Assembly (NCBI GenBank): GCA_964594065.1
Contig: CAZQKX010000002.1
Span: 39,909-103,908, forward strand
Length of the DNA: 64,000 nucleotides
Source of the DNA: an uncultured Pirellulales bacterium
GTDB lineage: Bacteria > Planctomycetota > Phycisphaerae > Sedimentisphaerales > Anaerohalosphaeraceae
Direction: 5' to 3'
Numbering within the stretch: the first letter of the stretch is position 1; every line of letters starts with the position of its first letter. Positions 1 through 64,000 of this stretch are shown one piece after another. Made by a program: the position numbers and the translations under genes. The notes under the pieces are model-generated. The model did no database searches, was not told the origin of the DNA, and saw only the letters and a list, made by a program, of their open reading frames with translations.

Positions 1-677
1 TTATCCCGTCTTTAATATTGGCGGCTATTGAGAACAAAGAGATTCTCTTTTTTGCTGTGTGGGGTTCAGGGTTTGCCGGAATCCCCGGCATGATGCTCGT
101 TTCCAGTATAAAGCAAAACAGTCTCAAGGGATTACTCAAATGCTTTTTCTGTATCCCCTTTGTTGTTATCGGTTTGAGCGTATTGTTTACTGTATCGCTT
201 AAGAATTACCAGGCCGGCGGCTGGATGCTTGATGCAGGTGTTACCGGTGTTTTCATTGGTATATTGATTTGCATGTCCGGTCCGGCAATGGCCCGAAAAA
301 GTACGCAGGGCGCAGCGGTAGTACAGCGCCTGCGCCAAATGTGCGACTCACTTAAACGCAGTGAGGATATGGGGCTGAAAGTTGAGGACTTGCTGCCCTG
401 GGCCATTGCTTTTGGTGTTACGGCTGATTACCTTGAGCATATAGCCGATGTATCGAGTGCTTATGTTCCCTATTACCGTCCTTATTCTCAACACTCTTCA
501 GATCCGGCGGGTTCTGAGTTGGTATCATCTGTGTCATCTGTGCTAGATGGCTTATCCAGCATGACTTCCACGATCGATTCAAGTCTGTCCTCGTCGCCCA
601 GCAGCTCGGGCGGTAGCGGCGGTGGTTCCGGTGGTGGCGGTGGCGGCGGAGGCGGCGGTGGAGGTGGCGGCTGGTAG
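1..677 (+). CDS. DUF2207-like membrane protein, C-terminal portion (5' end outside window)
   Basis: The frame is open from the window edge, with no stop before the TTG at 18. It has hydrophobic helices, an LPWAIAFGV motif, a Ser-rich linker and a terminal poly-Gly run ending in W (GGN repeats about 600-674). The family call is from memory of DUF2207 tails. Confidence 0.6.
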   Translation, partial: IPSLILAAIENKEILFFAVWGSGFAGIPGMMLVSSIKQNSLKGLLKCFFCIPFVVIGLSVLFTVSLKNYQAGGWMLDAGVTGVFIGILICMSGPAMARKSTQGAAVVQRLRQMCDSLKRSEDMGLKVEDLLPWAIAFGVTADYLEHIADVSSAYVPYYRPYSQHSSDPAGSELVSSVSSVLDGLSSMTSTIDSSLSSSPSSSGGSGGGSGGGGGGGGGGGGGGW

Positions 678-743
678 CAAACTCAAATTCAAATGTTAAA
701 GTAATACGATGACCACATTCAGGGACATTGGATGATATAATGA

Positions 744-787
744 GTTCAAGGTATTTCCTGAATACAGGAAATACCTTGAACTTTTGA
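744..787. terminator. Perfect 17-bp hairpin between convergent genes (bidirectional terminator candidate)
   Basis: GTTCAAGGTATTTCCTG-aata-CAGGAAATACCTTGAAC at 744-781 is followed by TTTT. It lies between the stop at 677 (+) and the stop at 837 (-). Confidence 0.75.
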
Positions 788-836
788 TCCTATTTATACA
801 TTTAGCGATTCTGGTTAATAAAAAATCAAAAGCACA

Positions 837-3800
837 TTATGGAGCACGATACATCAGCTTGAATTTAGCACCATTTTGAGGGGTGAAATCATAATCTTCA
901 CCCGGGGTAGAATTAACTTGCCACCAGAAATCATCGTTCGTTGAGGTTTCCAATCCTAAGTCCAAATCACAGAGGTATGTACCATGGATGATCAAGCCTG
1001 AACCAGAGGTATAAACTGTGCCATTAGAGTTATAGGTAACCCATCCTATTGTCAGATCGTATCCATAGGACTCGACGATCATTTTACCATACCGTCCGGA
1101 ATTCGTACGATAAATCAGGTAACTGCCGGGATTCAGCTCATTGCCGGGGGAGGCGTCAATGACAGAAGTGCTCATCTGGGCATCCATACTGACAATTGCG
1201 GCTCGATTCAGGTCCTCATAGTCGTAATAGGTGTTACCCCAGTAGCGGGAAATTGTACAGAAGTCATCAAGCTGTACATCGCTGTTCCAGTTGATATCAG
1301 TTTGGTCACACCAGCCCAGCATAATGCAATCATTGGTCAGCAGGTATTGCACCCAATGTGCCAGGTCTGAAAGATCGACGCTTCGGTCATCATTCAAGTC
1401 ACCGGGATAAGGTTCGACATATTGACCGACCATCTGGAAGTTGAAATCCCAGGCATGTGTACCCCAGTTGGACCAATCAGCCATGTTCGACGGGGAGGGA
1501 ACATTTGCAACATATCCGCTACAGAGGGGCCAGGGATCATCTGTGCGACCGTAGACGCCCGAATAATACTCGTTTATGTCACCGTTGGATAGATGGCAGG
1601 TGAAAATGTATTCCTGTCCGGCTTCAAACCACAAACCGGTTCCGAAAGAGAACATGGCCCAACCGCCATTAAATGAAGCGGGCAGATTAAGACCGCCGGG
1701 ATAAATGAGAGTGCCGTCACTTTCACGGACATACATAATCAGGGTAACAGCGTGCCCGATTCCTTCGGGATTATAGGCATAATCAAATCTTTTATTGAAT
1801 CTAAAACCGGCTGAAGTGACCCGTGCATCACGAGCAAAAATCATACTTTCTCCTAGTCCGACATTCCGCTTGGTGGCACCGTCATCACCGCCGAACCATG
1901 ATGAGGCATTCGATGTATCCTCGATGATATTGAAATCGATCAATTCACCATCATAAGCATGGATGCGGCGTGGGCCATAGATATTATTGTCCTCATCGGT
2001 TTCAGCGACGATTTCGTCAGTATCTATTTGGGCATAGGTGATGTAATCTCCCTCTGTCGTATACGTGTACGTACTGACCATCGTATTAGAGGCTCCTGCA
2101 GCCAATGAAGCAAAATTCTGGGCACGATCGCCATAGTCACCGGCCACTGGAGCAGATGTTTCATCAGCGTACCAGTCAACCCAGAAACTGCCGGCGTCAG
2201 TCGTTCCCTGGTTGGAAAAAGTGACGGTAATAGTAACAGGTTCACCCACTTTCGGGGATGTAGGATTGTATGTTATTGAATTAACAACTAAATCCACATC
2301 TGTTACATTAACGGTTTGTGGTCCCAAAATGTTATTTGTTTCATCTGTTTCATCAACGGCATCATACTGATCAGCTAGGGCATACATCGTGTGGCTGCCG
2401 GGCGTAAAATAGGTGTAATAATCTACTGTTGTCGTCGATGCTCCACCTGCGAGATTGCTGACATAGGCATGCTCCGGTGCCGGATCTCCCACTGACGGCG
2501 GAGAAGCCAAACCGGTATACCATGCAACCCAGAAGGGACCCGAGTCGGTCGTTCCCTGGTTAGAAACAGTGATAGTAATATTAACGGACTCACCAATCAT
2601 GGGGGAGGACGGGGTCAATACGATTGAATCGATGACCAGGTCGATATTGGGAGGTTGAAATTCGTATGCGCCCATATCCGTTATAGCAGAACCGTTTCCG
2701 TCACCATCCTGTGGTCTTGGGTTCTCTTCCAGGTCATCATCCGGCGCACCGCTGTTTGTTCCGGTATCAATACATGGGCTGGTGACTTCATTCAGATGGT
2801 AGTCACCTCCGCCAATGAACTGAGGATTGAGATTGATATTACCGGTTCCAGCAAAACCATCCTCAATATCACAGTACGTTGCGGTGGTGCCGGGGGTACT
2901 GAACTCATTGTAGATTTGATTGGGGGTGTTGTTCCAAAGAATACAGTTTTTCAGTACGGGATTGGCGGTGTTGCCGAAGATAGCTCCGCCGTTACCTACT
3001 GCGGAGTTGTCGGCAAAGGTGCAGTTTGTTATCGTGGGATGACTGTCATGGTACCCTATCGCTCCGCCGTTGGCAGCGGAAGTATTACCGTAAAACAGGC
3101 AGTTGGTAATTGTGCCGTATGTATATACCCAGTGACCAAGCCCGGCGTCATACCTGGCATCTCCGGTGATAGCACCGCCGATCCATCCGCTGCCGCTGAT
3201 GGTACCCTGGTTATTACCGAAGATACAATTTCTTATTGTCGTGCTGGTCCCTGCCTGCTTGATCGCCCCGCCGGAATCGGCTTCGTTGTTAAGGAACACA
3301 CAATTCTCGATCAGGGCGTCGGAACCAAGATCATAGATCGCTCCGCCATGAACGCCGGCGTAGTTGTTCAGAAATTTACAGTTCCTGACGGTTACCACCA
3401 TATCAGGTGAAACCCCGCAGTCATATCGCGGATAGTCTATATACATGGCCCCGGCGTTTAGCGTGGTACGACCGTTTTGAAAAGTAAATCCGTCGATAAC
3501 GTTAAAGGCGGTAACCATCATGCAGCGGACGGAATCACCCCCGTCGATGATGGAGGGGTAGCTGTCCGGGTTGCGGTCACTCAAAGTTGGTGAGGTCATA
3601 CCGTTGGGGAATCCGCCGTACATAGTGACCGTCTTACTCATAGTCAATTCACTGGACAGGCTGTATGTTCCGGACTTTACATAAATCTGATCATTGGGAG
3701 CGAAACAAGGTGTCCAAAAGGGATTCGCCGCGTTGATGGCTTCCTGAATGGTATCAAAAGGACTGGTCCAGCTTGTCCCAGAACCCCCCGGTGCAGCATC

Positions 3801-3890
3801 AGAATCCACATACCAAATAGCAGCATTCATTTGTCCACAGAGACTCAGTAAATACAAAGAGACAATCAGGTAAAGTGCTTTTGTTTTCAT
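837..3890 (-). CDS. Large secreted protein: signal peptide, right-handed beta-helix, two CARDB-like domains, dockerin-like repeat, C-terminal beta-rich domain
   Basis: 1017-aa ORF with an N-terminal hydrophobic signal. GGAI-type beta-helix turns recur at aa about 170-310 (HGGAIYD, SGGAIKQ, NGGAIGY, NGGAIFG). There are two DLVxxSI...SNQGTTD repeats and a GDLNDDRSVDLSDL Ca-binding-like motif. Confidence 0.85.
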   Translation of the reverse strand: MKTKALYLIVSLYLLSLCGQMNAAIWYVDSDAAPGGSGTSWTSPFDTIQEAINAANPFWTPCFAPNDQIYVKSGTYSLSSELTMSKTVTMYGGFPNGMTSPTLSDRNPDSYPSIIDGGDSVRCMMVTAFNVIDGFTFQNGRTTLNAGAMYIDYPRYDCGVSPDMVVTVRNCKFLNNYAGVHGGAIYDLGSDALIENCVFLNNEADSGGAIKQAGTSTTIRNCIFGNNQGTISGSGWIGGAITGDARYDAGLGHWVYTYGTITNCLFYGNTSAANGGAIGYHDSHPTITNCTFADNSAVGNGGAIFGNTANPVLKNCILWNNTPNQIYNEFSTPGTTATYCDIEDGFAGTGNINLNPQFIGGGDYHLNEVTSPCIDTGTNSGAPDDDLEENPRPQDGDGNGSAITDMGAYEFQPPNIDLVIDSIVLTPSSPMIGESVNITITVSNQGTTDSGPFWVAWYTGLASPPSVGDPAPEHAYVSNLAGGASTTTVDYYTYFTPGSHTMYALADQYDAVDETDETNNILGPQTVNVTDVDLVVNSITYNPTSPKVGEPVTITVTFSNQGTTDAGSFWVDWYADETSAPVAGDYGDRAQNFASLAAGASNTMVSTYTYTTEGDYITYAQIDTDEIVAETDEDNNIYGPRRIHAYDGELIDFNIIEDTSNASSWFGGDDGATKRNVGLGESMIFARDARVTSAGFRFNKRFDYAYNPEGIGHAVTLIMYVRESDGTLIYPGGLNLPASFNGGWAMFSFGTGLWFEAGQEYIFTCHLSNGDINEYYSGVYGRTDDPWPLCSGYVANVPSPSNMADWSNWGTHAWDFNFQMVGQYVEPYPGDLNDDRSVDLSDLAHWVQYLLTNDCIMLGWCDQTDINWNSDVQLDDFCTISRYWGNTYYDYEDLNRAAIVSMDAQMSTSVIDASPGNELNPGSYLIYRTNSGRYGKMIVESYGYDLTIGWVTYNSNGTVYTSGSGLIIHGTYLCDLDLGLETSTNDDFWWQVNSTPGEDYDFTPQNGAKFKLMYRAP
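1956..2648 (-). repeat. Tandem duplication encoding two CARDB-like domains (aa about 415-530 and 531-645)
   Basis: Protein-level repeat: DLVIDSIVLTPSSPMIGESVNITITVSNQGTTDSGPFWVAWY...ETDETNNILGP versus DLVVNSITYNPTSPKVGEPVTITVTFSNQGTTDAGSFWVDWY...ETDEDNNIYGP. Confidence 0.8.
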
Positions 3891-4462
3891 GATTCTGTTC
3901 CTTTCATTATTTATACCTTATTCCATTGATTAATTATTGATTAAAAAGATATCAGAACAAACGATTCATGTTGAGTCTGGATGTAAGTCAATATGATCTG
4001 CACGATTAATACGGAGTTACAGAATCCAACGATATCATCCCGGGCAAAATGCAGGCTAAACCGTGTCATTACTTATTCCTTCCAGAAAGGATTGCTGAAA
4101 ATGAGAATTGGAAATGCAATCAGGCTGAGTGATGTTCAAGATAGAAGAGAAGCAGAACCCCTGAAAAACCGTTCCCTGAATCTTTCTCCCATCCATTTGC
4201 CCACCTCACTAACCAAACGATTGGTTTTCGCAAAGCAGTCACATCCCTGATGATCATTTTAAATAATGATAAACCCTTTGAACCAAAAGTAAAGAAAAAT
4301 CAACTAAAAAAGCAACTACTCTCCTATGAATTTTCTAATTGTGTTTGTGGAACTAATTATATTACATGAGGTTGCATGAAAAGAGAGAAGGGCTTATATG
4401 TTTTAAATATATTTTAACTGCTGTTTTTGTAGTAGCTTATATGATAATGTAATAAAAAAACT

Positions 4463-5266
4463 TCATATGAAAAATTTTGCCATTTTTGGGGGCTTTCCGA
4501 GTAATTCGGTGAAGTGGTAAATGAGGAGTTGTTCGATTTGGTTTAGTTGGTCTTTTCTGGTTTTGGGTAGTTTTTGAGGATTCTTCAAAGTGTCGATCAG
4601 GCCGGGGGAAATGGCGCGTTTTTCGGAGAATGCTGCTTCACAGCCTTCACACAGCAGGCCGTTGGCGTGGCTGGAGAAATAATACCCCCTCCCCCCTTCG
4701 GGGTACTCCCCCTTTACAGGGGGAGAGCTTTGGGCTTTATGCGGGGCCTGTCCCTTGGCAGAGGGAGAATTTATGGTTGTTCCGCAATTGGTACAACTGT
4801 CCAGCAACAGGGCCTGTCCCGTTTCCTCCAGCAGCCGGAGTTGATACAGGATCAACCAGGCCAGCATGGCTGCTGAGTCTTCGGCTTCCTGCAACGTTTC
4901 CAAAAATTTGATGAGTTTGTCGAATAGCGGCGGGTGCGGATCGTGGTTCTCCAGAAAGGCCTCGGTCAATTCGGCGGCGAACAGGGCGGCATTTAACGCC
5001 TGCAGGTTTGCATGAAGCCTGCGGAATACCGGCTGCTGCTGGAGGTCCGTTAGTGTGGCCAATTGGCCGCCGGAATCTTTCATAGTGAACATTACCTGTC
5101 CGAATGAGAATATTTCGATCGGTCCGTCGAATGACGATTTAGGGCGTCGAGAGCCTTTGGCGATGGCGGCAACCTTGCCGTCCCGGCGCGTCAGCAGCGT
5201 AACCACCTGGCTCGTTTCGGAGTAATTAACGGTACGCAAACAGATGGCAAGGTCTTTGGTTTGCAT
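4463..5266 (-). CDS. recO: DNA repair protein RecO (with an unusually long insert between the two CxxC pairs)
   Basis: The N-terminal OB-fold region LRTVNYSETSQVVTLLTRRDGKVAAIAKGSRRPKS is typical of RecO. The zinc-finger cysteines are CTNC (aa 158-161) and CEGC (aa 206-209). It is the last gene of the phoH-ybeY operon, as in many bacteria. Confidence 0.85.
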   Translation of the reverse strand: MQTKDLAICLRTVNYSETSQVVTLLTRRDGKVAAIAKGSRRPKSSFDGPIEIFSFGQVMFTMKDSGGQLATLTDLQQQPVFRRLHANLQALNAALFAAELTEAFLENHDPHPPLFDKLIKFLETLQEAEDSAAMLAWLILYQLRLLEETGQALLLDSCTNCGTTINSPSAKGQAPHKAQSSPPVKGEYPEGGRGYYFSSHANGLLCEGCEAAFSEKRAISPGLIDTLKNPQKLPKTRKDQLNQIEQLLIYHFTELLGKPPKMAKFFI

Positions 5267-5268
5267 GA

Positions 5269-6549
5269 TTACTGTTGTGTTTCCTGAGGCTTCTTTTTTA
5301 TTCGCAGTTTCTTGACGACGCGCGGTCCTGCGGCCGTGATGGATATTGTTAGATTTTCGTGGTCGAAGTGTTCACCGACTTTCGGGATGTATCCCAGATG
5401 CGAAAAGACAAAGCCGCCGATAGTATCATAGTCCTCATCTTCCGGCAGTTCGATGTCCAGTTCATGATTGACATCGTCAATATACATGCGGGCATCAACT
5501 TCAAAGGTATTATCGTCTATTTTTTTGTGTGATTCGGGGGGTGTTTTTTCGTATTCGTCCGTGATTTCGCCGACAAGCTCCTCAAGAATGTCTTCGATGG
5601 TGACGATCCCTGCTGTTCCGCCGTATTCATCCAGAACGATGGCGATGTGCAGTTTTTGGTTTTGAAACTCATGCAGAAGGTCACGCAGGGGTTTGCTTTC
5701 CGGCACAAAATAAGCTTGCCGGATCTTGTCCTTGAGCTTGAAGGATTTCGGGTCTTTGCCGATTTCCGTCAGCAAGTCCTTGGCGTAGATCAGTCCGATG
5801 ATGTTGTCGATATTTTCTTCGTAAATCGGGATCCGGGAATGGCCCTTGTCACGGATCGCCTCCAGAATTGTCTGTAGGTCATCTTTGGCGTCGATGGCGA
5901 CCAGGTCGGTACGCGGCGTCATAATCTCCTCGGCGGCGGTTTCATCCAGCTCGAGTACATTTTCGATCATCTCGAATTCTTCCTCATCCACGATGCCTTC
6001 GATCCGGCCTTGTTCGACGACATTAAGGATTTCCTCCTGCCGTTCTTCCTGTGCCTGCTCGAAGTTTGTTTCCGGGACACCGGCCAGACGTTTGACGAAC
6101 CGGTCATGCAGCGTGAAAGCAACCAGGACCGGCTTGACGATTACCATGCAGACTGTTAAAAGTCGGTACGTTCGCGGCAGAATATACTCACCGGCGTGCT
6201 TGGCCCATGCATGGGGGATCAGCAGGGTGCACAGTTCGATAAAAATGATGGTAACAACAAATGTCAGGATGTAATGTTTGTTTTCGAGCAGAACGATCAG
6301 GGCAAAAATAATACCCGTGTTCAAAATGATACGGGAAAATCCGCATGTTAAGGTCAACCCCTCGGCACGCTCGATAAAATCGTCCATCAAATCTTCCCGT
6401 CCTGCCGCACGAAACGCGTCCTGCAGCTTCAGTCGGGAAAACGAACGAAGTGCCAGGCCGTTGAGCGTAAAAAATAATGAGACGGGTGTAAGAATACAAA
6501 GCAGAACGATCGACCAGCCAACCTCATCCACGTGATTTATTCCTTTCAA
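5269..6549 (-). CDS. Hemolysin/CNNM-family protein (DUF21 TM domain + 2 CBS + CorC_HlyC domain)
   Basis: 426 aa with N-terminal TM helices. CBS-pair motifs are IMTPRTDLVAID, GHSRIPIYEENIDNIIGLIYAKDLL and HIAIVLDEYGGTAGIVTIEDILEELVGEI. The C-terminal part is CorC-like (DYDTIGGFVFSHLGYIPKVGE). Confidence 0.88.
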   Translation of the reverse strand: MKGINHVDEVGWSIVLLCILTPVSLFFTLNGLALRSFSRLKLQDAFRAAGREDLMDDFIERAEGLTLTCGFSRIILNTGIIFALIVLLENKHYILTFVVTIIFIELCTLLIPHAWAKHAGEYILPRTYRLLTVCMVIVKPVLVAFTLHDRFVKRLAGVPETNFEQAQEERQEEILNVVEQGRIEGIVDEEEFEMIENVLELDETAAEEIMTPRTDLVAIDAKDDLQTILEAIRDKGHSRIPIYEENIDNIIGLIYAKDLLTEIGKDPKSFKLKDKIRQAYFVPESKPLRDLLHEFQNQKLHIAIVLDEYGGTAGIVTIEDILEELVGEITDEYEKTPPESHKKIDDNTFEVDARMYIDDVNHELDIELPEDEDYDTIGGFVFSHLGYIPKVGEHFDHENLTISITAAGPRVVKKLRIKKKPQETQQ

Positions 6550-7019
6550 TCCTGAACTTCATTTTTATGATAGATTCTGCCAAAGCCATGGGCCTGCAAT
6601 ATCTCATCTTCTTTTTCATGCATTCGGCGGGATTGTTCATCATCACCGTCATCAAAACCTACATTATGCAGCATTCCGTGTGTGATGTAAAGCGCCAGTT
6701 CCGATTCTGTGGGGTGCCCGCGTTTTTTCGCCTGCCGGTGAGCCATCTCGGCATTTATGACGATCTGAAAGTTCCGACTCGATTCAAACTCATCGCTCAA
6801 GTCAAAGCTAATGACATCAGTCGTCTTATTTTGACCGAGAAACTGCTGGTGAATTTCGATAATCCCTGCATCATCTACAATGCTGATTTGTATATTGGCG
6901 TCTACTATTTCAAATTCAGTACAAATTGAATGAGCGAGTGTTTCAAGCCGCTTTAGGTCAACATCGACGTTACCGGCCTGAGATTCAATGTGTACACAGA
7001 TATTGTCGGATACGTTCAT
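6546..7019 (-). CDS. ybeY: rRNA maturation endoribonuclease YbeY
   Basis: It has the metal-binding motif HGMLHNVGFDD. I prefer the ATG at 7019 (MNVSDNI...), which abuts the stop of the upstream gene at 7021. The 194-aa ORF-track version (to 7130) would overlap that gene by 110 nt. Confidence 0.85.
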   Translation of the reverse strand: MNVSDNICVHIESQAGNVDVDLKRLETLAHSICTEFEIVDANIQISIVDDAGIIEIHQQFLGQNKTTDVISFDLSDEFESSRNFQIVINAEMAHRQAKKRGHPTESELALYITHGMLHNVGFDDGDDEQSRRMHEKEDEILQAHGFGRIYHKNEVQD

Positions 7020-7020
7020 G

Positions 7021-8634
7021 TTAGAGATTTGTTTTTTCGGGTTGAGATTGTTCAGTTTCCGGTTCCGTAGCGTTCTCAGATTGTCCGTTTTCGTTTTCTT
7101 TTGGATCTTCGTCGGCTTTTGGATAAGCAATTCGTCCGTGATGGTGAGCGGCCAGCGACTTGGACAATGCTATTTCGATCCGGCTCAATTCACGCAGTGT
7201 CAAATCACACTCGTCGAACTGGCCGTCCTGCAGTCGCTTCATGGCAATGGCGTGCACCTGGCTTTCCACTTTTGCGGGCGTATGGTCGGTCAGGGAACGC
7301 GCAGCGCTTTCGGCGGCATCGGCCAGCATGACGATCGCCGCCTCTTTGGATTTTGGCTTAGGGCCGGGATAACGAAATTCCGATTCGGACACCGTACTTT
7401 GTTTGTCATCCTGTTTTTTGCGGGCTTCGTGGTAGAAATATTCCATTAGTGTTGTGCCGTGATGGGTTTCGATGAACTGACGCAGTACCGCCGGCAGCCC
7501 GAATTCCTTGGCAATTTCAATACCATCTTTAACGTGCCCCACGATGACCAATTGGCTCATCGTCGGAGATAATTGTTCATGGCGGCTGGCTGAACCCATT
7601 TGGTTTTCGACAAAATAGGCCGCTTTGTTTATTTTTCCAATGTCGTGATAGTAAGCACCCACCCTGCAAAGCAGGCCGTTGGCGCCGATGGCTTCGGCAG
7701 CATTTTCAGCGATCGACCCGATCAGCAAACTGTGGCTAAACGTTCCCGGTGCATCCATCGCCAGCTTCCTTAAAAGGGGCTGGTTGGCATCGCTGTAATC
7801 CATGAGCGTCATGCTGGTGGCAATACCAAACGCCTGCTCAATGATCGGCAGAAAGGCCTGAATAAAGATCCCCACCACAAATGTCGAGCCCATTCCTGCC
7901 GCGGCATGTTTTAAATACTGGCCGGGAGCAATTCCCCGGATGATCTCCAAAGCGATGATCGTGACAAAAACAACAATTGTTGCCAGCAGTGAAACCTCGA
8001 TCAGCTTTTTGCGCGTCCGAATTTCATGCAGGAGGAAACAGCAGCTCATCATTCCGGCTGTCATCGTGACAAAAATTTCGAAGACGAACATCCCGTTCGA
8101 TCCGCTTGATGGATGTCGGTTATTTGCGAAACACGCAAGGATGATATAGAAAGAAGTCATCCCGATAGCGAATCGCTGGTCATAGGAAATGGTCAGAATG
8201 ATGGCACAGGCAACTGCCGTGCCGACGACCAGATAGCCCCACCCGGGAAAGAGTGAAAATATTCGCGTTAGCGCCAACAGCAGCCAGAACAATACGGCCA
8301 GCGCAATCATGCGTGTTGTTTTTAAGATGATACGGTGCTGGTAATGATGAATATAGAGTGCCGCGCCGCCGCTGATGAGACAGACGATAACGGCCAGTGA
8401 TATCAGTTGCGGCCAGAGTTTGAAATGTCTGGAGCCGCGAAGAAATTCGGGATTGCTCGTATCCAGTCCCAGTACGACGACGACCGCTGCGATAAACAGA
8501 ACCAAAACCAGGACTGCTATGGGGTACGGGCTGTTGATCGCCGCGGCGATCTTGCCGAACCGCTCCGTTGCGATGTTGTTCCGTACATGCTGGCGGCGTG
8601 TGCTGACCTTCTTTTTCTTTTTAATGATGGCCAT
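7021..8634 (-). CDS. HD-domain 7TM membrane phosphohydrolase (PgpH/YqfF-like)
   Basis: 537 aa with seven or more TM helices, then an HD domain (HSLLIGSIAENAA, YYHDIGKINKAAYFVENQ, ETHHGTT). It sits between phoH and ybeY. The C-terminal tail is acidic and low-complexity. Confidence 0.8.
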   Translation of the reverse strand: MAIIKKKKKVSTRRQHVRNNIATERFGKIAAAINSPYPIAVLVLVLFIAAVVVVLGLDTSNPEFLRGSRHFKLWPQLISLAVIVCLISGGAALYIHHYQHRIILKTTRMIALAVLFWLLLALTRIFSLFPGWGYLVVGTAVACAIILTISYDQRFAIGMTSFYIILACFANNRHPSSGSNGMFVFEIFVTMTAGMMSCCFLLHEIRTRKKLIEVSLLATIVVFVTIIALEIIRGIAPGQYLKHAAAGMGSTFVVGIFIQAFLPIIEQAFGIATSMTLMDYSDANQPLLRKLAMDAPGTFSHSLLIGSIAENAAEAIGANGLLCRVGAYYHDIGKINKAAYFVENQMGSASRHEQLSPTMSQLVIVGHVKDGIEIAKEFGLPAVLRQFIETHHGTTLMEYFYHEARKKQDDKQSTVSESEFRYPGPKPKSKEAAIVMLADAAESAARSLTDHTPAKVESQVHAIAMKRLQDGQFDECDLTLRELSRIEIALSKSLAAHHHGRIAYPKADEDPKENENGQSENATEPETEQSQPEKTNL

Positions 8635-8639
8635 AGGGC

Positions 8640-9587
8640 TTAACGGCTTTCTTTCTGTTTTTTATCGTCATAAGCCTGCACGATCTGATGGACCAGGCTG
8701 TGGCGAACGATATCCAGCTTATCCAGTTTGACCAAGCCAATATTACGGATATTCTTCAGGGTCTCAATAGCCTCGACCAAGCCGCTTTGTTGACCGGGCT
8801 CAAGGTCAGTCTGGGTAATGTCACCTGTGATGATCATTTTAGACCCGCGCCCCAACCGGGTCAGGAACATCAGCATCTGGGAGCGTGATGTATTTTGTGC
8901 CTCATCACAGATCACGACAGCTTCGTTCAGTGTGCGTCCCCGCATGAATGCCAGCGGGATGATCTCGATAACATCCATTTCCATGAACTTGCTCATCTGT
9001 GAAAATTCCATCATATCTTCAAGACTATCGAACAACGGTCGCAGATAAGGATTGACTTTGGCTTGCAGGTCGCCCGGCAGAAAGCCTAATCGTTCACCTG
9101 CTTCGACGGCGGGGCGGGCCAGGACGATCTTGCGGATTTGTTTTTTCTTCAGCATCGATACAGCAACGGCGACGGCTAAATAGGTTTTGCCCGTTCCCGC
9201 AGGCCCGATGCAGAACGTCAGGTCGTTTTTCCGCATGGTTTCAATGTATCGAAGCTGTCCCTTTGTAAACGGTTCGATGATACCTTTTCGGGCAAACACC
9301 TCGATAACATTGGAACGGCCCGGTGTAACCGCATTAGCAGTTTGGGCGATAATTTCTTCGACATCGGCTTTGATGAGCTGTTCCCGCTGGACCAGACGGC
9401 GCTGCATGCGGTCAATGATTTCGGCGGCTCTGCGGACGGAATCCGGCTGACCGGAGACCAGAACCGTACCGTTGCGTGCGGTGATCTTAACTTCGATCGT
9501 ATCACACAGCAACCGCAGATGCGCATCGGCCGGGCCGAAAAGCTCCAGCCGCTGAGCATCAGATTCCAGTTGTATCTTGACTTCCAA
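8640..9587 (-). CDS. phoH: PhoH-family ATPase
   Basis: Walker A GPAGTGKTYLAVA, Walker B-like VVICDEAQN, and IITGDITQTDL typical of PhoH/YbeZ. Confidence 0.9.
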   Translation of the reverse strand: MEVKIQLESDAQRLELFGPADAHLRLLCDTIEVKITARNGTVLVSGQPDSVRRAAEIIDRMQRRLVQREQLIKADVEEIIAQTANAVTPGRSNVIEVFARKGIIEPFTKGQLRYIETMRKNDLTFCIGPAGTGKTYLAVAVAVSMLKKKQIRKIVLARPAVEAGERLGFLPGDLQAKVNPYLRPLFDSLEDMMEFSQMSKFMEMDVIEIIPLAFMRGRTLNEAVVICDEAQNTSRSQMLMFLTRLGRGSKMIITGDITQTDLEPGQQSGLVEAIETLKNIRNIGLVKLDKLDIVRHSLVHQIVQAYDDKKQKESR

Positions 9588-9596
9588 GATCGTTCC

Positions 9597-10454
9597 TTAC
9601 GACATAACAAGATAGAAAAAAGCAAACGCCGCAGGCGCCGTCGCCAAAGGCGAATCAATTACATCCAGTATCCCGCCAAATCCGGGGATATTGCTTGATG
9701 AATCTTTCGACGCGGCATCGCGCTTGATCATCGATTCAACTAAGTCGCCTAACTGCCCAAGAACACCAAAAACACTGCCGAAGATCAAGGCCTGCAAAGG
9801 AGGTATTATACCAGAAAAGCATGAAAATCCAAAGGATACAGCTGCGGCAAACAGAACTGCTCCAGCCAATCCTTCCCATGTTTTTCCCGGGCTGATAGCC
9901 GGGGCCATTTTGTGCTTTCCGAACAGCCGGCCGAGCGTGTAAGCTCCTATGTCAGAAGACTTTATGGTTAGGATAAAAAACAGCAGCGTCCAAGGACCCC
10001 ATATGACTCGAATGCCCAGGATAAATGAGCATAAAAAACCAAGATAAATAATCGAAAAAAAACTGGCCGAAATGTTTCGGATGGTCCCTTCGGTACCAAA
10101 TTTAAACGCCTGCGCTAAAAACAAAACCAGAAATACAACGGGTATCCAGAACAGAAGAAACCTGAAAAATTGCCCCATATTCATAAACTGTTCCCAATAA
10201 AAGGCCGTTGCCAGCAAAATCGATGCAGGGATCGTAACTACTTTAAAGAGATGTGCCCCGGTTTGCTTTATCAAATTGCCCAATTCAAATTGAGCCGGAA
10301 TTGCCAGCAGGGCGATAAGGATTGCAAAAAGAGTTGCCTGCGGTTTGTTTTGAACCGATTCGGATAATGAACCATCCAGATGCGCATCCAGCAGGATCAG
10401 GCCCAGAAAAACAATGATCATCAATGTCCCGAAAAGCAGGCGGTATTTCAGCAT
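9597..10454 (-). CDS. cdsA: Phosphatidate cytidylyltransferase
   Basis: Polytopic 285-aa protein with the CdsA signature SDIGAYTLGRLFGKHKMAPAISPGKTWEG and GGILDVIDS. Confidence 0.88.
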   Translation of the reverse strand: MLKYRLLFGTLMIIVFLGLILLDAHLDGSLSESVQNKPQATLFAILIALLAIPAQFELGNLIKQTGAHLFKVVTIPASILLATAFYWEQFMNMGQFFRFLLFWIPVVFLVLFLAQAFKFGTEGTIRNISASFFSIIYLGFLCSFILGIRVIWGPWTLLFFILTIKSSDIGAYTLGRLFGKHKMAPAISPGKTWEGLAGAVLFAAAVSFGFSCFSGIIPPLQALIFGSVFGVLGQLGDLVESMIKRDAASKDSSSNIPGFGGILDVIDSPLATAPAAFAFFYLVMS

Positions 10455-10464
10455 GATTACGATC

Positions 10465-11250
10465 TCATCCCTGAGTTGGTGTTTTTGATTTCACATCGCC
10501 GAAACGTCGCTGACGTCCGGCGTATTGAACGAGTGCTTCATCCATGTGTTCGGGTTTCAATTCCGGCCAGTACAGATCAGTCACGATGAATTCGGCATAG
10601 GAGATTTGCCAGAGCAGATAGTTGCTGATCCGCATTTCACCGCTGGTTCGCACCAGCAGATCCGGGTCATGCCAGCCGGCGGTATACAAATGGTCGCTGA
10701 AGGCCTGCTCATCAATGTCTTTAGGGTCCATTTGGCCATCTTTGACTTTTTGTGCCAATGCGCGGGCCGCGTCAACAATCTCTGTCCGCGACGCATAGTT
10801 CAATGCCAATCCGAGAACCATACCGGTATTGGTGCTGGTCAGGCGGATCGTTTCATCCATCGCGTCCAAAACGGTATCCGGCAAGGGATCTCTGCGACCG
10901 ACATGTTTCAATTGCACATTATTGTCCATCAGTAGCGGCCGAATGTTTTCCAGGTACAACGCGTACAGGTACATCAGGAAGTCGACCTCTTCTTTAGGCC
11001 GTTTCCAGTTCTGCATGCTGAATGAATACAGCGTCAGGTACTCGATCCCGCAGGCGACGCAGTGCAGTGCCATCGATTCGACGACTTTGCCGCCTTGTTC
11101 GTGTCCCTGAAAGCGGGGCAGTCCGCGTTCAGTTGCCCAGCGTCCGTTACCATCCATGATAACGGCGATGTGGCGAGGGATAGAGTCCGGATGGATGCCT
11201 AGCCGCGTGCCGGTTTCAATTCGTTTTTCTTCAAATGAACGTGTATCCAC
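10465..11250 (-). CDS. uppS: Isoprenyl transferase (undecaprenyl diphosphate synthase family)
   Basis: HIAVIMDGNGRWA, LTLYSFSMQNWKRP, and DLLVRTSGEMRISNYLLWQISYAEF. Confidence 0.9.
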   Translation of the reverse strand: MDTRSFEEKRIETGTRLGIHPDSIPRHIAVIMDGNGRWATERGLPRFQGHEQGGKVVESMALHCVACGIEYLTLYSFSMQNWKRPKEEVDFLMYLYALYLENIRPLLMDNNVQLKHVGRRDPLPDTVLDAMDETIRLTSTNTGMVLGLALNYASRTEIVDAARALAQKVKDGQMDPKDIDEQAFSDHLYTAGWHDPDLLVRTSGEMRISNYLLWQISYAEFIVTDLYWPELKPEHMDEALVQYAGRQRRFGDVKSKTPTQG

Positions 11251-11272
11251 TGTTCAATACCTTTATGGATCA

Positions 11273-12550
11273 TTAACTTCTGAATATCGCCTGGCTGCGT
11301 TTAGGGCCGACGCCGACAATCGTGACCGGTACACCGACGACCTTTTCGACTGCAGCGATATAGTTTTTCGTGTTCTCGGGCAGTTCGTCATAGGTGCGGA
11401 TATCGGAGAGATCCTCGTCCCAGCCCGGCATGGTTTCGTAGATGCATTCAGCGGCAGCCAGGTCCCCGGCATCCCCCGGGAAGAATGTTGTCTCTTTGCC
11501 GTTGACGCGATAGGTTTTGCAGATATTCAACTCTCCCATGCCGGCCAGTGTGTCCAGGTGCATCATCGCAATGTCCGTCACGCCGCCTAAGCGTGCGGTA
11601 TACGCTACGGCGACAGCATCAAACCAGCCGCACCGTCGCGGTCGGCCCGTTGTCGTCCCGTATTCATGTCCTTTTTCCCGAATAGTATTGCCGATCTCGT
11701 TATCCTGTTCGCTTGGGAAGGGGCCTGAACCGACACGCGTTGTGTAGGCCTTGACCACACCGATCAAACGTTGGACATGCCGAGAAGGTACCCCGCAACC
11801 GGGGCCTAAGCCCAGGGCACTGGCGTTGGAACTGGTGACGAACGGAAATGTGCCGTGGTCAAGATCCAGCAAAGCGCCTTGGGCGCCTTCAAAAAGGATC
11901 GTTTTGCCCGCATCAATTGACTCGTGCAGCAATTGTGTTGTGTTGCAGATAAACGGCTTCAGGATTTCGCTATGCGTGCAGCACTTGGCATAGATATCAT
12001 CGATGTCGATCGGATCAGCGTTATACAACGCAGAAAAAAGCTTGTTTTTGTATTCAATGATTTTTGCCAGCTTTTCTTTTAACTGATCCACGTTCCGCAG
12101 GTCCGCCATTCGCAAGGCATAACTGCGTCCGATTTTGTCGGCATAGCAGGGGCCGATACCGCGAGCGGTCGTGCCAATTTTATTCTTGCCGAGCGAGGCC
12201 TCACGAAGTTTGTCTTCGAGTTTGTGATAGTCCAGCACCATATGGGCATTTTCGCTGATGAACAACCGGCCTGTCAGGCTGATGTCCCTTTCTTTCAGAC
12301 CGTTGATCTCATCGATGAGCGTGCCGGGATCGACAACCACGCCATTGGCTACCACACAGACTGTTTTGTCACGCACAGCACCGGATGGCATGATATGCAG
12401 GGCAAATTTTGTCTCACCGATAATGACGGTATGGCCTGCATTGGCCCCGCCGCCATAACGGACGACGATGTCCGCGTTTTCGGCTAAAATATCAACAACT
12501 TTTCCTTTGCCTTCGTCCCCCCATTGCAAACCGACTACACATGAATTCAT
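11273..12550 (-). CDS. purA: Adenylosuccinate synthase
   Basis: GLQWGDEGKGKVVD P-loop, GGANAGHT, GTTARGIGPCY and TTGRPRRCGW. Confidence 0.95.
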   Translation of the reverse strand: MNSCVVGLQWGDEGKGKVVDILAENADIVVRYGGGANAGHTVIIGETKFALHIMPSGAVRDKTVCVVANGVVVDPGTLIDEINGLKERDISLTGRLFISENAHMVLDYHKLEDKLREASLGKNKIGTTARGIGPCYADKIGRSYALRMADLRNVDQLKEKLAKIIEYKNKLFSALYNADPIDIDDIYAKCCTHSEILKPFICNTTQLLHESIDAGKTILFEGAQGALLDLDHGTFPFVTSSNASALGLGPGCGVPSRHVQRLIGVVKAYTTRVGSGPFPSEQDNEIGNTIREKGHEYGTTTGRPRRCGWFDAVAVAYTARLGGVTDIAMMHLDTLAGMGELNICKTYRVNGKETTFFPGDAGDLAAAECIYETMPGWDEDLSDIRTYDELPENTKNYIAAVEKVVGVPVTIVGVGPKRSQAIFRS

Positions 12551-12620
12551 GAATGATCTCTCGTTTCTTTACTTAAGATGTATTTTGATTTTAAAATATT
12601 GTTATTTAAAGTTTTATTCG

Positions 12621-13076
12621 TTAGCTGATCTTCGCAACGACATGGTCAAGTACCGCGCCCAGATTGTCATACGTCCGATCGCTGATTTTTAGTTCTTTGT
12701 CTTGACCGCTGCTGTCCTTGTAAGTAATGACAAAATACCCTTTACTGTCAAAGTGTGTTTTATTGATGGATTCAATGGCGTCATAAGCGATTGTTTTATT
12801 ACCGGTATTCAGTGCATTTTCATCGGCAAGCAGTTTCTTGTTTTTTGTGATGAGAAAGAAACCGGCTGTCAGTACGCTGCCGACAATACAGATTGGAACC
12901 AATCTTCTGTTCCAGACCAAGGTGTCGTCTGGTACTCCATCAACCGTATGTTCTTCGGTAAACTTCGAGTTATAATAGCCATCATAATAAAACCAACCCG
13001 CCAAACCGATTAGAACGACTATAATGAGCAATAAGTTTTTTTTCTTGTAACTGCTGAGGGGCGCTTCAATTGCCAT
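12621..13076 (-). CDS. Hypothetical small membrane protein (2 TM helices plus a soluble C-terminal domain)
   Basis: 151-aa ORF, AT-rich, with two hydrophobic segments (LLLIIVVLIGLAGWFYY and LVPICIVGSVLTAGFFLI). I recognise no family. Confidence 0.6.
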   Translation of the reverse strand: MAIEAPLSSYKKKNLLLIIVVLIGLAGWFYYDGYYNSKFTEEHTVDGVPDDTLVWNRRLVPICIVGSVLTAGFFLITKNKKLLADENALNTGNKTIAYDAIESINKTHFDSKGYFVITYKDSSGQDKELKISDRTYDNLGAVLDHVVAKIS

Positions 13077-13099
13077 AGATCAAATACCTCCCTAATTAA

Positions 13100-13852
13100 T
13101 TAACGTCGTTGCGCGATAGCGCTGTTTAACGGTTGCACGAAGTTCGGAATAACCTTTTCGAACATAAGATTCTCTGCGATCTGACACTGCTCTTTATAAG
13201 CGGTGAGTGTATCAAAATCCGGTCCCGGCTGGGGGTAACGGCGAACCGTAAAATACAAACTGATGGGGTCGTCTGTTTTAAATTTTTCATTGCGGATATC
13301 GAGAGCCGTTGTGCGGGATTCGACCCCGATGCGTGCCTGCAGCCGGCAGTCCTCCGATAGCGTTACGATAGCCGATGGGCAGCAGTTGACCGGCCGCGAT
13401 CCCGGAATGTCAAATAGGGAACTGAAGCTGGAGTTGGCCAGCAGTGCCTCGGCGATCACTTCGTCGTGGTTGCCTTGATAATCAAGATCCATCGTATAAG
13501 TAATGTCCATCGAATCGATATCCAGCGGACTGACGCCGAGCATATACGGGATCAGTTCCAGTACCTGACCGTGCAGTTCGTAAGCGCTGCCGATGTCTTC
13601 CGGATTTGCACAGCCAGCGACAATGCGGTCCATCTCCAGGGCCACCCAGCGTTTGCGCTGACCTTGGTGTTCCTGCTCGAGAACATATTCACCGCTTTCC
13701 CTGCGGGCAAACCCGTTCATTTCAGGTAACTGTTTCTGCAGACGTTCAAAGAACGCCAGAATTGTCTCCCGGCTGGACGGCAGTTCCAATTGAGTGCTGA
13801 TACTCATATCGATAAACAGGTCGTCACAAAACGACCCAAAGCTATTTGACAT
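13100..13852 (-). CDS. Hypothetical cytoplasmic protein
   Basis: 250-aa ORF with coding-like composition, no TM helix or signal peptide, and no motif I recognise. Confidence 0.6.
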   Translation of the reverse strand: MSNSFGSFCDDLFIDMSISTQLELPSSRETILAFFERLQKQLPEMNGFARRESGEYVLEQEHQGQRKRWVALEMDRIVAGCANPEDIGSAYELHGQVLELIPYMLGVSPLDIDSMDITYTMDLDYQGNHDEVIAEALLANSSFSSLFDIPGSRPVNCCPSAIVTLSEDCRLQARIGVESRTTALDIRNEKFKTDDPISLYFTVRRYPQPGPDFDTLTAYKEQCQIAENLMFEKVIPNFVQPLNSAIAQRR

Positions 13853-14001
13853 TGATTTATCTCCAAAACTCTATTTGGCTATCCCAAAAACCAAGACATT
13901 TTGGCAGAAAACAGGTCTGATTACAAGGAAGAATCATCGAAAAGTGCAGGAAAAGAGCACAAAAGGGGATATAAAAAGGGTGGTTTCTCCGCCGGATGGG
14001 C

Positions 14002-16572
14002 TTATTTCTTCATATCCGGGTCAGGGAGGATGATTTCGGTGACAATCGCTCCGATTGTACAGAATATCGCTCCCGCAAAAATTCGCAAAGTCATGGGAAC
14101 TATCAGTTGAACCTGTTCTAATTGCCAGCTTTTTTCAAGATAGAATGTAGCGATGGAAAATCCTATACCAATGAAGATTCCGCAAATGCTTGCTGCCAAA
14201 ATGCGTTTTATCCGTGACAAACCGCCTGCAAACTGTGTCAATGTTCCCCCGGCAATCATTAACAGCACAGCTAAGATTGTCAGAAACGGTTTAACTGAGA
14301 TTTCAAAAAATGGTTTGATTGACATAAACCACATATTTTCTTCGGTAGGTATTGTTCCGGTTTGGGTGTAATAAAGGTAATAACTCATGGCCAAAATGCC
14401 TGCAAATATCACCGAAATCACAGGAATATGCCAAGTCTTTTCAGGCAGATTTGCACGCAGTTCGCTGATACGCTGCATACGGCGGCGGATGGTCAGCGGC
14501 CAGTTATAAAACGCGCAGAATATCCAGTGCTCAAAAAGTGCCCCGCGTTCGCCGAATACTGGTACAATATGTACTGCATCCGTTGCCCAGTGCGCTGCCA
14601 TAAACCGCGCCATGGCTGGATAACTATATGTCATCTGGATTGGAAATGCCAGATAGCCAATATATTTGAAATAACTCAAAAACAGGGCGATGTTGTAATC
14701 TTTAACGCTTCGATCTCGAATGGCCATAATAGTTGTTATAAGACCGCGCGTAAAAGAACCCGGAGAGATTGGTACAATTGCCAGAATACCCTGAATTGCC
14801 CCTGCATAAGCCAAGGCTTCCCAAAAAGTTAATTCGGGGTGATATATCCAATATATTACAGCTATTATTAATCCTACAAGTTGAGTCACGGGTATAGTTA
14901 AAAGATGTAAAACAAGTGCTATAAGATATTTCTGTATAAAGGGATCTTCAAGTTGTGAAAGAATTATTTGCGCGTCTTCATCACTGAGTATATGTTTTTT
15001 TTGACTTTGGATAACCATCTCTCGCATCCATTGCTCTCGGAGTTCGGGATGGCGTAACAGCTTATAGGGACGAATAAACAGAAAATATAGCTTATCTTTT
15101 AAAATCGTCGGATCGGTCAGGAATCGGTGCAGGCCTGCGGGTAAGATCGACAGCGGCAGATGCAGACAAAAGCCTACAACTGAATCACTGAGCCGGAGGG
15201 CTTTATCACTGTCAACGCGTCCGTCGCGGTGCCAGTTGATGAGTTTCTCGGCCATCCGCCCTTTAAAGGCCCGTTTGAAATAATCAAAGCTGGTTAAGAT
15301 ATTGCCGTAATGTTTTCGCCAATCGGCCTTGGCCCATATTTTTCGTGTTACTCTGCCGAGTATTGGAATCAAACCGAGCAGAAAGAACAGCAGCGTTTTA
15401 CATTTACAGCTTTTAAAGCTATCGATCTTGTCAGAATCGATCAGGCTGCGCGTTTGCCAGCCGGTGACAGCGCTGTCAAACAGTTGCTTATAAAGTTTGC
15501 CGTCATACAGCAGACGGACATGATTATGTGTTATGTCCGGGATGGAGTCGCGATAGATGCTTTCGCATGTTTTTAGCTCTTCCAGCATTTGCTTTCCCGC
15601 GGGCAGGGCGGCTAAAGCCTGCGGATGGTCGTTGAGGTATTGTTCCAGTGTTCCCAGATCGCCGCGGTCAAACTGAACCAGTGAGCCGCGTTTAAGCCCT
15701 TTGCCGATCAGTTTAAAATCACCCGGGCTCATTGGCAAAAACGGCAGCAGCGCCAGTCCCGCACGAAAATCGACACCGATCAAACCGGCAGTTGGGTCGT
15801 CATTGGTGTCGGTGCGTTTCAAACAGTTCGGCTGGCTTTTACAAGTAGTCCATTCATACTGTCTGGCGAATTCATGTGCTCCCAAATCGCCTAGCAGCTT
15901 GACGAATTCGGTCATGAATTGGTATTTGCTGCGATATTCCAACGACCCAAGTATATTTTCATCGACGGTTTTGCCTTTTCGCCAGCGTTTGAGCTGATCG
16001 ACACGGTCATCTACTTCCAGCCGCCATGTTCGACCCTCGACCCAGTCACTGATCTCGCCGCAGCTTCCCAGTGTCGAGTCCACAAATGTTGCGTGGATAT
16101 CGTTAATGCACTGCGGGTCGTCGAAGTGAATTTGGGCAGCAGCGCGGATAAACTTTTGCCACAGGGCTCCGGCGCGGGCCGCAGTAGGGTTGACCTGCAG
16201 TTGGAAGGGGGCCTGAAAGCCGACGGCGTAGAGAAAATTGCGAAAGAACAGCGATCCCTTTGACGGCGGGATCAATATCTTGACGGCATAGGTTTTGCCG
16301 AGTTGAAGAGCCATCCAGTTATCACAGGATTGTCCGTCGAGGGTAATTGTTAGCAGTTTGACCTTGTACACCTGTCCGGCGAAGCCGCCGCCGACAAATT
16401 TCTCGATGGCAAATCGAACTGTCGCAGTCGGCCCGGGTTCGACCGGCGTCATTTCATATTCCAACTCCGTGCCCGCATCGTAGTGCGTGATGCGCATCGG
16501 GCGGTGCAGGTTGGCTGCCTTGAAAGCCTCCTGAAGCTGTTTGCATGTTTCTATTGAATATTCAATTGCCAT
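14002..16572 (-). CDS. Atypical kinase-fold (ABC1/UbiB-like) domain fused to a polytopic membrane domain of about 10 TM helices
   Basis: 856 aa. The N-terminal part has a Gly-rich loop (KFVGGGFAGQVYKV), a VAIK-like YAVKIL, an ISDWVEGRTW hinge-like segment, SQPNCL and a DFG-like IGVDFRAG. The C-terminal about 480 aa are hydrophobic helices, including VPISPGSFTRG. Confidence 0.7.
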   Translation of the reverse strand: MAIEYSIETCKQLQEAFKAANLHRPMRITHYDAGTELEYEMTPVEPGPTATVRFAIEKFVGGGFAGQVYKVKLLTITLDGQSCDNWMALQLGKTYAVKILIPPSKGSLFFRNFLYAVGFQAPFQLQVNPTAARAGALWQKFIRAAAQIHFDDPQCINDIHATFVDSTLGSCGEISDWVEGRTWRLEVDDRVDQLKRWRKGKTVDENILGSLEYRSKYQFMTEFVKLLGDLGAHEFARQYEWTTCKSQPNCLKRTDTNDDPTAGLIGVDFRAGLALLPFLPMSPGDFKLIGKGLKRGSLVQFDRGDLGTLEQYLNDHPQALAALPAGKQMLEELKTCESIYRDSIPDITHNHVRLLYDGKLYKQLFDSAVTGWQTRSLIDSDKIDSFKSCKCKTLLFFLLGLIPILGRVTRKIWAKADWRKHYGNILTSFDYFKRAFKGRMAEKLINWHRDGRVDSDKALRLSDSVVGFCLHLPLSILPAGLHRFLTDPTILKDKLYFLFIRPYKLLRHPELREQWMREMVIQSQKKHILSDEDAQIILSQLEDPFIQKYLIALVLHLLTIPVTQLVGLIIAVIYWIYHPELTFWEALAYAGAIQGILAIVPISPGSFTRGLITTIMAIRDRSVKDYNIALFLSYFKYIGYLAFPIQMTYSYPAMARFMAAHWATDAVHIVPVFGERGALFEHWIFCAFYNWPLTIRRRMQRISELRANLPEKTWHIPVISVIFAGILAMSYYLYYTQTGTIPTEENMWFMSIKPFFEISVKPFLTILAVLLMIAGGTLTQFAGGLSRIKRILAASICGIFIGIGFSIATFYLEKSWQLEQVQLIVPMTLRIFAGAIFCTIGAIVTEIILPDPDMKK

Positions 16573-16595
16573 AAAGAATATAAAACTTCAATTTT

Positions 16596-16680
16596 AGGCC
16601 CGAAGGGCCGCCAGATAATTAGCCGGAGGCGTAAGCCTCCGGATTTTGATTGACGAACAGATTTTTAAGCCCCGAAGGGG
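16596..16680. repeat. Cluster of three short GC-rich stem-loops in the pgpA to kinase-like gene spacer
   Basis: GGCCC-gaa-GGGCC (16596-16608), CCGGAGGC-gtaa-GCCTCCGG (16622-16641) and GCCCC-gaa-GGGGC (16668-16680). Confidence 0.7.
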
Positions 16681-16735
16681 CGAAAGAAAAACACTCCCTA
16701 TTTTATCGGCGTATAAGTGCTAATCCTTAAACACT

Positions 16736-17230
16736 TTATCCGAAATAGCCCGGCAGAAGCCAATACAGGATGCCGAAGACGATGGCCGCATAGATGCCCG
16801 CCATGATGTCATCGGCCAGAACTCCGGTGCCGCGGGGCAGGTTTTCCAGCTTCTTACAGGGCCAGGGCTTGATGATGTCGAACAGCCTGAACAGCACGAA
16901 GCCGGATATGGCAGCCAACCCGACATTGCCCGGGTCCAGGATGGCGATAAACAGCATTGTCAGTGCTTGGCCCGCCACTTCGTCGGCGACGACGGTTTGT
17001 GGGTCCTTTTTGCCGGTTGATTCGATTAGCGCGGGGGTGTATTGAACGCACACCCACGCTCCGGCGATCAGCAGAAACGCCATCAGGATCGGTCCCGACG
17101 GCGGATACGGGCAATAATTCGCCACCAGCAGATACAATACGACCGGCGGCAGCGATCCCCACGTACCCGGCGCGCCCGGCAAACGTCCCAATCCAAAACA
17201 GGTTGTCAGTAGTTCTTCTTTTTTCATCAT
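16736..17230 (-). CDS. pgpA: Phosphatidylglycerophosphatase A
   Basis: GLGRLPGAPGTWGSL, ADEVAGQ and FRLFDIIKPWP motifs; 164 aa, membrane protein. Confidence 0.88.
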   Translation of the reverse strand: MMKKEELLTTCFGLGRLPGAPGTWGSLPPVVLYLLVANYCPYPPSGPILMAFLLIAGAWVCVQYTPALIESTGKKDPQTVVADEVAGQALTMLFIAILDPGNVGLAAISGFVLFRLFDIIKPWPCKKLENLPRGTGVLADDIMAGIYAAIVFGILYWLLPGYFG

Positions 17231-17409
17231 GGGGCCATTATACTCAGATGCAGGATTTGTGAAAGTTTAAAGTGCCTGACAGGCACATGAGTAAAACCAC
17301 CAAGAGCGCCTTTGACTGTTGGTGGTTTGGAAAAATTGGGTTCGTTTTTGGATACAAACCCATTTGGGAACAAGATTGTTTTTGTTTTTAGTCCTTTGAC
17401 ATCAGTAGG

Positions 17410-18720
17410 TTACGGCTGTTTTGCCGGTGCTTTTGGCCTTGCTGGTTTTTTCGGGACACCAATAATTTCTTTAATCTTTTCGGAACGCAGTTTTTTCAGC
17501 TCATCGGTCAAATCGCTTTCCCGCAGCATGTATTCAATGTAATATTTGCCGCCGTCCATAGGGATGCTGATCTTGCCGACATATGGGCCGCTGTCTTTGG
17601 ATGATGAGCGTGAGGATATTGAACTTCTTGATGAGGCTGGCATCATCATTGTTCCTGTTGCTGCCGGTTTTGGCGCACGAGGCTTCTGGGGTTGAACTTT
17701 ATCGACAATAATGAAAGAATTTCCTCTATGACTATAGGAAAACTTTGCCATATTTGCAATTTTCCCCATCGCCTGCCTTGCTGTTACATTATGCATGGAA
17801 ATCGTCCACTTTTCTTCAAGATCCTGTAATGCCTCTTTATGTTTCGCAAATTCAAGTCCTGCACGATTGGATAACGATTGAAAAATATCAAGCAGTGATT
17901 GATCTTCAAAGCTGATGTCAATTAATTGACTCTGTCTTAATTCCTTCATCTTAGAATAGTGGACAACTTGAATTTCCGGTATTTGGTTTGGCAGGTCAAT
18001 TGCCGGGATGTGCCATTCGGCAGGATTATCTCTCATTTCAATGCTTCTGAGTAACTGAGGGACCGTTACAGGCGTCGGAAGCGGGTATTCTTTCAGTTCG
18101 TCTCCATCGTCATCCGGTGGGAGCAACGATTCATAGATTGGTTCTCCTTGTTCATTCTTCCCAAATTGTATATCCTTTTCACCAATTAACATTCGAAAGC
18201 TATCATTGAGACATTCCTGGACATCCTCTATCGGCGAGACAAATACATCCTGACCTAAGGCCGTATTGATTGTCGCAGACACATTATCTGTAATATAGAG
18301 CGTAATGGGATTTGTGTAGAGGGCTTTAAGAACTTGCAATTGTCGTGTCGAGGGTCTGCCGATGATGTGATCCAGTTCCGGGCGGGGATAGATGACAATT
18401 TCATCGGCACCCATGGCATAGCGCATGAAAAACTCGTTCAGCATCTGTGTCAGGCTTTCGGAAGCAGGGCCTTTTAATGTTACCGACAGGCGGGTTGATC
18501 TTCCATAAGGCAGTTTCCATTCGGCTTCGCCGGAGATGCGAATTGGTACGTCGATCTCTTTGCTGATTTTGTCGAGCGCCTCAGTAATCATGACGTCATT
18601 TAAGCTTATCTTAATGTCCTTGTTCAGCTTTTCTCCGACAGAAAGTTCTTTGGCCATCGCGGGAATAGCGATAATTGCTGTTAATAAAACCAATAGCGCC
18701 AGTGTTTTCTTTGTGTTCAT
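17410..18720 (-). CDS. Hypothetical secreted protein downstream of an ECF sigma/anti-sigma pair
   Basis: 436 aa with a signal peptide (LALLVLLTAIIAIPAMA), a Ser-rich linker and a basic Pro/Lys tail. It is co-directional and close to the anti-sigma gene. Confidence 0.65.
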   Translation of the reverse strand: MNTKKTLALLVLLTAIIAIPAMAKELSVGEKLNKDIKISLNDVMITEALDKISKEIDVPIRISGEAEWKLPYGRSTRLSVTLKGPASESLTQMLNEFFMRYAMGADEIVIYPRPELDHIIGRPSTRQLQVLKALYTNPITLYITDNVSATINTALGQDVFVSPIEDVQECLNDSFRMLIGEKDIQFGKNEQGEPIYESLLPPDDDGDELKEYPLPTPVTVPQLLRSIEMRDNPAEWHIPAIDLPNQIPEIQVVHYSKMKELRQSQLIDISFEDQSLLDIFQSLSNRAGLEFAKHKEALQDLEEKWTISMHNVTARQAMGKIANMAKFSYSHRGNSFIIVDKVQPQKPRAPKPAATGTMMMPASSRSSISSRSSSKDSGPYVGKISIPMDGGKYYIEYMLRESDLTDELKKLRSEKIKEIIGVPKKPARPKAPAKQP

Positions 18721-18757
18721 TTTTGTCTTCCTTTTATTCTAAGATGTTCATTTTGTT

Positions 18758-19303
18758 TTATAGTAAGCAGGCAAGCTCATTTTCAGCATCTGTTCCGTTC
18801 TCTGACATATCGGATTCGGGCGCAAACATCATGACCCATGAAGGGCGTGAGGAGGTTTTCTTTTCACGCCCGTTTTGGTCGATGATCGTTATCTCACATT
18901 GGGCAACGGGACGATCGACCCGGCTAAAACGAACCTGCGTTTTCATTTGTGAAGGCATAATGACGATTGCTGAGGTTGCATCCGCGGCATTTTTAATACT
19001 CGTTTCGGCAACATTGTTGTGTTCGGTCCATTGTACGGCGGCATGCCGGCCCGGAGCCAGCGGGATCGGTTGGGCTTTTTTATGATTGAAGATGAAAATG
19101 GCAAGAAGCAGCACTGCCGCCGTAGAAATGCCAACAGCAGTTCGTAGCCATTGTTTCTCTGCCAGAGGAATGTTGCTGCGGTTTTGGGCCTGATCCAGCC
19201 GAGTTTGTATGCGATTGTGCAGTCGATCCCAATCGACCATCGAAAGCTGCCGGTCCGTATGCTCGTCGATGAGCCGATCGATATTTTCCAGGTTCTCGTT
19301 CAT
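18758..19303 (-). CDS. Anti-sigma factor-like single-pass membrane protein
   Basis: My preferred start is the ATG at 19303 (MNENLENIDRL...), giving an ATGA 4-nt overlap with the sigma gene stop. There is one TM helix (AVGISTAAVLLLAIFIF). The track start at 19360 would overlap the sigma gene by 61 nt. Confidence 0.65.
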   Translation of the reverse strand: MNENLENIDRLIDEHTDRQLSMVDWDRLHNRIQTRLDQAQNRSNIPLAEKQWLRTAVGISTAAVLLLAIFIFNHKKAQPIPLAPGRHAAVQWTEHNNVAETSIKNAADATSAIVIMPSQMKTQVRFSRVDRPVAQCEITIIDQNGREKKTSSRPSWVMMFAPESDMSENGTDAENELACLL

Positions 19304-19866
19304 TGGATATAATCTTTCAACAACACTTTCAGTTTTATGCGTGCCTGGTACACATGCCATCGTGCCGCTTCGGGCGTGCAGCCCAGCACCTCGGCCACTT
19401 CTTTATGCGACAATTCTTCAATTCCAAAAAGCCCGATCGCCCGGGTTTGCGTTTTTGTCAGCTTGCCCATCGCCGATCGTATGGCCGACTGAAGTTCCTT
19501 CGTATCGATGACATTGTCATGATGATTCGACGGTGCCCGATCGGCGGCTCTTTGAAACAGTTGCTTTCTTCTTACAGCGGATCGTTGGCGGTCGATGGCA
19601 GCATTGATAATGATCCGAAGCAGCCAGGGGCCGAATTTTTCCGGGGTCTTCAGTTTTTTAATTTTCAAATACGCCGTAACGAATCCATCCTGTACGGCTT
19701 CGTCCGCTTCGTCCGCATCGGCCAGGATTCTTGTCGCCGTTTTCATCGCACAGACCTGATACCGCTTGACGAGTGAATCGAACGCACCTCTGTCACCCAC
19801 CTGGCTTTGTTTAACCAGGTCCGGGATCGTATCCTCAAGGTTGATCGTATCTAAGGCCTTATTCAC
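19300..19866 (-). CDS. RNA polymerase sigma-70 factor, ECF subfamily
   Basis: Region 2 (FDSLVKRYQVCAMKTATRIL...DAVQDGFVTAY) and a region 4 HTH (ELSHKEVAEVLGCTPEAARWHVYQARIKL). GTG start with a GAGGA Shine-Dalgarno sequence. Confidence 0.85.
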   Translation of the reverse strand: MNKALDTINLEDTIPDLVKQSQVGDRGAFDSLVKRYQVCAMKTATRILADADEADEAVQDGFVTAYLKIKKLKTPEKFGPWLLRIIINAAIDRQRSAVRRKQLFQRAADRAPSNHHDNVIDTKELQSAIRSAMGKLTKTQTRAIGLFGIEELSHKEVAEVLGCTPEAARWHVYQARIKLKVLLKDYIQ

Positions 19867-19887
19867 TATTGAATCCTCACGTCTAAT

Positions 19888-19913
19888 GACGATCCGTTTG
19901 CCGAAAATGTTAG
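19888..19913 (-). promoter_or_regulatory. Possible ECF-type autoregulated promoter (CTAAC-N17-CGTC on the minus strand)
   Basis: The reverse complement reads CTAAC (19913-19909), a 17-nt spacer, then CGTC (19891-19888), about 22 nt upstream of the GTG start. This is a pattern match only. Confidence 0.25.
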
Positions 19914-20102
19914 TGAAAATCCGACAAATTTTCGCTGAGGGCTCCGCCTGAAACCATTTACCTCTTTCATATCAAGGGGTTATGTCAATTACTCTTTTTT
20001 TTGACACAATAATATTTTACAGGACAATTGCAGGGAAAACAACGATGAAAACCCGTCACGAACAGGCGGGGGACTTCGAATCCGGAAGATGATACTTTAC
20101 AG

Positions 20103-21197
20103 TTATTTGATTTCGTTTAGGAGTTTAAGGCAATATCTGTCAGTCATACCTGATAAGTAATCGCAGACGGTGCGTTGGAGGGTTTGTGTTTCTATCATTT
20201 TTTGGTAATAATGCGGCATTTTTTCGGGGTGCTCACAGAGGTTGGCGAACAGGGTATCCAGCCAGTTTTTTGCTTTCTCTGAGGTTTCTTTCAGATTAGG
20301 GTGCATGTACATCTTCCGCATCAAAAAGCGTTCAGTTTCGTGCAGGGCAATGTCGGCGGGTTGACTGATGTCGATCAGCACTGCGGGATGCTCAAATACC
20401 TGCTGCAGCGACTGGATATTCGCCTGGTCCAGATTGTTTCGGCTGGTGTTGATCGCATCGCTGACGAGAATATCCATGACCGATTTTGACAGGCGGGTTC
20501 GGCGGATGACATAGTCGTCGATCGTGTCGATGTTGATCTTTTCGGCGGCCTGTTTGTACAGGTCCAGATCGTTGAGCTGGCCCTCATTGATCAGCCGCGA
20601 CCGCAAGCCGTCTTCGAGGTCGTGGCAGTTATAGGCGATGCGATCGGCGATGTCGGCGATCTGTCCTTCCAGTGACGGGCGGGCGGGCCAGTCGGCATCG
20701 GCTTCGGGCTTGTCGTACGGACTGGTATGCTTGGCCAGCCCAAGGCGCGTCTCGAACATCAGGTTCAGTCCCTGAAAGTTTGGGTAGGGGTGCTCGATAA
20801 AGTCAACGATGCGCAGAGCCTGTCGATTGTGTTCAAATCCGCCGCAATCCTGCATGAGTTCGTTGAGGATCATCTCTCCGTTGTGGCCGAACGGGGCGTG
20901 CCCGAGGTCGTGTGCCAGACAGATGGCCTCGATGAGACTTTCGTTAAGATTCAGTGCACGTGCGATCGTGCGTCCAATCTGTGCGACTTCGATGCTGTGT
21001 GTCAACCGGGTTCTGTAATGGTCGTTGAGGCCCGTGGTAAAGACCTGCGTCTTGCCTTCGAGCCGGCGAAACGCGGCACAATGGATCACCCGGTCTCGGT
21101 CCCGTTCAAAACTGCAGCGGTAAGGGTGGGATTGTTCGTCGAACCGGCGGCCGCGGCTGGTGTTCTCGGTAACGGCATATGCAGGTGCGTTCGGCAT
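20103..21197 (-). CDS. dGTP triphosphohydrolase-like HD-domain protein
   Basis: FRRLEGKTQVF, THSIEVAQIGRTIA, HDLGHAPFGH and a C-terminal DYLSGMTDRY. Confidence 0.88.
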   Translation of the reverse strand: MPNAPAYAVTENTSRGRRFDEQSHPYRCSFERDRDRVIHCAAFRRLEGKTQVFTTGLNDHYRTRLTHSIEVAQIGRTIARALNLNESLIEAICLAHDLGHAPFGHNGEMILNELMQDCGGFEHNRQALRIVDFIEHPYPNFQGLNLMFETRLGLAKHTSPYDKPEADADWPARPSLEGQIADIADRIAYNCHDLEDGLRSRLINEGQLNDLDLYKQAAEKINIDTIDDYVIRRTRLSKSVMDILVSDAINTSRNNLDQANIQSLQQVFEHPAVLIDISQPADIALHETERFLMRKMYMHPNLKETSEKAKNWLDTLFANLCEHPEKMPHYYQKMIETQTLQRTVCDYLSGMTDRYCLKLLNEIK

Positions 21198-21198
21198 G

Positions 21199-21708
21199 TT
21201 ACGGCCCGGGCAGTGTTTCGGTTTTGCTAATCTCGGTCAGCTTATCGTATAATTCGTACAGGCTCTGGCTGATGACATCGGTGTCACTGCAAACGTGCAT
21301 ATAGTTCGTATCACCGTTCCAGCGGGGAACAACATGGATATGTACATGGTCCGGCAGACCGGCACCGGCGCAGCGTCCGAAATTCATGCCGACGTTAAAG
21401 CCGTGCGGAGCGATCGCCAGAGACAGCACTTTTTGGCAATCCCGCACCAGTTTCATCATGCAAAGCATCTCGGCATCAGAAGCATCCTCGAAGCTTGCGA
21501 TGTGACGATTCGGGGCGATCAGCAGATGCCCATTGTTATAGGGGAACTTGTTAAAGACGACAAATGCATGCTCGGTACGCCACAGAACAAGATTGTCTTT
21601 GTCCTTATCGGCGGTTGCCAGATAATCGCAGAGGAAACATCCATCCGTTTGGGCCAGTCCCTGAATGTATTTGATTCGCCACGGAGCCCAGAGATTTTTT
21701 CGTTCCAC
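21199..21708 (-). CDS. HIT-family nucleotide hydrolase/transferase
   Basis: Histidine triad HVHIHVVPR and NKFPYNNGHLLIAPNRH. Its stop lies 1 nt from the dGTPase-like start. Confidence 0.85.
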   Translation of the reverse strand: MERKNLWAPWRIKYIQGLAQTDGCFLCDYLATADKDKDNLVLWRTEHAFVVFNKFPYNNGHLLIAPNRHIASFEDASDAEMLCMMKLVRDCQKVLSLAIAPHGFNVGMNFGRCAGAGLPDHVHIHVVPRWNGDTNYMHVCSDTDVISQSLYELYDKLTEISKTETLPGP

Positions 21709-21725
21709 TGGATGAGCCTCCGAAA

Positions 21726-22712
21726 TCAGGGATTTTTGATTCGTTCAACAGAAATCTTTTGATTGACGGTCAGCACCGGCAACGAATCACCCAGGGGCAG
21801 CATGAAAGAGGCGTTGACGTCCATGGTGTATTGCTGGGTATCGGTTTCAATGAGACCGTCGTTGACGTTGAAGATCTGCTGACCGCTGCCGTCCAGCGAA
21901 ATGAACTTGTAGTTTCTCAGAAAACCCATCAGGCCGCGCATCTGGAAAGTCCCTTCATACGGCCGGGGATATTCAGAACTGGGTACATCTTCACCGAGGG
22001 CATAAGTGCTCGTAATGACGGCCTTGGACTGCTGCGAATCATCGGTGATAAATGAATCCAGTGTGTAGGTTGTGATGCGTGCCGGTAGGTTGGGGATCGC
22101 CGCCGGCCAGGGGACCCATTGTTTGACCTGCCAGGTTTTGCCCGGTTCCATGCTTTCCAGCGGTTCTGTGATTGTCGATGTCGAATCCCATAGGTGCCAC
22201 TGCATGGCAATGAAATCACTGATCATGTCGGGGTTTTTGATCCGTCCGGACTGCTTGTCTGTCTTGGCAAATGATTTATTGCCGAGTTGACGGACGATAC
22301 GCTCCAGGTCGGCATAATCGGCGACCTCTCCGGTCGGTGAAAGCTGAAAAGTGAAAGTTTGTCCGGCCAGTGATTCCATCGCATCGGCCGCACTTCGCCG
22401 GCCGCTTAATGATGAACGCGTCACTTTGGCGGATTTACAGGCGGCACTGATGCTGGTCAACCCAAAAGGATCGACCTCTGTCGGGGTGTATGTGATGACC
22501 ACTTCCAGCTTTTCAGACATGGTTTGCGGCTTAGATTTTTTGCCTGAAGAACCACTGGTCAGATCGATCTTGGTCGTTCGTTCCGAGACCATCCGATAGG
22601 TCATGGGGACATCTTTTTGAAAGTTAACCAGCAGCCAGTTTTGCTGTTGCTGACAGCCGATGAATAACATGCAGACACAGATGATCGACAGATAAAAACA
22701 CCGGCTTTTCAC
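21726..22712 (-). CDS. Hypothetical lipoprotein (paralog of 22751-23704)
   Basis: Lipobox LFIGC. It shares blocks with its neighbour: NFQKDVPMTYRMVSE/NFSPEDSTSYKSVSE, GQTFTFQLSPTGEV/GQSYQIQIAPNGTV and GKTWQV/GKSWNQV. Confidence 0.75.
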   Translation of the reverse strand: MKSRCFYLSIICVCMLFIGCQQQQNWLLVNFQKDVPMTYRMVSERTTKIDLTSGSSGKKSKPQTMSEKLEVVITYTPTEVDPFGLTSISAACKSAKVTRSSLSGRRSAADAMESLAGQTFTFQLSPTGEVADYADLERIVRQLGNKSFAKTDKQSGRIKNPDMISDFIAMQWHLWDSTSTITEPLESMEPGKTWQVKQWVPWPAAIPNLPARITTYTLDSFITDDSQQSKAVITSTYALGEDVPSSEYPRPYEGTFQMRGLMGFLRNYKFISLDGSGQQIFNVNDGLIETDTQQYTMDVNASFMLPLGDSLPVLTVNQKISVERIKNP

Positions 22713-22750
22713 GTCAAACCCCTTTATGCAAAAAACATCCTTGTGTTTGT

Positions 22751-23704
22751 TTAGTCCAGCTTTACGAGTTTGACCTTGTGGGTAAACTGCATGGTCAGGG
22801 TGTCAGGGCCTTTGGCCGGATCGCCTTTCTCCGGCATTTCCTGTGCCAGATAGGTGCTGACGAGCGTTTCTTCCGAGCTCAGGACTGTTCCTGTGTCTGT
22901 GTCGATAACCATGGAGCCTGTATAATCGTCTTCATTGTCAAACATCTTGGCAAACATACCCATGCCGGTTCCAGAGGAGCCTTTGACCGGTTCGGCATCT
23001 TCGGCGGCGACCATCTCGACCGTGGCGACACCGCCGCTGACTTTTGACAGCGTATAGGTTTTTTTATATGACTTGGGTGCCAGCAGCCCCGGGGGAGAGG
23101 GGATAACCTGATTCCATGATTTGCCTGCTTTCAGTTTCGGCACGGTGTCTTTTGGCAGCGCTGCGACTTCATGCCGCTGGACAATGTTTACCTCATCAAG
23201 AATGTTTTTGATGATCTTTTTTTCATAACTTGCTGTCACGGCAGAAGCGGCTTGTTCCGCTTCCAGTACCTTAACGGTGCCATTGGGAGCGATCTGGATC
23301 TGATAGCTTTGTCCCAGCAGTTTTCCCATCGGGCCTGCCTTATCTTTGCTGCTGTCAAACGAAAAACGGTTTTCGTTCTTATTGATGATATTGATCGCCA
23401 AACTGTCGATCGTGATCTTTGCGGTTGCGTTCCCTTCGGCATCGACGCTCTGGATCGTTTGTGTAAAGTCCATCTCGACGGTGGTTTTTGTTTGTTCTTC
23501 GCGGAGTTTGTCAAGATTGGGTTGCTCGAAACGGAAATCCTTGACGATTTCCGAAACGGATTTATATGATGTACTGTCTTCCGGAGAGAAGTTCAGACTC
23601 AGAGATGTGCTGGAACCACATCCGGAAACAATAATTGCCAAAACGATAGTCAATCCTGTCAAAGTTACAAATACCTTACGCGACATCTTACTCTCCTTTG
23701 CCAA
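22751..23704 (-). CDS. Hypothetical lipoprotein (paralog of 21726-22712)
   Basis: Lipobox IVSGC after a hydrophobic signal; see the paralog blocks above. The start could be M1 or M7. Confidence 0.75.
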   Translation of the reverse strand: MAKESKMSRKVFVTLTGLTIVLAIIVSGCGSSTSLSLNFSPEDSTSYKSVSEIVKDFRFEQPNLDKLREEQTKTTVEMDFTQTIQSVDAEGNATAKITIDSLAINIINKNENRFSFDSSKDKAGPMGKLLGQSYQIQIAPNGTVKVLEAEQAASAVTASYEKKIIKNILDEVNIVQRHEVAALPKDTVPKLKAGKSWNQVIPSPPGLLAPKSYKKTYTLSKVSGGVATVEMVAAEDAEPVKGSSGTGMGMFAKMFDNEDDYTGSMVIDTDTGTVLSSEETLVSTYLAQEMPEKGDPAKGPDTLTMQFTHKVKLVKLD

Positions 23705-23973
23705 AAAGGTTCTCCGGTTTTATTTAACTAATTCCTTATAAAGAGATTATAGTCAGGAAAAAATATATTTACAACAGGAAATATGCCCGTTAACAAAAAA
23801 AAAGGCACTTTTTGGATTTTACGGTTAATTATTCACAGAAATGAGGCCATGACGGTACTGTTGGCGCTAAAATCCGAATTTGAGGTTTGTAGAGGACTTC
23901 GTATTCGATATAATCAAGGCTTTGCGAAATGAATGGAACAAGGCTGGTTGACGGTCTCGCGAATTTTTAGGAG

Positions 23974-25650
23974 ATGATTATGAGAAGTGACACGGTAAAA
24001 CAGGGATTTCAACGGGCCCCTCACCGCGGACTGCTGCGAGCGTGCGGGCTTAAATCAGGCGATATGAACAAGCCCTTTATTGCGGTTTGCAACAGCTATT
24101 GTGATGTGGTTGCCGGCCATGTGCACCTGCACGAGGTGGCCAAGGTTGTCAAAAAGGCGATCCGTGATGCCGGCGGCGTCCCGTTCGAGTTCAATACGAT
24201 CGCGGTCTGCGACGGGGTTGCGATGGGACATACGGGGATGAAGTATTCGCTGGCTTCACGTGAGATCATTGCTGACTCGGTTGAGACGATGATGCGGGCT
24301 CATCAGTTTGACGGTATGATCTGTATCCCGAACTGTGACAAGATCGTTCCGGGGATGCTGATGGCGAGTATGCGGCTGAATATCCCGTCGCTGTTTGTCT
24401 CGGGCGGGCCGATGGCCGCGGGTAAAACCAAAGATGGCAAAGTCACGGACCTGATTTCGATCTTTGAGGGCGTTGCGAAATACAACGCCGGCAGAATCTC
24501 GGAAGAGGATCTGGCTGAACTGGAATGTTCGGGGTGCCCGACACAGGGCAGTTGTTCGGGAATGTTTACGGCCAACAGCATGAATTGTTTGTGTGAGGCG
24601 ATCGGGATGGCGCTGCCGGGCAATGGTTCGATCCTGGCGGCAGACCCGAAACGGCTGGATCTGTACGCACAGGCGGGGCGGCGAATTGTTGAAGTGGTTG
24701 TCGAGGACCTGAAGCCGCTGGATATTGTCAATAAAAAGTCGATCGATAACGCATTTATTTTGGATATGGCGATGGGCGGTTCGACGAATACGGTACTGCA
24801 TACACTGGCGATCGCCAATGAGGCGGGTGTGGATTATGGTCTGGATCGCATCAATGAAATCAGCGCCAAGTGTCCGAACATCTGCAAAGTTTCGCCGTCG
24901 AGTGCATGGCACATGGAAGATGTGGATGCCGCCGGCGGGATCAGTGCGATCTTAGCCGAGATTAATAAGGTGGACGGTCTGCTGAATACTGACTGTATGA
25001 CGGTTTCGGGTGTGACGCTGGGCCAGCGCATTAAAGGCGCGGAAACAAAGAATCCCGAATGTATCCATCCGGTCGAAGATGCCTATTCAAAAACCGGCGG
25101 GCTGTCGATCCTTCATGGCAACCTGGCTCCAAATGGCTGTGTTGTTAAGACGGCCGGCGTCGATAAGTCGATGCTGCTGCATTATGGTCCGGCGGTTATT
25201 TTCGAGAGTCAGGAAGAAGCCTGCGACGGCATTCTCGGCGGCAAGGTCAAGGCCGGCGATGTGGTTATTATTCGTTACGAAGGCCCTAAGGGCGGCCCCG
25301 GAATGCAGGAAATGCTGTCGCCGACCAGCTATATCATGGGCGCCGGGTTGGGCGAATCAGTGGCATTGATCACGGATGGTCGTTTTTCCGGCGGCACGCG
25401 CGGGGCATGCATCGGCCATGTCAGCCCCGAAGCGGCGGTCGGCGGACCGATCGGTCTGGTCAAGGAAGGTGACATCATCGAGATCGATATTCCAAATAAA
25501 AAAATTGATGTAAAACTTAGCGAGGCCGAACTGGCCGCACGCAAGAAAGAGTGGGAACCGCGCACGCCGAGTATTACTGATGGTTACCTGGCCAAGTATG
25601 CCAGCATGGCCACAAGTGCCGACACGGGCGCGATTTTGAAATGGGATTAA
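23974..25650 (+). CDS. ilvD: Dihydroxy-acid dehydratase
   Basis: [41 protein letters not shown] and DGRFSGGT motifs; 558 aa. Confidence 0.95.
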
Positions 25651-25657
25651 AATAAAA

Positions 25658-25690
25658 GCGCGGCGACGTAAGTCGCCCGATGATTTTTCG
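25658..25690 (+). terminator. Rho-independent terminator candidate after ilvD
   Basis: GGCGAC-gtaa-GTCGCC (25662-25677), followed a few nt later by TTTTT (25685-25689). Confidence 0.55.
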
Positions 25691-25793
25691 ACAGGATTAA
25701 CGGGATTAACAGGAAAAAGAATGGGAAACGGGAATTGGTACGTTTTGCTGTTGGGTCGGTTGTGCCTGCTCTCGCTTTCAAGGAGAACAAAAA

Positions 25794-26633
25794 ATGCCAA
25801 ACGGTAGGGGCACACCAAGTTGTATGGAGTGTAAATATGCCAATTTTCATTGGGAGCCTCCACATGGACTACCCGCTGATGCTAGGTGTAAATTATGGAA
25901 AGTGCAACTGCCAATGGTAGAAAAACTTGATGATAATTTAGAGTATTTGCTTCCGTCGGAGGAATACGAATATGATAATTTGATATGTAAAGATTACGAA
26001 TGCAAAAATGGAGAAGTTGGCAGGTTGTTACCTGAAGTTGTTTCTCACTTGGAGAAAGGCCTTTTGTATGCTATTGGGTATAACGAAATTTCCATTCCAT
26101 CAGCTTATCACCGTGTTGTATGCAGCTTAAGTAAATCACATGAAAGCATTCCTTTAGAAGAAGGAATAAAATCGGAATATTGGCTTGAAGAAAATGTGGA
26201 AGAGCTTGTAGGCAGACGATTGCTTGTGTCTAATGCTTTTTCTGATCTTCAATGTGGAAGCGTTGTTCGCAATGCTCTATTCAAATTCTTTTATGCTAAT
26301 TTTATCAGGGAAGACGCTAATACATCCCCTTTTTCAATGGGTAGAAAAGTAGGAAAATATCCTTTTCATATTCGTCTGTTGCAATTTTGGGATTACCAAG
26401 GAAAACGTTATGGTGGTATTGCAAAAATTGAAGAACAAAAGCTTTGGTGTAATAATTTTTGGGCCATTTTTTCTATATATCGAGCAGGTAATTATAACTT
26501 TACTGATAAAATTGGACAATTTAGCATTCATATAGGCCCAGAGGAGCCTGTCTTTTGGAATGGGATATGGCCGAGATTTGAAAAAGGTTCTCCGCGTTTT
26601 TCTGGAGTTGTAGAAATAAAAGCTGATGCATAG
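25794..26633 (+). CDS. Orphan hypothetical protein, AT-rich, Cys-containing N-terminus
   Basis: 279-aa ORF with a strong AAGGAG Shine-Dalgarno sequence upstream of the ATG. The N-terminus is SCMECKY...ARCKLW. A hand count gives 17/60 G+C at 26401-26460, versus 39/60 in ilvD at 24001-24060. Confidence 0.65.
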   Translation: MPNGRGTPSCMECKYANFHWEPPHGLPADARCKLWKVQLPMVEKLDDNLEYLLPSEEYEYDNLICKDYECKNGEVGRLLPEVVSHLEKGLLYAIGYNEISIPSAYHRVVCSLSKSHESIPLEEGIKSEYWLEENVEELVGRRLLVSNAFSDLQCGSVVRNALFKFFYANFIREDANTSPFSMGRKVGKYPFHIRLLQFWDYQGKRYGGIAKIEEQKLWCNNFWAIFSIYRAGNYNFTDKIGQFSIHIGPEEPVFWNGIWPRFEKGSPRFSGVVEIKADA

Positions 26634-26659
26634 CAAGAAATGAAATTTAGGATGTTAAT

Positions 26660-27094
26660 GTGACTAAAAGTTGGTATTCATGTGGGTTGAATTTTGAGTG
26701 TATCGGCTGCGGGAATTGCTGTGCGGGGCCGGATGAGGGGTATATCTGGATCTCTAAGCATGAGATCGAGCTACTTGCCAGGCATTTGGGGATCAGCGTC
26801 GAGGCGGCTAAGCAAAAGTATCTCAAACGCTACGGCCTGCGCTACAGTATCAAAGAAGACCGCTCAACTAAAGACTGTATATTCCTGACGGGTGAAAAGA
26901 ATGGCTGCCGGGGGTGTGCGATCTATCCGGTTCGGCCGAATCAATGCCGGACGTGGCCGTTCTGGGACAGCAATCTAAGCGATCCCGATACGTGGAACTA
27001 TGCAGCAGTGCGCTGCCCGGGTATTAACAGGGGCAAGTTCTACTCGTTTGAGGAAATTGAAGCAATTCGAACACAGCGGTCTTGGTGGAAATAA
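26660..27094 (+). CDS. YkgJ-family cysteine-cluster protein (CxxCxxCC)
   Basis: ECIGCGNCC, then CIFL..., then CAIYPVRPNQCRTWPFW; 144 aa, GTG start. Confidence 0.8.
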   Translation: MTKSWYSCGLNFECIGCGNCCAGPDEGYIWISKHEIELLARHLGISVEAAKQKYLKRYGLRYSIKEDRSTKDCIFLTGEKNGCRGCAIYPVRPNQCRTWPFWDSNLSDPDTWNYAAVRCPGINRGKFYSFEEIEAIRTQRSWWK

Positions 27095-27095
27095 A

Positions 27096-27168
27096 ACCAT
27101 GAAGACCGTGAAGAACATGAAGTTTTTTATATTATTTTTTTCTTCAATTTCTTCATGAGCTTCATGGT
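27096..27168. repeat. CATGAAG-type palindromic repeat element, copy 1
   Basis: ACCATGAAGACCGTGAAGAACATGAAG, a 19-nt AT loop, then CTTCAATTTCTTCATGAGCTTCATGGT. A second copy lies at 46275-46344, with arms 23/27 and 22/27 identical by hand alignment. Confidence 0.8.
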
Positions 27169-27178
27169 AAAATATAAT

Positions 27179-27604
27179 ATGGAAAAAGACTCTCAAATAA
27201 TCCAGGAAGTTAGCGAAATTTACACATGGATTGACGGTCAGCTTGCCGGGATCGATCGATCCTGCAAAGCGTGCGGTCAGTGCTGTGATTTTGAGGCGTT
27301 TGGGCATCGGCTGTATGTGACAACGCCGGAGTTGATGTTTTTTAAGCAATTCGTCGGCGGCGAGATAAGGGAAATGACGGCCGGTGTCTGTCCCTATCGG
27401 ATTGACGGAAAATGCAGCGTGTATCTCTATCGATTTTCCGGCTGTAGAATATTCGCCTGTGAAGGCGATAGCGAAGAGGAAAACCTGCTCAGCGAGCAAA
27501 CCGTCCATAAATTCAAAACACTGTGCGTCCGCCATGGTATCCCGTATCACTATGTGTATCTAAAATCCGCACTGGATTTACTGCGTCAAGGAGATATTAG
27601 ATAA
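27179..27604 (+). CDS. YkgJ-family cysteine-cluster protein, second paralog
   Basis: CKACGQCCDFE, then CPY..., then CSVYLYRFSGCRIFAC. The track start at 27155 lies inside the palindromic repeat arm, so I prefer the ATG at 27179 (MEKDSQ). Confidence 0.75.
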   Translation: MEKDSQIIQEVSEIYTWIDGQLAGIDRSCKACGQCCDFEAFGHRLYVTTPELMFFKQFVGGEIREMTAGVCPYRIDGKCSVYLYRFSGCRIFACEGDSEEENLLSEQTVHKFKTLCVRHGIPYHYVYLKSALDLLRQGDIR

Positions 27605-27621
27605 CCGGCTAGGTAATGTAG

Positions 27622-27690
27622 ATTCCCGCCTGCGCGGGAATGACACTTGTCACCGGTGCTTCCTTTGTCACCCCCGCGCAGGCGGGGGTC
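27622..27690. repeat. Inverted pair of REP-like elements (CCCGCCTGCGCGGG core, TGACA flank)
   Basis: ATTCCCGCCTGCGCGGGAATGACA lies at 27622-27645. The reverse-oriented GTCACCCCCGCGCAGGCGGGGGTC lies at 27667-27690. The pair sits between convergent ykgJ-2 and ftsQ. Confidence 0.8.
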
Positions 27691-27742
27691 TAGCGGTACC
27701 AACTGCGCTCGAGATGACATTTTTTTGCGGGATACCAGTGTG

Positions 27743-28663
27743 CTACAATTGTCGCAGTTCGATGTATTTGGCGGTTCCCTGCAGGGTGTTGTTGTTATCA
27801 ATGAAAAATTGATACAGATCGACCAGCTTTTCTTCCTCATCCTGTTCAAGGTACCGCCCAGCCTGTCCGTATGCCGCTCCCCAGAAAACCCTTGTTGTTT
27901 TGTCGGTCACATTCAGAAAAAGGTGCGGAGATGAATTGCTTTTTCGGGCGGCAAAATTAGACACATCGATACTTTGGATTTCATCCAGCAGCGGTTTTTG
28001 GATGAGTTCTTTCTGTTGATAAGCCAGGTCCGTAAAATATAACAAATTCAGCAATTCCACCCCGGCACGGGCATCTTCGGCGGCCCAGCGGTTGCCCGGT
28101 GTCGGTATCGACCGGACAGAAGCGATTCCCTTGATCTCGATGGTCGGGATTGCTGTAACGGGGATATAATCCATGACAACCATTTCCGCGTCCAGATAGT
28201 ATTTTCGGCTTCCGCCAAGATTGATAAGGCCGACCGGTCTTCGATAATCGGCATGCACGATGATTTTTTCCGGAGTCGTTTCGACACGGATATGATTCAT
28301 CCAGGACAATGTTTGCAGTTTTTGCGCGATGGCTTTTGCCGAGTTGTCATCGAGCAGAAAGGGCCCTTTTCCCGTGATCCCCTGGACCTTTTTCTTCCAG
28401 TCTTCATTGACCCAGATGTCCGGCTTGGCCAGAACCAGTGATCCGTAAGATTTTTCTGTGGAGGTGTTGGCTTTAATATAGCGATCCATATAGAGCAGCG
28501 CGACGGCGGTGCCTGCGACCAGAAGGGCTGCCGCGATAATCCCAATTGTGATCTTCATGTTGACGGCCATCGAAGGCTGACTTTTTTTAGACCGCCGCCC
28601 TTTCTTCTTTTTTGAAAAGAAGCTGAATAATCCATCGCCTTTTTTTGTTTTTCGTTTAGCCAT
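27743..28663 (-). CDS. ftsQ: Cell division protein FtsQ/DivIB-like (basic N-terminus, one TM helix, POTRA-like domain)
   Basis: It sits directly after ddl. It has a Lys/Arg-rich N-terminus and a TM helix (ITIGIIAAALLVAGTAVALLY). A POTRA-like segment reads AIAQKLQTLSWMNHIRVETTPEKIIVHADYRRPVGLI. Confidence 0.65.
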   Translation of the reverse strand: MAKRKTKKGDGLFSFFSKKKKGRRSKKSQPSMAVNMKITIGIIAAALLVAGTAVALLYMDRYIKANTSTEKSYGSLVLAKPDIWVNEDWKKKVQGITGKGPFLLDDNSAKAIAQKLQTLSWMNHIRVETTPEKIIVHADYRRPVGLINLGGSRKYYLDAEMVVMDYIPVTAIPTIEIKGIASVRSIPTPGNRWAAEDARAGVELLNLLYFTDLAYQQKELIQKPLLDEIQSIDVSNFAARKSNSSPHLFLNVTDKTTRVFWGAAYGQAGRYLEQDEEEKLVDLYQFFIDNNNTLQGTAKYIELRQL

Positions 28664-28678
28664 ATTAAATATTGCTGG

Positions 28679-28702
28679 ATCCCCGCTTTCGCGGGAATGA
28701 CA
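28679..28702. repeat. REP-like element, third copy (ddl-ftsQ spacer)
   Basis: ATCCCCGCTTTCGCGGGAATGACA has the same GCGGGAATGACA right half as 27622-27645. Confidence 0.7.
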
Positions 28703-28707
28703 GGACT

Positions 28708-29655
28708 TTAGCTTTTAGATTGATTGTATTCGTTCCACGCCGCGTTGACAATTTTCCGGCATAGCTCGGGAGTCTCAATACCGGCTTTAGCCGCAGCCAT
28801 CGGGACCAGCGAATGGCTTGTAAAACCGGGCAATGTGTTAATTTCCAGTATATATGGAATGCCCGGACTTGTTAAGATAAAATCCACACGAGCCAGATGC
28901 CGGCATTGCAGTTCATTGAAACATATGATCGCATCCTGTTTGATCTCTTTGATCAATTCACTGTCGCTGATCGTGTCAAACAGGTACTCGGTTGTATCGC
29001 TTTCGTATTTCGCATGATAATCATAAAAGTCGGCTTTGCTTTGGATCTCAACAATTGGCAGGGCGACTCCGTTCAATATGCCGACCGTGATCTCCTTGCC
29101 CGGGATAAATTCTTCGACCATGCAATCACCGTATTGGGCAAAACATGCGACGGCGCTGGTCGCGGCTATTTGAACATCATCAGTGATCGTGATGCCGACG
29201 CTGCTGCCTTGTTTGACCGGCTTGACGACAAATTTTTTTGCCAGTTTTTCCAGCATGGGAACCAGGTCTGCTTCGGTGTCGGCGGAGTGGATGATTAAGT
29301 GTTTGGCGATGGGCAGGGTTGCATGGAAAAATGCCTGCTTACTGGCCAGTTTATCGATAGACTTCCGACTGGATTCGGAGCCGGAACCGGTAAAACACAG
29401 GTTTTTTTCTTCAAGAATCTTTTGCAGTTGCCCGTCTTCACCGAATTGACCGTGCAGGATCGGAAAAAAAACGTCAATTGATGAATCGTCCAGAATAAAC
29501 ATGTTGTTGGGAGAAATATCGCTTAAAATAACCTCAAATCCCGCCTCTTTTAACGCGATGTGAACGGTTTGACCGCTTAAGAGGCTGATTTCTCGTTCTG
29601 GGCCAATGCCCCCGGCTAAAACGGCAATTTTGAGTTGTTTAAGTTCTTTTTTCAT
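28708..29655 (-). CDS. ddl: D-alanine--D-alanine ligase
   Basis: LAGGIGPEREISLLSG, FPILHGQFGEDGQLQ, VKPVKQGSSVGIT and LEINTLPGFTSHS. Confidence 0.92.
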   Translation of the reverse strand: MKKELKQLKIAVLAGGIGPEREISLLSGQTVHIALKEAGFEVILSDISPNNMFILDDSSIDVFFPILHGQFGEDGQLQKILEEKNLCFTGSGSESSRKSIDKLASKQAFFHATLPIAKHLIIHSADTEADLVPMLEKLAKKFVVKPVKQGSSVGITITDDVQIAATSAVACFAQYGDCMVEEFIPGKEITVGILNGVALPIVEIQSKADFYDYHAKYESDTTEYLFDTISDSELIKEIKQDAIICFNELQCRHLARVDFILTSPGIPYILEINTLPGFTSHSLVPMAAAKAGIETPELCRKIVNAAWNEYNQSKS

Positions 29656-29687
29656 TGTTATATAAGTATATCGGCAAAAGACACAAA

Positions 29688-29772
29688 AATCCGAAATCCT
29701 AAAATCGAAATCCTAAACAAATTTTAACTCGTTGGTATTTGTTTCGGATCCCGTGCTTAGTACTTCGGATTA
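29688..29772. repeat. Nested direct and inverted ATCCGAAA repeats in the murB-ddl spacer
   Basis: The direct repeat CGAAATCCTAAA occurs at 29692-29703 and 29706-29717. ATCCTAAACAAA (29710-29721) pairs with TTTGTTTCGGAT (29738-29749) at 11/12 positions. The outer pair is AATCCGAA (29688-29695) with TTCGGATT (29764-29771). Confidence 0.7.
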
Positions 29773-29778
29773 ATTATA

Positions 29779-30663
29779 CTACCAGATCTCGATTTCTGTT
29801 TCCAGTTTGACGTCAAACGTATCTTTCACCTTCGTTCTGACCAGTTTGATGAGTTGTTTGACATCGGTGCTGGTGCAGCCTTTTTCAGTGGTAATAAAGT
29901 TGGCGTGCTTTTCGCTGACGACAGCGCCGCCGATCTGTGTTCCTTTCAATCCGGCCCGGTCGATCAATGCCCCGGCACTCATCCCGCGGGGATTTTTAAA
30001 AATACAGCCGGCGTTCTTGGTGTTCAGCGGCTGGGAGTTCTTCTTGTAGATCCAGACCTCCTTGATGGTCTTCAACATCGTGTCAGAATCTGATTCGGTT
30101 AGCTCCAAGGTTGCGCTGAGAATGATTGGTGCGGTAATGTTGACCCAGCGATAGTCAAAGACCAGTTCGGGTTTTTCTTTTTCGAACACATTTCCCTGCT
30201 TGTCCATGACGGTGACACTCTGGATGCTTGAGCCGATATCGCCGAAACTGCTGCCTGCATTCATGCGAACCGCTCCGCCGAGTGAACCCGGGATGCCGGT
30301 CAATGCTTCCATGCCGCTTAAGCCTTTGCGAACCGAGTCCAGAACAAGTTTATTCAGATTGGCTCCGGCACCGGCCGTCAGGGTGTTTTTATCAAATTGA
30401 ATGCCGTGGAATGCTTCGGCTTCCAGTTTCAACACGGCACCCCGTACACCCTCGTCGCCGATCAGCAGGTTTGAGCCATACCCCAGCATATGAACCGGCA
30501 TGGCTTCTCTCGTACAGCGTTGAATGATTTCTTTTAACTGTTCGACCGTCTGCGGCCGAATCAGGTAATCGGCGTTACCGCCTAAGCCGTACCAGGTGAA
30601 ATTGCTCAATGAACAATTTTCTTCAACAATGCTCTCGAAGCCACTGAATGTACTCATCTGCAA
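29779..30663 (-). CDS. murB: UDP-N-acetylenolpyruvoylglucosamine reductase
   Basis: GLGGNADYLI, LGYGSNLL and AGCIFKNP. The start overlaps the murC 3' end by 35-41 nt, and there is no alternative downstream start. Confidence 0.9.
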   Translation of the reverse strand: MQMSTFSGFESIVEENCSLSNFTWYGLGGNADYLIRPQTVEQLKEIIQRCTREAMPVHMLGYGSNLLIGDEGVRGAVLKLEAEAFHGIQFDKNTLTAGAGANLNKLVLDSVRKGLSGMEALTGIPGSLGGAVRMNAGSSFGDIGSSIQSVTVMDKQGNVFEKEKPELVFDYRWVNITAPIILSATLELTESDSDTMLKTIKEVWIYKKNSQPLNTKNAGCIFKNPRGMSAGALIDRAGLKGTQIGGAVVSEKHANFITTEKGCTSTDVKQLIKLVRTKVKDTFDVKLETEIEIW

Positions 30664-32020
30664 CCTTCCAAATAGTTCCGGCTCCCATTGTGACGACCAG
30701 GTCGCCGGAGGTTACGTTTTCTTTTAAATGGTCTAAAATCCCCGAAAAATCCTGTATAAACAAGGCCTGACAGCCATGTTGGCCTATCCGCTCTACCAAT
30801 GTTTCAGCATTCACCTTGCTTTTACTGTCGGCGGTATCCCGGACGAAATAAATCTCCGGGACCACTGTAATATCGGCAAGCTTAAAGCTTTCGGCAAAAT
30901 CATCAAGTAAAAAACGGGTTCGACTGTACTGATGAGGCTGAAAAATGCACCAAAGCCGTTGCGGGGCGTATTTTTCACGGATTGCCTGCAATGATGCCCG
31001 GATTTCCGTGGGATGATGGGCATAATCGTCCAGAATGGTGATTTCGTTGATCGTATCCTTGAACATGAGTCGCCGGTCGATGCCGGTAAAATCGGGCAAA
31101 TGTTTGATGATCGTTTCGATATCCAGTCCGATGTGGAGACAGGTTGCGGTTACGGCCAGTGCATTTAAAATATTATGCCTGCCCGGCAGACCTGTCCGGC
31201 ATCTGCCAAGGAGTGTGTTTTTCTGATAGATGTCAAATGCGTAGCATCCTTCAACCAGTTCCGGATTACGTGCGGTCAGGTCGCAGTGTGCATGAAGGCC
31301 GAATGTTATCACGTTAGGACGGTCTTGAAAACGGCGGATGACACGGGCAACGTTTTTGTCGTCACCATTGGCGATCAGGATGCCATTATCTTTGGTTTGT
31401 GCGGCAAACTCAGCGAATGCTTCAATAATCTCGTCCTCGTTGCGGTAATAGTCCAGGTGATCCTGTTCGATGTTGAGCAGCAGGGCGATATTCGGGTGAA
31501 GATTCAGGAAACTGCGGTCATATTCACAGGCTTCGGCGATAAATGCCGTCCCGCTGCCAACGCCGCTGGAGCTTTTCAACTGCGGGATATCGGCACCGAC
31601 GATATAGTTCGGCTGCTTGCCTGCTTTTTCGAGAATATAGGTCATCCAGCCGCTGGTGGTACTTTTTCCGTGCGTGCCGGCGACTGCGATGCCGTCGTAC
31701 TGGTTCATGAGGATGCCGAGCATTTCGGCATATTTATGAATCGGCAATCCCATTTCCGAAGCCCGGGCCAATTCCGGATTGGCTGCAGTGACCGCTGCGC
31801 TGATGACGACTTCATCTGTGTCTGCGCTGATGTTTTCGGTTTTATGGCCGATGGTAATTGCAGCGCCCAGTGATTGCAGATGCGTTGTGACGGGGCTTTC
31901 GGCCATGTCCGAGCCGGTGACGATACCGCCGTTTTTCATCAAAACCTTCGCTAAGCCGCTGGTGCCGATGCCGCCGATCCCGATAAAATGAAATTTCTTC
32001 CCTTGAATCTCTGTCATCAC
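30623..32020 (-). CDS. murC: UDP-N-acetylmuramate--L-alanine ligase
   Basis: HFIGIGGIGTSGLA, GTHGKSTT and DDYAHHPTEI. Confidence 0.93.
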   Translation of the reverse strand: MMTEIQGKKFHFIGIGGIGTSGLAKVLMKNGGIVTGSDMAESPVTTHLQSLGAAITIGHKTENISADTDEVVISAAVTAANPELARASEMGLPIHKYAEMLGILMNQYDGIAVAGTHGKSTTSGWMTYILEKAGKQPNYIVGADIPQLKSSSGVGSGTAFIAEACEYDRSFLNLHPNIALLLNIEQDHLDYYRNEDEIIEAFAEFAAQTKDNGILIANGDDKNVARVIRRFQDRPNVITFGLHAHCDLTARNPELVEGCYAFDIYQKNTLLGRCRTGLPGRHNILNALAVTATCLHIGLDIETIIKHLPDFTGIDRRLMFKDTINEITILDDYAHHPTEIRASLQAIREKYAPQRLWCIFQPHQYSRTRFLLDDFAESFKLADITVVPEIYFVRDTADSKSKVNAETLVERIGQHGCQALFIQDFSGILDHLKENVTSGDLVVTMGAGTIWKVADEYIQWLREHC

Positions 32021-32096
32021 GTCCCTGCTGCATAATTAACTGATAACATCTCTACATGCCGGATTTATAATCCAACAGGGCGTTTTATTCAAGGAT

Positions 32097-33785
32097 TTAT
32101 TTCTTTGTCAGTGCTTTTCGGGCGGCCTCGATGACCGGATCGGAGGTTTTGATCTCGCTATGTGTGGTTTTAATGAGGATATCCGGTTTGATGCCTTTGC
32201 CTTCAAAGCAGGTACCGTCCGGCAGCATTGCTTTCCACGACGGCAGAAAGACGGTGACGCCGTTGCCGAGATCGTAGGGTTGGGGATTGCCGGAACTGCC
32301 CTGGGTTGGTTCGCCAATGATCATACAACCGGGCACCTGTTTCATCATCAACACGAATGCTTCGCAACTGCTCATAACCACGGGCCCGGTCAGGACGGCG
32401 ATTTTACCCCGATATTTTGGGCGGCTTTTGTTGGATTTGACGTATCGCTCATGAGTTTGTGTGAATTGGCCGGGATTGTCAAAGTCGATGCTGATATGCT
32501 TGGCGTATAGTTTCGGCTTATCAATGAAACAGCCTGCAAATTCTCTTGCCAGAGTCTCACTTCCGCCGCCGTTTCCACGGACGTCAATAATGAGTCCCGG
32601 GGCATCAGAAAACTCATTGAGTGCGATATAGAGTTGGTCGTAATCTTGTTTTTTCTGACGATTCCAGGAATCGATGTAGATATAGCCTATCCCATCCGGG
32701 AATTTTCCCGTACAGACATTGGCATTGTGCTTTTGAAAGTTGGGCACCAGTTCCGGCAGCAACTGCAAGTTAGCATTAGGCGTTACTGGATTGCGATAGG
32801 CCGGGACATGTTCACCGCCGGCCTTCAGCCAGATATGTTTGTCTTTTGCGCAAGCCAGCATCAGACCGGCATTTTTTGAAAAGTCCAACGCACTGGTCGC
32901 ATTCAAAAGCGATTCATGATATTTTTCGAAAAGCGCATCCCAATCGACGCCTTTCTCATCTTCATAAGAATACTTGTAATCAATTGCTATTCGCAGATTG
33001 ACGATAGCATTTTGATTGTCTTCTTTGGACACAGTCACAGCGTTTTCTGAGGATTGTTGGTCGGTTCCTGCGGTGCGGAACTGCACGACAAGCACCTCTG
33101 CCGGTTCACCACCTGCACTTTTGAAGTTTTTGAAAGAGGGTGAATTAATGCCAAATCTATAGTTGTGTCCGGGCTTGAGTTTAACGTTCATCACGAAACT
33201 TCGTTTACCCGACCATTTGGGTTTTCCGATGATCTCAGGGAAATTCTCACCGCCGCCGCAGACCGAGTAACCGTTGGTGCTCATATCCTGATCAAATAGA
33301 ATACGTATCTCTGAAAGTCCCGGTTTAACATCGGTGGCACCGTTTTCCGGGATCATTTCAATGACCTTCGGTGATCGAGCGAAATTTGAAGCATTTTCCG
33401 AGGACTGCCGGCCAGTACCTGCGGTGCGAAACTGCACGACAAGCACTTCCGCCGGTTCGCCGCTGGCACTTTTGAAGTTTTTGAAAGAGGGTGAATTAAT
33501 GCCAAATCTATAGTCGTGTCCAGGTTTAAGTTTGGCATTTATGACAAAGCTACGCTTGCCCGTCCATTTTTTACTAATGATTTCAGGGTAATTCTCACCT
33601 CCGCCGCAAATGGAAAATCCACGCCCCATGTCCTGATCGAAGAGAATCCGTATCTTTGTTGGCCCAGGTTTGACATTTGTGGATCCGTTTTCAGGAATCA
33701 TTTTGATGACTTTTGGCGGCCGAGCAAAACTGCTTATTGACATCAAACAAACAAGAAATAAGACGAGGGTAGCTTTTGACTTCAT
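32097..33785 (-). CDS. Secreted S41-family (tail-specific/C-terminal processing) peptidase with two N-terminal Ig-like (Big_5/SbsA-like) domains
   Basis: Signal peptide, then two domains of about 110 aa (MIPENG.T.VKPG...IRILFDQDM...KLKPGH.YRFGINSPSFKNFKSA.GEPAEVLVVQFRTAGT). The S41 core reads IIDVRGNGGGSE and VLTGPVVMSSCE. Confidence 0.8.
   Translation of the reverse strand: MKSKATLVLFLVCLMSISSFARPPKVIKMIPENGSTNVKPGPTKIRILFDQDMGRGFSICGGGENYPEIISKKWTGKRSFVINAKLKPGHDYRFGINSPSFKNFKSASGEPAEVLVVQFRTAGTGRQSSENASNFARSPKVIEMIPENGATDVKPGLSEIRILFDQDMSTNGYSVCGGGENFPEIIGKPKWSGKRSFVMNVKLKPGHNYRFGINSPSFKNFKSAGGEPAEVLVVQFRTAGTDQQSSENAVTVSKEDNQNAIVNLRIAIDYKYSYEDEKGVDWDALFEKYHESLLNATSALDFSKNAGLMLACAKDKHIWLKAGGEHVPAYRNPVTPNANLQLLPELVPNFQKHNANVCTGKFPDGIGYIYIDSWNRQKKQDYDQLYIALNEFSDAPGLIIDVRGNGGGSETLAREFAGCFIDKPKLYAKHISIDFDNPGQFTQTHERYVKSNKSRPKYRGKIAVLTGPVVMSSCEAFVLMMKQVPGCMIIGEPTQGSSGNPQPYDLGNGVTVFLPSWKAMLPDGTCFEGKGIKPDILIKTTHSEIKTSDPVIEAARKALTKK
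33045..33725 (-). repeat. Intragenic tandem duplication (two Ig-like domain units, 33045-33380 and 33396-33725)
   Basis: Long stretches are near-identical at nucleotide level. One example is gcacttttgaagtttttgaaagagggtgaattaatgccaaatctatag, present in both units. Confidence 0.85.
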
Positions 33786-33797
33786 GCGAATGCTCCT

Positions 33798-34547
33798 TTA
33801 TTCTGAATTAATGCGTTTGGCTTCTTCAATATATTCGATGGGGATTTCGGTCGGATTGCCATTTTCATCTGCTGTGGCAAACAGGATCACATAGGGTTTG
33901 GCGGGAACATGTTTTTCCGTCTGGAAATAAACGTAATATTCGCTGTTAATACCGATCCAGTACCAGTGACCCGGTTTCAGCTTCACAGGCAAAGTACAGG
34001 TTTTGCGTTCTTTGCCGTATTTCGGGTCGCCGGTCGTTTCCGGGTAATGCTCTCCGCCGCCGACCCACGACCAACTGAAATTCATCATGGGTTGATCAAA
34101 TGTGACGGTGATTTCCGTTGTGGCCGGATCAACCGATGTAGACAGTGTCTGAGGGCTTGTCTTTAAGACAATAGGACGTTTGGACTGTTGATGTTTTATA
34201 AGCAAGGGAAGAATGAGCGTCGGAAGAAAGTTAATCAGTACAAAAATAAATATACAAGCGGATATCCAGACAATGAGGGACTTCCTTTTTTTTGTTTGTT
34301 TGACTCTGGGTTTTCCCTGCAGCAGGTCGGCGTAGTCTTCGACAGGGCCCAGGTCGGTAATAATCTGTTGAAAGTTTTCCCAGGTGCGCTGCTCTTCGGG
34401 CAGCTCGTTATAACTCTGGCTTAGATGTGCATCAATATCATCGAGAATCTGCTGTTTTTCATCTGGTGATGCACCGGCGAGAACGGATTTAACTTTTGCG
34501 AGGTATTCGTTGCAGATCTGTTGCCATTGGTTTGCGGGATTTGTCAT
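33798..34547 (-). CDS. DUF1700/HAAS-like membrane sensor with an extracytoplasmic Ig-like domain
   Basis: The N-terminal helical part (YLAKVKSVLAGASPDEKQQILDDIDAHL...LGPVEDYADLL) resembles PadR-associated DUF1700. It has one TM helix. The C-terminal domain (GGGEHYPETTG...KLKPGHWYWIGIN) is homologous to the protease Ig-like units. A 4-nt overlap links it to padR. Confidence 0.7.
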   Translation of the reverse strand: MTNPANQWQQICNEYLAKVKSVLAGASPDEKQQILDDIDAHLSQSYNELPEEQRTWENFQQIITDLGPVEDYADLLQGKPRVKQTKKRKSLIVWISACIFIFVLINFLPTLILPLLIKHQQSKRPIVLKTSPQTLSTSVDPATTEITVTFDQPMMNFSWSWVGGGEHYPETTGDPKYGKERKTCTLPVKLKPGHWYWIGINSEYYVYFQTEKHVPAKPYVILFATADENGNPTEIPIEYIEEAKRINSE

Positions 34548-34897
34548 TTCGCACCTCCTGCCGCCAGCGTGTCAATGGTGGCAACGATCTCTTTCCAGTG
34601 GTCGTTCATTCGGCCGAGCATTTTACCGCCGGCGGACGTTAGTTCATACGAGTTCCGTACGGGGCCGTCGGGGGAGGCTTCTTTTTTGATCACGACGAGC
34701 TTGTCGGTTTTCAGCCGGGCGAGGATGGGGTAGATGTTGCCTTCGCGGATGCTGAAGCCTTTAATGGTCTTGAGGGTCTTGACCATCTCGTAGCCGTAAT
34801 AGCGGCCCGAGGACAGGAGCTTCAAAACCACTAACTCCAGCAGCCCCTTTCGCAATTGGATTGTCCAGTTATTAAAATTCAAACCAGCCTCCATCAT
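34544..34897 (-). CDS. PadR-family transcriptional regulator
   Basis: LLELVVLKLLSSGRYYGYEMVKTL...GNIYPILARLKTDKLV winged-helix signature; 117 aa. Confidence 0.88.
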   Translation of the reverse strand: MMEAGLNFNNWTIQLRKGLLELVVLKLLSSGRYYGYEMVKTLKTIKGFSIREGNIYPILARLKTDKLVVIKKEASPDGPVRNSYELTSAGGKMLGRMNDHWKEIVATIDTLAAGGAK

Positions 34898-35017
34898 TAA
34901 ACATAGCTTTATTTGTTATCAGTGTACTGGATACTATTATAGCTGTCAATTGAATTTTTTAAAGTTTTTTTAAATGGGAAAAAGTAAACGTTATTATTAA
35001 CCCGGATTTCCCAAGTA

Positions 35018-35061
35018 AATCCGTGCAAAAAAATAAGAATTTGATAGTATAGAGTCTGTGG
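35018..35061 (+). promoter_or_regulatory. Conserved 44-nt upstream element, copy A (candidate promoter/operator)
   Basis: AATCCGTGCAAAAAAATAAGAATTTGATAGTATAGAGTCTGTGG. It matches the reverse complement of 63521-63564 at 36/44 positions without gaps and ends 24 nt before the ATG at 35086. Confidence 0.5.
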
Positions 35062-35085
35062 ATACTGTTTAAGGCAAAATCTCAG

Positions 35086-37311
35086 ATGAAAAAAACAGCT
35101 GCAATACTGGTGTTATGTATGCTGACGGCCTCGGCGACGGCTGCTGTGGAACTTTTCATCTCGCCGGGCGGCGATGATAGTAATCCGGGAACGAAAACAA
35201 AGTCGTTCGCTACGCTGGAAAAGGCACGTGACAGAATACGAGCCGCACGCGGCAGCAGGAATACCCTGCCCCGAGGCGGTGTGACTGTCTGGTTGGGCGA
35301 TGGTGTTTACATACGAAATGAACCGTTTGTTTTATCAGAGCAGGACAGTGGCACGAAAACAGATCCCATTGTTTACCGGGCCGCAGCCGGCCAGCAGGTT
35401 CGCTTGGTAGAAGCCAGGCTTGTTGATCCTGCAGACTGGAAACCGCTGAGTGAAACAGCACGAGAACGTGTCCATCCCAGGGTCAACCCTGACCATCTTG
35501 TCGAGCTCGACCTTAAACAACTGGATTTAGCGAATGTCGTGAAACCGAGCCGTTACACAAATGTTATTGACCTGTTTGCAAATGATCGGCGTCAGCCGAT
35601 TGCACAATGGCCGGATCTGAAAGAAAACATCAAAAACATAAATGACCCCGGCTGGACGTCATGTAACGGTTCCAAAGATGAAAAAACATTTTTCTATGGC
35701 AAGGGCGGGTCCCCTCAACACAACAAAGATGCGACCAACCAGCTCGATTTAGACGGGACCAGCCGCAGTCAGCGATGGAAACAGGCCATGGATGCCGGTT
35801 ATGAAATATGGCTCAAAGGCTTCTGGCGTACCCCATGGTCGCCCAAAACAATAAGGATTGACCAGATCAATACAGCCGAGGAATGGATCCGCCTGACTCA
35901 AGTGCCGCCCGGAGGAATGGGATCAAAATACACCAAAGTCGCCAATCAAAAACCGCTCTGGCGAGTTGGAAGCGGCCGGGAAAAATGGCTGGCCCTGAAC
36001 CTGCTTGAGGAAATCAACCTGCCTGGAGAATGGGCTCTGGACTCGAATGATCAAAAGATTTATTATTTGCCGTCCGCTCCGATCGATTCATTGAAAATTA
36101 TGCTTGCTTGTGTCAAATCGCCGACTGTTTCACTGCAGAATGTTTCACATGTGCAGTTTGAAAACTTAACGATTGAAGGCAGCCTGGACTATGGTGTTGT
36201 GATGGATAACTGTTCCTACATCATTGTTGCCGGATGCACGATCAAAAACACATTAAAAGGCCTCAAAGTTGCAAAAAGCAAAAACATTGCCATTCAAAGT
36301 AATGATATTTACGAAATCGGCTGCGAGGCAATACGAATTGAAAATGTCGGCGATAGACAGAAGCTGATCCCGGCCAATATCCTGGTTGATAATAACCATA
36401 TTCATCATGTCGGCAGAGTTACATTTACACCATTCATATCTCTCACCACCGCAGTAGGAGTGACCGTATCCCACAACCTGATGCATGATTCACCCAAAGG
36501 TGGTATTGCGCATGGCAGCCTGAACAATTGTTTGTTTGAATATAATGAAATCCATAATATTGCTCTGAAGGAAAGCGACACCGGCACTTTTTATGGCTAC
36601 GCCAAATGGTCCGCCTACGGCAATATCTACCGTTATAATTTTACGCATCATACGAATCGAGCGAACGGATTTTATTGCGATGACGGCAACAGCGGCAATA
36701 TCCATTATCACAATATTGTGCACGATTCTATTACGGCCTTGAAATTTGGCGGAGGGCACGACAATATCGGTCGCAACAACCTGTTAATTAAAAACCGCAA
36801 TCAGCATATCGACGACCGCGGAGTCAGTCGCAACTATCGGCTGGGCACCAAATATGAAACCGAACTAAGAGCATTAAAACCGTTTGAAGAACCTTGGGCC
36901 TCTTATGGGAAAGAACTCCAAACAAAGTTTAATCTGACCACAAACCTGTGGGCCGATGTTCTGAATGAAGACTGGCACCCGGAATGGCCTAACGGTTCCA
37001 AAATGATTGATAACGTTTCGGTCGAGAACGGACCTTTTAAGGGTCCCCGTTATGGTCGTGTGGAAATTGACAGGAACACGATAATTGAGACAATAGAAGA
37101 GGTGGGATTTTATGATTATGAGAACATGGATTTGCGAACCGACAACCCGAAGGTCCTGAAGAAATTTCCGGATCTGAATGAAATCTTCCCCAGAATAGGG
37201 CTTAAAAAAGACCAATACCGTTCAAAACTGCCGAGCCGTGCTGAAGTCGGCGGTCTTTACAACCGCGGCAAAGGTGGCGATCCCTGGGATGAAGACCAGT
37301 TTGTTGATTGA
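35086..37311 (+). CDS. Secreted right-handed parallel beta-helix repeat protein (polysaccharide lyase/hydrolase-like)
   Basis: 741 aa with a signal peptide (AAILVLCMLTASATA). PbH1-like turns recur: NLTIEGSLDYGVVM, AGCTIKNT, IQSNDIYEIG and VDNNHIHHVG. Confidence 0.75.
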   Translation: MKKTAAILVLCMLTASATAAVELFISPGGDDSNPGTKTKSFATLEKARDRIRAARGSRNTLPRGGVTVWLGDGVYIRNEPFVLSEQDSGTKTDPIVYRAAAGQQVRLVEARLVDPADWKPLSETARERVHPRVNPDHLVELDLKQLDLANVVKPSRYTNVIDLFANDRRQPIAQWPDLKENIKNINDPGWTSCNGSKDEKTFFYGKGGSPQHNKDATNQLDLDGTSRSQRWKQAMDAGYEIWLKGFWRTPWSPKTIRIDQINTAEEWIRLTQVPPGGMGSKYTKVANQKPLWRVGSGREKWLALNLLEEINLPGEWALDSNDQKIYYLPSAPIDSLKIMLACVKSPTVSLQNVSHVQFENLTIEGSLDYGVVMDNCSYIIVAGCTIKNTLKGLKVAKSKNIAIQSNDIYEIGCEAIRIENVGDRQKLIPANILVDNNHIHHVGRVTFTPFISLTTAVGVTVSHNLMHDSPKGGIAHGSLNNCLFEYNEIHNIALKESDTGTFYGYAKWSAYGNIYRYNFTHHTNRANGFYCDDGNSGNIHYHNIVHDSITALKFGGGHDNIGRNNLLIKNRNQHIDDRGVSRNYRLGTKYETELRALKPFEEPWASYGKELQTKFNLTTNLWADVLNEDWHPEWPNGSKMIDNVSVENGPFKGPRYGRVEIDRNTIIETIEEVGFYDYENMDLRTDNPKVLKKFPDLNEIFPRIGLKKDQYRSKLPSRAEVGGLYNRGKGGDPWDEDQFVD

Positions 37312-37330
37312 AGTAACCAGAACTTGAGAG

Positions 37331-37366
37331 AAAAAAAAGCCCGGTCTGCGAACAGGTTGGGCTTTT
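37331..37366. terminator. Rho-independent terminator candidate (A-run, stem, T-run)
   Basis: AAAAAAAAGCCCGGTCTG-cgaa-CAGGTTGGGCTTTT. The stem includes G-U pairs and begins 20 nt after the stop at 37311. Confidence 0.7.
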
Positions 37367-37576
37367 GATTTCAATCGAAGTGGGGCGGTTAAGCATTTTC
37401 CGCATCCTTTTCTTTCTTGTACTGCTCGATAACCTGCATCTGGATATTCGGAGATTAATGTAACTTTTATTCGATATTATGACACTTACCTCAATAATAG
37501 TGATTAACAGAGGAGCGGTTTGTCCTTATAATACGTAAAAAGAAAACTGAGACCCCTAAAAAAAGAGAGGTTTAGG

Positions 37577-38935
37577 ATGAAACGAGAACTGACATTTTCA
37601 CTGTTTTTTTGTATCCTGCTGTTTACTGTCCAATTATTACCTGCCGCGGAGGCAGTTAACTGGCCGACGTTTCGCGGGCCTGTTAACACCGGCGTCGCAC
37701 CGAATGCAAATCCACCTGTCTCATGGAGCGAGACGGAGAATATTAAATGGAAGGTCCAACTGTCCGGCACGGGCTTATCCTCCCCGGTTATCTGGGACGA
37801 TAAGATTTTCTTTCTGACGGCAATACCGACAAAGACAGTCGAGAAAAAAGAGGCAGTTCCTGAGCCTCAACCGGCTCAACAGGACCGGGGCGGCAGACAA
37901 GGCCGCCGGAGAGGGGGAATGAGCAAAAAAACCCCAACGGAACAAAAATTCGATGTCGTTTGCCTCGACCGCGGCAGCGGAAAAGTGCTCTGGCAAAAAA
38001 CGGTCAAAAAAGCACTGCCGCATGAAGGCCACCACGGAGACGGCAGTTTCGCATCCTTTTCCCCGGTTACGGACGGCAATCTTGTCTGGGCCAGTTTTGG
38101 CTCACTGGGTTTATATTGCTTTGATACCGACGGCAATCTCAAATGGAATCAGGACCTGGTTAAGCATCGAACTCGCAACAGCTTTGGGGAGGGCAGTTCT
38201 CCGGCCATTGCAGGCAAGGCTATCATCATACTTGCCGACCATGAGGACCAATCCTATATCTATGCGTTTGACAAGATCACCGGCGCTCCGCTCTGGAAAA
38301 AAGAGCGTGATGAGAAAACCAGTTGGACCACCCCAATTGCTGTTGATGTCAACGGAAAGACACAGGTGATCGTAAACGGGACCAATTTCGTCCGTGCCTA
38401 TAACGTTACTACCGGAGACGTACTCTGGAAATGCAGCGGACAAACCGGCAATGTTGTTCCGACACCTGTGGTTGGATTTGGGAATGTGTATTGTACCAGT
38501 GGTTGGCGGGGTGCGGCTTTACAGGCGATACAACTTGGCAAAACCGGAGATTTGACCGGTACGGATGCCGTGAGTTGGGAAGTTGATGATGCAACACCTT
38601 ATGTACCGTCACCGATTTTAATCGGCGATAAAATATATGTTTGCCGCGGCAATAAAGAAGTCATTTCCTGCTACCAGGCCAAGGATGGAAAAGCCAATTA
38701 TGTCAAACAGATACTTGAAGGCGTCAAGGGCATTTACGCCTCACCAGTGGGGGCTTCGGATCGTGTGTATTTTGCCGGACGAAACGGCGTGACCGCTGTT
38801 GTGAAGGTTTCCGATACGTTTGAAGTGCTGGCGACGAATACGCTGGATGACAAAATTGACGCCACGCCGGCGATTGTCGGGGATGAAATTTATATCAAAG
38901 GCGATAAGCATCTGTACTGCATCGCCAAAAAGTAA
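37577..38935 (+). CDS. Secreted PQQ-like/BamB-like beta-propeller repeat protein
   Basis: Signal peptide. Repeated blades carry G-x-hydrophobic-x-W motifs: SGKVLWQK, DGNLKWNQ, TGAPLWKK and TGDVLWKC. Confidence 0.8.
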   Translation: MKRELTFSLFFCILLFTVQLLPAAEAVNWPTFRGPVNTGVAPNANPPVSWSETENIKWKVQLSGTGLSSPVIWDDKIFFLTAIPTKTVEKKEAVPEPQPAQQDRGGRQGRRRGGMSKKTPTEQKFDVVCLDRGSGKVLWQKTVKKALPHEGHHGDGSFASFSPVTDGNLVWASFGSLGLYCFDTDGNLKWNQDLVKHRTRNSFGEGSSPAIAGKAIIILADHEDQSYIYAFDKITGAPLWKKERDEKTSWTTPIAVDVNGKTQVIVNGTNFVRAYNVTTGDVLWKCSGQTGNVVPTPVVGFGNVYCTSGWRGAALQAIQLGKTGDLTGTDAVSWEVDDATPYVPSPILIGDKIYVCRGNKEVISCYQAKDGKANYVKQILEGVKGIYASPVGASDRVYFAGRNGVTAVVKVSDTFEVLATNTLDDKIDATPAIVGDEIYIKGDKHLYCIAKK

Positions 38936-38950
38936 ATAACGGATACGGTC

Positions 38951-40669
38951 CTAAAACAGGTTCATGGTATAGAGCTTGTGATAGTAGTCACCTTGTTCGA
39001 GCAATTGGGTGTGTGTGCCGTGTTCGACGATTTTGCCGGCGTGCATGACATACAAGTAGTCAGCGTTTTTGACCGTGCTGAGTCGATGTGCGATAATCAC
39101 TGTTGTTCGATTTTGACTCAGCAACTCCAGTGACTGCTGGATGAGTGTTTCGGACTCGGTATCCAGCGAACTGGTGGCTTCGTCAAAAATAAACACCGGC
39201 GGATTTTTCAAAAAGACCCGTGCAATTGAGATTCGCTGTTTCTGTCCGCCGGACAGTTTGACCCCGCGCTCGCCGACATAGGTATCGAAGCCTTCCGGCA
39301 GCGACTGGATAAACTCATCGATATTCGCCTTTTGAGCCGCATCGATCAATTGCTCTTCAGTTGCTGCAAGGTTTCCATACATAATGTTATCGCGGATGGT
39401 GGAGTCAAAAAGAAACACGTTCTGTTGAACGATACCGATGTTTTCCCGCAGAAATTTTTGCTTGAGATCCATGATATCATGGCCGTCGATGCGAATCGTT
39501 CCGGCTTGGGGTTCGTAGAACCTGGGGATCAGCGAAACGATGGTCGATTTTCCCGCGCCGGACTCGCCGACGATGGCGATGGTTTGATGCGCCGGGATTT
39601 TCAGGCTGATATCTTCCAGCACGTGCTCGTGTGATTGTGTGTATTTAAAGCTGACGTTTTCAAAGGTGATCTGGCCGGTGACAGGCTGGAAGGTGTCAGC
39701 GCCTTTTTTGTCCACAATGTCCGGCTCAATGTCCATGACCTCGGTAAACCGCTCAAAGCAGGCGGCTCCCTGCTGGAACTGTTCGGCGAAATTGACCAGC
39801 CGGCGGATTGGATTCAAAATAAAATAGACGTACAATACAAACGCCAGAAGGTCGCCGGAAGTAACATTTTTACCCATATGGATCAGGAGGATGCCGCCGG
39901 CGATGACGATCAGAAAGTAGCTTTCGATCAGCAGACTCATCACCGAAAAGAACACTGCCATAATGCCGTACATCTTTTCTTTTGCCGAGCGAAAGCTGAC
40001 GTTGACGGTACAGAACTTATCGATCTCTTCATCTTCATTGGCATAGGATTTGACTTCGCGAATGCCCTGTACGGAATTTTCGACGCTGCTGTTGATATCG
40101 GCGATTTTCTTGCGAACGTTGCGAAATCCCCGCCGCATACTGCCGCCGTAGAAAACACCCCAGGCGACAAGGAAGGGCAATGGGATGATTGCGATCGCCG
40201 CCAGCGGAGCGTTGAAGTTGAACATGGCGATAAAAGCCCCGATGATCAGCGAGGTCGAGATCAGTAAATCCTCCGGTGCGTGGTGGGCCACTTCGGCGAT
40301 CTGCCCGAGGTCATTGGAGATCCGGCTCATGAGATGGCCGGTCTTGACATTGTCGAAGTAGTTAAAGCTGAGCTTTTGAAGGTGACCGAAAAACTCAGCC
40401 CGCATATCAAATTCCATTCGCACACCGAGAATATGGCCCCATTTAACGCGGATATAGCTCATGGCGGTGGTCAGCAGAATGAGTATCAACATCATTGATA
40501 AGCCCTGAATGATGCCGGCCAGGTTTTCGTTTGGGATGTGTTGATCCAGCAGCCTGCGTGTGACCGCAGGGATGAACACGGTCAAAACGGCCCCGATAAC
40601 GGCCGCGGCCAGCGTGATACTAAGCAGCCTGCGGTGAGGTTTGTAATATTTGATAAATCGTTTCAGCAT
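38951..40669 (-). CDS. ABC exporter, fused permease/ATPase (MsbA/ABCB-like)
   Basis: N-terminal domain of 6 TM helices, Walker A GESGAGKST, signature LSGGQKQRISIARV and Walker B FIFDEATSSLD. Confidence 0.9.
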   Translation of the reverse strand: MLKRFIKYYKPHRRLLSITLAAAVIGAVLTVFIPAVTRRLLDQHIPNENLAGIIQGLSMMLILILLTTAMSYIRVKWGHILGVRMEFDMRAEFFGHLQKLSFNYFDNVKTGHLMSRISNDLGQIAEVAHHAPEDLLISTSLIIGAFIAMFNFNAPLAAIAIIPLPFLVAWGVFYGGSMRRGFRNVRKKIADINSSVENSVQGIREVKSYANEDEEIDKFCTVNVSFRSAKEKMYGIMAVFFSVMSLLIESYFLIVIAGGILLIHMGKNVTSGDLLAFVLYVYFILNPIRRLVNFAEQFQQGAACFERFTEVMDIEPDIVDKKGADTFQPVTGQITFENVSFKYTQSHEHVLEDISLKIPAHQTIAIVGESGAGKSTIVSLIPRFYEPQAGTIRIDGHDIMDLKQKFLRENIGIVQQNVFLFDSTIRDNIMYGNLAATEEQLIDAAQKANIDEFIQSLPEGFDTYVGERGVKLSGGQKQRISIARVFLKNPPVFIFDEATSSLDTESETLIQQSLELLSQNRTTVIIAHRLSTVKNADYLYVMHAGKIVEHGTHTQLLEQGDYYHKLYTMNLF

Positions 40670-40757
40670 GGTTCGTTAAATATCTTCTTCGCTTTTGTGC
40701 TTTTTTTGATTCATTTTTTTACATTTCAATTTTTTGGGTTAGTTAAAGTCTGTTCGT

Positions 40758-41396
40758 TTATTGAGGCGTTAGAAATTCGATTGTGTTTAGTAATTCAGCA
40801 GGTGTATTGGTTATATGTGATGCTATTTCGAATTCCGCTGAACAACCATAACCCCAAGTTACAGCGATGGATTTAATGTTGACAGCCTTAGCTGAATTGA
40901 AATCCAAATCCCTGTCACCAACCATGATGCAATTATACGGGGTATAACCTTCAGCTAAAATAGCTTTTAGCAAATCAGTTTTTGTGAGATTCAGACCACA
41001 GCCCAAGATTTTTGTAAATAATGAAGTAATATTAAAATGCTGAATAACTTTCAAAGCGATATCTTGGCGTTTGGATGTTGCTATATAAAGCTGATGATTC
41101 AAGAGCTTTAGTTTTTGAAGCATCCAGACAATTTCCGGATAAAGTTTATTTTGTGCAAAGCCTTTTTCAATATAGTTTTTGCGATAGTGTTTTATTGCTT
41201 GTTTGATAATCTTGCAGTCCAATGTGTTGAGCAACTGTTTGAAAGTATTATCGAGTGATGGTCCAATAAATTTAAGCAGGTCTTTGATTTCACAGGATTG
41301 ATAGCCCATTGCATTTAAAGCATAATTAATAGACTCAGTTATGCCCCGGGCCGGATCGCTTATTGTGCCATCAAGATCGAATATTATAGTAGCCAA
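40758..41396 (-). CDS. HAD-superfamily hydrolase (phosphoglycolate phosphatase-like)
   Basis: Motif I IIFDLDGTISD, ATSK and MVGDRDLDFNSA. The gene is AT-rich. Confidence 0.8.
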   Translation of the reverse strand: MATIIFDLDGTISDPARGITESINYALNAMGYQSCEIKDLLKFIGPSLDNTFKQLLNTLDCKIIKQAIKHYRKNYIEKGFAQNKLYPEIVWMLQKLKLLNHQLYIATSKRQDIALKVIQHFNITSLFTKILGCGLNLTKTDLLKAILAEGYTPYNCIMVGDRDLDFNSAKAVNIKSIAVTWGYGCSAEFEIASHITNTPAELLNTIEFLTPQ

Positions 41397-41424
41397 AATT
41401 TCTCCTTAACTTAATTGAAGCGTA

Positions 41425-42630
41425 TTAGTTTTTCACTTTCCGCAGGATGGTATATTCCGGTAAAATTTCCGGCAGCACGATATACTGGCTGTTATTGGCG
41501 AAATCGACCGACTCGCCGTGGGATGTTGTCAACGGGGCGGGCATCGTGATTTCGGATAAGCTACCATCCGGCTTGAGGACTTCCAGTGTGTCGCTGGCGT
41601 GAATTTTATTGCGTACTTCAATCGTCGAAACACCGCTGTCACAGTCGATAACATTGCCTACGAAGATAGACTTGGCGCCGGACAGGCTCTTGCCGACGGA
41701 GTAATCGTCAGGTTTAACAGTGCCTTTGAGAAAGCCCGTTGAGTAACCGCGGTTGGGAATCCGGCTCAAAAGTTCCAATCCTTCTTGGCGCGTGAATTGC
41801 TTGCCGTCAATGACCCGCCGGTAAAAAGAGACGACGGTTGCCAGGTAGTGGATCGTTTTCATGCGGCCTTCGATCTTGAACGAGTTGACGCCTGCCGCTG
41901 CCATGGCCGGAAGGTATTCGAACAATGCCAGTTCCTTGCTGTTAAAAAAGTACAGCCCTCGCTCGTCCTCGAATACCGGCATATATTCGCCGGGGCGTTT
42001 TTCCTCAACGAGACTGTATTGCCAGCGGCAGGGATGTTTGCATTCGCCGCGGTTGGCACGAAAGCCGGTCAGGTAGTCACTGATCGCGCATCGGCCGGAA
42101 TAACTGAAACACACTGCTCCATGAACGAACACTTCGGTTTCGATCTGTCCGTTAATATTTTTTTGAATATCCTGTATTTGCTCCAGCGATAATTCCCGGG
42201 CCAGATTCACACGTTTGGCCCCAAGCTGGCCGTAAGCCCGGACCGTCTGGAAACTGGTAGTATTGGCTTGGGTGCTGATATGCAGGGCGGCGTTGAGATT
42301 AAGTTTTTTAAGTTCTGCCAGTACACCCATGTCGGAGATAATGAGTGCATCGGCGCCGAAATCATCAAGTTGTTTGGCCAGTTCGGTCAGTTTGTCGTAT
42401 TCATCGCTAAACGGATAAATATTGAGGGCAACATAACCCTTTTTGCCGTGTGCATGCAGGTAATCCAGTCCTTCTTTGGCATCATCCATCGAAAAGTTGC
42501 CCGCAAAACTGCGTAGCGAGCCGAATTCGGCCCCAAAATAGACGGCATCTGCCCCGTAAGCAATGGCCCACTTGAGCTTTTCAAGCGTTCCCGCCGGAGC
42601 CAGTAATTCGGGTTTTGAAGGCATTGCCAT
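41425..42630 (-). CDS. Peptidase U32 family protein
   Basis: PELLAPAGTLEKLKWAIAYGADAVYFG, the Cys-rich segment CFSYSGRCAISDY...RANRGECKHPCRW, and FKIEGRMK. Confidence 0.88.
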   Translation of the reverse strand: MAMPSKPELLAPAGTLEKLKWAIAYGADAVYFGAEFGSLRSFAGNFSMDDAKEGLDYLHAHGKKGYVALNIYPFSDEYDKLTELAKQLDDFGADALIISDMGVLAELKKLNLNAALHISTQANTTSFQTVRAYGQLGAKRVNLARELSLEQIQDIQKNINGQIETEVFVHGAVCFSYSGRCAISDYLTGFRANRGECKHPCRWQYSLVEEKRPGEYMPVFEDERGLYFFNSKELALFEYLPAMAAAGVNSFKIEGRMKTIHYLATVVSFYRRVIDGKQFTRQEGLELLSRIPNRGYSTGFLKGTVKPDDYSVGKSLSGAKSIFVGNVIDCDSGVSTIEVRNKIHASDTLEVLKPDGSLSEITMPAPLTTSHGESVDFANNSQYIVLPEILPEYTILRKVKN

Positions 42631-42893
42631 GTTTTTAACCTTTTTAAAACGATTTTATTAAATACGAAGCCTCATTTATGCCATATTTTATAAAAAAAGA
42701 CAACTTTTGATTACCAAAAGAATTTTTGGTGAAACGGTTTGGGTGTTTGAGCGTTTGTTTAAATAAAAGAACCTTGCGGCAGCAGGAGAACCTTTTGTAA
42801 GCTCGGAAACCCGGTTTTTTCTTGTGATTTACCGATTTCAGAGTATATTAATGTACAATCAAAGGCGTTAAACTTAAGAAAGGAGAACCAAAG

Positions 42894-43316
42894 ATGAGGC
42901 GTGTTATCATACTTTCTGTGTTCGTATTTACTTTGCTGTTTAGTGGGTGTGGCTCTTCCGGCAATCCCGAGGCCGAACAGGCAGCGGTCAAAGCAGCGCA
43001 GGATTGGCTGTCTTTGATTGACGCGGGGGAATATTCCCAAAGCTGGGACCAAGCCGCAACGTATTTTCAAAACGCACTGTCGCGGGAAAAGTGGGTTGGA
43101 ATGGCCCGAGGGGTTCGAGATCCTCTTGGAAAAATGAAAACCAGAGAGGTTAAATCCAGTCGATATAAAACGTCGGTTCCCGGCGCACCCGATGGGGAAT
43201 ATGTCATCATACAATTTAACACTAGTTTCGAAAATAAACAATCGGCGGTTGAGACTGTTACTCCCATGCTCCCAAAAGACGGCACCTGGCGAGTTTCTGG
43301 TTATTATATCAAGTAG
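42894..43316 (+). CDS. Small lipoprotein, DUF4019-like
   Basis: AAGGAG Shine-Dalgarno sequence, lipobox LFSGC, and a pattern AAQDWLSLIDAGEYSQSWDQAATYFQNALSREKW that I recall for DUF4019. The 195-aa antisense ORF is rejected. Confidence 0.75.
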   Translation: MRRVIILSVFVFTLLFSGCGSSGNPEAEQAAVKAAQDWLSLIDAGEYSQSWDQAATYFQNALSREKWVGMARGVRDPLGKMKTREVKSSRYKTSVPGAPDGEYVIIQFNTSFENKQSAVETVTPMLPKDGTWRVSGYYIK

Positions 43317-43335
43317 GGAGATTATCAAGCAATTC

Positions 43336-43508
43336 ATGAAAGACAAGTTACTCTGTCCAACGGCGTATCGGAAAAAAGCGGTATTGCGTGTTTGTTGTTT
43401 TTTCTGACAATAAGTGGTATGGGTCTCTGGTGGCTGGTGGACCTGATCCTCTTATGTGTCAGTTACTTTACCGATGCTGATGGTGCTGTTGTTAAGTTGA
43501 GTAAATAA
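43336..43508 (+). pseudogene. Small membrane-protein gene split by a frameshift at an A6 run (TM2/NINE-like C-terminus)
   Basis: The ATG at 43336 gives MKDKLLCPTAYRKK and then stops at 43407. The -1 frame continues SGIACLLFFLTISGMGLWWLVDLILLCVSYFTDADGAVVKLSK to 43508. The junction is the run A(43372-43377). Confidence 0.4.
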
Positions 43509-43593
43509 GTTCAATAGGCCACAGGTCTTCAATAATAACAGCAGGTTTCTGCCCGCAGCGATTATTGTTATGCCCTCTTTAGGTGTAAAAAAA

Positions 43594-44256
43594 TTATTGC
43601 GAATAGCCATACTTTCCAACGAGTTTGACGAATCGGCAGCCGCAGATGGTTTTTTGTTCCAGTTGATTGTTTATCTTTTTCGCGACAATCAGATCCTGTG
43701 TCCACTGACCGCCGATGGGGGCAACCAGCAAGCCGCCTTCGGTTAGTTGTTTGGCCAGCGGTTCGGGGACATCCGGTATCGAAGCGGTGACAATAATTCG
43801 GTCGAACTGCCTGTCGGTCGGCCAGCCGCAACTGCCGTCACCGACATAATATTCAATATTTTCCAGTTCCAGTTTTGCCAGTGCTGCTTGGGCTGCTTCG
43901 GCCAGCTCATTGAAGCGTTCAATGGTATAGACCTTTTTTGCCAGTGTTGCCAGAATAGCGGTTTGGTAACCGCTGCCGGTCCCGATCTCCAACACGTCTT
44001 CGGCCCCGGTCAATTCCAGGCACTGGGTCATGAGTGCTACGATATAAGGCTGACTGATCGTCTGGCCCATGCCGATGGGCAGGGGGTTGTCGTCATAGCT
44101 TTGGGCGGCGTATTTTGCCGGTACAAAGCTTTCGCGCGGTATCCGGGCCATGGCCTCCAGGACGCCTCTGTCAGTGATGTCGCGCCCCTTTAAGTGGTGC
44201 TGGATCATCACTTGACGGCTGGTCTCATATCTATTTTGTTCATTGTAGCTTACCAT
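43594..44256 (-). CDS. pcm: Protein-L-isoaspartate O-methyltransferase
   Basis: GQTISQPYIVALM and a VLEIGTGSGYQTAILA SAM motif; 220 aa. Confidence 0.92.
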   Translation of the reverse strand: MVSYNEQNRYETSRQVMIQHHLKGRDITDRGVLEAMARIPRESFVPAKYAAQSYDDNPLPIGMGQTISQPYIVALMTQCLELTGAEDVLEIGTGSGYQTAILATLAKKVYTIERFNELAEAAQAALAKLELENIEYYVGDGSCGWPTDRQFDRIIVTASIPDVPEPLAKQLTEGGLLVAPIGGQWTQDLIVAKKINNQLEQKTICGCRFVKLVGKYGYSQ

Positions 44257-44421
44257 GCTTCCATCATGTGGTTTTTTAGGCTGTTTTTCAATGAAAATAT
44301 TAAATTATCGATTATGTAAGCCCCCGATTTATCCGACATAACAGTATTAAAAAACGGGGACTGTATATACTAAATGAGTCCCGATAATAAGTTTATTCTT
44401 AGACATGGCGATTAAGACAAT

Positions 44422-44814
44422 ATGACGTATGAAAACAAACATCCTGACTTTCCGATAGACTGGCGTGATTTGTTTGAGCGGATCGACAATGAAGAGATTA
44501 TTGTCGAATTTGCACAGTCCTTTTCCAAAAACGGCGAAAAGATCATGGCCTCACTTCGCCAGGCCATTGCCGGCGGCGACCCTGAAGAGATAGAGTTGTA
44601 TGCCCATGCCCTGAAGGGATCAGCATCCAATATTGGAGCGATCTGGCTGGCTAAAGCCTGTTGGCAACTTGAAAAAAGTGCTGCTGAAAAGCATATTGAA
44701 AAAGCCGACGAGTGGCTTAAAAAGATAGACTCTGAATTTGCCTCGCTCAAAGCGCTTCTGGAAAAGCCTGACTGGATTCACAGAACCAAAGATGCTTTAA
44801 TGACCGGGATTTAG
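44422..44814 (+). CDS. Single-domain histidine phosphotransfer (Hpt) protein
   Basis: HALKGSASNIGA phospho-histidine motif; 130 aa, helical. Confidence 0.8.
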   Translation: MTYENKHPDFPIDWRDLFERIDNEEIIVEFAQSFSKNGEKIMASLRQAIAGGDPEEIELYAHALKGSASNIGAIWLAKACWQLEKSAAEKHIEKADEWLKKIDSEFASLKALLEKPDWIHRTKDALMTGI

Positions 44815-44874
44815 TAAACATCCAGATTTCACTTTTTTATCCATATTTGCACAGGATCTGATATTTATCCGGTC

Positions 44875-44902
44875 TTGACGTCCAGCCAAATATCACCATA
44901 AT
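44875..44902 (+). promoter_or_regulatory. Sigma-70-like promoter for bioA (TTGACG-N16-CATAAT)
   Basis: TTGACG lies at 44875-44880 and CATAAT at 44897-44902. The bioA ATG at 44911 follows 8 nt later, with no Shine-Dalgarno sequence. Confidence 0.4.
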
Positions 44903-44910
44903 AGCATTTC

Positions 44911-46281
44911 ATGAATGACAAGGCACAAAAACTGGTCGAACTGGATAAAAAGTATCTTTGGCACCCATTTACACAGATGGCGGATTGGCTGATTTGCGAG
45001 CCGGTCGTGATTAAGTCTGGCGATGGATTTTATCTGATCGATACGGAGGGCAATCGATATATCGACGGCGTCAGCAGCCTGTGGTGCAATGTGCATGGCC
45101 ATCGTGTAAAAAAAATTGATGATGCAATTCGCTGCCAACTGGATAAGATCGCTCACAGCACGCTTTTGGGATTGGGACAAACAAAGTCGATTGAACTGGC
45201 CGAAAAGCTGGTGCAGATTTCGCCGGAGGGATTGGAAAAAGTTTTCTATTCTGACAGCGGGGCAACTGCCGTTGAGATCGCACTGAAAATCGCATACCAG
45301 TATTGGCAGAATACAGGCCTAACCGAGAAGACCAAATTTATTGCAGTAAAAGAAGCCTATCATGGTGATACGATCGGCTCAGTCAGTGTTGGGGGAATGG
45401 ACCTGTTCCATGGCATTTTTAAATCCATGCTTTTTGAGACGTATTATGTTCCCTGCCCACAGCCGTATCGGTTTGATGGAACCGAGGATCAATGTGCATC
45501 GTATAGCTTGGCCAAGCTGGAAGCAATACTCAAAATCCATTCGGGCCAGATTGCCGGAATCGTGGTTGAGCCGCTGGTACAGGGAGCGGCGGGGATTATC
45601 GTTCACCCGAAGGGATTTTTAAAGGGCGTCGAGGAATTGGCTCGAAAGTATGACACATTGCTGATTGTTGACGAGGTGGCAATGGGATTCGGTCGGACGG
45701 GGAAAATGTTTGCCTGTGAACATGAAGATGTTAAACCCGATTTGATGTGCATTGCCAAGGGTATCAGCGCCGGCTATTTGCCGTTGGCGGCGACATTGAC
45801 GACACAGAAAGTCTTCGATGCGTTTGCTGTCTCCGGCGATATACACAAGACGTTCTATCATGGGCATACTTATACCGGCAATGCCCTTGGCTGTGCGGCG
45901 GCATTGGCATCGCTGGAATTATTTTCAGAAAACCGTATTCTGGAGACCATGAGCGAAAAGATTCAGTTGATAGCCGACTATTTCGAAAAATTCAAAGATT
46001 TACCTTATGTTGGTGATGTGCGTCAATGTGGCATGGTCGGCGCGATCGAACTTGTAGTCGATAAAGCGAGAAAAAATCCGTTTCCATCCAAAAAGAAAAT
46101 TGGCGCCAAAGTCTGTGAAGTGATGCGCCCGAAAGGCGCGATGATGCGCCCCTTGGGCAATGTCATCGTCCTCATGCCTGCGGTAGCGATGGATGTGGAA
46201 ACATTAAGGAAACTGCTGAACATCATTGAAGACGCTTTGACGAATGATGTTCCAGGAATTGTAACAGGAATAAAACCATGA
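44911..46281 (+). CDS. bioA: Adenosylmethionine-8-amino-7-oxononanoate aminotransferase
   Basis: LWHPFTQM, EAYHGDT, DEVAMGFGRTGKMFA and IAKGISAGYLPL. Confidence 0.93.
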   Translation: MNDKAQKLVELDKKYLWHPFTQMADWLICEPVVIKSGDGFYLIDTEGNRYIDGVSSLWCNVHGHRVKKIDDAIRCQLDKIAHSTLLGLGQTKSIELAEKLVQISPEGLEKVFYSDSGATAVEIALKIAYQYWQNTGLTEKTKFIAVKEAYHGDTIGSVSVGGMDLFHGIFKSMLFETYYVPCPQPYRFDGTEDQCASYSLAKLEAILKIHSGQIAGIVVEPLVQGAAGIIVHPKGFLKGVEELARKYDTLLIVDEVAMGFGRTGKMFACEHEDVKPDLMCIAKGISAGYLPLAATLTTQKVFDAFAVSGDIHKTFYHGHTYTGNALGCAAALASLELFSENRILETMSEKIQLIADYFEKFKDLPYVGDVRQCGMVGAIELVVDKARKNPFPSKKKIGAKVCEVMRPKGAMMRPLGNVIVLMPAVAMDVETLRKLLNIIEDALTNDVPGIVTGIKP

Positions 46282-46344
46282 AGAGCATGAAGCACACGAA
46301 GATAATATCAAAGACAACTTCATAATCTTCATGTACTTCATGGT
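46275..46344. repeat. CATGAAG-type palindromic repeat element, copy 2
   Basis: ACCATGAAGAGCATGAAGCACACGAAG, a 16-nt loop, then CTTCATAATCTTCATGTACTTCATGGT. The bioA stop codon TGA (46279-46281) lies inside the left arm. Confidence 0.8.
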
Positions 46345-46383
46345 TAAATCCCCTTAACCGGTACTCTCTGTGATAGGGAATAC

Positions 46384-47118
46384 ATGCTTAATTTAAATTT
46401 ACCCAGAAAGAATGGGTTGTTTATCACCGGAACCGATACCGGCGTGGGCAAGACGCTGATTACCGGCGGGATCGCGGCGGTGTTGCGGTCTCAGGGATTG
46501 AAAGTCGGTGTCTTTAAGCCGATTGCTTCGGGCTGTCGGGATGAAGGTGTACTGATCAGCGATGATACGGAGTTTTTGGCAATGTGCGCTGATGCGAATT
46601 ATTCATTGAGCGTGATCACGCCGGTGACGTATAAAACGCCTGCGGCTCCATTAACATGCGTTCAAATTGAAAACCGTCCGATCAATTACGAGGAGATCGT
46701 TTCCGCTTACACCTATCTTTGTGACAATACGGACGTTGTGCTCGTCGAGGGCATCGGCGGGGCGTTGGTTCCGATTGACGAAGAGCACACGGTGCTGGAT
46801 CTGGCGGCTGAGTTCAATTTGCCGATGGTGATCATCGCCCGGCCCAATCTGGGGACGATCAACCACAGCCTGCTGACGATACAGGCGGTGCGCAACGCCG
46901 GCTTGCCGGTCGCGGGCCTGGTCATCAGCGGCTATCAGGCTATCGATGCGACCATTGCCGAAGAAACCAGCCCCTATGTCATCTGCAATTTCAGCGATAC
47001 GAATTTACTTTCCATTGTGCCATACGATGAAGAATCCAGCGTCGAAGAAGGGCGACTTGGCGAAGGTATCATAGAGACCCTCCAGTTCTGTGACTGGAGG
47101 GCGTTAAGTGAGCTTTAG
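46384..47118 (+). CDS. bioD: Dethiobiotin synthase
   Basis: FITGTDTGVGKT P-loop and VEGIGGALVP; 244 aa. Confidence 0.9.
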   Translation: MLNLNLPRKNGLFITGTDTGVGKTLITGGIAAVLRSQGLKVGVFKPIASGCRDEGVLISDDTEFLAMCADANYSLSVITPVTYKTPAAPLTCVQIENRPINYEEIVSAYTYLCDNTDVVLVEGIGGALVPIDEEHTVLDLAAEFNLPMVIIARPNLGTINHSLLTIQAVRNAGLPVAGLVISGYQAIDATIAEETSPYVICNFSDTNLLSIVPYDEESSVEEGRLGEGIIETLQFCDWRALSEL

Positions 47119-47123
47119 CGTTC

Positions 47124-48302
47124 TTAATCCGGCCACATGATCTTGCAGAATCGTTTCCCATTAAATTCATAAAATTTGATCGGGACTTTTTCATCTTTGA
47201 TTTTGCCGCCGACTTCCCTGCTTTTTACCGGAATATACCAGTAACTACCCTCCTCATAGGGCCGGCCGATTTCGAGTATTTCAACCAGCGGCTGTGAAGT
47301 ATCTTTAGGGAGCTTAGCCAGCATCTCTTTTGGCGGAGGTCCAAATGGAAAAAGCAGTTGCTGGACGGTTTTCCAGTCCCTCTGATTCATGGCTTCTGTA
47401 ACATCCCGGATAATCTTTTCACAGGCCTGTTCATGGGTCAATGATCCCACCGCCATGCCGGTATCCGGATGCACATGAATATCGTGTTCATTTGTCACCA
47501 ATTCCGCATCGTCCCGGACGGTAAATAATCCTTCCGGTGCGGGCTTGTTGTATTCGATAAAACTGATATTTCGAACAGCAATGGTTTGTCGAAAGTATTT
47601 CATGAAATTTGACGTCTCAAGTGTTATAAAGCGAATCGGCAGTTTTGTTTCCGGATCGATAATATATCTGCATTTTCGGTCGCCCTCATCAATGCTGATG
47701 ACGATGACATCCTGGGCCAGTTCGTCATTATATTCATTGGTTATAATGACGGTATCATCCTTTTGACCCCTTTCGAGTGATTGCTTGAAGAAGTTTGAAA
47801 AATCCGGATACCAGTTACATTTACGTTCATCCCGCCGGTTCAAACGGTAGCGGTTTGTTATTTCATTGTAACCGAATGAGCCTTCCGGTGAGTCGATCTT
47901 GCGAATGGGGAATCCCGGCCGATACAGACAGACATGTGTGGGTTTGCAGGCGGGTTCGTCAAAAAGCATCCAGCATTCAATATCACCTTGTTTGTAGAGC
48001 TCTGCTTTAAAATGAACGCTTTTGATCGTGTTCATGGCTTCAAGTGTTTGATCGATTGCGTAGGTTCTGGAAATGCCGTTATCTGATAGAGTCAGCCAGT
48101 AAACCATCAGGATGACTCCCGCAGCAACGGCGATCTTGGTTATTTTACTGTGCATGATGAGTCTCCATATATTTTTATTGGCCCCGGACTGTTTGTCGGG
48201 CAAGGCACCGAGTGCATCATTTAGAATTTTTTCATCCACCTTTTGGCCAACAGTAGCGTTTGAGTTTTTAAATAGTTTGTCTATATTTTCTGCGGGAGTC
48301 AT
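47124..48302 (-). CDS. Anti-sigma-like single-pass membrane protein with a large extracytoplasmic domain
   Basis: 392 aa. An ATGA overlap links it to the upstream ECF sigma stop. It has one TM helix (ITKIAVAAGVILMVYWLTL). I recognise no family. Confidence 0.6.
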   Translation of the reverse strand: MTPAENIDKLFKNSNATVGQKVDEKILNDALGALPDKQSGANKNIWRLIMHSKITKIAVAAGVILMVYWLTLSDNGISRTYAIDQTLEAMNTIKSVHFKAELYKQGDIECWMLFDEPACKPTHVCLYRPGFPIRKIDSPEGSFGYNEITNRYRLNRRDERKCNWYPDFSNFFKQSLERGQKDDTVIITNEYNDELAQDVIVISIDEGDRKCRYIIDPETKLPIRFITLETSNFMKYFRQTIAVRNISFIEYNKPAPEGLFTVRDDAELVTNEHDIHVHPDTGMAVGSLTHEQACEKIIRDVTEAMNQRDWKTVQQLLFPFGPPPKEMLAKLPKDTSQPLVEILEIGRPYEEGSYWYIPVKSREVGGKIKDEKVPIKFYEFNGKRFCKIMWPD

Positions 48303-48838
48303 TTTTCCCCCCCATCAATTAATAGTATCCGCAGTTTATCCATGCCGTACCGATACCGGCTTTTGGCAGTATTGATCGAGATTTCAAGCGATTGTGCGAT
48401 CGTTCGCAATCGTATTTCGCTGTAATGCCGCAGAGCAATGATCTGCCGCTGCTCAAACGGTAATTGCTGCATTGCTTCGGCCAGTTTCAGCAGTTGTTCA
48501 TTGCATTGGATCTGTTCATCCGGATGACTCGAACAGGCAACTTGGGAGATCGACTCATCCAGTGTGCAGTTTTTATGTTCTTTTGATCGGAAGCGGTTTT
48601 TTGCCCGATTAACGACGCAAACGGATAAATACGCTTTCAGACTTCCGGTCAGGTGAAAATCGGCCATATTTTCGGCAAACGCCACGAATACATCATGAAC
48701 GATATCTTCTGCCGTATGAACATCCCGAACGACCGAGATGGCTACTTTAAACAGTAAATCCCTGTATTTGGCATAAATCCTGCAAAATGCCTCGTTACTG
48801 CCGTGCTGACATCGATGTATGAGCCACTTGTCTTCCAT
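48299..48838 (-). CDS. RNA polymerase sigma-70 factor, ECF subfamily
   Basis: Region 2 (FCRIYAKYRDLLFKVAISVV...DIVHDVFVAF) and a region 4 HTH (YSEIRLRTIAQSLEISINTAKSRYRYGMDKL). Confidence 0.85.
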   Translation of the reverse strand: MEDKWLIHRCQHGSNEAFCRIYAKYRDLLFKVAISVVRDVHTAEDIVHDVFVAFAENMADFHLTGSLKAYLSVCVVNRAKNRFRSKEHKNCTLDESISQVACSSHPDEQIQCNEQLLKLAEAMQQLPFEQRQIIALRHYSEIRLRTIAQSLEISINTAKSRYRYGMDKLRILLIDGGEK

Positions 48839-49017
48839 TTACTTCCCAACTAAACTGCCTGAAACGTTTCTATGCCTATAACAATCGAAAAAGGCCAATG
48901 GGTCTAAAAAAAACGCCTAAATTTCATTTTTTGGACTATTCATTGATTCTAAATCATTAATTGGGTAGAATCACGTTTTAAATTGAAGATGTAAAATAGC
49001 TTGATAAGAGGTCAGAT

Positions 49018-50637
49018 ATGTCAATACGACAAGCCGAAAACAGACGTTATTTGGTACCGGTCAATACCGCTTCAACACAGCAGTTATTTACGGACTGCCT
49101 GGTGATCGGAGCGGGGATTGCGGGCCTGCGAGCTGCCCTGCAGGCTGCCGAGCACTGTAATGTGACACTCGTCTGTAAAGGCACCTTCTCTGACAGCAAT
49201 ACTTGGAATGCCCAGGGTGGGATCGCTTCGGTACTGGATGATGCCGACAGTTTCGAGTCGCATATTGATGACACCATGAAAACCTGTTGCGGTATCGGTG
49301 ATATTGAGGTTGTCAGCCGCGTGGTTAAAGAAGGCCCCGCATTGGTTCGCCAGTTGATCGAATGGGGAACGGATTTCGATACCGTCAACGGTAAGCTTGA
49401 TATCACACTCGAAGGCGGACACAGCCACGCCCGCATTGCCCATTCTCACGGCGATTCAACCGGACGGGGCATTGCCGAAAGTATGGGCCGTCAGGTGCGG
49501 CAAACCGAATCGATCAATATCATTGAAAATTTTTACACGATAGATCTGCTGTCAAATAAGGACAATGAGTGCGTTGGCGTCATTGGATTTCGGCAGGGCG
49601 GAAACTTACAGATCATTTGGGCGGGCGCAACCATTCTCGCAACCGGCGGGTCGGGTCGGCTGTATCGTGAAACGACCAACCCCGAATGTGCGACTGCTGA
49701 TGGATTGGCCATGGCCTGGCGGGCCGGGGTGGTGCTACGGGATATGGAGTTCATGCAGTTTCACCCGACGACACTGTATATCGCCGGGGCCTCGCGTGCA
49801 TTGATAACGGAAACGCTTCGCGGAGAAGGCGGGGTTTTACGCGACTGCAATCAGGAGCGGTTTATGAAAGAGTATGACCCGGCGGGTGAACTGGCTCCTC
49901 GCGATGTAGTCAGCCGGGCGATCCTGGACCGGATGCTCAAGACCGGCGCGACCCATGTGTATCTGGATATCCGGCATTTTGATAAGGCTCATTTTCAAAA
50001 GCGTTTTCCACTGATCAGTGGATTGTGCGATAGTTTTGATATCAATATTTCCAAGGATATGATCCCCGTTCGGCCCAGTGCCCATTATATGATCGGCGGG
50101 ATTAAGACCGATGAGAATGCGGCGACGAATATCGGCCGGCTGTTTGCCTGCGGCGAAGTGGCCTCGACGGGATTGCACGGAGCCAATCGTCTCGGCAGTA
50201 ATTCGCTTTTGGAAGGGCTGGTTTTCGGCAAGATCGCCGGGCAGTCGGCGGTGTCGATCGTTAATGACACAGCTAGGCCCGAACACCATCGTATGCAGGT
50301 TGATGTGCCGCTGTCCGATCGCAGCCGTCTTGATGCCGAGGACATTCGCAATTCCCTGCGGGCGCTGATGTGGCGCAATGTGGGAATCACCCGGCAGGAT
50401 AATCCGCTGACCGAAGCCGCCGAGATCATTACTTTCTGGCAGCGCTATGTGATGGATAAGGTCTTTACCACACCTTTTGGCTGGGAGTGTCAGAACATGC
50501 TGACCGTGGCGGGACTGATGGCCCATGCCGCAAAAGAAAGAAAAGAGTCCCGCGGTGTTCACTATCGACAGGACTACCCTGACCGAGACGATAAAAACTA
50601 CGCTCGGCATATCGAACTAAGACGAGAATTGTTTTGA
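49018..50637 (+). CDS. nadB: L-aspartate oxidase
   Basis: FAD motif DCLVIGAGIAGLRAAL, QGGIA, HYMIGGI and GANRLGSNSLLE. Confidence 0.93.
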   Translation: MSIRQAENRRYLVPVNTASTQQLFTDCLVIGAGIAGLRAALQAAEHCNVTLVCKGTFSDSNTWNAQGGIASVLDDADSFESHIDDTMKTCCGIGDIEVVSRVVKEGPALVRQLIEWGTDFDTVNGKLDITLEGGHSHARIAHSHGDSTGRGIAESMGRQVRQTESINIIENFYTIDLLSNKDNECVGVIGFRQGGNLQIIWAGATILATGGSGRLYRETTNPECATADGLAMAWRAGVVLRDMEFMQFHPTTLYIAGASRALITETLRGEGGVLRDCNQERFMKEYDPAGELAPRDVVSRAILDRMLKTGATHVYLDIRHFDKAHFQKRFPLISGLCDSFDINISKDMIPVRPSAHYMIGGIKTDENAATNIGRLFACGEVASTGLHGANRLGSNSLLEGLVFGKIAGQSAVSIVNDTARPEHHRMQVDVPLSDRSRLDAEDIRNSLRALMWRNVGITRQDNPLTEAAEIITFWQRYVMDKVFTTPFGWECQNMLTVAGLMAHAAKERKESRGVHYRQDYPDRDDKNYARHIELRRELF

Positions 50638-50710
50638 CTTGACAATAATAGCTAAATAACGATAAAATCACACCGATAGTTGCGATAAATTATTTTGTAG
50701 GGATTTTAAA

Positions 50711-51646
50711 ATGTGCTCCAAAACGATCACCGCGGTGATACCGGTCTATAACAGCGAAGAAAATCTTGAATTATTGTTAGCAAGGCTTTCCAGAGTTTTG
50801 GAAGAACATTCGGAGGCGTATGAGATTATCTTTGTCAATGACAGCAGCCAGGATGCGAGTTGGCAGGTTATTTGTGATCTGACTAATAAAAATCATTCGG
50901 CCAAAGGTGTCAATCTTATGCGAAATTACGGCCAGCATAACGCTCTTTTAGCAGGTATCCGCATGGCACAATATGAGCTGATCGTGACCATTGATGATGA
51001 CCTTCAGCATCCTCCTGAAGAAATCCCGAAAATGCTGAAAAAGCTGGATGAGGGACATGATGTTGTCTATGGCTCTGCAGAAGAAAAGAAACATGGTTTC
51101 TTAAGGAATTTTTCGTCTCAGATAACCAAGTTAGCCTTTCAATCGATCATGAAGGTGCAGGTTGCCCGAAAAATCAGTGCTTTTCGCGTTTTTCGAACAT
51201 CCCTGCGAAACGCGTTCGAAAACTACAATGCCCCCCATCCTTCGATCGATGTTTTGCTGTCTTGGGCCACCGTACGTTTTTCCTTCGTTGACGTCAGGCA
51301 TGAGGAGCGTGAAATCGGGAAATCAAATTATACTTTCAGAAAGCTCCTTGGCCATGCTATAAACATGATGACAGGTTTTAGTACCATGCCGTTACGAATC
51401 GCCAGTTTACTGGGATTCTTTTTTACATTATTTGGCATTGCTGTCTTTCTGTTCGTCTTCCTCCGTTATATGTTATACGGTGCCCCTGTACAGGGATTTA
51501 CTTTTCTGGCTTCAACAATTGCGATCTTTTCCGGTGTGCAGCTTTTTGTCTTTGGTATTTTCGGTGAATATTTGGCTCGCATGTATTCCAGAATTATGGA
51601 TCGCCCCACTTATATTGTACAAGAAATTAAAAAACATTCGGAATAA
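50711..51646 (+). CDS. ArnC/GtrB-like family-2 glycosyltransferase (polyprenyl-phosphate sugar transferase type, 2 C-terminal TM helices)
   Basis: AVIPVYNSEENL, YEIIFVNDSSQD, RNYGQHNALLAG, DDDLQHPPEEIP, EREIGKSNYTF, TMPLRIASLLG and GEYLARMY. As I recall E. coli ArnC, the two are colinear over the full length. Confidence 0.85.
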   Translation: MCSKTITAVIPVYNSEENLELLLARLSRVLEEHSEAYEIIFVNDSSQDASWQVICDLTNKNHSAKGVNLMRNYGQHNALLAGIRMAQYELIVTIDDDLQHPPEEIPKMLKKLDEGHDVVYGSAEEKKHGFLRNFSSQITKLAFQSIMKVQVARKISAFRVFRTSLRNAFENYNAPHPSIDVLLSWATVRFSFVDVRHEEREIGKSNYTFRKLLGHAINMMTGFSTMPLRIASLLGFFFTLFGIAVFLFVFLRYMLYGAPVQGFTFLASTIAIFSGVQLFVFGIFGEYLARMYSRIMDRPTYIVQEIKKHSE

Positions 51647-51667
51647 CCCCCACTTAGATGGCTGATA

Positions 51668-52462
51668 ATGTTTGAATTGCAGTACGAACCTTTAATAATG
51701 AATGAGAAACTGAAACCCTGGGAAATTGCGGTTATTCCCTGGGACTCAGAGAGTTTTGGTTTTGGGGTGTCTGCGTTGGAGCCGTGTTACGATGACAAGC
51801 AAAGTAATCAGGCTGCTTTGCTTGAGGATGCTTTGAAGGCTTATTGCCAAGACAAGCAGGTTCGGTTGATTACCGCTACAATTTCGTCTGATCAACATGC
51901 GGCATCTCTGCTATTGCAGAAGGCGGGATTTTATTTTATTGACCTGTCATTAAGTGTCCATTATGGGAATTTGAAAGATATTTCGACGGGCAGTCCCGCT
52001 GGTTTTTCTTTAACTATGGCAACTCCTGAGGAGATTGATGTGCTTGTGGAAATGGCAGGGCGTTCGTTCCAGCATGGTCGATATCACCTGGACGATTGTT
52101 TTCCCCGGCCTTTAGCCGATCGACGCTATGCCGATTGGCTGAGCCGATGCCGGGACTCCGACAACCCACAGCAAATTTTATGCGCAAGGATTCACGATGC
52201 GATCTGCGGTTTTTCAGTTGTGGAAAACAAGGGTTCTAAGGGCTATATGCATTTACATGCCCTTGATTCAAAATGGCGAGGAAAAAAACTCGGAACCGGT
52301 CTGATTTTACAATCGTTAGATTATTTGCGGGGCTTGGGGGCCGAGACCGCCGGAACAAAGATCTCGTCCTCAAATCTTAATGCGTTAAACATGCATTCTC
52401 GGCTAAATGGACGTTTTACCGCCGCGGACCGATTGCTGCATTGGCATCATCCAGAGAAATGA
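51668..52462 (+). CDS. WecD-like (dTDP-4-amino-4,6-dideoxyhexose) N-acetyltransferase, GNAT fold
   Basis: Blocks are colinear with E. coli WecD from memory: IPWDSESFGFGVS, LQKAGFYFIDLSLSV, SFQHGRYHLD...RRYADWL and NLNALNMHSRLNGRF. Confidence 0.6.
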   Translation: MFELQYEPLIMNEKLKPWEIAVIPWDSESFGFGVSALEPCYDDKQSNQAALLEDALKAYCQDKQVRLITATISSDQHAASLLLQKAGFYFIDLSLSVHYGNLKDISTGSPAGFSLTMATPEEIDVLVEMAGRSFQHGRYHLDDCFPRPLADRRYADWLSRCRDSDNPQQILCARIHDAICGFSVVENKGSKGYMHLHALDSKWRGKKLGTGLILQSLDYLRGLGAETAGTKISSSNLNALNMHSRLNGRFTAADRLLHWHHPEK

Positions 52463-52477
52463 TAACGGAGAACTAAG

Positions 52478-53650
52478 ATGAAAAAGATAGAACTTGCCGA
52501 CAGCAGGGGTGCAATAGAGCTGGCTTATGTGAGAAATATTGCTTATTTATTTGTTTTTTTCCTTTCCTTGTATCTTTATATCAATTGTCCCAAAGATGCA
52601 GACTTACATTTACATATTCGATTTATCGAAAAAATTGACCAGGGCCGCCTTGTTGTTCCGCACTTTCTTTATCACTTGGTTGTTTTTACTGTTTCCAAGG
52701 TTTCACATCTGTCTTTTCACTATGCTTCCTGCCTGGTACTGGCTTCGTGTATCGTTGCTTCGATGATTCTGATCGAGCGGATACTCAGGAATTTTCTGCG
52801 AGGCAGGTATTCTGATTACTTTGTACTTTTTGTTTCTCTATCGTTGATATTTGTGTCAGCGATTTATTTTCCACTGATTAATAAATATCCTTATAAGGTG
52901 ATATGGAGCCCTAATCCATGGCATAATCCAACATATATCGCCGCAAAGCCCTTTGTGCTATTGAGTTTTTATTGGTATACTTTGGAGATAACAAAGAAGG
53001 CGTGTTTTGAAAAGCGATTTTCGGTGATACGCATTTCACTGTTGCTGGTGATTTGTACTTTGATCAAGCCTAATTATGTCCTGGCATTCATTCCTGCTTC
53101 GATTCTTTTTTGTTTTTTTCAGTCCGACAAAATCCGAATGTTTCTCAAAACGGTGCAATTACTGTTACCAGTTTTAATCGTTCTGCTTTTGCAGTATTTA
53201 TTTACTTACTATTATGACGTGAAAGGTTCCAGTTCGATCCAATTTTGTTTTTTTGATGTCTGGCAGGGTCATGCAAAATCGCTGTTTTTGGCGATCTTGC
53301 AGGCGACGGCATTCCCGCTGGTTGCATTCATAGTGATGCGTCCTCGCCTGTCAGGAGATAAGATGTTCTTTTTCAGTTGGGTACTGTTTATCGTCGGATT
53401 ATTTATTTTTGGTTTTTTATGTGAAACCGGGCATCGAAGAGGTCATGCAAATTTTGCCTGGACCTACATGTTTTGTCTGAACATACTTTTTATCTATAGT
53501 ACAATTGTTTTTTTACGATGGATATCTGATATCCCTAAAGATAACAGAGCGTTTCAGATAAAACTATTTTTGTGCAGTATGACATTTTTAATCCATTTTT
53601 TTTCCGGCATCTATTATGTCGGATACTTGATGTCGGGACGGTGTTATTGA
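52478..53650 (+). CDS. Polytopic membrane protein (about 10-11 TM helices), function unknown (GT-C-like or flippase candidate)
   Basis: 390 aa and very AT-rich (20/60 G+C at 52561-52620). An early loop carries acidic residues (CPKDADLH). It is embedded between the WecD-like and WecE-like genes. Confidence 0.7.
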   Translation: MKKIELADSRGAIELAYVRNIAYLFVFFLSLYLYINCPKDADLHLHIRFIEKIDQGRLVVPHFLYHLVVFTVSKVSHLSFHYASCLVLASCIVASMILIERILRNFLRGRYSDYFVLFVSLSLIFVSAIYFPLINKYPYKVIWSPNPWHNPTYIAAKPFVLLSFYWYTLEITKKACFEKRFSVIRISLLLVICTLIKPNYVLAFIPASILFCFFQSDKIRMFLKTVQLLLPVLIVLLLQYLFTYYYDVKGSSSIQFCFFDVWQGHAKSLFLAILQATAFPLVAFIVMRPRLSGDKMFFFSWVLFIVGLFIFGFLCETGHRRGHANFAWTYMFCLNILFIYSTIVFLRWISDIPKDNRAFQIKLFLCSMTFLIHFFSGIYYVGYLMSGRCY

Positions 53651-53674
53651 ACCCAAAAGGAAAGGGAACAACAG

Positions 53675-54808
53675 GTGGCAACCTATCAAATACCTTTTAA
53701 TAAACCATGCTTTGAAGGCAAGGAACTGGTCTACATTGCCGAAGCAATAAGCCGGGGTCACATTTCCGGCGACGGCCATTTTACTCGAAAATGCTCAGAC
53801 TTTTTTGAAACAGAGATGGGATGTAAAAGAGCTTTGTTGACGACTTCCTGTACCCATGCTTTGGAAATCGCAGCTTTATTACTGGATTTAAAGCCCGGTG
53901 ATGAGGTTATTGTCCCCTCGTTCACGTTTGTTTCGACAGCCAATGCTTTTGCACTGCATGGGGCTAGGCTGGTTTTTGCCGATATTTGCCCGGATACGCT
54001 GAATATAGATCATGCCCAGATCGAAGAACTGATTACCGACAGAACCCGGGCGATCGTGCCGGTTCATTATGCCGGGGTAGGATGTGAAATGGATGATATT
54101 ATGGAGATTGCCAAACGCCACGATCTCCTGATTATTGAAGATAATGCACACGGTTTGTTTGGAAAATATAACGGTCAGTGTCTGGGGTCGATCGGTCAGA
54201 TGTCAACATTGAGTTTTCATGAAACCAAAAACTTTACGTGTGGAGAAGGCGGCGCGTTACTTATTAATGACTCTCAATATAAAGAGCGTGCGGAAATGAT
54301 ACGTGAAAAAGGAACCAATCGAAGCCAGTTCTTCCGAGGCGAAGTGGACAAATATACCTGGCGGGATATCGGTTCCAGTTACCTTCCCTCTGACATGCTG
54401 GCCGGTTTTCTTTATGCTCAGCTTGAGGGACGTCAACATATCATGGAGCATCGCAGACGAATCTGGAATTATTATAACGAGTCTCTGAACGAATGGGCTG
54501 TTTCCAAAGGAGTTCGTTTGCCGTTTATTCCATCACATTGTGAACAATCGTATCACATGTTTTATATGTTAATGCCGACGGCCGAAATGCAGCAAGCCTT
54601 TATCGAACATATGAAATCAAACGAGATCCTTTGCGTTTTTCATTATTTGCCCCTGCATCTTTCAGAAATGGGTAAACGATTGAGTATCCCCGAAGGAGAT
54701 TGTCCTGTTAGCGAAGATGTCAGCGGACGATTGGTAAGACTGCCTTTCTTTAATAGACTTTCCAATGAAGATCAGGAGTTGGTTGTCAAAAAGACAATTC
54801 AATTTTAA
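53675..54808 (+). CDS. wecE: dTDP-4-keto-6-deoxyhexose 4-aminotransferase, WecE-like (DegT/DnrJ/EryC1 family)
   Basis: IPFNKPCFEGKELVYIAEAISRGHISGDGHFTRKC, LLTTSCTHALEIAALLLDLKPGDEVIVPSFTFVSTANAF and the PLP-Lys context SFHETKNFTCGEGG. The N-terminus is very close to E. coli WecE as I recall it. Confidence 0.85.
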   Translation: MATYQIPFNKPCFEGKELVYIAEAISRGHISGDGHFTRKCSDFFETEMGCKRALLTTSCTHALEIAALLLDLKPGDEVIVPSFTFVSTANAFALHGARLVFADICPDTLNIDHAQIEELITDRTRAIVPVHYAGVGCEMDDIMEIAKRHDLLIIEDNAHGLFGKYNGQCLGSIGQMSTLSFHETKNFTCGEGGALLINDSQYKERAEMIREKGTNRSQFFRGEVDKYTWRDIGSSYLPSDMLAGFLYAQLEGRQHIMEHRRRIWNYYNESLNEWAVSKGVRLPFIPSHCEQSYHMFYMLMPTAEMQQAFIEHMKSNEILCVFHYLPLHLSEMGKRLSIPEGDCPVSEDVSGRLVRLPFFNRLSNEDQELVVKKTIQF

Positions 54809-55013
54809 GGCCAATATCGTGGAACAGATCAAATGTAAATTTATTGAAGCGTATCAGGAATGGGGAAGAACTTTTTGGATCTGTGTTGTTCTGAATTTGC
54901 TGGCGTTTTCGGGATATATTATTCATCTTACGTATGCCGTTGACGATTATGGGTCACTTTTTTCCAATGTCAGCCATGTTGTACACAGCCGTTGGTTTGC
55001 CGGCTTTATTTAT
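54803..55013 (+). repeat. Direct repeat, left copy (pairs with 56841-57051)
   Basis: The 201-nt core (54803-55003 versus 56841-57041) aligns without gaps with 8 mismatches by hand. This includes a 143-nt perfect run (54835-54977). Confidence 0.9.
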
Positions 55014-55028
55014 AGCCGAATCCATTGA
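54819..55028 (+). pseudogene. Truncated 5' copy of the GtrII/GT-C-like gene at 56857-58401
   Basis: It encodes VEQIKCKFIEAYQEWGRTFWICVVLNLLAFSGYIIHLTYAVDDYGSLFSNVSH..., nearly identical to the N-terminus of the 526-aa protein. It then diverges and stops at 55028. Confidence 0.8.
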
Positions 55029-55375
55029 GGTCTGTGCAAAAGCACTGATTGAAGACAACTCGGGACATAGTAATCCGAGTTTTCTTTTAAATTCTCAAAA
55101 AAACTGTCTGGAAAAGGGAAATATTGATAGTTCAAGATGAATTTGATAAAATTATTGGCATCGAAAGGACTGAATCTTGTCTTGTAAACACGTAAATGGG
55201 AAATCTCAGTCAGTACCGGACAACTTTGATGGACAGTCCGAAAAGGAAAAGAATACCCAAAAAGGTTGTCTGATCCCCTTTATTTTTCTCTGTGCAAAAC
55301 AGTTCCACCTTAATTCAAAGGTGATTCTGTCCAGCGCATGGGGACAACCTTAGATTTCAGTTCAAAGAACAGGCG

Positions 55376-56431
55376 GTGATCGTGAGCAATAAGCAAAAGG
55401 TATTATTTTTTCAGGGACTGAGATCCATTGCGTGTTTTGCTATTATGTTAGTTCATTTCATTTCAATTTTCAAACCCGGATCTTTAAAATACTGGACATC
55501 CGGGACATCGAGCATTTTTTTGGGAGCCTTTAAGGGAAAGGTTGCAGTTGCTTTATTCTGCGTCGTAGCGGGCTATTTCTCAGCTTCTAAAGTTTTTCAA
55601 ATGAAAAAAGACTTTCACTTTGGAAAATATATTTCCCGACGATACTTTCGATTCATGCCGCCGGTTTTATTGGTAAATATCTTTGTATATCTTGCTCACT
55701 TTTTGTATTCAAGTCTCGGCGCCGCCTATGGCCTTACTTCTCCTTATCAAAAAAAATTATTTTCTACAAGAGATATCATTCAAGACGCGCTGTTTTTTAA
55801 TAGCCAGTATAATTCCCCGCTGTGGATTTTAAGAGACTTATTTATTGGTTCCATTCTTGTTGCGTTTCTGGCTTATTATTTTGCTGATAAAAAGAAGAGA
55901 ATTTATGGTTACATCATTTCAATGTTATTTTTGATTGCCTGTGGGCAGTATTGCTTGATGACCTGTGTCATTGGCTTAGTTTTACGTGATGCTGTCATCA
56001 GTGATCTCGTCATAATAAAGCATAAGGTTGTATTGTCTTTATCCTTCCTTGTTGCTTGGTTTATGTGTCAACTGCCGCCCAAAAGTTTTTTGTCTGTAAG
56101 TTGCTTCGTATGGTATGCTTTAGGCACTGCTCTGATGATAGCAGTTATTTTTAATGTAAAAGTAATACAGCGGATTCTCTCCTTGAGACCATTGGTATTT
56201 CTGGGTGATATCTCCTTCTCTATGTATCTTTGGCACATTCCCATTTACAAGGTAATTCCTCCAATCATGTTTTTGGTTTTTGAAACAAAAATAGCTGCTG
56301 ATTTGCTGTTGATCGTTGTTTTTCTGGTTTCAAATTTTTGTATTGTTGGATTATCTTGTTTGTCCAAAAAATATATTGAAAAACTATTACCAGAAACCTT
56401 TGGAAAACTGTGCAATCGTGTATTCAGTTAA
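55376..56431 (+). CDS. Acyltransferase family 3 (OafA/WecH-like membrane O-acyltransferase)
   Basis: 351 aa with about 10 TM helices. The N-terminal motif GLRSIACFAIMLVHF is typical of acyltransferase-3. GTG start. Confidence 0.8.
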   Translation: MIVSNKQKVLFFQGLRSIACFAIMLVHFISIFKPGSLKYWTSGTSSIFLGAFKGKVAVALFCVVAGYFSASKVFQMKKDFHFGKYISRRYFRFMPPVLLVNIFVYLAHFLYSSLGAAYGLTSPYQKKLFSTRDIIQDALFFNSQYNSPLWILRDLFIGSILVAFLAYYFADKKKRIYGYIISMLFLIACGQYCLMTCVIGLVLRDAVISDLVIIKHKVVLSLSFLVAWFMCQLPPKSFLSVSCFVWYALGTALMIAVIFNVKVIQRILSLRPLVFLGDISFSMYLWHIPIYKVIPPIMFLVFETKIAADLLLIVVFLVSNFCIVGLSCLSKKYIEKLLPETFGKLCNRVFS

Positions 56432-56532
56432 AAACTAGTGAGTGAAATAAAGGTGTTCGGAATGCTCCGGAGAAAAACAGCGGGCTTCTGTTTGACGGCC
56501 GAACCGCGACGTTCTGAGACCCGGCGGATGAA

Positions 56533-56805
56533 TTGAGTATTTACAGTTGTCTGAAAAAGCGGCTTGGCCAGCGGGCCGAAACACGACAACTACTGATTAA
56601 CAGTGTAGATAACAAAATCCTTCTCGGGGTCCCCTCGGGGATCGGCATCTCCTGGCTTAATCGGCCCGAAGATGTAAAGGTGATAAAATCCAAATATCTT
56701 CTCGTTGATGAAACTAATGCTGAGTTACTAAAGAACTGTGCTTATTTAAAGTATGATCGAGCAACCTCGGTCGGGGATTTATATATTAATCAGCGGTATG
56801 AATAA
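56533..56805 (+). CDS. Doubtful small ORF inside the cassette (possible gene remnant)
   Basis: 90-aa ORF with a TTG start, no recognisable motif and no clear Shine-Dalgarno sequence. Local G+C is higher than the surroundings. Confidence 0.2.
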   Translation: MSIYSCLKKRLGQRAETRQLLINSVDNKILLGVPSGIGISWLNRPEDVKVIKSKYLLVDETNAELLKNCAYLKYDRATSVGDLYINQRYE

Positions 56806-56840
56806 CGGCAGGTTTTCGATTTGAGTGACCGAAGAAATAT

Positions 56841-57051
56841 TTTTAAGGCCAATATTATGGAACAGATAAAACGTAAATTTATTGAAGCGTATCAGGAATG
56901 GGGAAGAACTTTTTGGATCTGTGTTGTTCTGAATTTGCTGGCGTTTTCGGGATATATTATTCATCTTACGTATGCCGTTGACGATTATGGGTCACTTTTT
57001 TCCAATGTCAGCCATATCGCACACGGCCGTTGGTTTGCCGGTTTCATTTAT
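56841..57051 (+). repeat. Direct repeat, right copy (pairs with 54803-55013)
   Basis: See the left copy. This copy covers the start and the first about 65 codons of the intact 526-aa gene. Confidence 0.9.
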
Positions 57052-58401
57052 AACACATTGCTTCAAAAAAGTTATATGCCGACGTTATCGCCAATCATTG
57101 CTATTGTCTGTTACACTCTGACAGGGATTGGGTTATGCAAATTTTGGGATGTCAGGGGGAAATTGAGATGGATGGTCGTCGCCCTGTGGAGCCTGCACCC
57201 TTATCTTTTAGATGCATATAATTTCAGGATCGCAACGGTTAATCTCGCGATCGTATATCTGATCACGATTGTCGCTCTTTCACTGGTGCCAAAAGGAAAG
57301 AGGGCATTTGTTTTAGCGGTAGTGGTGTTTTACCTTGCACTTTCGATCTATCAGGTTGTTATCGGATTTGCAATTTCTGTGATTATGATACAGCTTTTAT
57401 TACAAAGCTATCGTAACAATTTTTCTTCTGAGTCATTGAAAGAAGGGGCAAAAACATTCTACAGCTATGTACTCATGCTTTTCTGTTCGCTTGTTGTGTA
57501 TGCGGTTTTAACCAAGGCGATTTTGATGGCCTTTGATATTCAGGTCAATTCTCGGCTCCAGGCCGGATTTATCACCAGTTTCGACCAGTTGTTTGTGAAA
57601 ATATGCTGGTTGATGACAATGCTGATACTTCGCCTGTCACCCATTAAAGAATTTGTTTTACCGGCAGTCGGCAAGTGGCTGATTTTTGTAATTATTGTCG
57701 CCGCGGTGATTTCCGTCTTCAAAAGGGGGGGCAAAAAACACAAGGCATTACCGGCGATTTTGTGGGTTTTTCTGATTCCAATCGGAGCGGTTTCTTTCAT
57801 GATTCCTTTAGCGAATTGGAATATACCATGGCGTATGTGTATGGGATTGGTTGTCTTTTTTGCGGGGATGTTTGCTTTGACACAGGAATCATGTTCGGCT
57901 GCTATTCGCAGAATCGCATTTATCGCAGGGGGTATTCTCATTGCTTATTTCATCTGCTCCAACAACACTATGATCTATAAACAGTCTCTGTGCAATCAAC
58001 GAGACATGTTGATGGCAAACCGGATCGTTACGAAAATACAATCCTTAGACCAGTATCAGCCGGGTATGGAACTGGCGATTGTCGGGAGACTTGAAAAAGG
58101 TCCTCAATTTGATAATACGGAAAAGAAATCATGGGAATATGTCAGGAAGTTCGTTAAGTACCAAAGCGAGAAAAGGTATTCGATAACTCGTAGTGCTTTT
58201 GAGACAGATTTGAGTAAGTATTCTATTTTATTGAACTATATGCAAGTTGATTTTCAATCTTCAGACAAGGCGGGTATAGAGAAAGCTCGGCAATGGTCCA
58301 TTGGGCGAAAATCCTGGCCGGACCCGTCATCGGTGTTTATTCAGGAGGATCTGGCTGTCGTGGTTCTCTCGCCGTATACCGATGAGCAGCGAGATATTTA
58401 A
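56857..58401 (+). CDS. Polytopic GT-C-type glycosyltransferase candidate (GtrII-like)
   Basis: About 12 TM helices with an acidic loop-1 motif YAVDDYGSLF...HGRWFAGFIY and a soluble C-terminal domain of about 130 aa. I prefer the ATG at 56857 (MEQIKRKF); the track TTG at 56821 is an alternative. The family call is from memory. Confidence 0.7.
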   Translation: MEQIKRKFIEAYQEWGRTFWICVVLNLLAFSGYIIHLTYAVDDYGSLFSNVSHIAHGRWFAGFIYNTLLQKSYMPTLSPIIAIVCYTLTGIGLCKFWDVRGKLRWMVVALWSLHPYLLDAYNFRIATVNLAIVYLITIVALSLVPKGKRAFVLAVVVFYLALSIYQVVIGFAISVIMIQLLLQSYRNNFSSESLKEGAKTFYSYVLMLFCSLVVYAVLTKAILMAFDIQVNSRLQAGFITSFDQLFVKICWLMTMLILRLSPIKEFVLPAVGKWLIFVIIVAAVISVFKRGGKKHKALPAILWVFLIPIGAVSFMIPLANWNIPWRMCMGLVVFFAGMFALTQESCSAAIRRIAFIAGGILIAYFICSNNTMIYKQSLCNQRDMLMANRIVTKIQSLDQYQPGMELAIVGRLEKGPQFDNTEKKSWEYVRKFVKYQSEKRYSITRSAFETDLSKYSILLNYMQVDFQSSDKAGIEKARQWSIGRKSWPDPSSVFIQEDLAVVVLSPYTDEQRDI

Positions 58402-58443
58402 CATTTTACGAAATGCAAAAAATGAGTCTACATTCGACAGCTG

Positions 58444-60396
58444 CTATTTTAGGTCACTCGGAGCAATAATACGGAAGCGGCCTTTTTCTGAAGTAAATAT
58501 TTCCTTAAGATCCGGGCTGTCTGTAGAAATTGCAATGTTATCATCCCGCACGACGACTAAAAGCTGGTGTTGTGTAAGGTAAGCGATGACTTCCTCCTCG
58601 GTTAGGGATTGTTGGTGCCCAAAAATGTTTTGTACGATTTGCTGCCTTCGGGAAAATTCCTGCTCATCATAGCCATGCATTTCTTTGATGCGCGATACAG
58701 TCATTTCGTAACCCGGTAGTTTTTGGCCATTATCAAATCCGACCCAAAGTGATCGCTGCGCGTAAACGGGAATTTTGGTTTCTTTATCCAGGAAAAAGGT
58801 GTTCATTGAGGAGTTCTTCCTGATCCATCTGTACATTGCATTTTCCTCGAGATCTCTGCTTTCCAGGCAGGTTCCATTCTCGTAATAGGGAGCGACATGA
58901 TCGATATCAAAAATGTTTCGAGGGGACGATTCGAACTGCCATCGGCACAGTTTCAGTGACGGCAGAGCCAGAATGAAAAACAAACCCAATGCCAGCCATT
59001 TTGAGTAATATTTTATTCGACAAAAGGCAATTCCTCCAATAATTCCAAAAGGCAGCAGGCTCAATAACAGAAATTTATATTCAACGCGAGCAGGGAAGCT
59101 GGAAAGCAAATAACAGGCCATATTGGACAGAAATAAACTTACCAGAAGGCATAGGTTTCGGCGATTGAGATTGTCGGCCAGGTATTTTCTAAAAAAGATA
59201 ATAATGGAAAGTGACAGAGAAACCGGAACAAGAAAGTTGAGACTATTACGAAAAAAATTCGACAGATTGAAAAACTCAACTTCCCAAAAGCCTCCGGAGG
59301 AAGAGATTTGCCTGAAATAGGGCAAAACGGCTAATACTGATATAATGGTCAGAACGAATAATGTCACAAAAGTCCGGCCGAATGCCCGGAAATCTTCACT
59401 TTTATATTGAGTTAGCCAAAACAGGGCAATGACACCAACCCAGGCAAGAATGCCCGGCCCAAAAGCGGCATAAAAGAATAAACTGCCGGTTGTTCCCAGG
59501 AGAATGAGAAAGCTGGAAAAAACGCTTTTTTTCTTTTCAAAAAGCTTCATTGTGCCATAGACCATGAGAAGAAAAAAAACAAGGCCTAACGGAATACCGT
59601 TATTGTTATGAAATTTGTTAAGAAGAGGAAAAGCTCGGGGCTCTCCGGTGTAAAATGGAAAGAAACCATGTATTTTTTGCATTGTACTGCTGGTAATAAG
59701 TGTCCCGCAGTAAATCGTAAAAACCGCGGAAAAGATGTTTATTTTTGGGTCATCGATCAACAGGCTCGAGATTTTGTACAAGAGCCACAGACAGCTTGCA
59801 AGTGACAAAACATTGATAATACCAAAAGAACTGAAGGGAGTTATGTTCAGTATTTTGGATAAAAAAGCAGCGGCCCAGGGATAACCCCATTGGTAGTGGA
59901 GAACCTCATCTCCAAATAGAGGATCTAAGGGAGGGCAATTGCCATTCATGATTTGGTAGACAACTTCTGCCCTGAAGAACGTATGAATAGAAGTTACTTT
60001 CATCTCAAAGTTATAGAGATACAAAAGAGCGGTCACCATGCAGCAGATAACGATAACCCACATCGGGTGCAGTTTTTTCTCAGAGAAAAAGAAGCGATAC
60101 AGGAATATGAAACCTGAGACTGTAAATATAGCCAACAGTGACCAAAGCATAAACAGGTGAAGTGCAATATCCTTCTTGATGGCCAGATAATGTTCTAACG
60201 GATATTCATGTTGAATGAGTTGATTGAAGAAGGGTAGTGAACGTTGTTCATAAATTGACCGGACGAAGTCATCCCCTGCCCAGGCAAATAAAATAAGGCA
60301 GGGGATCAGGACCAGGGAAATCGCAGAAAAACCGATCAGCAAAACCCGTTCAAGTCGGCTTAAGAGACTGTATTGATAAAGAAACAGTTTTTTCAT
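58444..60396 (-). CDS. Polytopic membrane protein, GT-C (ArnT/PMT)-like candidate, with a soluble C-terminal domain
   Basis: 650 aa with 12 or more TM helices. Loop-1 is LDPLFGDEVLHYQWGYPWAAAFLSKILNITPFSSFGIINVLSLASCLWLLY. It is AT-rich (19/60 G+C at 59521-59580). It starts 17 nt after the stop of the 984-aa gene. Confidence 0.65.
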   Translation of the reverse strand: MKKLFLYQYSLLSRLERVLLIGFSAISLVLIPCLILFAWAGDDFVRSIYEQRSLPFFNQLIQHEYPLEHYLAIKKDIALHLFMLWSLLAIFTVSGFIFLYRFFFSEKKLHPMWVIVICCMVTALLYLYNFEMKVTSIHTFFRAEVVYQIMNGNCPPLDPLFGDEVLHYQWGYPWAAAFLSKILNITPFSSFGIINVLSLASCLWLLYKISSLLIDDPKINIFSAVFTIYCGTLITSSTMQKIHGFFPFYTGEPRAFPLLNKFHNNNGIPLGLVFFLLMVYGTMKLFEKKKSVFSSFLILLGTTGSLFFYAAFGPGILAWVGVIALFWLTQYKSEDFRAFGRTFVTLFVLTIISVLAVLPYFRQISSSGGFWEVEFFNLSNFFRNSLNFLVPVSLSLSIIIFFRKYLADNLNRRNLCLLVSLFLSNMACYLLSSFPARVEYKFLLLSLLPFGIIGGIAFCRIKYYSKWLALGLFFILALPSLKLCRWQFESSPRNIFDIDHVAPYYENGTCLESRDLEENAMYRWIRKNSSMNTFFLDKETKIPVYAQRSLWVGFDNGQKLPGYEMTVSRIKEMHGYDEQEFSRRQQIVQNIFGHQQSLTEEEVIAYLTQHQLLVVVRDDNIAISTDSPDLKEIFTSEKGRFRIIAPSDLK

Positions 60397-60413
60397 GTAT
60401 ATAAACGTAACGT

Positions 60414-63368
60414 TTATTTTGAAGAATTATTCATTTCTTTAGCAGTCATTTGTTTAACAGTCATCAGCCATTTATCAAACTCAAAACCGTCTTCACGCAT
60501 TGAGAACTGGATCAAATGCGGCCCCGGCTTTTCGATATCGAGAAAGATCTTATAGGGTACGCCGCAATGAACCTTTTCTGTTCGCTGTTTACTTTCCCAT
60601 CGCCAGGATTTCTTGCCTTCACACCATTGAAGGCGGGCTCCGGATTCGGGCCATGTTCCGTCAATACCAACGTGCAGGCCGTTATCTTCTGATCCGGTGG
60701 AGTATGCCCGAACCCAGACATAATAGCGTCCCGGAGTATTGATGACGACTGGATACGACAAGATCGCCATCTTTCCCGGTATATTGGAGAAATTCACTCC
60801 ACCGGTGAGTTTGTCGGCGTGTGTACGTCGTGTGTCGGGAAGATTTTCAATATAGGCGCCGCCGGAAGCATCAGCTGCATGGCTGGGATCGCCGTCAGGT
60901 TGAATACCGGGTACGCTTTCTGCGGTCGTAATATACCACTGTCGCAGGTCGGTCTTTTCCTGCCCCGCGAAATGCTCAGCCTCAACCTCCAGTAAGCCGT
61001 CAGTTTCTTTGAAAATTTGTCCCTTGTAGAGTGATTCAATGATCTTGCCTTGTGGCTTCGGCTTAGCGGCTGATACCGGTTCCAGTGTCAGATCGGTCCA
61101 TCGCCCGCGGGAGTAACCAAAACTGTCACCCTCGGGCTTTTTCTTATTGGAGACAGAATTGAAGCGAACCTTTAAGGTGTCCCCTTTTTTCAGCTTGACA
61201 TTCTGCCATGTTGTTGAAGATTTTGCGTAATCAGTTGTTGTGGGAGGATTGGTATATGTGCCGACAGATGTATCATTGACAAGCAGTTCATAAGCAGATT
61301 CGCCATCGGTTTCAGTGAGAGTGTTCAGGGTGATATTATAGGTTTCCGTTGGGCCGTTGAAAGCCGTTTTGGCGGTTGCAAAGACGTCCTTATGCTGGGC
61401 GGCATTGACGGCCAGCGCCTTGTGGTTCATGTCTTTATAAGCCTGGTTACTGACATCTGTGAAATCCTGAACAGCACGCAGTCTGATACCAGTATAAGAA
61501 TCTGTGTCGGCAGCAGCTTTCGGAGCTTTTGGCGCAGGCTTTGGCTTTTCAGATTGAGTGACTTTACCCCCATCTTTGGAGCGGATTACCAAGAGCCAGT
61601 CTTTGTTATCCGGGGCCGTAAAAGTAAATTTTTTCGGGCCGGCAATTGCCTTTTTATTGAGTAGTGCATCAGCGCCTTCGCCGGTGCGGGGATTGAAATA
61701 TCCATATTCAAATTTTCCGTCGGACAAATCAAGCTTTAATGGGCCCCCTTGCTTTTGATAGATCAGATAAATCTGCCCATCTTTGATAAAGCAGTAATCA
61801 TTCTTCTGCCAGGTTAGATCATCTTTACATTGCATCTGCCAGAATGGGATATCCTGCTGGTCGAAGAACTGCAGAGCGTAGCGGCATTGGTCCCAGAAAT
61901 CATCACGGCTGCGGAAATCCTGACAGGTCAGGTCGCTGTGGTCGTGCTGGTATCCAAAGTAATATTCACATCCCCAACCACCGGCCATCAGGTTTCCCCA
62001 GAGGGCATTCATGCGGCCGTCATTATGAGTCGGGTCGTCTTTATCCGGTACCAGCGAGTGTCCCGCATCACCGGGTTCGTCACAGGCGATAGCCCAGAGC
62101 TTGCCGGCTTTGACCGATTCATTAATGAGACGAAGGGTTTGGCTATGAACCCGACTGAAATCCGTTTTATTGGTCTGAAGCGAGATGCCGGTAATTTTCG
62201 ACTGATCGCCGGAAAGATCATCGAACCACCGGCCGTTATGAATGACAATATGGTGACGATAGGGATCGTGATCCCAGAAGTACTGAGCCATCGCGCGGCG
62301 CTGGGCAGTGGATTGCTCTTTCTTTTTGTGATTGGGTCCCCAACTGCCGTTTTCTTCGCCAAGATTCCAGTTTAGGGCCAGGTGATGTCCGAATCGCGCA
62401 ATAAGCTGGCGATAGTAAAGTTTACGCTCGACGCCGACTTCACCATTGTCGTGCCATGTTTCGTTTTCGGATTCCTGTGTCTTAAAGTGAAGAAACAGGC
62501 CCAGACTTTGGCCGTGTTCAAAGACGATTCCCCACTGGTCCAGCCGCGATACATCAAACCGGAACTTTTCAGTATAACTGGTATATGGAAATACATTGCG
62601 GTCGTCGCCTTCGATGTTGAATGTCAAAAAAGAGAATGCGTTCAGGCCTTCAGAAGCCAGATAGTTCAGTGCGCCGATCAAGCCCTTTCCCTTGCCTTTT
62701 TGCCAGGTTGGATCGCCTTTTTTCCAATCCTTCACATGGGCATCCCATGTCTTGATAAAATTATCTTTATGACCATCTGTCTTAAAATCCCCATCAAAAT
62801 CTGCATAGGCTAGCAGGTTCTCCGGCGCATCGGTTCCCTCTTTAAGAAAATATTCTTTTGTCTCCGCAAATTGCAGATAGTGACCTCCGACATAATTCAA
62901 TCGACCCCGTGCGCGAAAGTCCGGAGCCTTCTTATTACTTTTCCTGATATTGAACGTACCCTTTTTGCCGTCCATGTATCCAGCCGATTCGCCGGCTTTG
63001 GCATCATCACTGACTGCGATCTTATCACCTTTGCGGAATGATGCTGTCCACTTCCATTTTCCGGTTTGGTCGGGCGAAAAATGAACACGCCATTTATTAC
63101 CTGCCTCAGCACCGGTATCGGCAGCTTTGCCATCGGCAGCATAGTACCCCGGCACAAGATATGTCTTGCCGGTTTTAGTATGTGTGAAAGTAACGTTAAG
63201 CCGGTAGTCAGTAAACGGATTCGGCGTTGCGGCTTCGCTGGTTTTCGGTCCATTAAAAGTCAGAGTAACAGCGTGCCATTGTTTGCGTTCTCCCGTGATT
63301 TTGGCTGCTGAGGCCGACATGGAAATTATTATTGTCATTGCTAAGAATACAAATGTTTTGTGTTTCAT
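60414..63368 (-). CDS. Secreted DUF5060 + GH5-like (DUF4038-type) glycoside hydrolase candidate with C-terminal carbohydrate-binding-like domains
   Basis: Signal peptide. The N-terminus is WHAVTLTFNGP...NPFTDYRLNVTFTH..GKTYLVPGYYAADG...NKWRVHFSPDQTGKWKW, the DUF5060 pattern from memory. A TIM-barrel-like core and two beta-rich C-terminal domains follow. Confidence 0.7.
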   Translation of the reverse strand: MKHKTFVFLAMTIIISMSASAAKITGERKQWHAVTLTFNGPKTSEAATPNPFTDYRLNVTFTHTKTGKTYLVPGYYAADGKAADTGAEAGNKWRVHFSPDQTGKWKWTASFRKGDKIAVSDDAKAGESAGYMDGKKGTFNIRKSNKKAPDFRARGRLNYVGGHYLQFAETKEYFLKEGTDAPENLLAYADFDGDFKTDGHKDNFIKTWDAHVKDWKKGDPTWQKGKGKGLIGALNYLASEGLNAFSFLTFNIEGDDRNVFPYTSYTEKFRFDVSRLDQWGIVFEHGQSLGLFLHFKTQESENETWHDNGEVGVERKLYYRQLIARFGHHLALNWNLGEENGSWGPNHKKKEQSTAQRRAMAQYFWDHDPYRHHIVIHNGRWFDDLSGDQSKITGISLQTNKTDFSRVHSQTLRLINESVKAGKLWAIACDEPGDAGHSLVPDKDDPTHNDGRMNALWGNLMAGGWGCEYYFGYQHDHSDLTCQDFRSRDDFWDQCRYALQFFDQQDIPFWQMQCKDDLTWQKNDYCFIKDGQIYLIYQKQGGPLKLDLSDGKFEYGYFNPRTGEGADALLNKKAIAGPKKFTFTAPDNKDWLLVIRSKDGGKVTQSEKPKPAPKAPKAAADTDSYTGIRLRAVQDFTDVSNQAYKDMNHKALAVNAAQHKDVFATAKTAFNGPTETYNITLNTLTETDGESAYELLVNDTSVGTYTNPPTTTDYAKSSTTWQNVKLKKGDTLKVRFNSVSNKKKPEGDSFGYSRGRWTDLTLEPVSAAKPKPQGKIIESLYKGQIFKETDGLLEVEAEHFAGQEKTDLRQWYITTAESVPGIQPDGDPSHAADASGGAYIENLPDTRRTHADKLTGGVNFSNIPGKMAILSYPVVINTPGRYYVWVRAYSTGSEDNGLHVGIDGTWPESGARLQWCEGKKSWRWESKQRTEKVHCGVPYKIFLDIEKPGPHLIQFSMREDGFEFDKWLMTVKQMTAKEMNNSSK

Positions 63369-63520
63369 AATGCCTCCTGAAAAAGTATATTTTATCTGAC
63401 AATTTCAATTTAAACGGTTAAAAAACACGATTCAATCCTTTTGGCACAAGCGTTCTCATCCTTTTTGCTTTCCCCCATTGGGTTTTCCAAATCAGAATAG
63501 CAAAACTTTTTAATAAACAT

Positions 63521-63565
63521 CCACGGGCCCTATACTATCAAATTCAAAAATATTTGCACGGATTA
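63521..63565 (-). promoter_or_regulatory. Conserved 44-nt upstream element, copy B
   Basis: The reverse complement is AATCCGTGCAAATATTTTTGAATTTGATAGTATAGGGCCCGTGG, about 150 nt upstream of the ATG at 63368. It matches 35018-35061 at 36/44 positions. Confidence 0.5.
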
Positions 63566-63763
63566 ATTTGATGAATTTAGATTTTTATGGCCTTAAAATG
63601 TACAGAATAATGCCGGTTTTTTGATGTAAATGCGTCCTTTATGAACTATAATGTAAATTGAGTGGGTTGGACGGTCGCCGGATTGAAAGACATCCATCAG
63701 AAAAGTCTGAGCGAAGTGGGGGGCAGAAAGAATTTCGCCGATCACATTGAATTGAAAAGATAA

Positions 63764-63791
63764 TAAAAAAAGCCGGTTTTCAGGCCGGCTT
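63764..63791 (-). terminator. Rho-independent terminator for the partial gene at the window end
   Basis: The minus strand reads AGCCGG-cctgaaaa-CCGGCT followed by TTTTTTT, about 30 nt after the stop at 63820. Confidence 0.7.
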
Positions 63792-63819
63792 TGTGTTTTT
63801 ACATCATTTTTAAAGATGG

Positions 63820-64000
63820 TTATTTTAGACGGAATACCTCGGTCCTGGCGACAGTTCTTTCCGTTTTGCTGATCTCAAACTTAAGGCCCAAATCTTCATA
63901 TCTCAGAACGTCGGTTTGACCTTGCCTAACCTGATATTCATAGTTCGTTCCAAATGCTTCAATAACCTGCTGCTGAGAATCGCCGACCCGGATTCCGTTG
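63820..64000 (-). CDS. 3' end of a hypothetical gene (5' part outside window)
   Basis: The minus-strand frame reads ...NGIRVGDSQQQVIEAFGTNYEYQVRQGQTDVLRYEDLGLKFEISKTERTVARTEVFRLK-stop (TAA at 63820-63822). It is below the ORF-track length cutoff. Confidence 0.55.
   Translation of the reverse strand, partial: NGIRVGDSQQQVIEAFGTNYEYQVRQGQTDVLRYEDLGLKFEISKTERTVARTEVFRLK

Follow-up and report, generated by a model that had tools for sequence, protein, structure and literature searches.

A protein family joining a kinase-like domain that lacks the catalytic aspartate to a polytopic membrane domain, with a gene linkage to PgpA

Gene, neighborhood and family

The stretch of DNA analyzed here (the window) is 64,000 nucleotides long. 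The target gene lies at 14002..16572 on the minus strand and encodes P0001, a kinase-like/polytopic membrane protein of 856 aa; the ORF list and the translation identify it as a real and intact open reading frame, as do the homologs described below. The coordinates given for the features of P0001, for pgpA and for the spacer between the two genes all refer to the minus strand. The gene for phosphatidylglycerophosphatase A (pgpA, 16736..17230; Pfam PF04608, E 6e-39), the conserved partner of the target, is located upstream. PgpA completes the synthesis of the membrane lipid phosphatidylglycerol (PG). The two genes are separated by a spacer of 163 nt (16573..16735) that is predicted to fold into three tight GC hairpins as RNA (−51.2 kcal/mol, z = −3.4), and neither a terminator-like nor a promoter-like site was found on the coding strand of this spacer.

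The genes downstream of the target are, in order, orf250, orf151, purA, uppS, and cdsA. The first-pass annotation had named pgpA as the upstream neighbor and uppS and cdsA as downstream neighbors, and all three assignments are correct according to the ORF list and Pfam. As functional evidence uppS and cdsA are weak, because purA and two ORFs intervene and the cluster is a common housekeeping one. The product of orf250 (window positions 13100-13852) was considered as an obligate partner and rejected: orf250 is present in 130 of 201 genomes of the class, some of them without the target, versus 53 of 201 for the target, and it adjoins the target in only 35 of 68 loci. Replacement of PgsA by P0001 was also rejected, given that four CDP-alcohol phosphatidyltransferases are encoded elsewhere in the source genome.

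More than 3000 full-length homologs of 830–865 aa were found. The profile search returned 568 matches among 1.84 billion representatives, and the family is closed. Species genomes with a member number at least 568; most belong to the Phycisphaerae and others to the Kiritimatiellia. A complete genome in a single contig, from the same genus as the source of the window, is among the carriers. The suspicion that the gene might be a fusion artefact of the assembly is thereby ruled out, and the combination of kinase-like and membrane parts, which had been called unusual, is genuinely fused in the full-length homologs. When the two halves of P0001 were searched separately for other architectures, only partial ORFs of the same family on short contigs were recovered. 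The sequence motifs quoted in the first-pass annotation were each located at the expected place in P0001 and are invariant across 42 full-length homologs, and they do not reflect chance. Conservation was further assessed in an alignment of 27 divergent members (down to 25% identity), in which G61, G63, V68, A96, N249, and D268 are invariant and K98, S246, Q247, P601, and P604 are kept in at least 90% of the sequences.

Searches of Pfam, NCBIfam, and the PDB sequences with P0001 alone and with a 42-sequence profile gave no match. Two recent surveys that cover the kinase-like and pseudokinase families of bacteria do not describe the family, and no paper pairing "pseudokinase" with "phosphatidylglycerophosphatase" was found in a literature search. 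The family is conserved, unnamed, and lacking in Pfam and NCBIfam. Its members are labeled "hypothetical" in hundreds of genomes, and its fusion proteins are mislabeled simply as PgpA.

The kinase-like N-terminal domain

The N-terminal ~345 aa of P0001 constitute a protein-kinase-like fold without the catalytic Asp. The domain spans residues ~30–345 (15538..16485), is assigned to the cytoplasm, and was delimited using AF2, Foldseek, and hhalign. The AF2 model of P0001 has a pLDDT of 80.6. Within the N-terminal domain a β-rich lobe that includes a helix is followed by a helical lobe, with pLDDT values mostly between 80 and 95. All of the top 50 Foldseek matches of this domain in the PDB are protein kinases, with probabilities of up to 0.99, and the same matches are weak by E value (8e-3 to 0.24) and by target-normalized TM score (0.23–0.36). 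The closest solved folds are Mps1 (5ntt), GSK3 (8vmg), JAK3, and CK2. The N-lobe was aligned to Ser/Thr kinases by hhalign with a probability of 82% and an E of 1e-5, and the Gly loop, the AxK segment, and the hinge are matched in this alignment; the C-lobe gave no sequence alignment to kinases.

The Gly-rich loop GGGFAGQVY (residues 61–69, 16366..16392) aligns with the kinase Gly loop and fits the pattern GxGxxGxV through the conserved residues G61, G63, G66, and V68; A65, Q67, and Y69 of this loop are kept in at least 90% of the 27 divergent members. The segment YAVKIL (residues 95–100, 16273..16290) aligns with the VAxK segment of Ser/Thr kinases and places K98 as the AxK lysine of strand β3. 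A conserved αC Glu partner for K98 was not found in the family. The hinge-like segment ISDWVEGRTW (residues 174–183, 16024..16053) aligns with the kinase hinge "vMEyveGgtL", and W177, G180, and R181 of this segment are kept in at least 90% of the 27 members.

The equivalent of the catalytic loop is ARQYEWTTCKSQPNCLKR (residues 236–253, 15814..15867). The loop itself reads TTCKSQPN, with SQPNCL at residues 246–251. R237, Q238, and W241 are invariant together with N249, and T243 is kept in at least 90% of the 27 members, as are S246 and Q247. The position of the catalytic Asp, five residues before N249, is taken by Cys244. This position is occupied by C, W, M, G, L, F, or V across the 27 members and never by D. 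Residues 242–246 have low pLDDT values in the AF2 model. The segment VDFRAG (residues 267–272, 15757..15774) would be the DFG equivalent, judged by its position and by its place in the order of motifs behind N249. It contains the invariant residues D268 and G272, and R270 is kept in at least 90% of the 27 members. N249 and D268 are 19 residues apart and in the right order, and both were assigned by position rather than by sequence alignment of the C-lobe. An HRD motif, an APE motif, and an activation segment are absent from P0001, and the Pkinase HMM (PF00069) gives no match.

The initial description of the N-terminus as a degenerate kinase fold is borne out by the AF2 model, Foldseek, hhalign, residue conservation, and the absence of the Asp. 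It had also proposed that GAHEF replaces the catalytic HxD. The catalytic Asp is indeed missing, but the proposed location is incorrect: GAHEF (residues 231–235) terminates a helix and is not retained by the distant members, and the equivalent segment is W241-x-T243-x-x-S246-Q247-x-N249. Because the Gly loop, K98, N249, and D268 are kept, the domain probably binds ATP. The very strong conservation of RQxxWxTxxSQxN looks more like that of an active site than that of a passive switch.

The membrane part

Hydropathy and the helices of the AF2 model indicate ~10 TM helices and one short hairpin in P0001. The ~480 residues after the kinase-like domain had been described as about ten hydrophobic helices. 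The number of TM helices is upheld, but ~130 of these residues (415–543) are basic and probably cytoplasmic. The short hydrophobic hairpin (residues 390–414, including GLIPILG; 15331..15405) is probably a re-entrant anchor, as judged from hydropathy and the AF2 model. Its hydropathy peak covers residues 391–409, AF2 splits it into two short helices, and P403 is invariant. The basic helical region that follows (residues 415–543, 14944..15330) has a K+R value of 23.8 versus a D+E value of 13.8 and is modeled by AF2 as helices with a pLDDT of ~90. The basic regions at residues 410–543 and 696–714 yield a consistent cytoplasmic parity.

The conserved membrane core (residues 544–712, 14437..14943) consists of ~6 helices and is found in every member of the family, the forms of 680–770 aa included. 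The motifs VPISPGSFTRG (residues 600–610), GYLAFPIQM, VPVFGERGAL, and YNWPLTIRRRM belong to this core, and P601, P604, R609, G674, G677, E681, and P692 are conserved. The C-terminal 4-TM module (residues 713–856, 14005..14436) is accessory by family comparison: it is missing from many full-length relatives, which match the profile over positions 1–700 only, and a PgpA domain is found instead in fusion proteins. The possibility that this 4-TM tail is a degenerate PgpA was rejected (hhalign 0.1%, no Pfam match, PgpA motifs lacking).

The membrane core is without a solved structural relative. A Foldseek search of the membrane half against the PDB returned nothing below an E of 0.26, and thus no significant fold match. 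The four-helix echoes of FtsX, LolC, and HrtB in this search (E 1.2–6) were dismissed as generic helix-bundle likeness. A match of the A3 profile to 6cc4 (a BRIL–MurJ chimera, E 0.008) in the PDB was rejected as an artefact because the matching segment "IQKYLKSLA" spans the artificial cytochrome b562/MurJ junction.

Linkage to PgpA and candidate function

The gene for PgpA is co-directional with the target and directly upstream (within 500 bp) in 62 of 74 loci, with a median gap of ~55 bp; pgpA is not found at this position in the other 12 close loci. A single order accounts for much of the co-directional synteny, and this synteny is in part inherited. Fusion proteins of the core with PgpA were identified (P0370 and P0381; Pfam PgpA E 1e-25 and 2e-15), and in one family (f91, at least 11 genomes) the only pgpA copy shares an open frame with the target core. 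In a second family (f90) pgpA and the target gene are adjacent and convergent. At the locus of homolog P0369 the order is CDP-alcohol phosphatidyltransferase (pgsA), PgpA, and target. One genome (G273) carries a stand-alone mini-protein that corresponds to target residues 432–488 plus the 4-TM tail and overlaps the start of pgpA. Across genomes, pgpA is present in 53 of 53 target-positive genomes versus 161 of 201 overall. Adjacency to pgpA was not found in the Kiritimatiellia or in the most divergent members. Most pgpA-containing genomes are without a member of the P0001 family, and PgpA activity as such therefore does not depend on the target. The link to phospholipid metabolism suggested by the first-pass annotation is much strengthened by the PgpA synteny, the PgpA fusions, and the pgsA–pgpA–target operon. 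Without a shared function, fusion to the only PgpA of a genome would be difficult to account for.

Two readings would place parts of P0001 in known families. The first-pass annotation had assigned the N-terminus a specific affinity to ABC1/UbiB, so that P0001 would be a divergent ABC1/UbiB-family kinase with an enlarged membrane anchor. The only ABC1-like segment is the post-DFG helix MSPGDFKLIGKGLKRGSLVQFDRGDL (residues 281–311, 15640..15732), for which hhalign aligned 30 columns to ABC1 in the right order (70%, E 4e-5) with a comparator alignment of low diversity. The GQV(Y/H) signature of the Gly loop resembles the A-rich loop of ABC1, and the two groups share membrane association and a context related to lipids. 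Against this, Pfam ABC1 (PF03109) does not match P0001 at E values up to 10, and in the source genome the ABC1 model picks up not only a canonical UbiB (E 4e-73) but also four Ser/Thr kinases, yet not P0001. The K.GQ motif occurs nowhere in P0001, ~50 aa precede the Gly loop in place of an N-terminal KxGQ domain, and the HxDxHxGN catalytic loop of ABC1 is absent. The N-lobe aligns to Ser/Thr kinases and not to ABC1, and the profile search reaches no ABC1 protein; an ABC1/UbiB origin is highly improbable. The membrane domain had been compared with UPF0104/MprF and could in principle be a remote UPF0104/PplT (MprF flippase) homolog, in a PG-flipping parallel of the actinobacterial kinase–PplT fusions. 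Protein-kinase–PplT fusions and two-hybrid interactions of E. coli PplT with PgpA/B/C have been reported in a preprint (10.1101/2022.03.11.483950), and in the hhalign comparison VPISPGSFTRG falls on "PitPgG.G..E" of PF03706. The pairing has a probability of only 0.4–1.5% and is limited to the PxSPGS motif. Against the turn motif P-x-x-P-G-G-x-G-x-x-E of PF03706, the P0001 segment PISPGSFTRG aligns but carries Arg at the position of the Glu. A six-frame search with the PF03706 model detects a separate canonical member in the source genome and not P0001, and no MprF appears among the top 50 Foldseek matches of the membrane half, for which the best E value is that given above. The likeness comes down to one motif, with no HMM, profile, or fold homology, and this reading is very improbable, if slightly less so than an ABC1/UbiB origin.

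The other two readings concern function. P0001 could be an active atypical enzyme in which the kinase-like domain and the core modify a lipid at the expense of ATP, by phosphorylation, adenylylation, or another reaction. Possible substrates are PG, PGP, phosphatidate, and a polyprenyl phosphate, made or used beside PgpA, and with a phosphate or carboxylate as the acceptor a general base would be unneeded. Non-kinase chemistry is carried out by the kinase-fold enzymes SelO and SidJ. The conservation of K98, N249, D268, the Gly loop, and the R237-Q238-x-x-W241-x-T243-x-x-S246-Q247-x-N249 segment is active-site-like, the invariant Arg residues R111, R237, R270, R341, R419, R512, and R609 would suit an anionic substrate, and the gene follows those of two successive enzymes of the PG pathway and occurs in fusion with that of a lipid phosphatase. 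However, the catalytic Asp is retained in almost every active kinase-like enzyme, whereas the position is hydrophobic and variable here; a kinase and a phosphatase fused on the same lipid would amount to a futile cycle; and we know of no product lipid that requires such a modification step beside PgpA. Catalysis of this kind is judged unlikely. A signaling or scaffolding pseudokinase without a direct role in lipid metabolism, with the pgpA neighborhood as inherited synteny, is less probable again. It would accommodate the distant members and the Kiritimatiellia, which are without lipid neighbors, the 12 close loci without an upstream pgpA, and the origin of most of the co-directional synteny in one order. 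It is opposed by three arrangements in different families (co-directional, in-frame fusion of the sole pgpA, and convergent), by the pgsA–pgpA–target operon, and by the co-occurrence with pgpA in every target-positive genome.

The favored explanation, held at slightly better than even confidence, is that P0001 comprises a cytoplasmic pseudokinase-like domain and a membrane domain unlike the solved structures and works with PgpA at the last step of PG synthesis. This estimate covers the fold class, the residues, the domain anatomy, the closed family, the PgpA linkage, and the role in the PG pathway. Nucleotide binding, possibly with slow hydrolysis, in the pseudokinase-like domain would act as a conformational switch of the membrane core. 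The core would bind an anionic lipid (PGP or PG) via invariant Arg and Glu residues. It would then hand substrate or product over to PgpA or accept it from PgpA, or else move PG within or across the membrane. Docking of PgpA may fall to the C-terminal 4-TM module, since PgpA itself replaces this module in the fusions. From the gene context we infer that the core handles lipids. The specific translocation or hand-over mechanism, taken by itself, is tentative and has the chances somewhat against it. The closest analogies would be MprF, with its synthase–flippase coupling, and UbiB/COQ8, for which an ATP-dependent handling of lipids has been proposed.

A bolder and still more doubtful proposal is a new nucleotide-gated phospholipid machine, in which a pseudokinase-type ATP switch would drive a membrane domain of novel fold so that PG or PGP coming from or going to PgpA would be translocated or distributed. 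If true, the family would represent a glycerophospholipid flippase or "metabolon organiser" of bacteria that has no relation to MprF/PplT, ABC transporters, or P4-ATPases. The movement of new glycerophospholipids between and within bacterial membranes is a long-standing question for which, to our knowledge, the proteins are largely unknown besides the MprF/PplT candidates. The P0001 family is a concrete candidate, tied to PgpA by three independent gene arrangements. Of interest independently of this proposal are a branch of kinase-like proteins that has the ATP-site residues and never the catalytic base, and a conserved core with no relative among solved structures.

Among known systems, Hanks-type Ser/Thr kinases and nucleotide-binding pseudokinases (PF00069) share with P0001 the bilobal fold, the GxGxxGxV loop, the AxK lysine, the E/G pattern of the hinge, and the spacing between an Asn and a DF(G)-type Asp, and they provide the best profile match (82%). 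Unlike these kinases, P0001 is fused to a ~10-TM domain, and the catalytic HRD Asp is found in no member. ABC1/UbiB proteins (COQ8, UbiB; PF03109) likewise have a membrane-attached kinase-like fold, and ATP-dependent lipid handling has been proposed for them, but they have 1–2 TM helices versus ~10 in P0001; the source genome already encodes a separate canonical UbiB. PgpA (PF04608) resembles the membrane modules of P0001 as a small-loop polytopic inner-membrane protein and, in the fusions, stands where P0001 has its 4-TM tail. In MprF/PplT (UPF0104, PF03706) a lipid-synthesis enzyme is also coupled to a product-handling membrane domain that has a PxxPGxxG-like turn motif, whereas homology to P0001 is not detectable by HMM, profile–profile, or fold searches. 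MviN of Mycobacterium tuberculosis combines the MurJ lipid II flippase with a pseudokinase domain of the ActPs3 family (PMC12599244) and is, like P0001, a polytopic membrane protein of lipid-transport type joined to a cytoplasmic kinase-fold domain without catalytic residues. The membrane domains of the two proteins are unrelated, the sole "MurJ" sequence match of P0001 being the chimera-junction artefact. The pseudokinase domain of MviN lies at the C-terminus and no longer binds ATP (VALT, no DFG) (PMC12599244), whereas the P0001 family keeps the ATP and metal residues.

Kinase-like domain of a closed, unannotated family

The open reading frame at window positions 14002–16572 (minus strand) is intact and its translation is 856 aa long. 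A search of 5.8 billion proteins returned more than 3000 homologs, nearly all of 830–865 aa and all labeled "hypothetical" without Pfam domains, and a genome scan located at least 568 loci in species-representative genomes; these numbers identify a genuine gene and not an assembly artifact. The motifs quoted in the first-pass annotation were all found in the stated order and positions and are invariant in 42 full-length homologs (52–81% identity). Searches of Pfam, NCBIfam, and PDB sequences gave no match, whether the query was the protein itself, any of the 42 members, or the family profile. When 1.84 billion representatives were searched exhaustively with this profile (hmmsearch, E up to 1e-3), only 568 proteins were retrieved, all of them family members or fragments of these; neither kinases nor any other family appeared. 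The family is closed and unannotated, and no description of it was found in the literature searched. It is present in 4/201 genomes sampled across the phylum and in 53/201 across the class, including every sampled genome of the same genus, and also in Kiritimatiellia MAGs. One member from a Planctomycetota MAG, P0383 (1216 aa), carries an extra C-terminal extension of ~500 aa without a Pfam match.

An AlphaFold2 model built with the 42-sequence alignment is confident (mean pLDDT 80.6, pTM 0.74). The N-terminal domain consists of a beta-rich lobe (strands 36–100), helices, two further strands (159–176), and a helical lobe. Protein kinases account for 50/50 top Foldseek matches in the PDB (Mps1, GSK3, JAK2/3, AAK1, CK2, Nek2, EGFR), with probabilities up to 0.99 yet weak E values (8e-3 to 0.24) and low TM-scores (0.23–0.36 on the target). 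Alignment of the family profile with the clade's own Ser/Thr kinases using hhalign placed the Gly loop, the AxK lysine, and the hinge in register, with ISDWVEGRTW pairing with "vMEyveGgtL". With a more diverse 27-member profile (25–59% identity), the Gly-loop/AxK segment aligned at 82% probability (E 1e-5). The kinase-like fold proposed from the sequence is supported by these results.

Residues G61, G63, V68, A96, R237, Q238, W241, N249, D268, and G272 are invariant in the 27 members, and K98, T243, S246, Q247, and R270 are at least 90% conserved. In ePK, APH, RIO, and ABC1 kinases the catalytic Asp lies five positions before the Asn. The corresponding position (N249 minus 5) is Cys244 here and C, W, M, G, L, F, or V in other members, never Asp. 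No conserved alpha-C Glu was found in the family. The first-pass annotation had read the catalytic HxD as apparently replaced by GAHEF; the loss of the Asp holds, but GAHEF is unconserved and is not the equivalent of the catalytic loop. Because the fold and the nucleotide and metal ligands are kept while the catalytic Asp is missing in all members, the domain forms a branch of its own within the kinase-like superfamily, lacking the catalytic base throughout.

The proposed ABC1/UbiB identity is not supported by the sequence comparisons. The genome carries a canonical UbiB of 564 aa (FHCDPHPGN and DFGQVG), which the ABC1 HMM matches at E 4e-73 along with even four Ser/Thr kinases; the 856-aa protein was not matched in the same search. 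BLASTP of the protein against this UbiB returned nothing, and it contains no KxGQ motif. The sole hhalign segment against ABC1 is the post-DFG helix 281–311, paired with "IVGGEATKLVQGLERAHVVDDDTDL" (30 columns, 70%, E 4e-5); the control alignment of ePK with ABC1 gave 97%. A loose affinity of the C-lobe to ABC1 is conceivable.

Membrane core and modular C-terminus

The layout of the membrane half follows from the AF2 helices combined with hydropathy profiles of the single sequence and of the family average. A short hydrophobic hairpin (residues 390–414, P403 invariant) is followed by a basic helical region (415–543; K+R 24 vs D+E 14). Next come six moderately to highly hydrophobic helices (544–695), in which the conserved motifs are P601-x-S-P604-G-S-x-x-R609, GYLAFPIQM, P671-x-F-G674-x-x-G677-x-x-x-E681, and YNxP692. 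The loop that follows (696–714) is strongly basic and leads to four very hydrophobic helices (715–848). The topology parity fits the positive-inside rule, which would place the kinase-like domain in the cytoplasm.

Residues 376–856, modeled separately (pLDDT 85.5), gave no significant PDB fold match by Foldseek (best E 0.26), with MprF absent from the top 50. Against 30 PF03706 proteins from the class, hhalign paired the PISPGS turn alone with "PitPgG.G..E" at 0.4–1.5% probability, and the PF03706 HMM picked out a different gene of the genome but did not match the present one. The suggested UPF0104/MprF-type flippase domain is therefore a motif resemblance only, and the membrane core is without a solved relative. 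A near-significant match of PDB 6cc4_A to positions 516–649 of profile A3 (E 0.008) was rejected as an artifact: it arises only because the motif IQKYLxSLA matches the artificial join between BRIL ("...AYIQKYL") and MurJ ("KSLAAV..."). Chimeric crystallization constructs can yield such false PDB matches.

The C-terminus is modular. Many full-length relatives (680–770 aa) stop near profile position 700, and the last four TM helices are therefore accessory. In homologs P0370 (890 aa, Pfam E 1e-25) and P0381 (876 aa, Pfam E 2e-15) the core continues into a genuine PgpA domain; the four-helix tail of the present protein is not PgpA-like. In G273, a same-family relative without the full gene, a stand-alone 250-aa protein (L173:6353–7105) corresponds to only segments 432–488 and the tail (715–849), and its stop codon runs into the start of pgpA (ATGA overlap). 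This tail protein is shared by G273, G280, and G385, the three genomes of a single genus. The G273 PgpA (L173:7105–8433) itself continues at its C-terminus into a UppP/BacA-like undecaprenyl-diphosphatase domain with the motif EFLPVSSEGH, so that a single polypeptide combines two lipid phosphatases. The pgpA frames of 450–490 aa in many relatives lacking the kinase-like gene suggest the same fusion.

Linkage to PgpA

The lipid role hinted at by the first-pass annotation is considerably strengthened by the gene context of pgpA. Among 74 related loci having enough upstream sequence, pgpA is co-directional and within 500 bp upstream in 62 (median gap ~55 bp); family f90 has the pair side by side in convergent orientation. 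At least 11 genomes of family f91 have their sole pgpA copy in one open frame with the core (863–965 aa). Among 201 genomes sampled from the class, all 53 with the kinase-like gene encode pgpA (161/201 overall), and most of those with pgpA lack the kinase-like gene. The link to PgpA thus shows in gene order (adjacent in two orientations), in-frame fusion, and co-occurrence. At a 42%-identical homolog the order is PgsA-type CDP-alcohol phosphatidyltransferase, PgpA, and the homolog, with cdsA, uppS, and purA convergent downstream; in the present genome PgsA-type enzymes are encoded elsewhere.

No lipid neighbors were found in Kiritimatiellia members, in the most divergent members, or at 12 of the 74 close loci, several of which are labeled Desulfobacterota and have unrelated housekeeping neighbors. 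Full-length homologs (52–53% identity) lie on contigs labeled Desulfobacterota, delta proteobacterium, or Chitinivibrionales (L084, L092, L093, L106, L114, L066). Around the loci inspected (L084, L093, L106, L114), pgpA is missing and the genes are again unrelated housekeeping ones (phosphomannomutase-like, RtcB-like). Lateral transfer would account for these contigs, as would mis-binning.

The spacer to pgpA (16573–16735, minus strand) is 163 nt long vs a median of ~55 nt in relatives. Its fold (-51.2 kcal/mol, z -3.4) comprises three tight GC hairpins capped by UUC(G)/UUAC loops. On the coding strand no U-run follows any of the hairpins, and no terminator-like site is present. Between dgt and pgpA lies an ECF sigma/anti-sigma/436-aa secreted-protein block (17410–19866) with no counterpart in 80/80 related loci, where dgt and HIT immediately precede pgpA; the block resembles an insertion, specific to this lineage, within a conserved cluster. 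Often directly downstream of the kinase-like gene is a soluble 250-aa frame (13100–13852, minus strand) found in 130/201 class genomes, which matches nothing in Pfam, NCBIfam, or PDB; it was rejected as an obligate partner because it also occurs without the kinase-like gene.

Proposed function and known analogies

The kinase-like domain may bind nucleotide and act as a switch or slow ATPase on the membrane core, which would bind PGP or PG. The four-helix tail could dock PgpA, and the two proteins together would channel or redistribute PG. As the main alternative, the protein would be a genuine enzyme, though an atypical one, that modifies lipids. The active-site-like conservation of the RQxxWxTxxSQxN loop and the numerous invariant arginines of the family favor this alternative; the family-wide absence of the catalytic Asp argues against it. 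For the proposed nucleotide-responsive PG-handling protein, one near analogy is MviN, a pseudokinase fusion without ATP binding (PMC12599244), whereas the present family keeps the ATP residues. The other nearest analogy is PplT/MprF; for PplT, both kinase fusions and PgpA interactions have been reported (10.1101/2022.03.11.483950).

Follow-up and report, generated by a model that had tools for sequence, protein, structure and literature searches.

The window analyzed here (64,000 nt from the MAG of a planctomycete) carries, at positions 50711-60396, a chromosomal locus made of six genes on the + strand and one convergent gene on the - strand. The six + strand genes of a preliminary description of this DNA, and the positions given for them, match the ORF list exactly. 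Its end of the unit at 58401 was moved to 60396 to take in the gene of a 650-aa protein (P650): both P650 and a 390-aa protein (P390) are confidently modelled as GT-C proteins, and the locus therefore encodes three GT-Cs and reaches 60396. The gaps separating the first four genes (GT2/GNAT, GNAT/P390 and P390/WecE) are 21, 15 and 24 nt long, and a promoter-like site (50639-50668, 11/12 match) precedes the first of them, such sites not being enriched in the region. Neither rmlA nor rmlB, nor any flippase gene, is present in the 64-kb window.

The first gene (50711-51646, + strand) encodes a 311-aa GT2 of the ArnC/GtrB/PgfS type (Pfam Glycos_transf_2, 101 bits). Against NCBIfam, this protein aligned over its full length with ArnC (193 bits) and PgfS (184 bits), with both scores under the equivalog cut-offs, and it shares 31% identity with E. 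coli ArnC (full-length) and 29% with GtrB/YfdH. Searches against PDB structures yielded full-length matches to ArnC (9hwj, 6e-51) and GtrB (5ekp, 9e-51), whereas processive or soluble GT2 structures scored 1e-5 or worse, which places the protein on the polyprenyl-phosphate side of the grouping test proposed in the preliminary description. The sequence DDDLQH at residue 95 fits the Pren-P GT motif DADLQ[DNH], and two TM helices were located (233-251 and 265-283), both C-terminal, as had been described for an ArnC-like GT2. We thus predict this enzyme to be a polyprenyl-phosphate glycosyltransferase.

Two genes encode sugar-tailoring enzymes. The product of the second gene (51668-52462, + strand) is a two-domain GNAT N-acetyltransferase of 264 aa (Acetyltransf_1, 40 bits) that aligned over its full length with the NCBIfam WecD model PRK10975 at 29.8 bits (cut-off 219). 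When a profile built from 5 orthologs was compared with E. coli WecD, hhalign aligned 180 columns, the N-terminal domain included (probability 89.7%, E 1.9e-6); a PDB sequence search with the GNAT retrieved no WecD structure. The earlier label of a WecD-like N-acetyltransferase thus holds for the GNAT assignment, while the protein misses the curated WecD cut-off and appears to be a remote WecD relative. The fourth gene (53675-54808, + strand) encodes a 377-aa aminotransferase, previously called WecE-like, which passes the cut-offs of both NCBIfam models for WecE, the dTDP-4-keto-6-deoxy-D-glucose 4-aminotransferase (NF008687, 567 bits for a cut-off of 375; TIGR02379, 536 bits for a cut-off of 435). 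By sequence it is an ortholog-level match to WecE: it is 53% identical to the E. coli protein over the full length and matches PDB 4piw at 6.5e-128 (430 bits), against about 1e-40 (about 140-156 bits) for ArnB structures.

Between these two lies the gene of P390 (52478-53650, + strand), a minimal GT-C-fold membrane protein without a periplasmic domain, and the convergent gene (58444-60396, - strand) encodes P650, in which a GT-C fold is followed by a C-terminal periplasmic domain. No Pfam or NCBIfam match was obtained for either protein, for P390 even at E<=10, and both assignments come from AF2 models (pLDDT 89.3 and pTM 0.91 for P390; 82.2 and 0.84 for P650) searched with Foldseek. The top PDB matches of P390 were PglB, STT3, AglB, ArnT, AftB and AftA (probability 1.0, TMq 0.45-0.57) and those of P650 were STT3, DPY19, AftA, PglB and ArnT (probability 1.0, best E 2.6e-7), with the highest TM-score for AftA (0.52/0.56); such matches between predicted and known folds would not tell a monophosphate-linked from a diphosphate-linked donor. 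On its predicted GT-C fold, P390 was rejected as a flippase candidate. Its residue D42, where the first external loop starts, does not vary among 26 homologs. The P390 family is large (3,665 cluster representatives at E<=1e-3) and has no Pfam model, and no homologs were found in phages or plasmids. Orthologs of P650 (51-63% identity) are encoded convergently to wecE in related loci L004, L010-L015 and L029, and its gene is part of the system.

The third GT-C is a GtrII-like protein encoded on the + strand at 56857-58401 (514 aa, ATG start) or 56821-58401 (526 aa, TTG start). Its match to Pfam Glucos_trans_II scores 79.1 bits, above the cut-off of 30, and the protein has ~10 TM helices and a C-terminal domain. 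The GtrII/GT-C-like assignment and the YAVDDY motif (residues 51-56 of the 526-aa form) of the preliminary description both stand, and 17 homologs all share T50, Y51, D54, D55 and Y56; the start is likely to be the ATG at 56857, and the exact 514-aa product is already on record. With this family match, and with GT-C structures as the only top matches of the 390- and 650-aa models, all the polytopic proteins singled out earlier for a test of their fold come out as GT-C.

The stretch between wecE and the P650 gene is a recombination mosaic. It opens with a 5' remnant of a GtrII-like gene (54803-55018, + strand), which begins at the wecE stop codon and corresponds to copy A of a 212-nt direct repeat, 95% identical to copy B (56841-57052). 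The ORF at 54765-55028 contains TM1 and YAVDDY and then ends abruptly, and at copy A the NCBI record annotates a 69-aa product, which falls into one cluster with the 514-aa protein. Independent assemblies of the same strain break within the repeat, and none crosses the repeat-containing stretch. Flanked by the two repeat copies is an acyltransferase-3 cassette (55353-56542, + strand; gene 55376-56431, 351 aa), whose product has about 8-10 TM helices and passes the Acyl_transf_3 cut-off (79.6 bits, cut-off 31), as expected from its initial assignment, and is a putative glycan O-acetyltransferase. The cassette is 82% identical in nucleotides to positions 8302-9481 of L014, where wecE and the P650 gene immediately flank the acyltransferase gene. 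It is followed by the 3' remnant of another gene (56596-56804, + strand), that of a 503-aa membrane protein (tblastn, 55% identity over the last 69 residues; 71% nucleotide identity), which in L012 and L013 fills the same slot. The interval is a cassette-exchange slot, here occupied by the acyltransferase and the GtrII-like gene.

The G+C content is 0.414 for 50711-60396 and 0.481 for the remaining window, and GC3 is 0.36-0.46 for the island genes and 0.45-0.65 for the flanking genes, the acyltransferase cassette being lowest in the island (G+C 0.359, GC3 0.364). Earlier hand counts of G+C were recomputed and are exact (20/60 at 52561-52620, 19/60 at 59521-59580 and 39/60 at 24001-24060), and the suggestion of a variable or acquired locus drawn from them is supported by the low GC3, the gene remnants and the differing cassettes that relatives carry at this position. 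Planctomycetota conserve the order GT2-GNAT-P390-WecE, which is found together with the convergent P650 gene in L011, L014 and L029. These genes constitute the conserved core, and the acyltransferase and GtrII-like genes are accessory cassettes. The same order of four occurs in a gammaproteobacterial MAG (L024), adjoining a GtrA-family gene, rmlA, an rmlC-like gene, rmlD and rmlB. In L005 (Sedimentisphaerales), a compact operon located between mutY and a histidine kinase gene comprises GT2, GNAT, a methyltransferase, WecE and GtrII, and encodes no glycosyltransferase besides GT2 and GtrII, which argues that the tailoring enzymes feed the GT2/GT-C pair.

We consider it probable (roughly 0.6) that the locus encodes a chromosomal three-component-type extracytoplasmic glycosylation system with an Und-P-linked Fuc4NAc or Qui4NAc donor. 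RmlA and RmlB, encoded elsewhere, would provide dTDP-4-keto-6-deoxy-D-glucose, which WecE would aminate at C4 and the WecD-like GNAT would N-acetylate to dTDP-Fuc4NAc or its gluco epimer Qui4NAc. The ArnC/GtrB-type GT2 would then load the sugar onto undecaprenyl phosphate at the cytoplasmic face of the membrane, a flippase from outside the window would carry the lipid-linked monosaccharide across, the three GT-Cs (P390, the GtrII-like protein and P650) would transfer the sugar onto one or more envelope acceptors, and the acyltransferase-3 would add an O-acetyl group. We infer the donor sugar, Und-P transfer, flipping, acceptors and O-acetylation target from sequence, fold and synteny; the GT2, WecE and GNAT assignments and the GT-C folds support the Arn/Gtr-type scheme with WecE/WecD chemistry that had been proposed at the outset. 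N-acetylation before lipid loading fits the requirement of ArnC, which accepts an N-acylated amino sugar only (10.1101/2025.01.29.634835), and known three-component systems differ in their flippase and in some cases have several GT-Cs (PMC11194591).

Alternatively, the locus might be a fragment of a conventional surface-polysaccharide pathway, where WecE and the GNAT supply dTDP-Fuc4NAc to a cytoplasmic glycosyltransferase whose gene lies outside the locus, the GT2 separately produces a common donor such as Und-P-Glc or Und-P-GlcNAc for the GT-Cs, and the two functions are no more than co-located. We know of no characterized polyprenyl-phosphate GT2 with a dTDP-sugar donor, and the structurally characterized relatives ArnC and GtrB use UDP-sugars. 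Moreover, GT2 is absent in L012 and L013 and truncated in L010 while GNAT, P390, WecE and P650 are retained, so that GT2 is replaceable or not strictly coupled, and the module of L024 sits inside a larger rml/GT4 polysaccharide cluster. Co-location is nonetheless unlikely in our view, as the GT2-GNAT-P390-WecE order, in which tailoring genes are interleaved between GT2 and GT-C, is common to two phyla, the L005 operon encodes no consumer glycosyltransferase of the dTDP-sugar other than GT2, and in the Planctomycetota loci examined neither an initiating phosphoglycosyl transferase nor Wzx or Wzz is encoded, with GT4 seen in L004 only.

A system of the Arn/Lgm/Flm style would de-N-acetylate the Und-P-sugar and place a cationic 4-amino sugar on lipid A or core through a GT-C, conferring resistance to cationic peptides. 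The steps here, from aminotransferase and N-acylation to the ArnC-like GT2 and a GT-C, are parallel to those of Arn, and lpxB adjoins three related loci; we find this reading very unlikely since no ArnD, NaxD or LgmC-type deacylase is encoded in the window or any related locus, no sequence match to ArnT/PMT_2 was obtained for any of the three GT-Cs, and the lpxB adjacency belongs to one closely related lineage, the neighbor here being nadB, and is not seen in L005, L011, L014 or L024 either. It is likewise highly improbable that the polytopic proteins are polymerases, ligases or OTases acting on Und-PP-glycans, P650 being perhaps STT3/PglB-like, or Aft/Emb-like builders of an extracytoplasmic polymer from one lipid-linked donor. 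The fold matches of P650, best with STT3 and PglB and highest in TM-score with AftA, those of P390 to AftB and AftA, and the presence of several GT-Cs in one locus, which recalls arabinan synthesis, speak for it; against it, no WWDYG-type motif was seen on reading the P650 sequence, no WaaL, Wzy or SEDS structure was among the best 50 Foldseek matches of each search with P390 and P650, and the locus has no genes for Und-PP-glycan assembly. The polymer variant does not conflict with the Und-P-linked Fuc4NAc/Qui4NAc system that we favor.

The full-text literature searched holds no description of such a system, nor of the identical cluster that the preliminary description had asked about. The strategy is a known one; the predicted sugar donor is undescribed and the P390 and P650 families are unclassified. 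Closest in design are the GtrA/GtrB/Gtr(type) systems for O-antigen glucosylation (Shigella and Salmonella phages; E. coli CPS-53 yfdGHI), with which the locus shares a GT2 of the GtrB type (DxDLQ, two TM helices at the C-terminus), a GT-C of the Glucos_trans_II family in which an acidic motif follows TM1, an associated acyltransferase-3 O-acetylase, cassette-like variability and low G+C. Unlike these systems, it has no gtrA, encodes three GT-Cs (P390 and P650 belonging to families without a model), and lies on a Planctomycetota chromosome with no prophage context; its own WecE and GNAT genes imply a 4-acetamido-4,6-dideoxyhexose donor, not glucose.

The Arn (ArnBCADTEF) pathway of lipid A aminoarabinose likewise relies on a 4-aminotransferase of the DegT family, N-acylates the sugar before loading it on the lipid, and uses a GT2 of the ArnC type and a terminal GT-C transferase, but the aminotransferase here is a WecE ortholog nearer to 4piw than to ArnB, a GNAT would add an N-acetyl group where ArnA adds N-formyl, the GT-Cs are outside the ArnT/PMT_2 family, and no ArnA, ArnD or ArnE/F homolog was found in the window. 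With the dTDP-Fuc4NAc branch of ECA synthesis (RffH/RffG/WecE/WecD/WecF), the locus has in common its WecE and a two-domain, remotely WecD-like GNAT, whereas WecF, WzxE, WzyE, WecA and WecG are missing from it, rmlA/rmlB are unlinked, and the sugar is predicted to be used by a polyprenyl-phosphate GT2, where the ECA branch relies on a Leloir GT that works on lipid II in the cytoplasm. The pentofuranose three-component and mycobacterial DPA-dependent Aft/Emb systems (Kelly et al., 2024, PMC11127046) differ in sugar class and derive their donor from PRPP via a phosphoribosyltransferase, where we predict a nucleotide sugar and a GT2; they resemble the locus in having enzymes dedicated to making a lipid-monophosphate donor of the non-hexose kind, in a variable flippase type, in having several GT-Cs in some loci, and in the folds of AftA and AftB, which the predicted structures of P650 and P390 recall.

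The ORF map of the window returned six genes on the + strand exactly where the preliminary description had placed them: a GT2 glycosyltransferase (50711-51646), a GNAT-family N-acetyltransferase (51668-52462), a 390-aa ORF (hereafter P390; 52478-53650), a WecE-type aminotransferase (53675-54808), an acyltransferase (Acyl_transf_3, hereafter AT3; 55376-56431) and a GtrII-like ORF of 526 aa (56821-58401). A 650-aa ORF (P650; 58444-60396, - strand) is convergent to these. Spacers between the GT2, GNAT, P390 and WecE genes are just 21, 15 and 24 nt long. The three G+C counts made by hand in that description were reproduced exactly, and the island is AT-rich as it had stated, with a G+C content of 0.414 vs 0.481 in the remaining window. 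Since GC3 is also lower in the island genes (0.36-0.46) than in flanking genes (0.45-0.65), the low G+C is not solely an effect of membrane-protein composition. Scans of the region for promoters and terminators yielded numbers of sites no higher than the shuffled expectation, and were therefore not informative; the 73-nt spacer between nadB and the GT2 gene contains a sigma-70-like site (TTGACA-18 nt-TAAAAT, 11/12 match, window 50639-50668).

Housekeeping genes surround the locus (nadB, bioA/bioD, pcm, uppS, cdsA, murB, murC, ddl, ilvD and recO). Judged by the names of its homologs, the organism belongs to Planctomycetota. The undecaprenyl-diphosphate synthase gene uppS adjoins cdsA, while murC, murB and ddl constitute a peptidoglycan block (window 9597-11250 and 28708-32020), and an MsbA-like ABC half-transporter is encoded at window 38951-40669; these are ordinary genes, yet they bear on lipid-carrier supply. 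On the other side, the P650 gene is preceded on its own strand, at a distance of 17 nt, by the gene for a 984-aa secreted protein (P984; window 60414-63368, - strand) with a signal peptide and DUF5060, collagen-binding-like and GH115_C domains, and the two may be co-transcribed. P984 was discarded as a member of the system because it is not conserved beside P650 in other loci.

GT2 matched the Pfam family Glycos_transf_2 at 101 bits. Against NCBIfam, it aligned over its full length with ArnC (192.9 bits, below the 529-bit cut-off of the ArnC equivalog NF007986) and with PgfS (184 bits, likewise sub-threshold), and on these comparisons it is a member of the ArnC-like family rather than ArnC itself. 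Using GT2 as a query against the PDB, we retrieved ArnC (9hwj, 6.4e-51, residues 4-308) and GtrB (5ekp, 9e-51, residues 6-306) as best matches, followed by dolichol-phosphate-mannose synthase; soluble and processive GT2s scored 1e-5 or worse. Identity was 31% to E. coli ArnC and 29% to YfdH/GtrB. The reading of this gene as an ArnC-like GT2 with two C-terminal TM helices therefore held, the helices lying at residues 233-251 and 265-283 and a DDDLQH motif at residue 95, and the enzyme groups with polyprenyl-phosphate transferases (~1e-51) rather than with the soluble or processive enzymes (>=1e-5) whose company would have spoken against that reading. Both the motif, of the DADLQ[DNH] type common to Pren-P GTs, and the architecture of a GT-A domain, a juxtamembrane region and two TM helices are those of a Pren-P GT, and ArnC itself takes the amino sugar only in its N-acylated form (10.1101/2025.01.29.634835).

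The aminotransferase matched DegT_DnrJ_EryC1 at 298 bits and passed the NCBIfam models NF008687 (567.5 bits, cut-off 375) and TIGR02379 (536 bits, cut-off 435), whose names refer to different C4 epimers (galacto for Fuc4N, gluco for Qui4N). Its identity to E. coli WecE is 53% along the full length, and it matched the WecE structure 4piw at 6.5e-128 (~430 bits), compared with ~140-156 bits for ArnB structures, so that its identification as a WecE-like 4-aminotransferase could be retained. The neighboring acetyltransferase had been called WecD-like, which is correct only in the sense of remote homology. It belongs to the GNAT family (Acetyltransf_1, 40 bits), and a profile built from five orthologs aligned with both domains of E. 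coli WecD by hhalign (probability 89.7%, E 1.9e-6, 180 columns), but it reached only 29.8 bits against the WecD model PRK10975 (curated cut-off 219) and WecD was not retrieved by a PDB sequence search.

The GtrII-like protein matched Glucos_trans_II (PF14264) at 79.1 bits (threshold 30) over model positions 4-311 of 317. Among 16 homologs with 41-57% identity to the 526-aa protein, a TY-x-DDY motif is invariant directly after TM1, and D54/D55 are invariant among the aligned homologs, which bears out the assignment to GtrII/GT-C-like proteins. Translation probably starts at ATG 56857 rather than TTG 56821, as indicated by the homologs and by the 514-aa product on record in the NCBI contig; the 526-aa form had no match in an exact-product look-up. 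AT3 matched Acyl_transf_3 (PF01757) at 79.6 bits (threshold 31, model positions 3-320 of 326) and has ~8 hydrophobic segments, in line with its initial annotation as an acyltransferase-3.

Neither P390 nor P650 had any Pfam or NCBIfam match, even at E<=10. We ran AlphaFold2 on alignments of their homologs and searched the models against the PDB with Foldseek, as the preliminary description had proposed for a possible GT-C fold. The P390 model (pLDDT 89.3, pTM 0.91) matched PglB, STT3, AglB, ArnT, AftB and AftA with probability 1.0 (TMq about 0.45-0.57), and the P650 model (pLDDT 82.2, pTM 0.84) matched STT3, DPY19, AftA, PglB and ArnT with E-values down to 2.6e-7. Top matches of both were GT-C enzymes only, which points to three predicted GT-C-fold proteins in the locus, not one. 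We discarded P390 as a candidate flippase or transporter, given its confident model and the low probability of transporter matches (<=0.2). The models show P390 as a minimal GT-C that lacks a periplasmic domain, and P650 as a protein of ~12 TM segments with a soluble C-terminal domain. A conserved first-loop acid accompanies the polytopic GT-C core in P390 (D42, at the beginning of the first external loop and invariant in the homolog alignment) and in the GtrII-like protein (D54/D55); P650 is assigned by its fold matches.

An exhaustive profile search against 50%-identity clusters yielded 3,665 representatives of the P390 family at E<=1e-3, including 2,284 at E<=1e-30. The family has no Pfam or NCBIfam model, and none of the members tested carried a Pfam domain. 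Some members are 580-930 aa long, with N-terminal extensions or tandem copies that likewise lack Pfam domains, so the extensions provided no Rosetta-stone link. No P390 homolog was found in phage and plasmid collections, and a phage or plasmid origin was rejected on this basis.

The region between wecE and the P650 gene is a mosaic organized around a 212-nt direct repeat (54803-55014 and 56841-57052, 95% identical). Copy A corresponds to a 5' fragment of the GtrII-like gene (54803 to ~55018, + strand) that starts at the wecE stop codon and is truncated after the part encoding TM1 and YAVDDY; in it, a GTG ~15 nt past the wecE stop takes the place of ATG 56857. It is followed by the AT3 cassette (55353-56542, + strand), which shares 82% DNA identity, 3' flank included, with the acyltransferase cassette of L014, a locus from a Phycisphaerae MAG, and then by a 3' remnant of a gene for a 503-aa membrane protein (56596-56804, + strand; 69 codons, 55% amino-acid identity to the gene in the metagenomic locus L012). 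Sequence comparison showed that the last wecE bases, the intergenic spacer and the complete GtrII-like gene lie 3' of this remnant on the + strand. Same-strain short-read contigs stop in the repeat (L001 and L002 end at window 54864, and L009 begins inside copy B); the NCBI record has both the 514-aa protein and the 69-aa fragment called on one contig.

In related loci the slot between wecE and the P650 gene is empty, occupied by AT3, or filled by the 503-aa gene (L012/L013), while in the window it contains AT3 and the GtrII-like gene. We regard these differing contents, together with the gene remnants, as direct evidence that cassettes are exchanged at a variable site of glycan modification, and accordingly considered AT3 and the GtrII-like gene as accessory and GT2-GNAT-P390-WecE plus P650 as the core. 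The low GC3, the remnants and the alternative cassettes also support the earlier suggestion of a variable surface-glycan locus.

We then compared homologous loci from other assemblies. GT2-GNAT-P390-WecE with a convergent P650 was found in a metagenome (L011), and the same arrangement with AT3 after WecE in a Phycisphaerae MAG (L014, identical to L029). The metagenomic loci L012/L013 carry GNAT-P390-P390-WecE and the 503-aa gene without GT2, and metagenomic L010 carries a C-terminal fragment of GT2, a GNAT-like gene, a 572-aa gene, P390 and WecE, each with a convergent P650 and an adjoining lpxB. This planctomycete lineage keeps GNAT, P390 (duplicated in L012), WecE and P650 near lpxB, GT2 being a 150-aa fragment (L010 17221-17673) or absent (L012/L013, upstream of 18006). 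A Planctomycetales MAG (L004) has methyltransferase-WecE with a convergent P650, then a GtrII-like gene and a GT4 gene, and in a Sedimentisphaerales MAG (L005) mutY and a histidine kinase gene flank a compact GT2-GNAT-methyltransferase-WecE-GtrII operon. The SAM-dependent methyltransferase (~282 aa; L004 79-930, L005 7623-8468) stands in the place of P390 just upstream of wecE and suggests that a methylated form of the sugar exists; it was discarded as a divergent P390 because it has SAM methyltransferase Pfam domains and no BLASTP similarity to P390.

The most telling locus is L024, from the gammaproteobacterial MAG GCA_035546635.1, where the module lies beside a dTDP-sugar pathway and a classic three-component flippase gene. 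A GtrA-family gene and a 490-aa gene precede GT2-GNAT-P390-WecE, and a second DegT gene, rmlA, an rmlC-like gene, rmlD, rmlB and two GT4 genes follow. Identity to the window proteins is 32% for GT2, 23% for GNAT, 32% for P390 and 52% for WecE, and the shared four-gene order indicates that the module spans phyla.

Other candidates were discarded. The 503-aa (L012), 572-aa (L010) and 490-aa (L024) proteins have no Pfam match and gave hhalign probabilities below 1% as relatives of GtrII or P650 (for the 503-aa protein, no similarity to GtrII), and in L005 the gene that follows GtrII (694 aa) encodes a hybrid histidine kinase rather than a P650 homolog. Distant P650 homologs (L016-L020, ~30% identity) were uninformative, being unlinked to WecE or GT2 in the two loci whose neighbors were scanned (L017 and L020), and the distant P390 homologs of L025 and L026 are not in such modules. 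A further distant P390 homolog (L027 1-17221) is found among two acyltransferase-3 genes, a PMT_2 GT-C, a GT_STM0557_N (Salmonella GtrC-type) gene, a mannose-1-phosphate guanylyltransferase and a DegT aminotransferase, in what looks like another multi-GT-C modification locus.

In the most economical reading of these data, RmlA and RmlB encoded elsewhere would supply dTDP-4-keto-6-deoxyglucose, WecE would make the 4-amino sugar, GNAT would N-acetylate it and GT2 would load it onto undecaprenyl phosphate (Und-P); the lipid-linked sugar would then be flipped across the membrane and used by the GT-Cs at the periplasmic face, with O-acetylation by AT3. All computational tests that could be applied support the initial interpretation. 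We give this Und-P-(4-acetamido-4,6-dideoxyhexose) mechanism a probability of roughly 0.6, and consider it very likely that the locus serves extracytoplasmic glycosylation of some kind through a lipid carrier and GT-Cs. dTDP-Fuc4NAc is already made by E. coli; to our knowledge, a dTDP-sugar donor is without precedent in the ArnC/GtrB-type enzyme family. More tentatively, and with somewhat less than even odds, the four-gene module would make and use Und-P-Fuc4NAc or -Qui4NAc, P390 would be the cognate transferase and founding member of a GT-C family of ~3,700 clusters, and the planctomycete GT-Cs would share the donor. P390, P650 and the GtrII-like protein might then serve several acceptors or build an extracytoplasmic oligomer, by analogy with the mycobacterial Aft/Emb enzymes and decaprenyl-phosphate-arabinose. 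Within the 64-kb window we found no rmlA/rmlB, gtrA, arnE/F, arnD, wzx or MATE transporter gene: tblastn with E. coli GtrA, ArnE, ArnF and WzxE gave chance-level matches only (best E 0.5-0.8), and Pfam revealed no flippase among the window ORFs scanned.

What speaks most strongly for a coupling of the tailoring enzymes to GT2 is their interleaved and conserved gene order, and the L005 operon, in which nothing else could consume the dTDP-sugar, adds to it. Weak points of the mechanism include the lack of flippase and rmlA/rmlB genes in the window, the loss or truncation of GT2 in one lineage and the want of a known precedent for the dTDP-sugar donor. It is conceivable, if unlikely, that the genes are co-located yet independent, GT2 making Und-P-Glc or -GlcNAc while WecE and GNAT feed a cytoplasmic GT. 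We consider an Arn-like modification of lipid A charge, with later de-N-acetylation of the sugar, improbable: no deacylase was found in the window or related loci, and lpxB adjoins the module in one lineage only. It is equally doubtful that the GT-Cs are OTases, ligases or polymerases, as no WWDYG motif was seen in P650 and no WaaL, Wzy or SEDS fold was among the matches listed (best 50 per Foldseek search). A variant in which the GT-Cs assemble an extracytoplasmic oligomer is compatible with the Und-P-linked mechanism as well.

Donors in known bacterial three-component and Arn-type systems are Glc, Gal, GlcNAc/GlcN, GalN, Ara4N, GalA and pentofuranoses (in part from PMC11127046 and PMC11194591). 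In the literature searched, whose coverage is incomplete, neither a polyprenyl-phosphate-linked Fuc4NAc, Qui4NAc or viosamine donor nor this module is described. If the proposed mechanism is correct, an Und-P-linked, dTDP-derived N-acetyl-4-amino-6-deoxyhexose would widen lipid-linked donor chemistry and be the first dTDP-derived 4-amino-6-deoxyhexose on a polyprenyl-monophosphate route, and ArnC/GtrB-type enzymes would prove able to take dTDP-sugars. The locus would also provide a functional context for two GT-C-fold families without a Pfam or NCBIfam model, one of them very large, and its cassette exchange and gene remnants suggest a variable determinant of surface glycans in planctomycetes, of whose envelope glycans little is known.

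Among known systems, the enterobacterial common antigen pathway shares with the locus WecE and, by probable remote homology, WecD, and nothing else. The locus is predicted to work like the Gtr and Arn systems. Its gene content places it outside the Arn pathway, as the window lacks ArnA, ArnD, ArnT, ArnE and ArnF (tblastn, E<=1) and its aminotransferase is WecE rather than ArnB. Like a three-component system, it encodes a Pren-P synthase and a GT-C together, a synteny kept in L005, L011, L014, L024 and L029. Canonical systems of this type also have a dedicated flippase gene (of GtrA, ArnE/F, MATE or Wzx type), which the window lacks and for which L024 has a GtrA-family gene. Three-component systems use various flippase families and at times several GT-Cs (PMC11127046; PMC11194591), so that the missing gtrA lowers formal membership and not the mechanistic analogy. 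The locus thus follows a familiar strategy, with a predicted donor chemistry that is new and two GT-C families that lack a model.

Follow-up and report, generated by a model that had tools for sequence, protein, structure and literature searches.

The glycan-modification island and its genes

The window, a stretch of 64,000 nucleotides from a metagenome-assembled genome (MAG) of the Sedimentisphaerales (Phycisphaerae, Planctomycetota), contains an AT-rich glycan-modification island in which the start of a glycosyltransferase gene, gtrII, is duplicated. Coordinates are those of the window, and all features lie on the plus strand except mem650. The genome comprises 3.86 Mb in 135 contigs, assembled from short reads as SPAdes-style scaffolds (N50 44 kb) whose gaps are runs of 10 or 100 Ns. 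The island backbone consists, in order, of genes for a GT2 putative polyprenyl-phosphate sugar synthase, a GNAT protein, a 390-amino-acid (aa) membrane protein (mem390), WecE and a convergent 650-aa membrane protein (mem650). The GT2 product matches PF00535 (8.2e-29) and over its full length resembles ArnC (193 bits) and PgfS (184 bits), although the equivalog cutoffs are far higher (529 and 500, respectively). The wecE-like gene (53675-54808, stop codon 54806-54808), the last of the GT2-GNAT-mem390-wecE series, encodes a sugar 4-aminotransferase of the DegT family (Pfam DegT_DnrJ_EryC1, 9.5e-89; NCBIfam PRK11706, 567 bits with a cutoff of 375), assigned by NCBIfam as a dTDP-4-amino-4,6-dideoxygalactose transaminase (1e-170). 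The right-hand backbone gene, mem650 (58444-60396, minus strand), encodes a polytopic protein and converges on gtrII; its orthologues in two congeners (63% identity in G002, 52% in G013) adjoin wecE or the acyltransferase gene described below. Neither mem390 nor mem650 has a match in Pfam or NCBIfam; a mem650 homologue in L016 matches DUF2298 weakly. No match to a GtrA-like family was found among the island ORFs in Pfam or NCBIfam. The island is predicted to encode a Gtr/Arn-style glycan-modification pathway.

The intact gtrII gene (56857-58401) encodes a GtrII/GtrC-type GT-C glycosyltransferase of 514 aa if it begins at the ATG at 56857, or 526 aa from the TTG at 56821, where the frame opens. 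Its match to PF14264 (Glucos_trans_II; 79.1 bits, cutoff 30, 4.2e-22) confirms what the sequence-only reading had proposed, that the right copy of the duplicated segment is the start of an intact GT-C-like gene. In the DD loop after TM1, D42 is invariant and D43 nearly so in 25 homologues; both are present, as is every other invariant residue of the family. A total of 29 homologues, at 31-58% identity, all lie in Planctomycetota-type MAGs, and the closest found in a search for same-species variants is only 58% identical. A gtrII-profile scan of the genome collection, built from a single peptide pattern, returned 4 loci. Two gtrII paralogues are present in G025, a related genome, and in L014 and L016 a GT4 gene is followed by gtrII.

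The locus is variable, as had been suggested from the sequence: comparison of the three congeners that have it reveals differences in both gene content and order. In G002 the arrangement is wecE-AT3-<mem650, without gtrII, and in G013 it is wecE-> <-mem650 gtrII->. The gtrII genes of this genome (G000) and G013 are 59% identical in nucleotide sequence.

The direct repeat and its left copy

The duplicated segment is an ungapped direct repeat of 212 nt, with its left copy at 54803-55014 and its right copy at 56841-57052, 2038 nt apart. The copies are identical at 202 of 212 positions (95%), and past the last of these positions their similarity falls to random. Repeat searching and position-wise comparison thus uphold the gapless repeat with a 143-nt perfect run claimed earlier, but extend it to 212 nt. 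Only these two copies exist in the whole genome (3.86 Mb, 135 contigs), and the other short direct repeats of the genome (C58, C36, C17 and C24) show no common pattern.

In left-copy numbering, the mismatches lie at 54818, 54819, 54830 and 54834 on one side and at 54978, 54980, 54982, 54987, 55004 and 55007 on the other, leaving a perfect core at 54835-54977. The edges differ by about 14%; with 10 mismatches among 212 positions, a run of at least 143 identical ones has a probability of about 1e-4. This significant concentration of mismatches toward the edges points to gene conversion, the favored explanation of the perfect core, or else to collapse by the assembler; a single scaffold assembly from short reads underlies both the phase of the two copies and the core. 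Edge erosion could also be mimicked, without gene conversion, by mutations that cluster near recombination junctions. A search for a second assembly of the same species found none, and an exact 41-mer from the core was absent from metagenome contigs.

Translation of the left copy gives a decaying 5' stub of gtrII (54819-55028), a 69-codon ORF that begins with GTG at 54819, 11 nt past the wecE stop, and ends with a stop codon at 55026-55028. The 69 aa carry TM1 and the AVDDYG loop, followed by HVVHS..SRIH and the stop. The invariant or near-invariant HIAHGRW..N of the family is altered in the stub alone (HIAHG to HVVHS, N to S, and then the stop), whereas the right copy fits the consensus. The early stop and the loss of the HIAHGRW motif agree with the earlier assignment of the left copy as a pseudogene, and it is best read as a dead stub. 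In L015, whose WecE is 80% identical, and in L010, gtrII follows wecE at a gap of 3-11 nt; the position of the stub therefore corresponds to a native junction that recurs. No counterpart of the stub is present in G002 or G013.

The DNA following the stub contains no detectable gtrII body or 3' end. An internal deletion in a once-complete left copy was rejected because this DNA is unlike either part of the gene, and a possible WPDP-like microhomology was attributed to chance. The genome contains no paralogues of the small ORFs in 55015-55375, and no source was found for 55015-55067, the segment just after the stub.

A patchwork between the copies

The acyltransferase-3 gene and the 90-aa ORF noted previously between the copies are both present. 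The remaining DNA had been described as noncoding, apart from the doubtful ORF90; both the noncoding DNA and the ORF prove to be recognizable relics. At least five junctions divide the interval, a patchwork made up of a member of a promoter-like element family, the right-end relic of an IS3-family insertion sequence, the acyltransferase gene (AT3) and the 3' relic of a GT4 gene. The idea that a clean 2-kb acyltransferase cassette was inserted through the repeat does not hold.

The -35 sequence of the promoter-like element (55068-55212), TTGATA, is at 55124 and is separated by a 17-nt spacer from an extended -10 sequence, TGATAAAAT, which ends at 55152. The element also includes a conserved leader. 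Eight copies are present in the genome, each 0-60 nt upstream of an ORF on the same strand, and the family was found in 11 of 22 genera. No conserved or covarying RNA structure was detected in the element. Matus-Garcia et al. 2012 reportedly described putative mobile promoters, near-identical upstream regions that precede unrelated genes. Like these, the element, a conserved block that spans about 145 nt and contains a strong sigma-70-like promoter, is located before unrelated genes in many genomes; unlike them, its conservation could instead reflect the binding site of a shared regulator (the palindrome CTTGATAGTTCAAG).

The IS3-family relic (55292-55354) is a solo right end of about 60 nt that includes the terminal inverted repeat, and its outer end, 55354, lies 27 nt before the AT3 start. 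It was recognized by its similarity to sequences in other genera, being 95-98% identical to the ends of an element found there. A full copy of 1.41 kb in L076 contains OrfA, a -1 frameshift and OrfB (rve), with the order HTH_Tnp_1, A-run, HTH_21, rve and rve_3. This element has imperfect inverted repeats of about 50 nt, of the TG...CA type (IRL TGAGCGTGTCCCC.. and IRR ..GGGGACAACCTCA). The full L076 copy has the features of the IS3 family; the window has only the last 60 nt or so. With one end surviving, no target duplication can be read, and neither an intact nor any other copy of the element occurs in this genome. The homology with G002 starts exactly at the outer end of the IS. The spacer between wecE and AT3 in G002 was considered as a homologue of window positions 54809-55352, but the similarity did not exceed that of shuffled sequences. 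A structured-RNA gene was also considered for the noncoding parts but was rejected; the 165-nt candidate (fold z = -4.95) proved to be the 3' coding end of an IS3-family element plus its inverted repeat. Rfam searches of these parts gave only subthreshold noise, and no tRNA or tmRNA was found.

AT3 (55382-56431) encodes 349 aa and starts at the GTG at 55382, not at 55376. Its sole domain is PF01757 (2.9e-22; residues 11-323), with no fused SGNH domain. Motifs defined for this family, R/K-X10-H in TMH1 and RXXR in TMH3 (PMC7448272), appear as R14-X10-H25 and R87YFR and are present in three of three orthologues, so that the protein is predicted to belong to the Oac-like class of AT3-only carbohydrate O-acyltransferases. 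Among its three hosts, dS for AT3 is 0.39-0.48, compared with 1.3-3.0 for the neighboring genes. In the comparison of G000 with G002, the value for AT3 is 0.48, versus 3.0 for GT2, 1.27 for GNAT, 1.62 for mem390 (the composition-matched control), 2.03 for wecE and 2.56 for mem650. Furthermore, AT3 is 83% identical in nucleotide sequence to a lone copy on an unrelated contig, L031, where it lies between rhomboid and rsgA genes and has a GC content of 41% versus 51-62% in its flanks. In L031, the DNA that all three AT3 contexts have in common extends no further than the stop codon. No match to AT3 came from an exact-sequence look-up, and no close relative was found in metagenome contigs. The low dS and the lone copy in an unrelated organism support the earlier proposal that the acyltransferase was a later addition, and AT3 is a horizontally acquired gene that arrived after its neighbors.

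Downstream of AT3, tblastn identified the 3' relic of a GT4 glycosyltransferase gene (56452-56805), with an in-frame stop; a 51-aa stretch has 35 identities with residues 288-338 of the 381-aa product of a GT4 gene on contig C14. ORF90 (56533-56805) is the tail of this relic. G002 shares roughly the first 110-140 nt of the relic, likewise downstream of AT3. The AT3-GT4 relic junction is thus present in a congener that lacks both gtrII and the repeats, which indicates that AT3 and the relic moved as a pair, either earlier than the duplication or independently of it. The relic was also compared with the tails of the GT4 genes upstream of gtrII in L014 and L016, with no detectable similarity.

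Origin of the duplication

No inverted repeats flank the 2-kb unit, and no integrase, transposase or tRNA lies in or near the island. The only trace of a transposon or IS boundary is the one-ended 60-nt IS3 relic, and it lies inside the unit. The length of the duplication, 212 nt, far exceeds that of the target duplications made by transposases. An integron cassette is not what is found either, since AT3 is followed in both G000 and G002 by a GT4 coding relic and no integrase was found; nor is a site-specific phase-variation switch, since the repeats are direct and no recombinase is encoded in the neighborhood.

Two kinds of recombination resemble the structure more closely. Campbell-type integration of a circular DNA carrying a 5' gene fragment gives an identical topology, with a left copy truncated at its 3' side, a complete right copy that has a foreign upstream region, and direct repeats of the homologous fragment on both sides of the insert. 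However, the left boundary of the repeat coincides with the gene's own start region, which is unexpected for a random fragment; the divergence between the copies is significantly nonuniform rather than uniform; and the unit has no known circular form, replication gene or recombinase. In displacement arrays, such as those of orphan T6SS immunity genes and Rhs/CDI 3' tips, homology-anchored illegitimate recombination is one-sided and leaves a fragment of the displaced gene beside a new intact copy, with short direct repeats of the conserved part (PMC5361080). Here, by contrast, the relic is an upstream 5' stub, so that the anchor would lie on the 3' side, and only one round of displacement would have occurred.

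Taken together, these results make it probable that the structure is a recombination scar, left in a variable and AT-rich island by an acquisition associated with IS and HGT, and such a scar is ordinary but well preserved gene shuffling rather than a new type of element. In this model, a foreign or mobile block comprising the promoter element, the IS3 end, AT3 and the GT4 3' end would have come to separate wecE from the working gtrII, while a 212-nt copy of the gtrII start remained at the old wecE-proximal position. Gene conversion would then keep the central 143 nt equal to the working gene as both edges erode. The duplication would have been made when the AT3 block entered, either by single-crossover (Campbell-type) integration of a circular intermediate or by homology-anchored illegitimate recombination displacing the resident gtrII. 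However, in G002 AT3 and the GT4 relic occupy the corresponding place and the repeats are absent, so that the arrival of AT3 is not necessarily what made the duplication; its source may be single-crossover insertion, displacement of the resident gtrII or erosion of a second copy. AT3 would now be driven by its own promoter-like element, and RecA-type recombination between the repeats could delete it and restore a wecE-gtrII operon.

Erosion without any insertion has also been considered. An ancestor with two full gtrII genes (paralogues or alleles) flanking AT3 and further genes could have suffered successive deletions that took away most of the left copy, the IS and the GT4 gene and left the repeat, with gene conversion homogenizing the core. 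The gtrII stub, the IS end and the GT4 tail, three independent relics within 2 kb, do imply repeated deletion, and G002, whose GT4 relic is shorter and ends at the mem650 stop, resembles a further-deleted version. The pair of gtrII paralogues in G025 also favors this account, and from the GT4-gtrII order in L014 and L016 the surroundings of the right copy may be native too. This account is nevertheless unlikely: the backbone is much older than AT3 and the relic attached to it, which means a late entry for that part at least; the sequence behind the stub shows no remnant of the gtrII body or 3' end; and the edges diverge by only about 14%, when unconverted ancient paralogues should differ far more (59% identity between the G000 and G013 genes). 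There is a slighter chance that the structure is an artefact, in which a 143-nt exact repeat was threaded in the wrong phase, strain variants were merged or the core is a collapsed consensus; with wrong phase or merged variants, the true population would have wecE-gtrII lacking the cassette, together with some other arrangement. The short-read, SPAdes-style scaffolds with their N50 of 44 kb invite this suspicion, and the assembly graph at such a repeat would be a simple loop, also compatible with an excised state. Yet exact repeats of 212, 221 and 542 nt are resolved inside contigs of the same assembly, and the distinguishing variants that flank the core are 144 nt apart, so that ordinary reads or pairs can phase them. 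In addition, the alternative phase requires a 2-kb circle without a replication gene at chromosomal coverage, and the repeat edges pass smoothly into unique sequence in a window with zero Ns.

It seems very doubtful that the arrangement is functional, that is, that RecA-mediated deletion or tandem amplification of the 2,038-bp unit switches O-acylation off or up in subpopulations or that the 69-aa stub works as a small membrane protein. With 143-212 nt, the direct repeats have sufficient length for homologous deletion or amplification, the predicted deletion product is an intact wecE-gtrII operon as in L015 and L010, and the evidence for gene conversion means that the copies do interact. However, deletion would be irreversible, which does not allow true phase variation; the stub is missing in congeners and has lost invariant residues; and neither a recombinase nor inverted repeats are present. 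Were the repeats, against such long odds, a RecA-dependent contingency device that continually deletes or tandemly amplifies the acyltransferase unit, with the core kept by gene conversion and the switch thereby kept usable, the population would be mixed for surface-glycan O-acylation, for example as a bet-hedge against phages.

Among the known systems most like the island are the serotype-converting modules for O-antigen modification of Shigella and Salmonella, gtrA-gtrB-gtrC with the AT3-only acetyltransferase Oac. The two share a GT2 that is anchored in the membrane at its C-terminus and is putatively GtrB/ArnC-like here, a serotype-specific GT-C of PF14264 and a separately mobile AT3-only O-acyltransferase with R-X10-H and RXXR intact (PMC7448272), and both are AT-rich, patchily distributed and horizontally exchanged. 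Unlike those systems, the island has no recognizable gene for a GtrA-type flippase and is not on a prophage, and its host is an uncultured member of the Planctomycetota. The sugar is probably a 4-acetamido-4,6-dideoxyhexose rather than glucose, given the presence of WecE and a WecD-like GNAT.

The structure opens no new mechanism and settles no open question. It does expose traps for annotation: the 87-aa and 90-aa ORFs are relics, and the AT3 start was mis-set. Above all, it provides an example of how a surface-glycan locus is rebuilt in an uncultured lineage of Planctomycetota, in which the Gtr/Arn-like backbone stays in place while the acyltransferase gene moves between distant hosts, in the company of an IS and a possibly portable promoter, and gene conversion would keep the dead stub of the displaced or duplicated transferase partly fresh.

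The island and its genomic setting

The island occupies about 50.7-60.4 kb of the window, itself C2:39909-103908 of a 3.86-Mb genome (G000; 135 contigs, 99.6% complete), and its G+C content is about 40%, compared with about 52% in the flanks and 47% in the genome. It encodes a GtrB/ArnC-like GT2 (50711-51646), a GNAT protein with weak similarity to WecD (51668-52462), a membrane protein of 390 aa that matched no family (mem390), a WecE-type aminotransferase scoring above the NCBIfam equivalog cutoff (wecE, 53675-54808), an Acyl_transf_3 protein (AT3, 55382-56431), the GtrC-type GT-C gtrII (PF14264, Glucos_trans_II; ATG at 56857, frame from TTG 56821), and a convergent gene for a 650-aa membrane protein (mem650). 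No tRNA, integrase, or transposase genes were found near the island. From the taxonomic labels of homologues, the organism belongs to the Planctomycetota, class Phycisphaerae, order Sedimentisphaerales.

Of the 15 genomes of the genus surveyed, only 3 have the island, and these differ in layout. The order in the congener G002 is GT2-GNAT-mem390-wecE-AT3 followed by mem650 on the opposite strand, with neither gtrII nor the repeats. In the congener G013, wecE is followed by an oppositely oriented mem650 and then by gtrII and a GT4 gene. The genomic surroundings of the whole island also vary between genomes (the window versus loci L013 and L008); here (50711-60396) it is flanked by nadB and a DUF5060 gene, and in G002 an M48 peptidase gene lies on the left. 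Given these varying neighbourhoods and its presence in so few genomes, the island is itself likely to be mobile or often lost.

The two copies of the gtrII start

A repeat search and alignment confirmed the two-copy direct repeat described in the sequence-only reading and placed it at 54803-55014 and 56841-57052. The copies are 212 nt long, align without gaps, are spaced 2038 nt apart, and are 95% identical, with 202 of 212 positions agreeing base by base; beyond the repeat their similarity decays to random, and G000 as a whole contains just these two. The right copy is the beginning of the intact gtrII. The left copy starts inside the last two wecE codons, and its ORF opens at GTG 54819, 11 nt past the wecE stop, and ends after 69 codons; TM1 and the AVDDYG loop are retained. 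In place of the HIAHGRWFAGFIYN found in the right copy and in 25 family members, the left copy has HVVHSRWFAGFIYS and then SRIH-stop. Judged from this replacement, the left copy is a decaying stub rather than a conserved small gene, as its earlier description as a pseudogene had it, and no counterpart was found in the two congeners having the island (G002 and G013). The stub occupies a recurrent native position of gtrII behind wecE; the gap between the two genes is 3-11 nt in locus L015, whose wecE is 80% identical in amino acids, and in L010 of genome G025.

The ten mismatches between the copies fall into two groups, four at 54818-54834 and six at 54978-55007, which leave a perfect run of 143 nt (54835-54977). 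If 10 mismatches were placed uniformly over 212 positions, a run of at least 143 would be expected in about 1 in 10,000 such placements. The edges of the repeat differ at about 14% of positions (10 of 69), including residues that do not vary in the family, and the decay of the stub has therefore been going on for a while. The simplest account of the perfect core is gene conversion from the working gtrII, already raised as one option from the run itself; conversion would be unable to reach the ends of the homology, and the edges would thus erode. Alternatively, mutations may have clustered at recombination junctions, or an assembler may have collapsed near-identical k-mers.

The DNA between the copies

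The 2-kb acyltransferase cassette proposed between the repeats is not a clean one: the interval contains a promoter-like element, a relic of an IS3-family element, AT3, and a relic of a GT4 glycosyltransferase gene. The promoter-like element (55068-55212, about 145 nt) has a palindrome, CTTGATAGTTCAAG, that overlies its -35, then a spacer of 17 nt and an extended -10 (TGGTAAAAT); its leader, about 55 nt long and ending in TAAATGGGAAATGTCAG, is conserved. G000 has eight copies, the others being at C53:16237-16336, C67:6480-6587, C23:36904-37040, C23:24458-24528, C13:29766-29829, C13:41949-42016, and C5:23793-23835, and a same-strand ORF begins 0-60 nt downstream of each. The genes behind them are unrelated, most encoding secreted proteins. 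The element occurs in 11 of the 22 genera of the family at 76-86% identity, and it is conserved despite saturated coding dS between congeners; a search for conserved RNA structure in this family of elements found none. It is a candidate for either a shared regulon site or a mobile promoter, and AT3 probably has its own promoter.

Many related genomes contain a repeat, often located where contigs end, and the IS3-family relic (55292-55354) shares 95-98% identity with the final ~60 nt of that repeat. A full copy of 1.41 kb (L076, G059:C22:1-1410) carries OrfA (HTH_Tnp_1), an A-run frameshift, and OrfB (HTH_21, rve, rve_3) between the termini IRL (TGAGCGTGTCCCC...) and IRR (...GGGGACAACCTCA). The window retains the right end only, and no further copies were found elsewhere in G000. 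The outer end of the relic, 55354, sits 27 nt upstream of the AT3 start, and DNA homology to G002 starts exactly there. Several genera of the family carry the 1.41-kb element (85-98% identity), one genome having as many as 13 end copies, and the element often breaks contigs. Its 3' 165 nt had been considered as a structured RNA (z = -4.95), a candidate dropped once the full copy was seen. In another genus (G015), right ends of the element lie directly upstream of defence-type genes (L066, G015:C38:149-2245; L067, G015:C66:180-1678), which encode an HsdS fragment, a Cthe_2314-like HEPN protein, and a SIR2_2 protein; two of these ends are 1.9 kb apart in direct orientation.

AT3, whose start (55382) was fixed from the G002 orthologue and the called protein P0030, is of the AT3-only type and has kept the R-X10-H and RXXR motifs, as PMC7448272 defines them, intact. 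Between G000 and G002, synonymous divergence (Nei-Gojobori) is saturated for the backbone (GT2, 3.0; GNAT, 1.27; mem390, 1.62; wecE, 2.03; mem650, 2.56), whereas that of AT3 is only 0.48. Composition is not the cause, since mem390 is similarly AT-rich. A third copy (dS 0.39-0.46; 83% nucleotide identity, limited to 55363-56432) stands alone between rhomboid and rsgA on a contig of an unrelated organism, where AT3 has 41% GC and its flanks 51-62%; the flanking genes have nothing close in G000. The low dS relative to the backbone and this lone copy show that AT3 is a horizontally moving gene, which arrived in these loci long after the backbone diverged.

Behind AT3 lies the 3' relic of a GT4 gene (56452-56805), which contains an in-frame stop and, compared with residues 288-338 of a 381-aa GT4 encoded on contig C14, is identical at 35 of 51. 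The 90-aa ORF called doubtful in the sequence-only reading is the tail of this relic. Since the first ~110-140 nt of the relic are common to G000 and G002, AT3 and the relic moved together as a unit. The G002 version of the relic is truncated exactly at the mem650 stop. Positions 56432-56575 are ~80% identical to 7588-7705 of L013 (G002:C33), and the relic is more conserved between the two genomes than are AT3 synonymous sites (pS 0.35). This conservation may reflect some 3' element (a terminator, for instance) or may be sampling noise in a comparison over 100 nt.

Origin and meaning of the duplication

The topology is that of a 3'-truncated stub, foreign DNA, and a complete gene preceded by foreign sequence, and we regard an insertion or displacement scar as the probable, though by no means certain, explanation. 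A single crossover could have inserted a circle bearing the gtrII start. Alternatively, homology-anchored illegitimate recombination could have imported the IS, AT3, and the GT4 relic, perhaps with gtrII, displacing a resident gtrII, a route that parallels a model put forward in PMC5361080 for T6SS immunity and Rhs arrays. The left repeat boundary coincides with the natural start region of gtrII, which favours one gene standing behind two different upstream sequences over a random fragment. A GT4 gene directly precedes gtrII in loci L014 and L016, so the context of the right copy could also be native.

Erosion alone, starting from a longer ancestral locus with two gtrII copies, seems unlikely. 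An assembly artefact is less likely still. Gaps of 10 and 100 Ns, together with an N50 of 44 kb, do indicate short-read scaffolds; however, the same assembly resolves internal repeats that are exact over 212-542 nt, there are no Ns in the window, and just 144 nt separate the variants flanking the core, and consequently misassembly is not favoured. No second assembly of the species was found in the collections searched. Least credible is a functional switch, such as the reversible loss of AT3 that had been raised from the repeats. The original observation was correct and its interpretation partly right. Other short direct repeats with nearly identical copies, separated by a few hundred to 2,000 nt, occur in G000 at C10:74470-76022 (542 nt, exact), C58:12292-14407, and C1:2754-3519; a quick look at the ORFs of the C58 pair showed no pattern in common with the gtrII repeat.

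In function, the island appears to resemble the enterobacterial gtrABC/oac serotype-conversion modules, in having a PF14264 GT-C, an AT3-only gene for a putative acetyltransferase that is mobile on its own, and a GT2 that is a candidate carrier-lipid synthase. It differs from them in lacking a recognisable GtrA, in its probable amino-sugar chemistry of the WecE/WecD type, and in not being carried by a phage. The repeat structure is a kind of scar that is already known. As a consequence of it, gtrII would now lie 2 kb away from the operon in which it sits elsewhere, and recombination between the repeats would irreversibly delete AT3, re-forming a wecE-gtrII operon with a GTG start.
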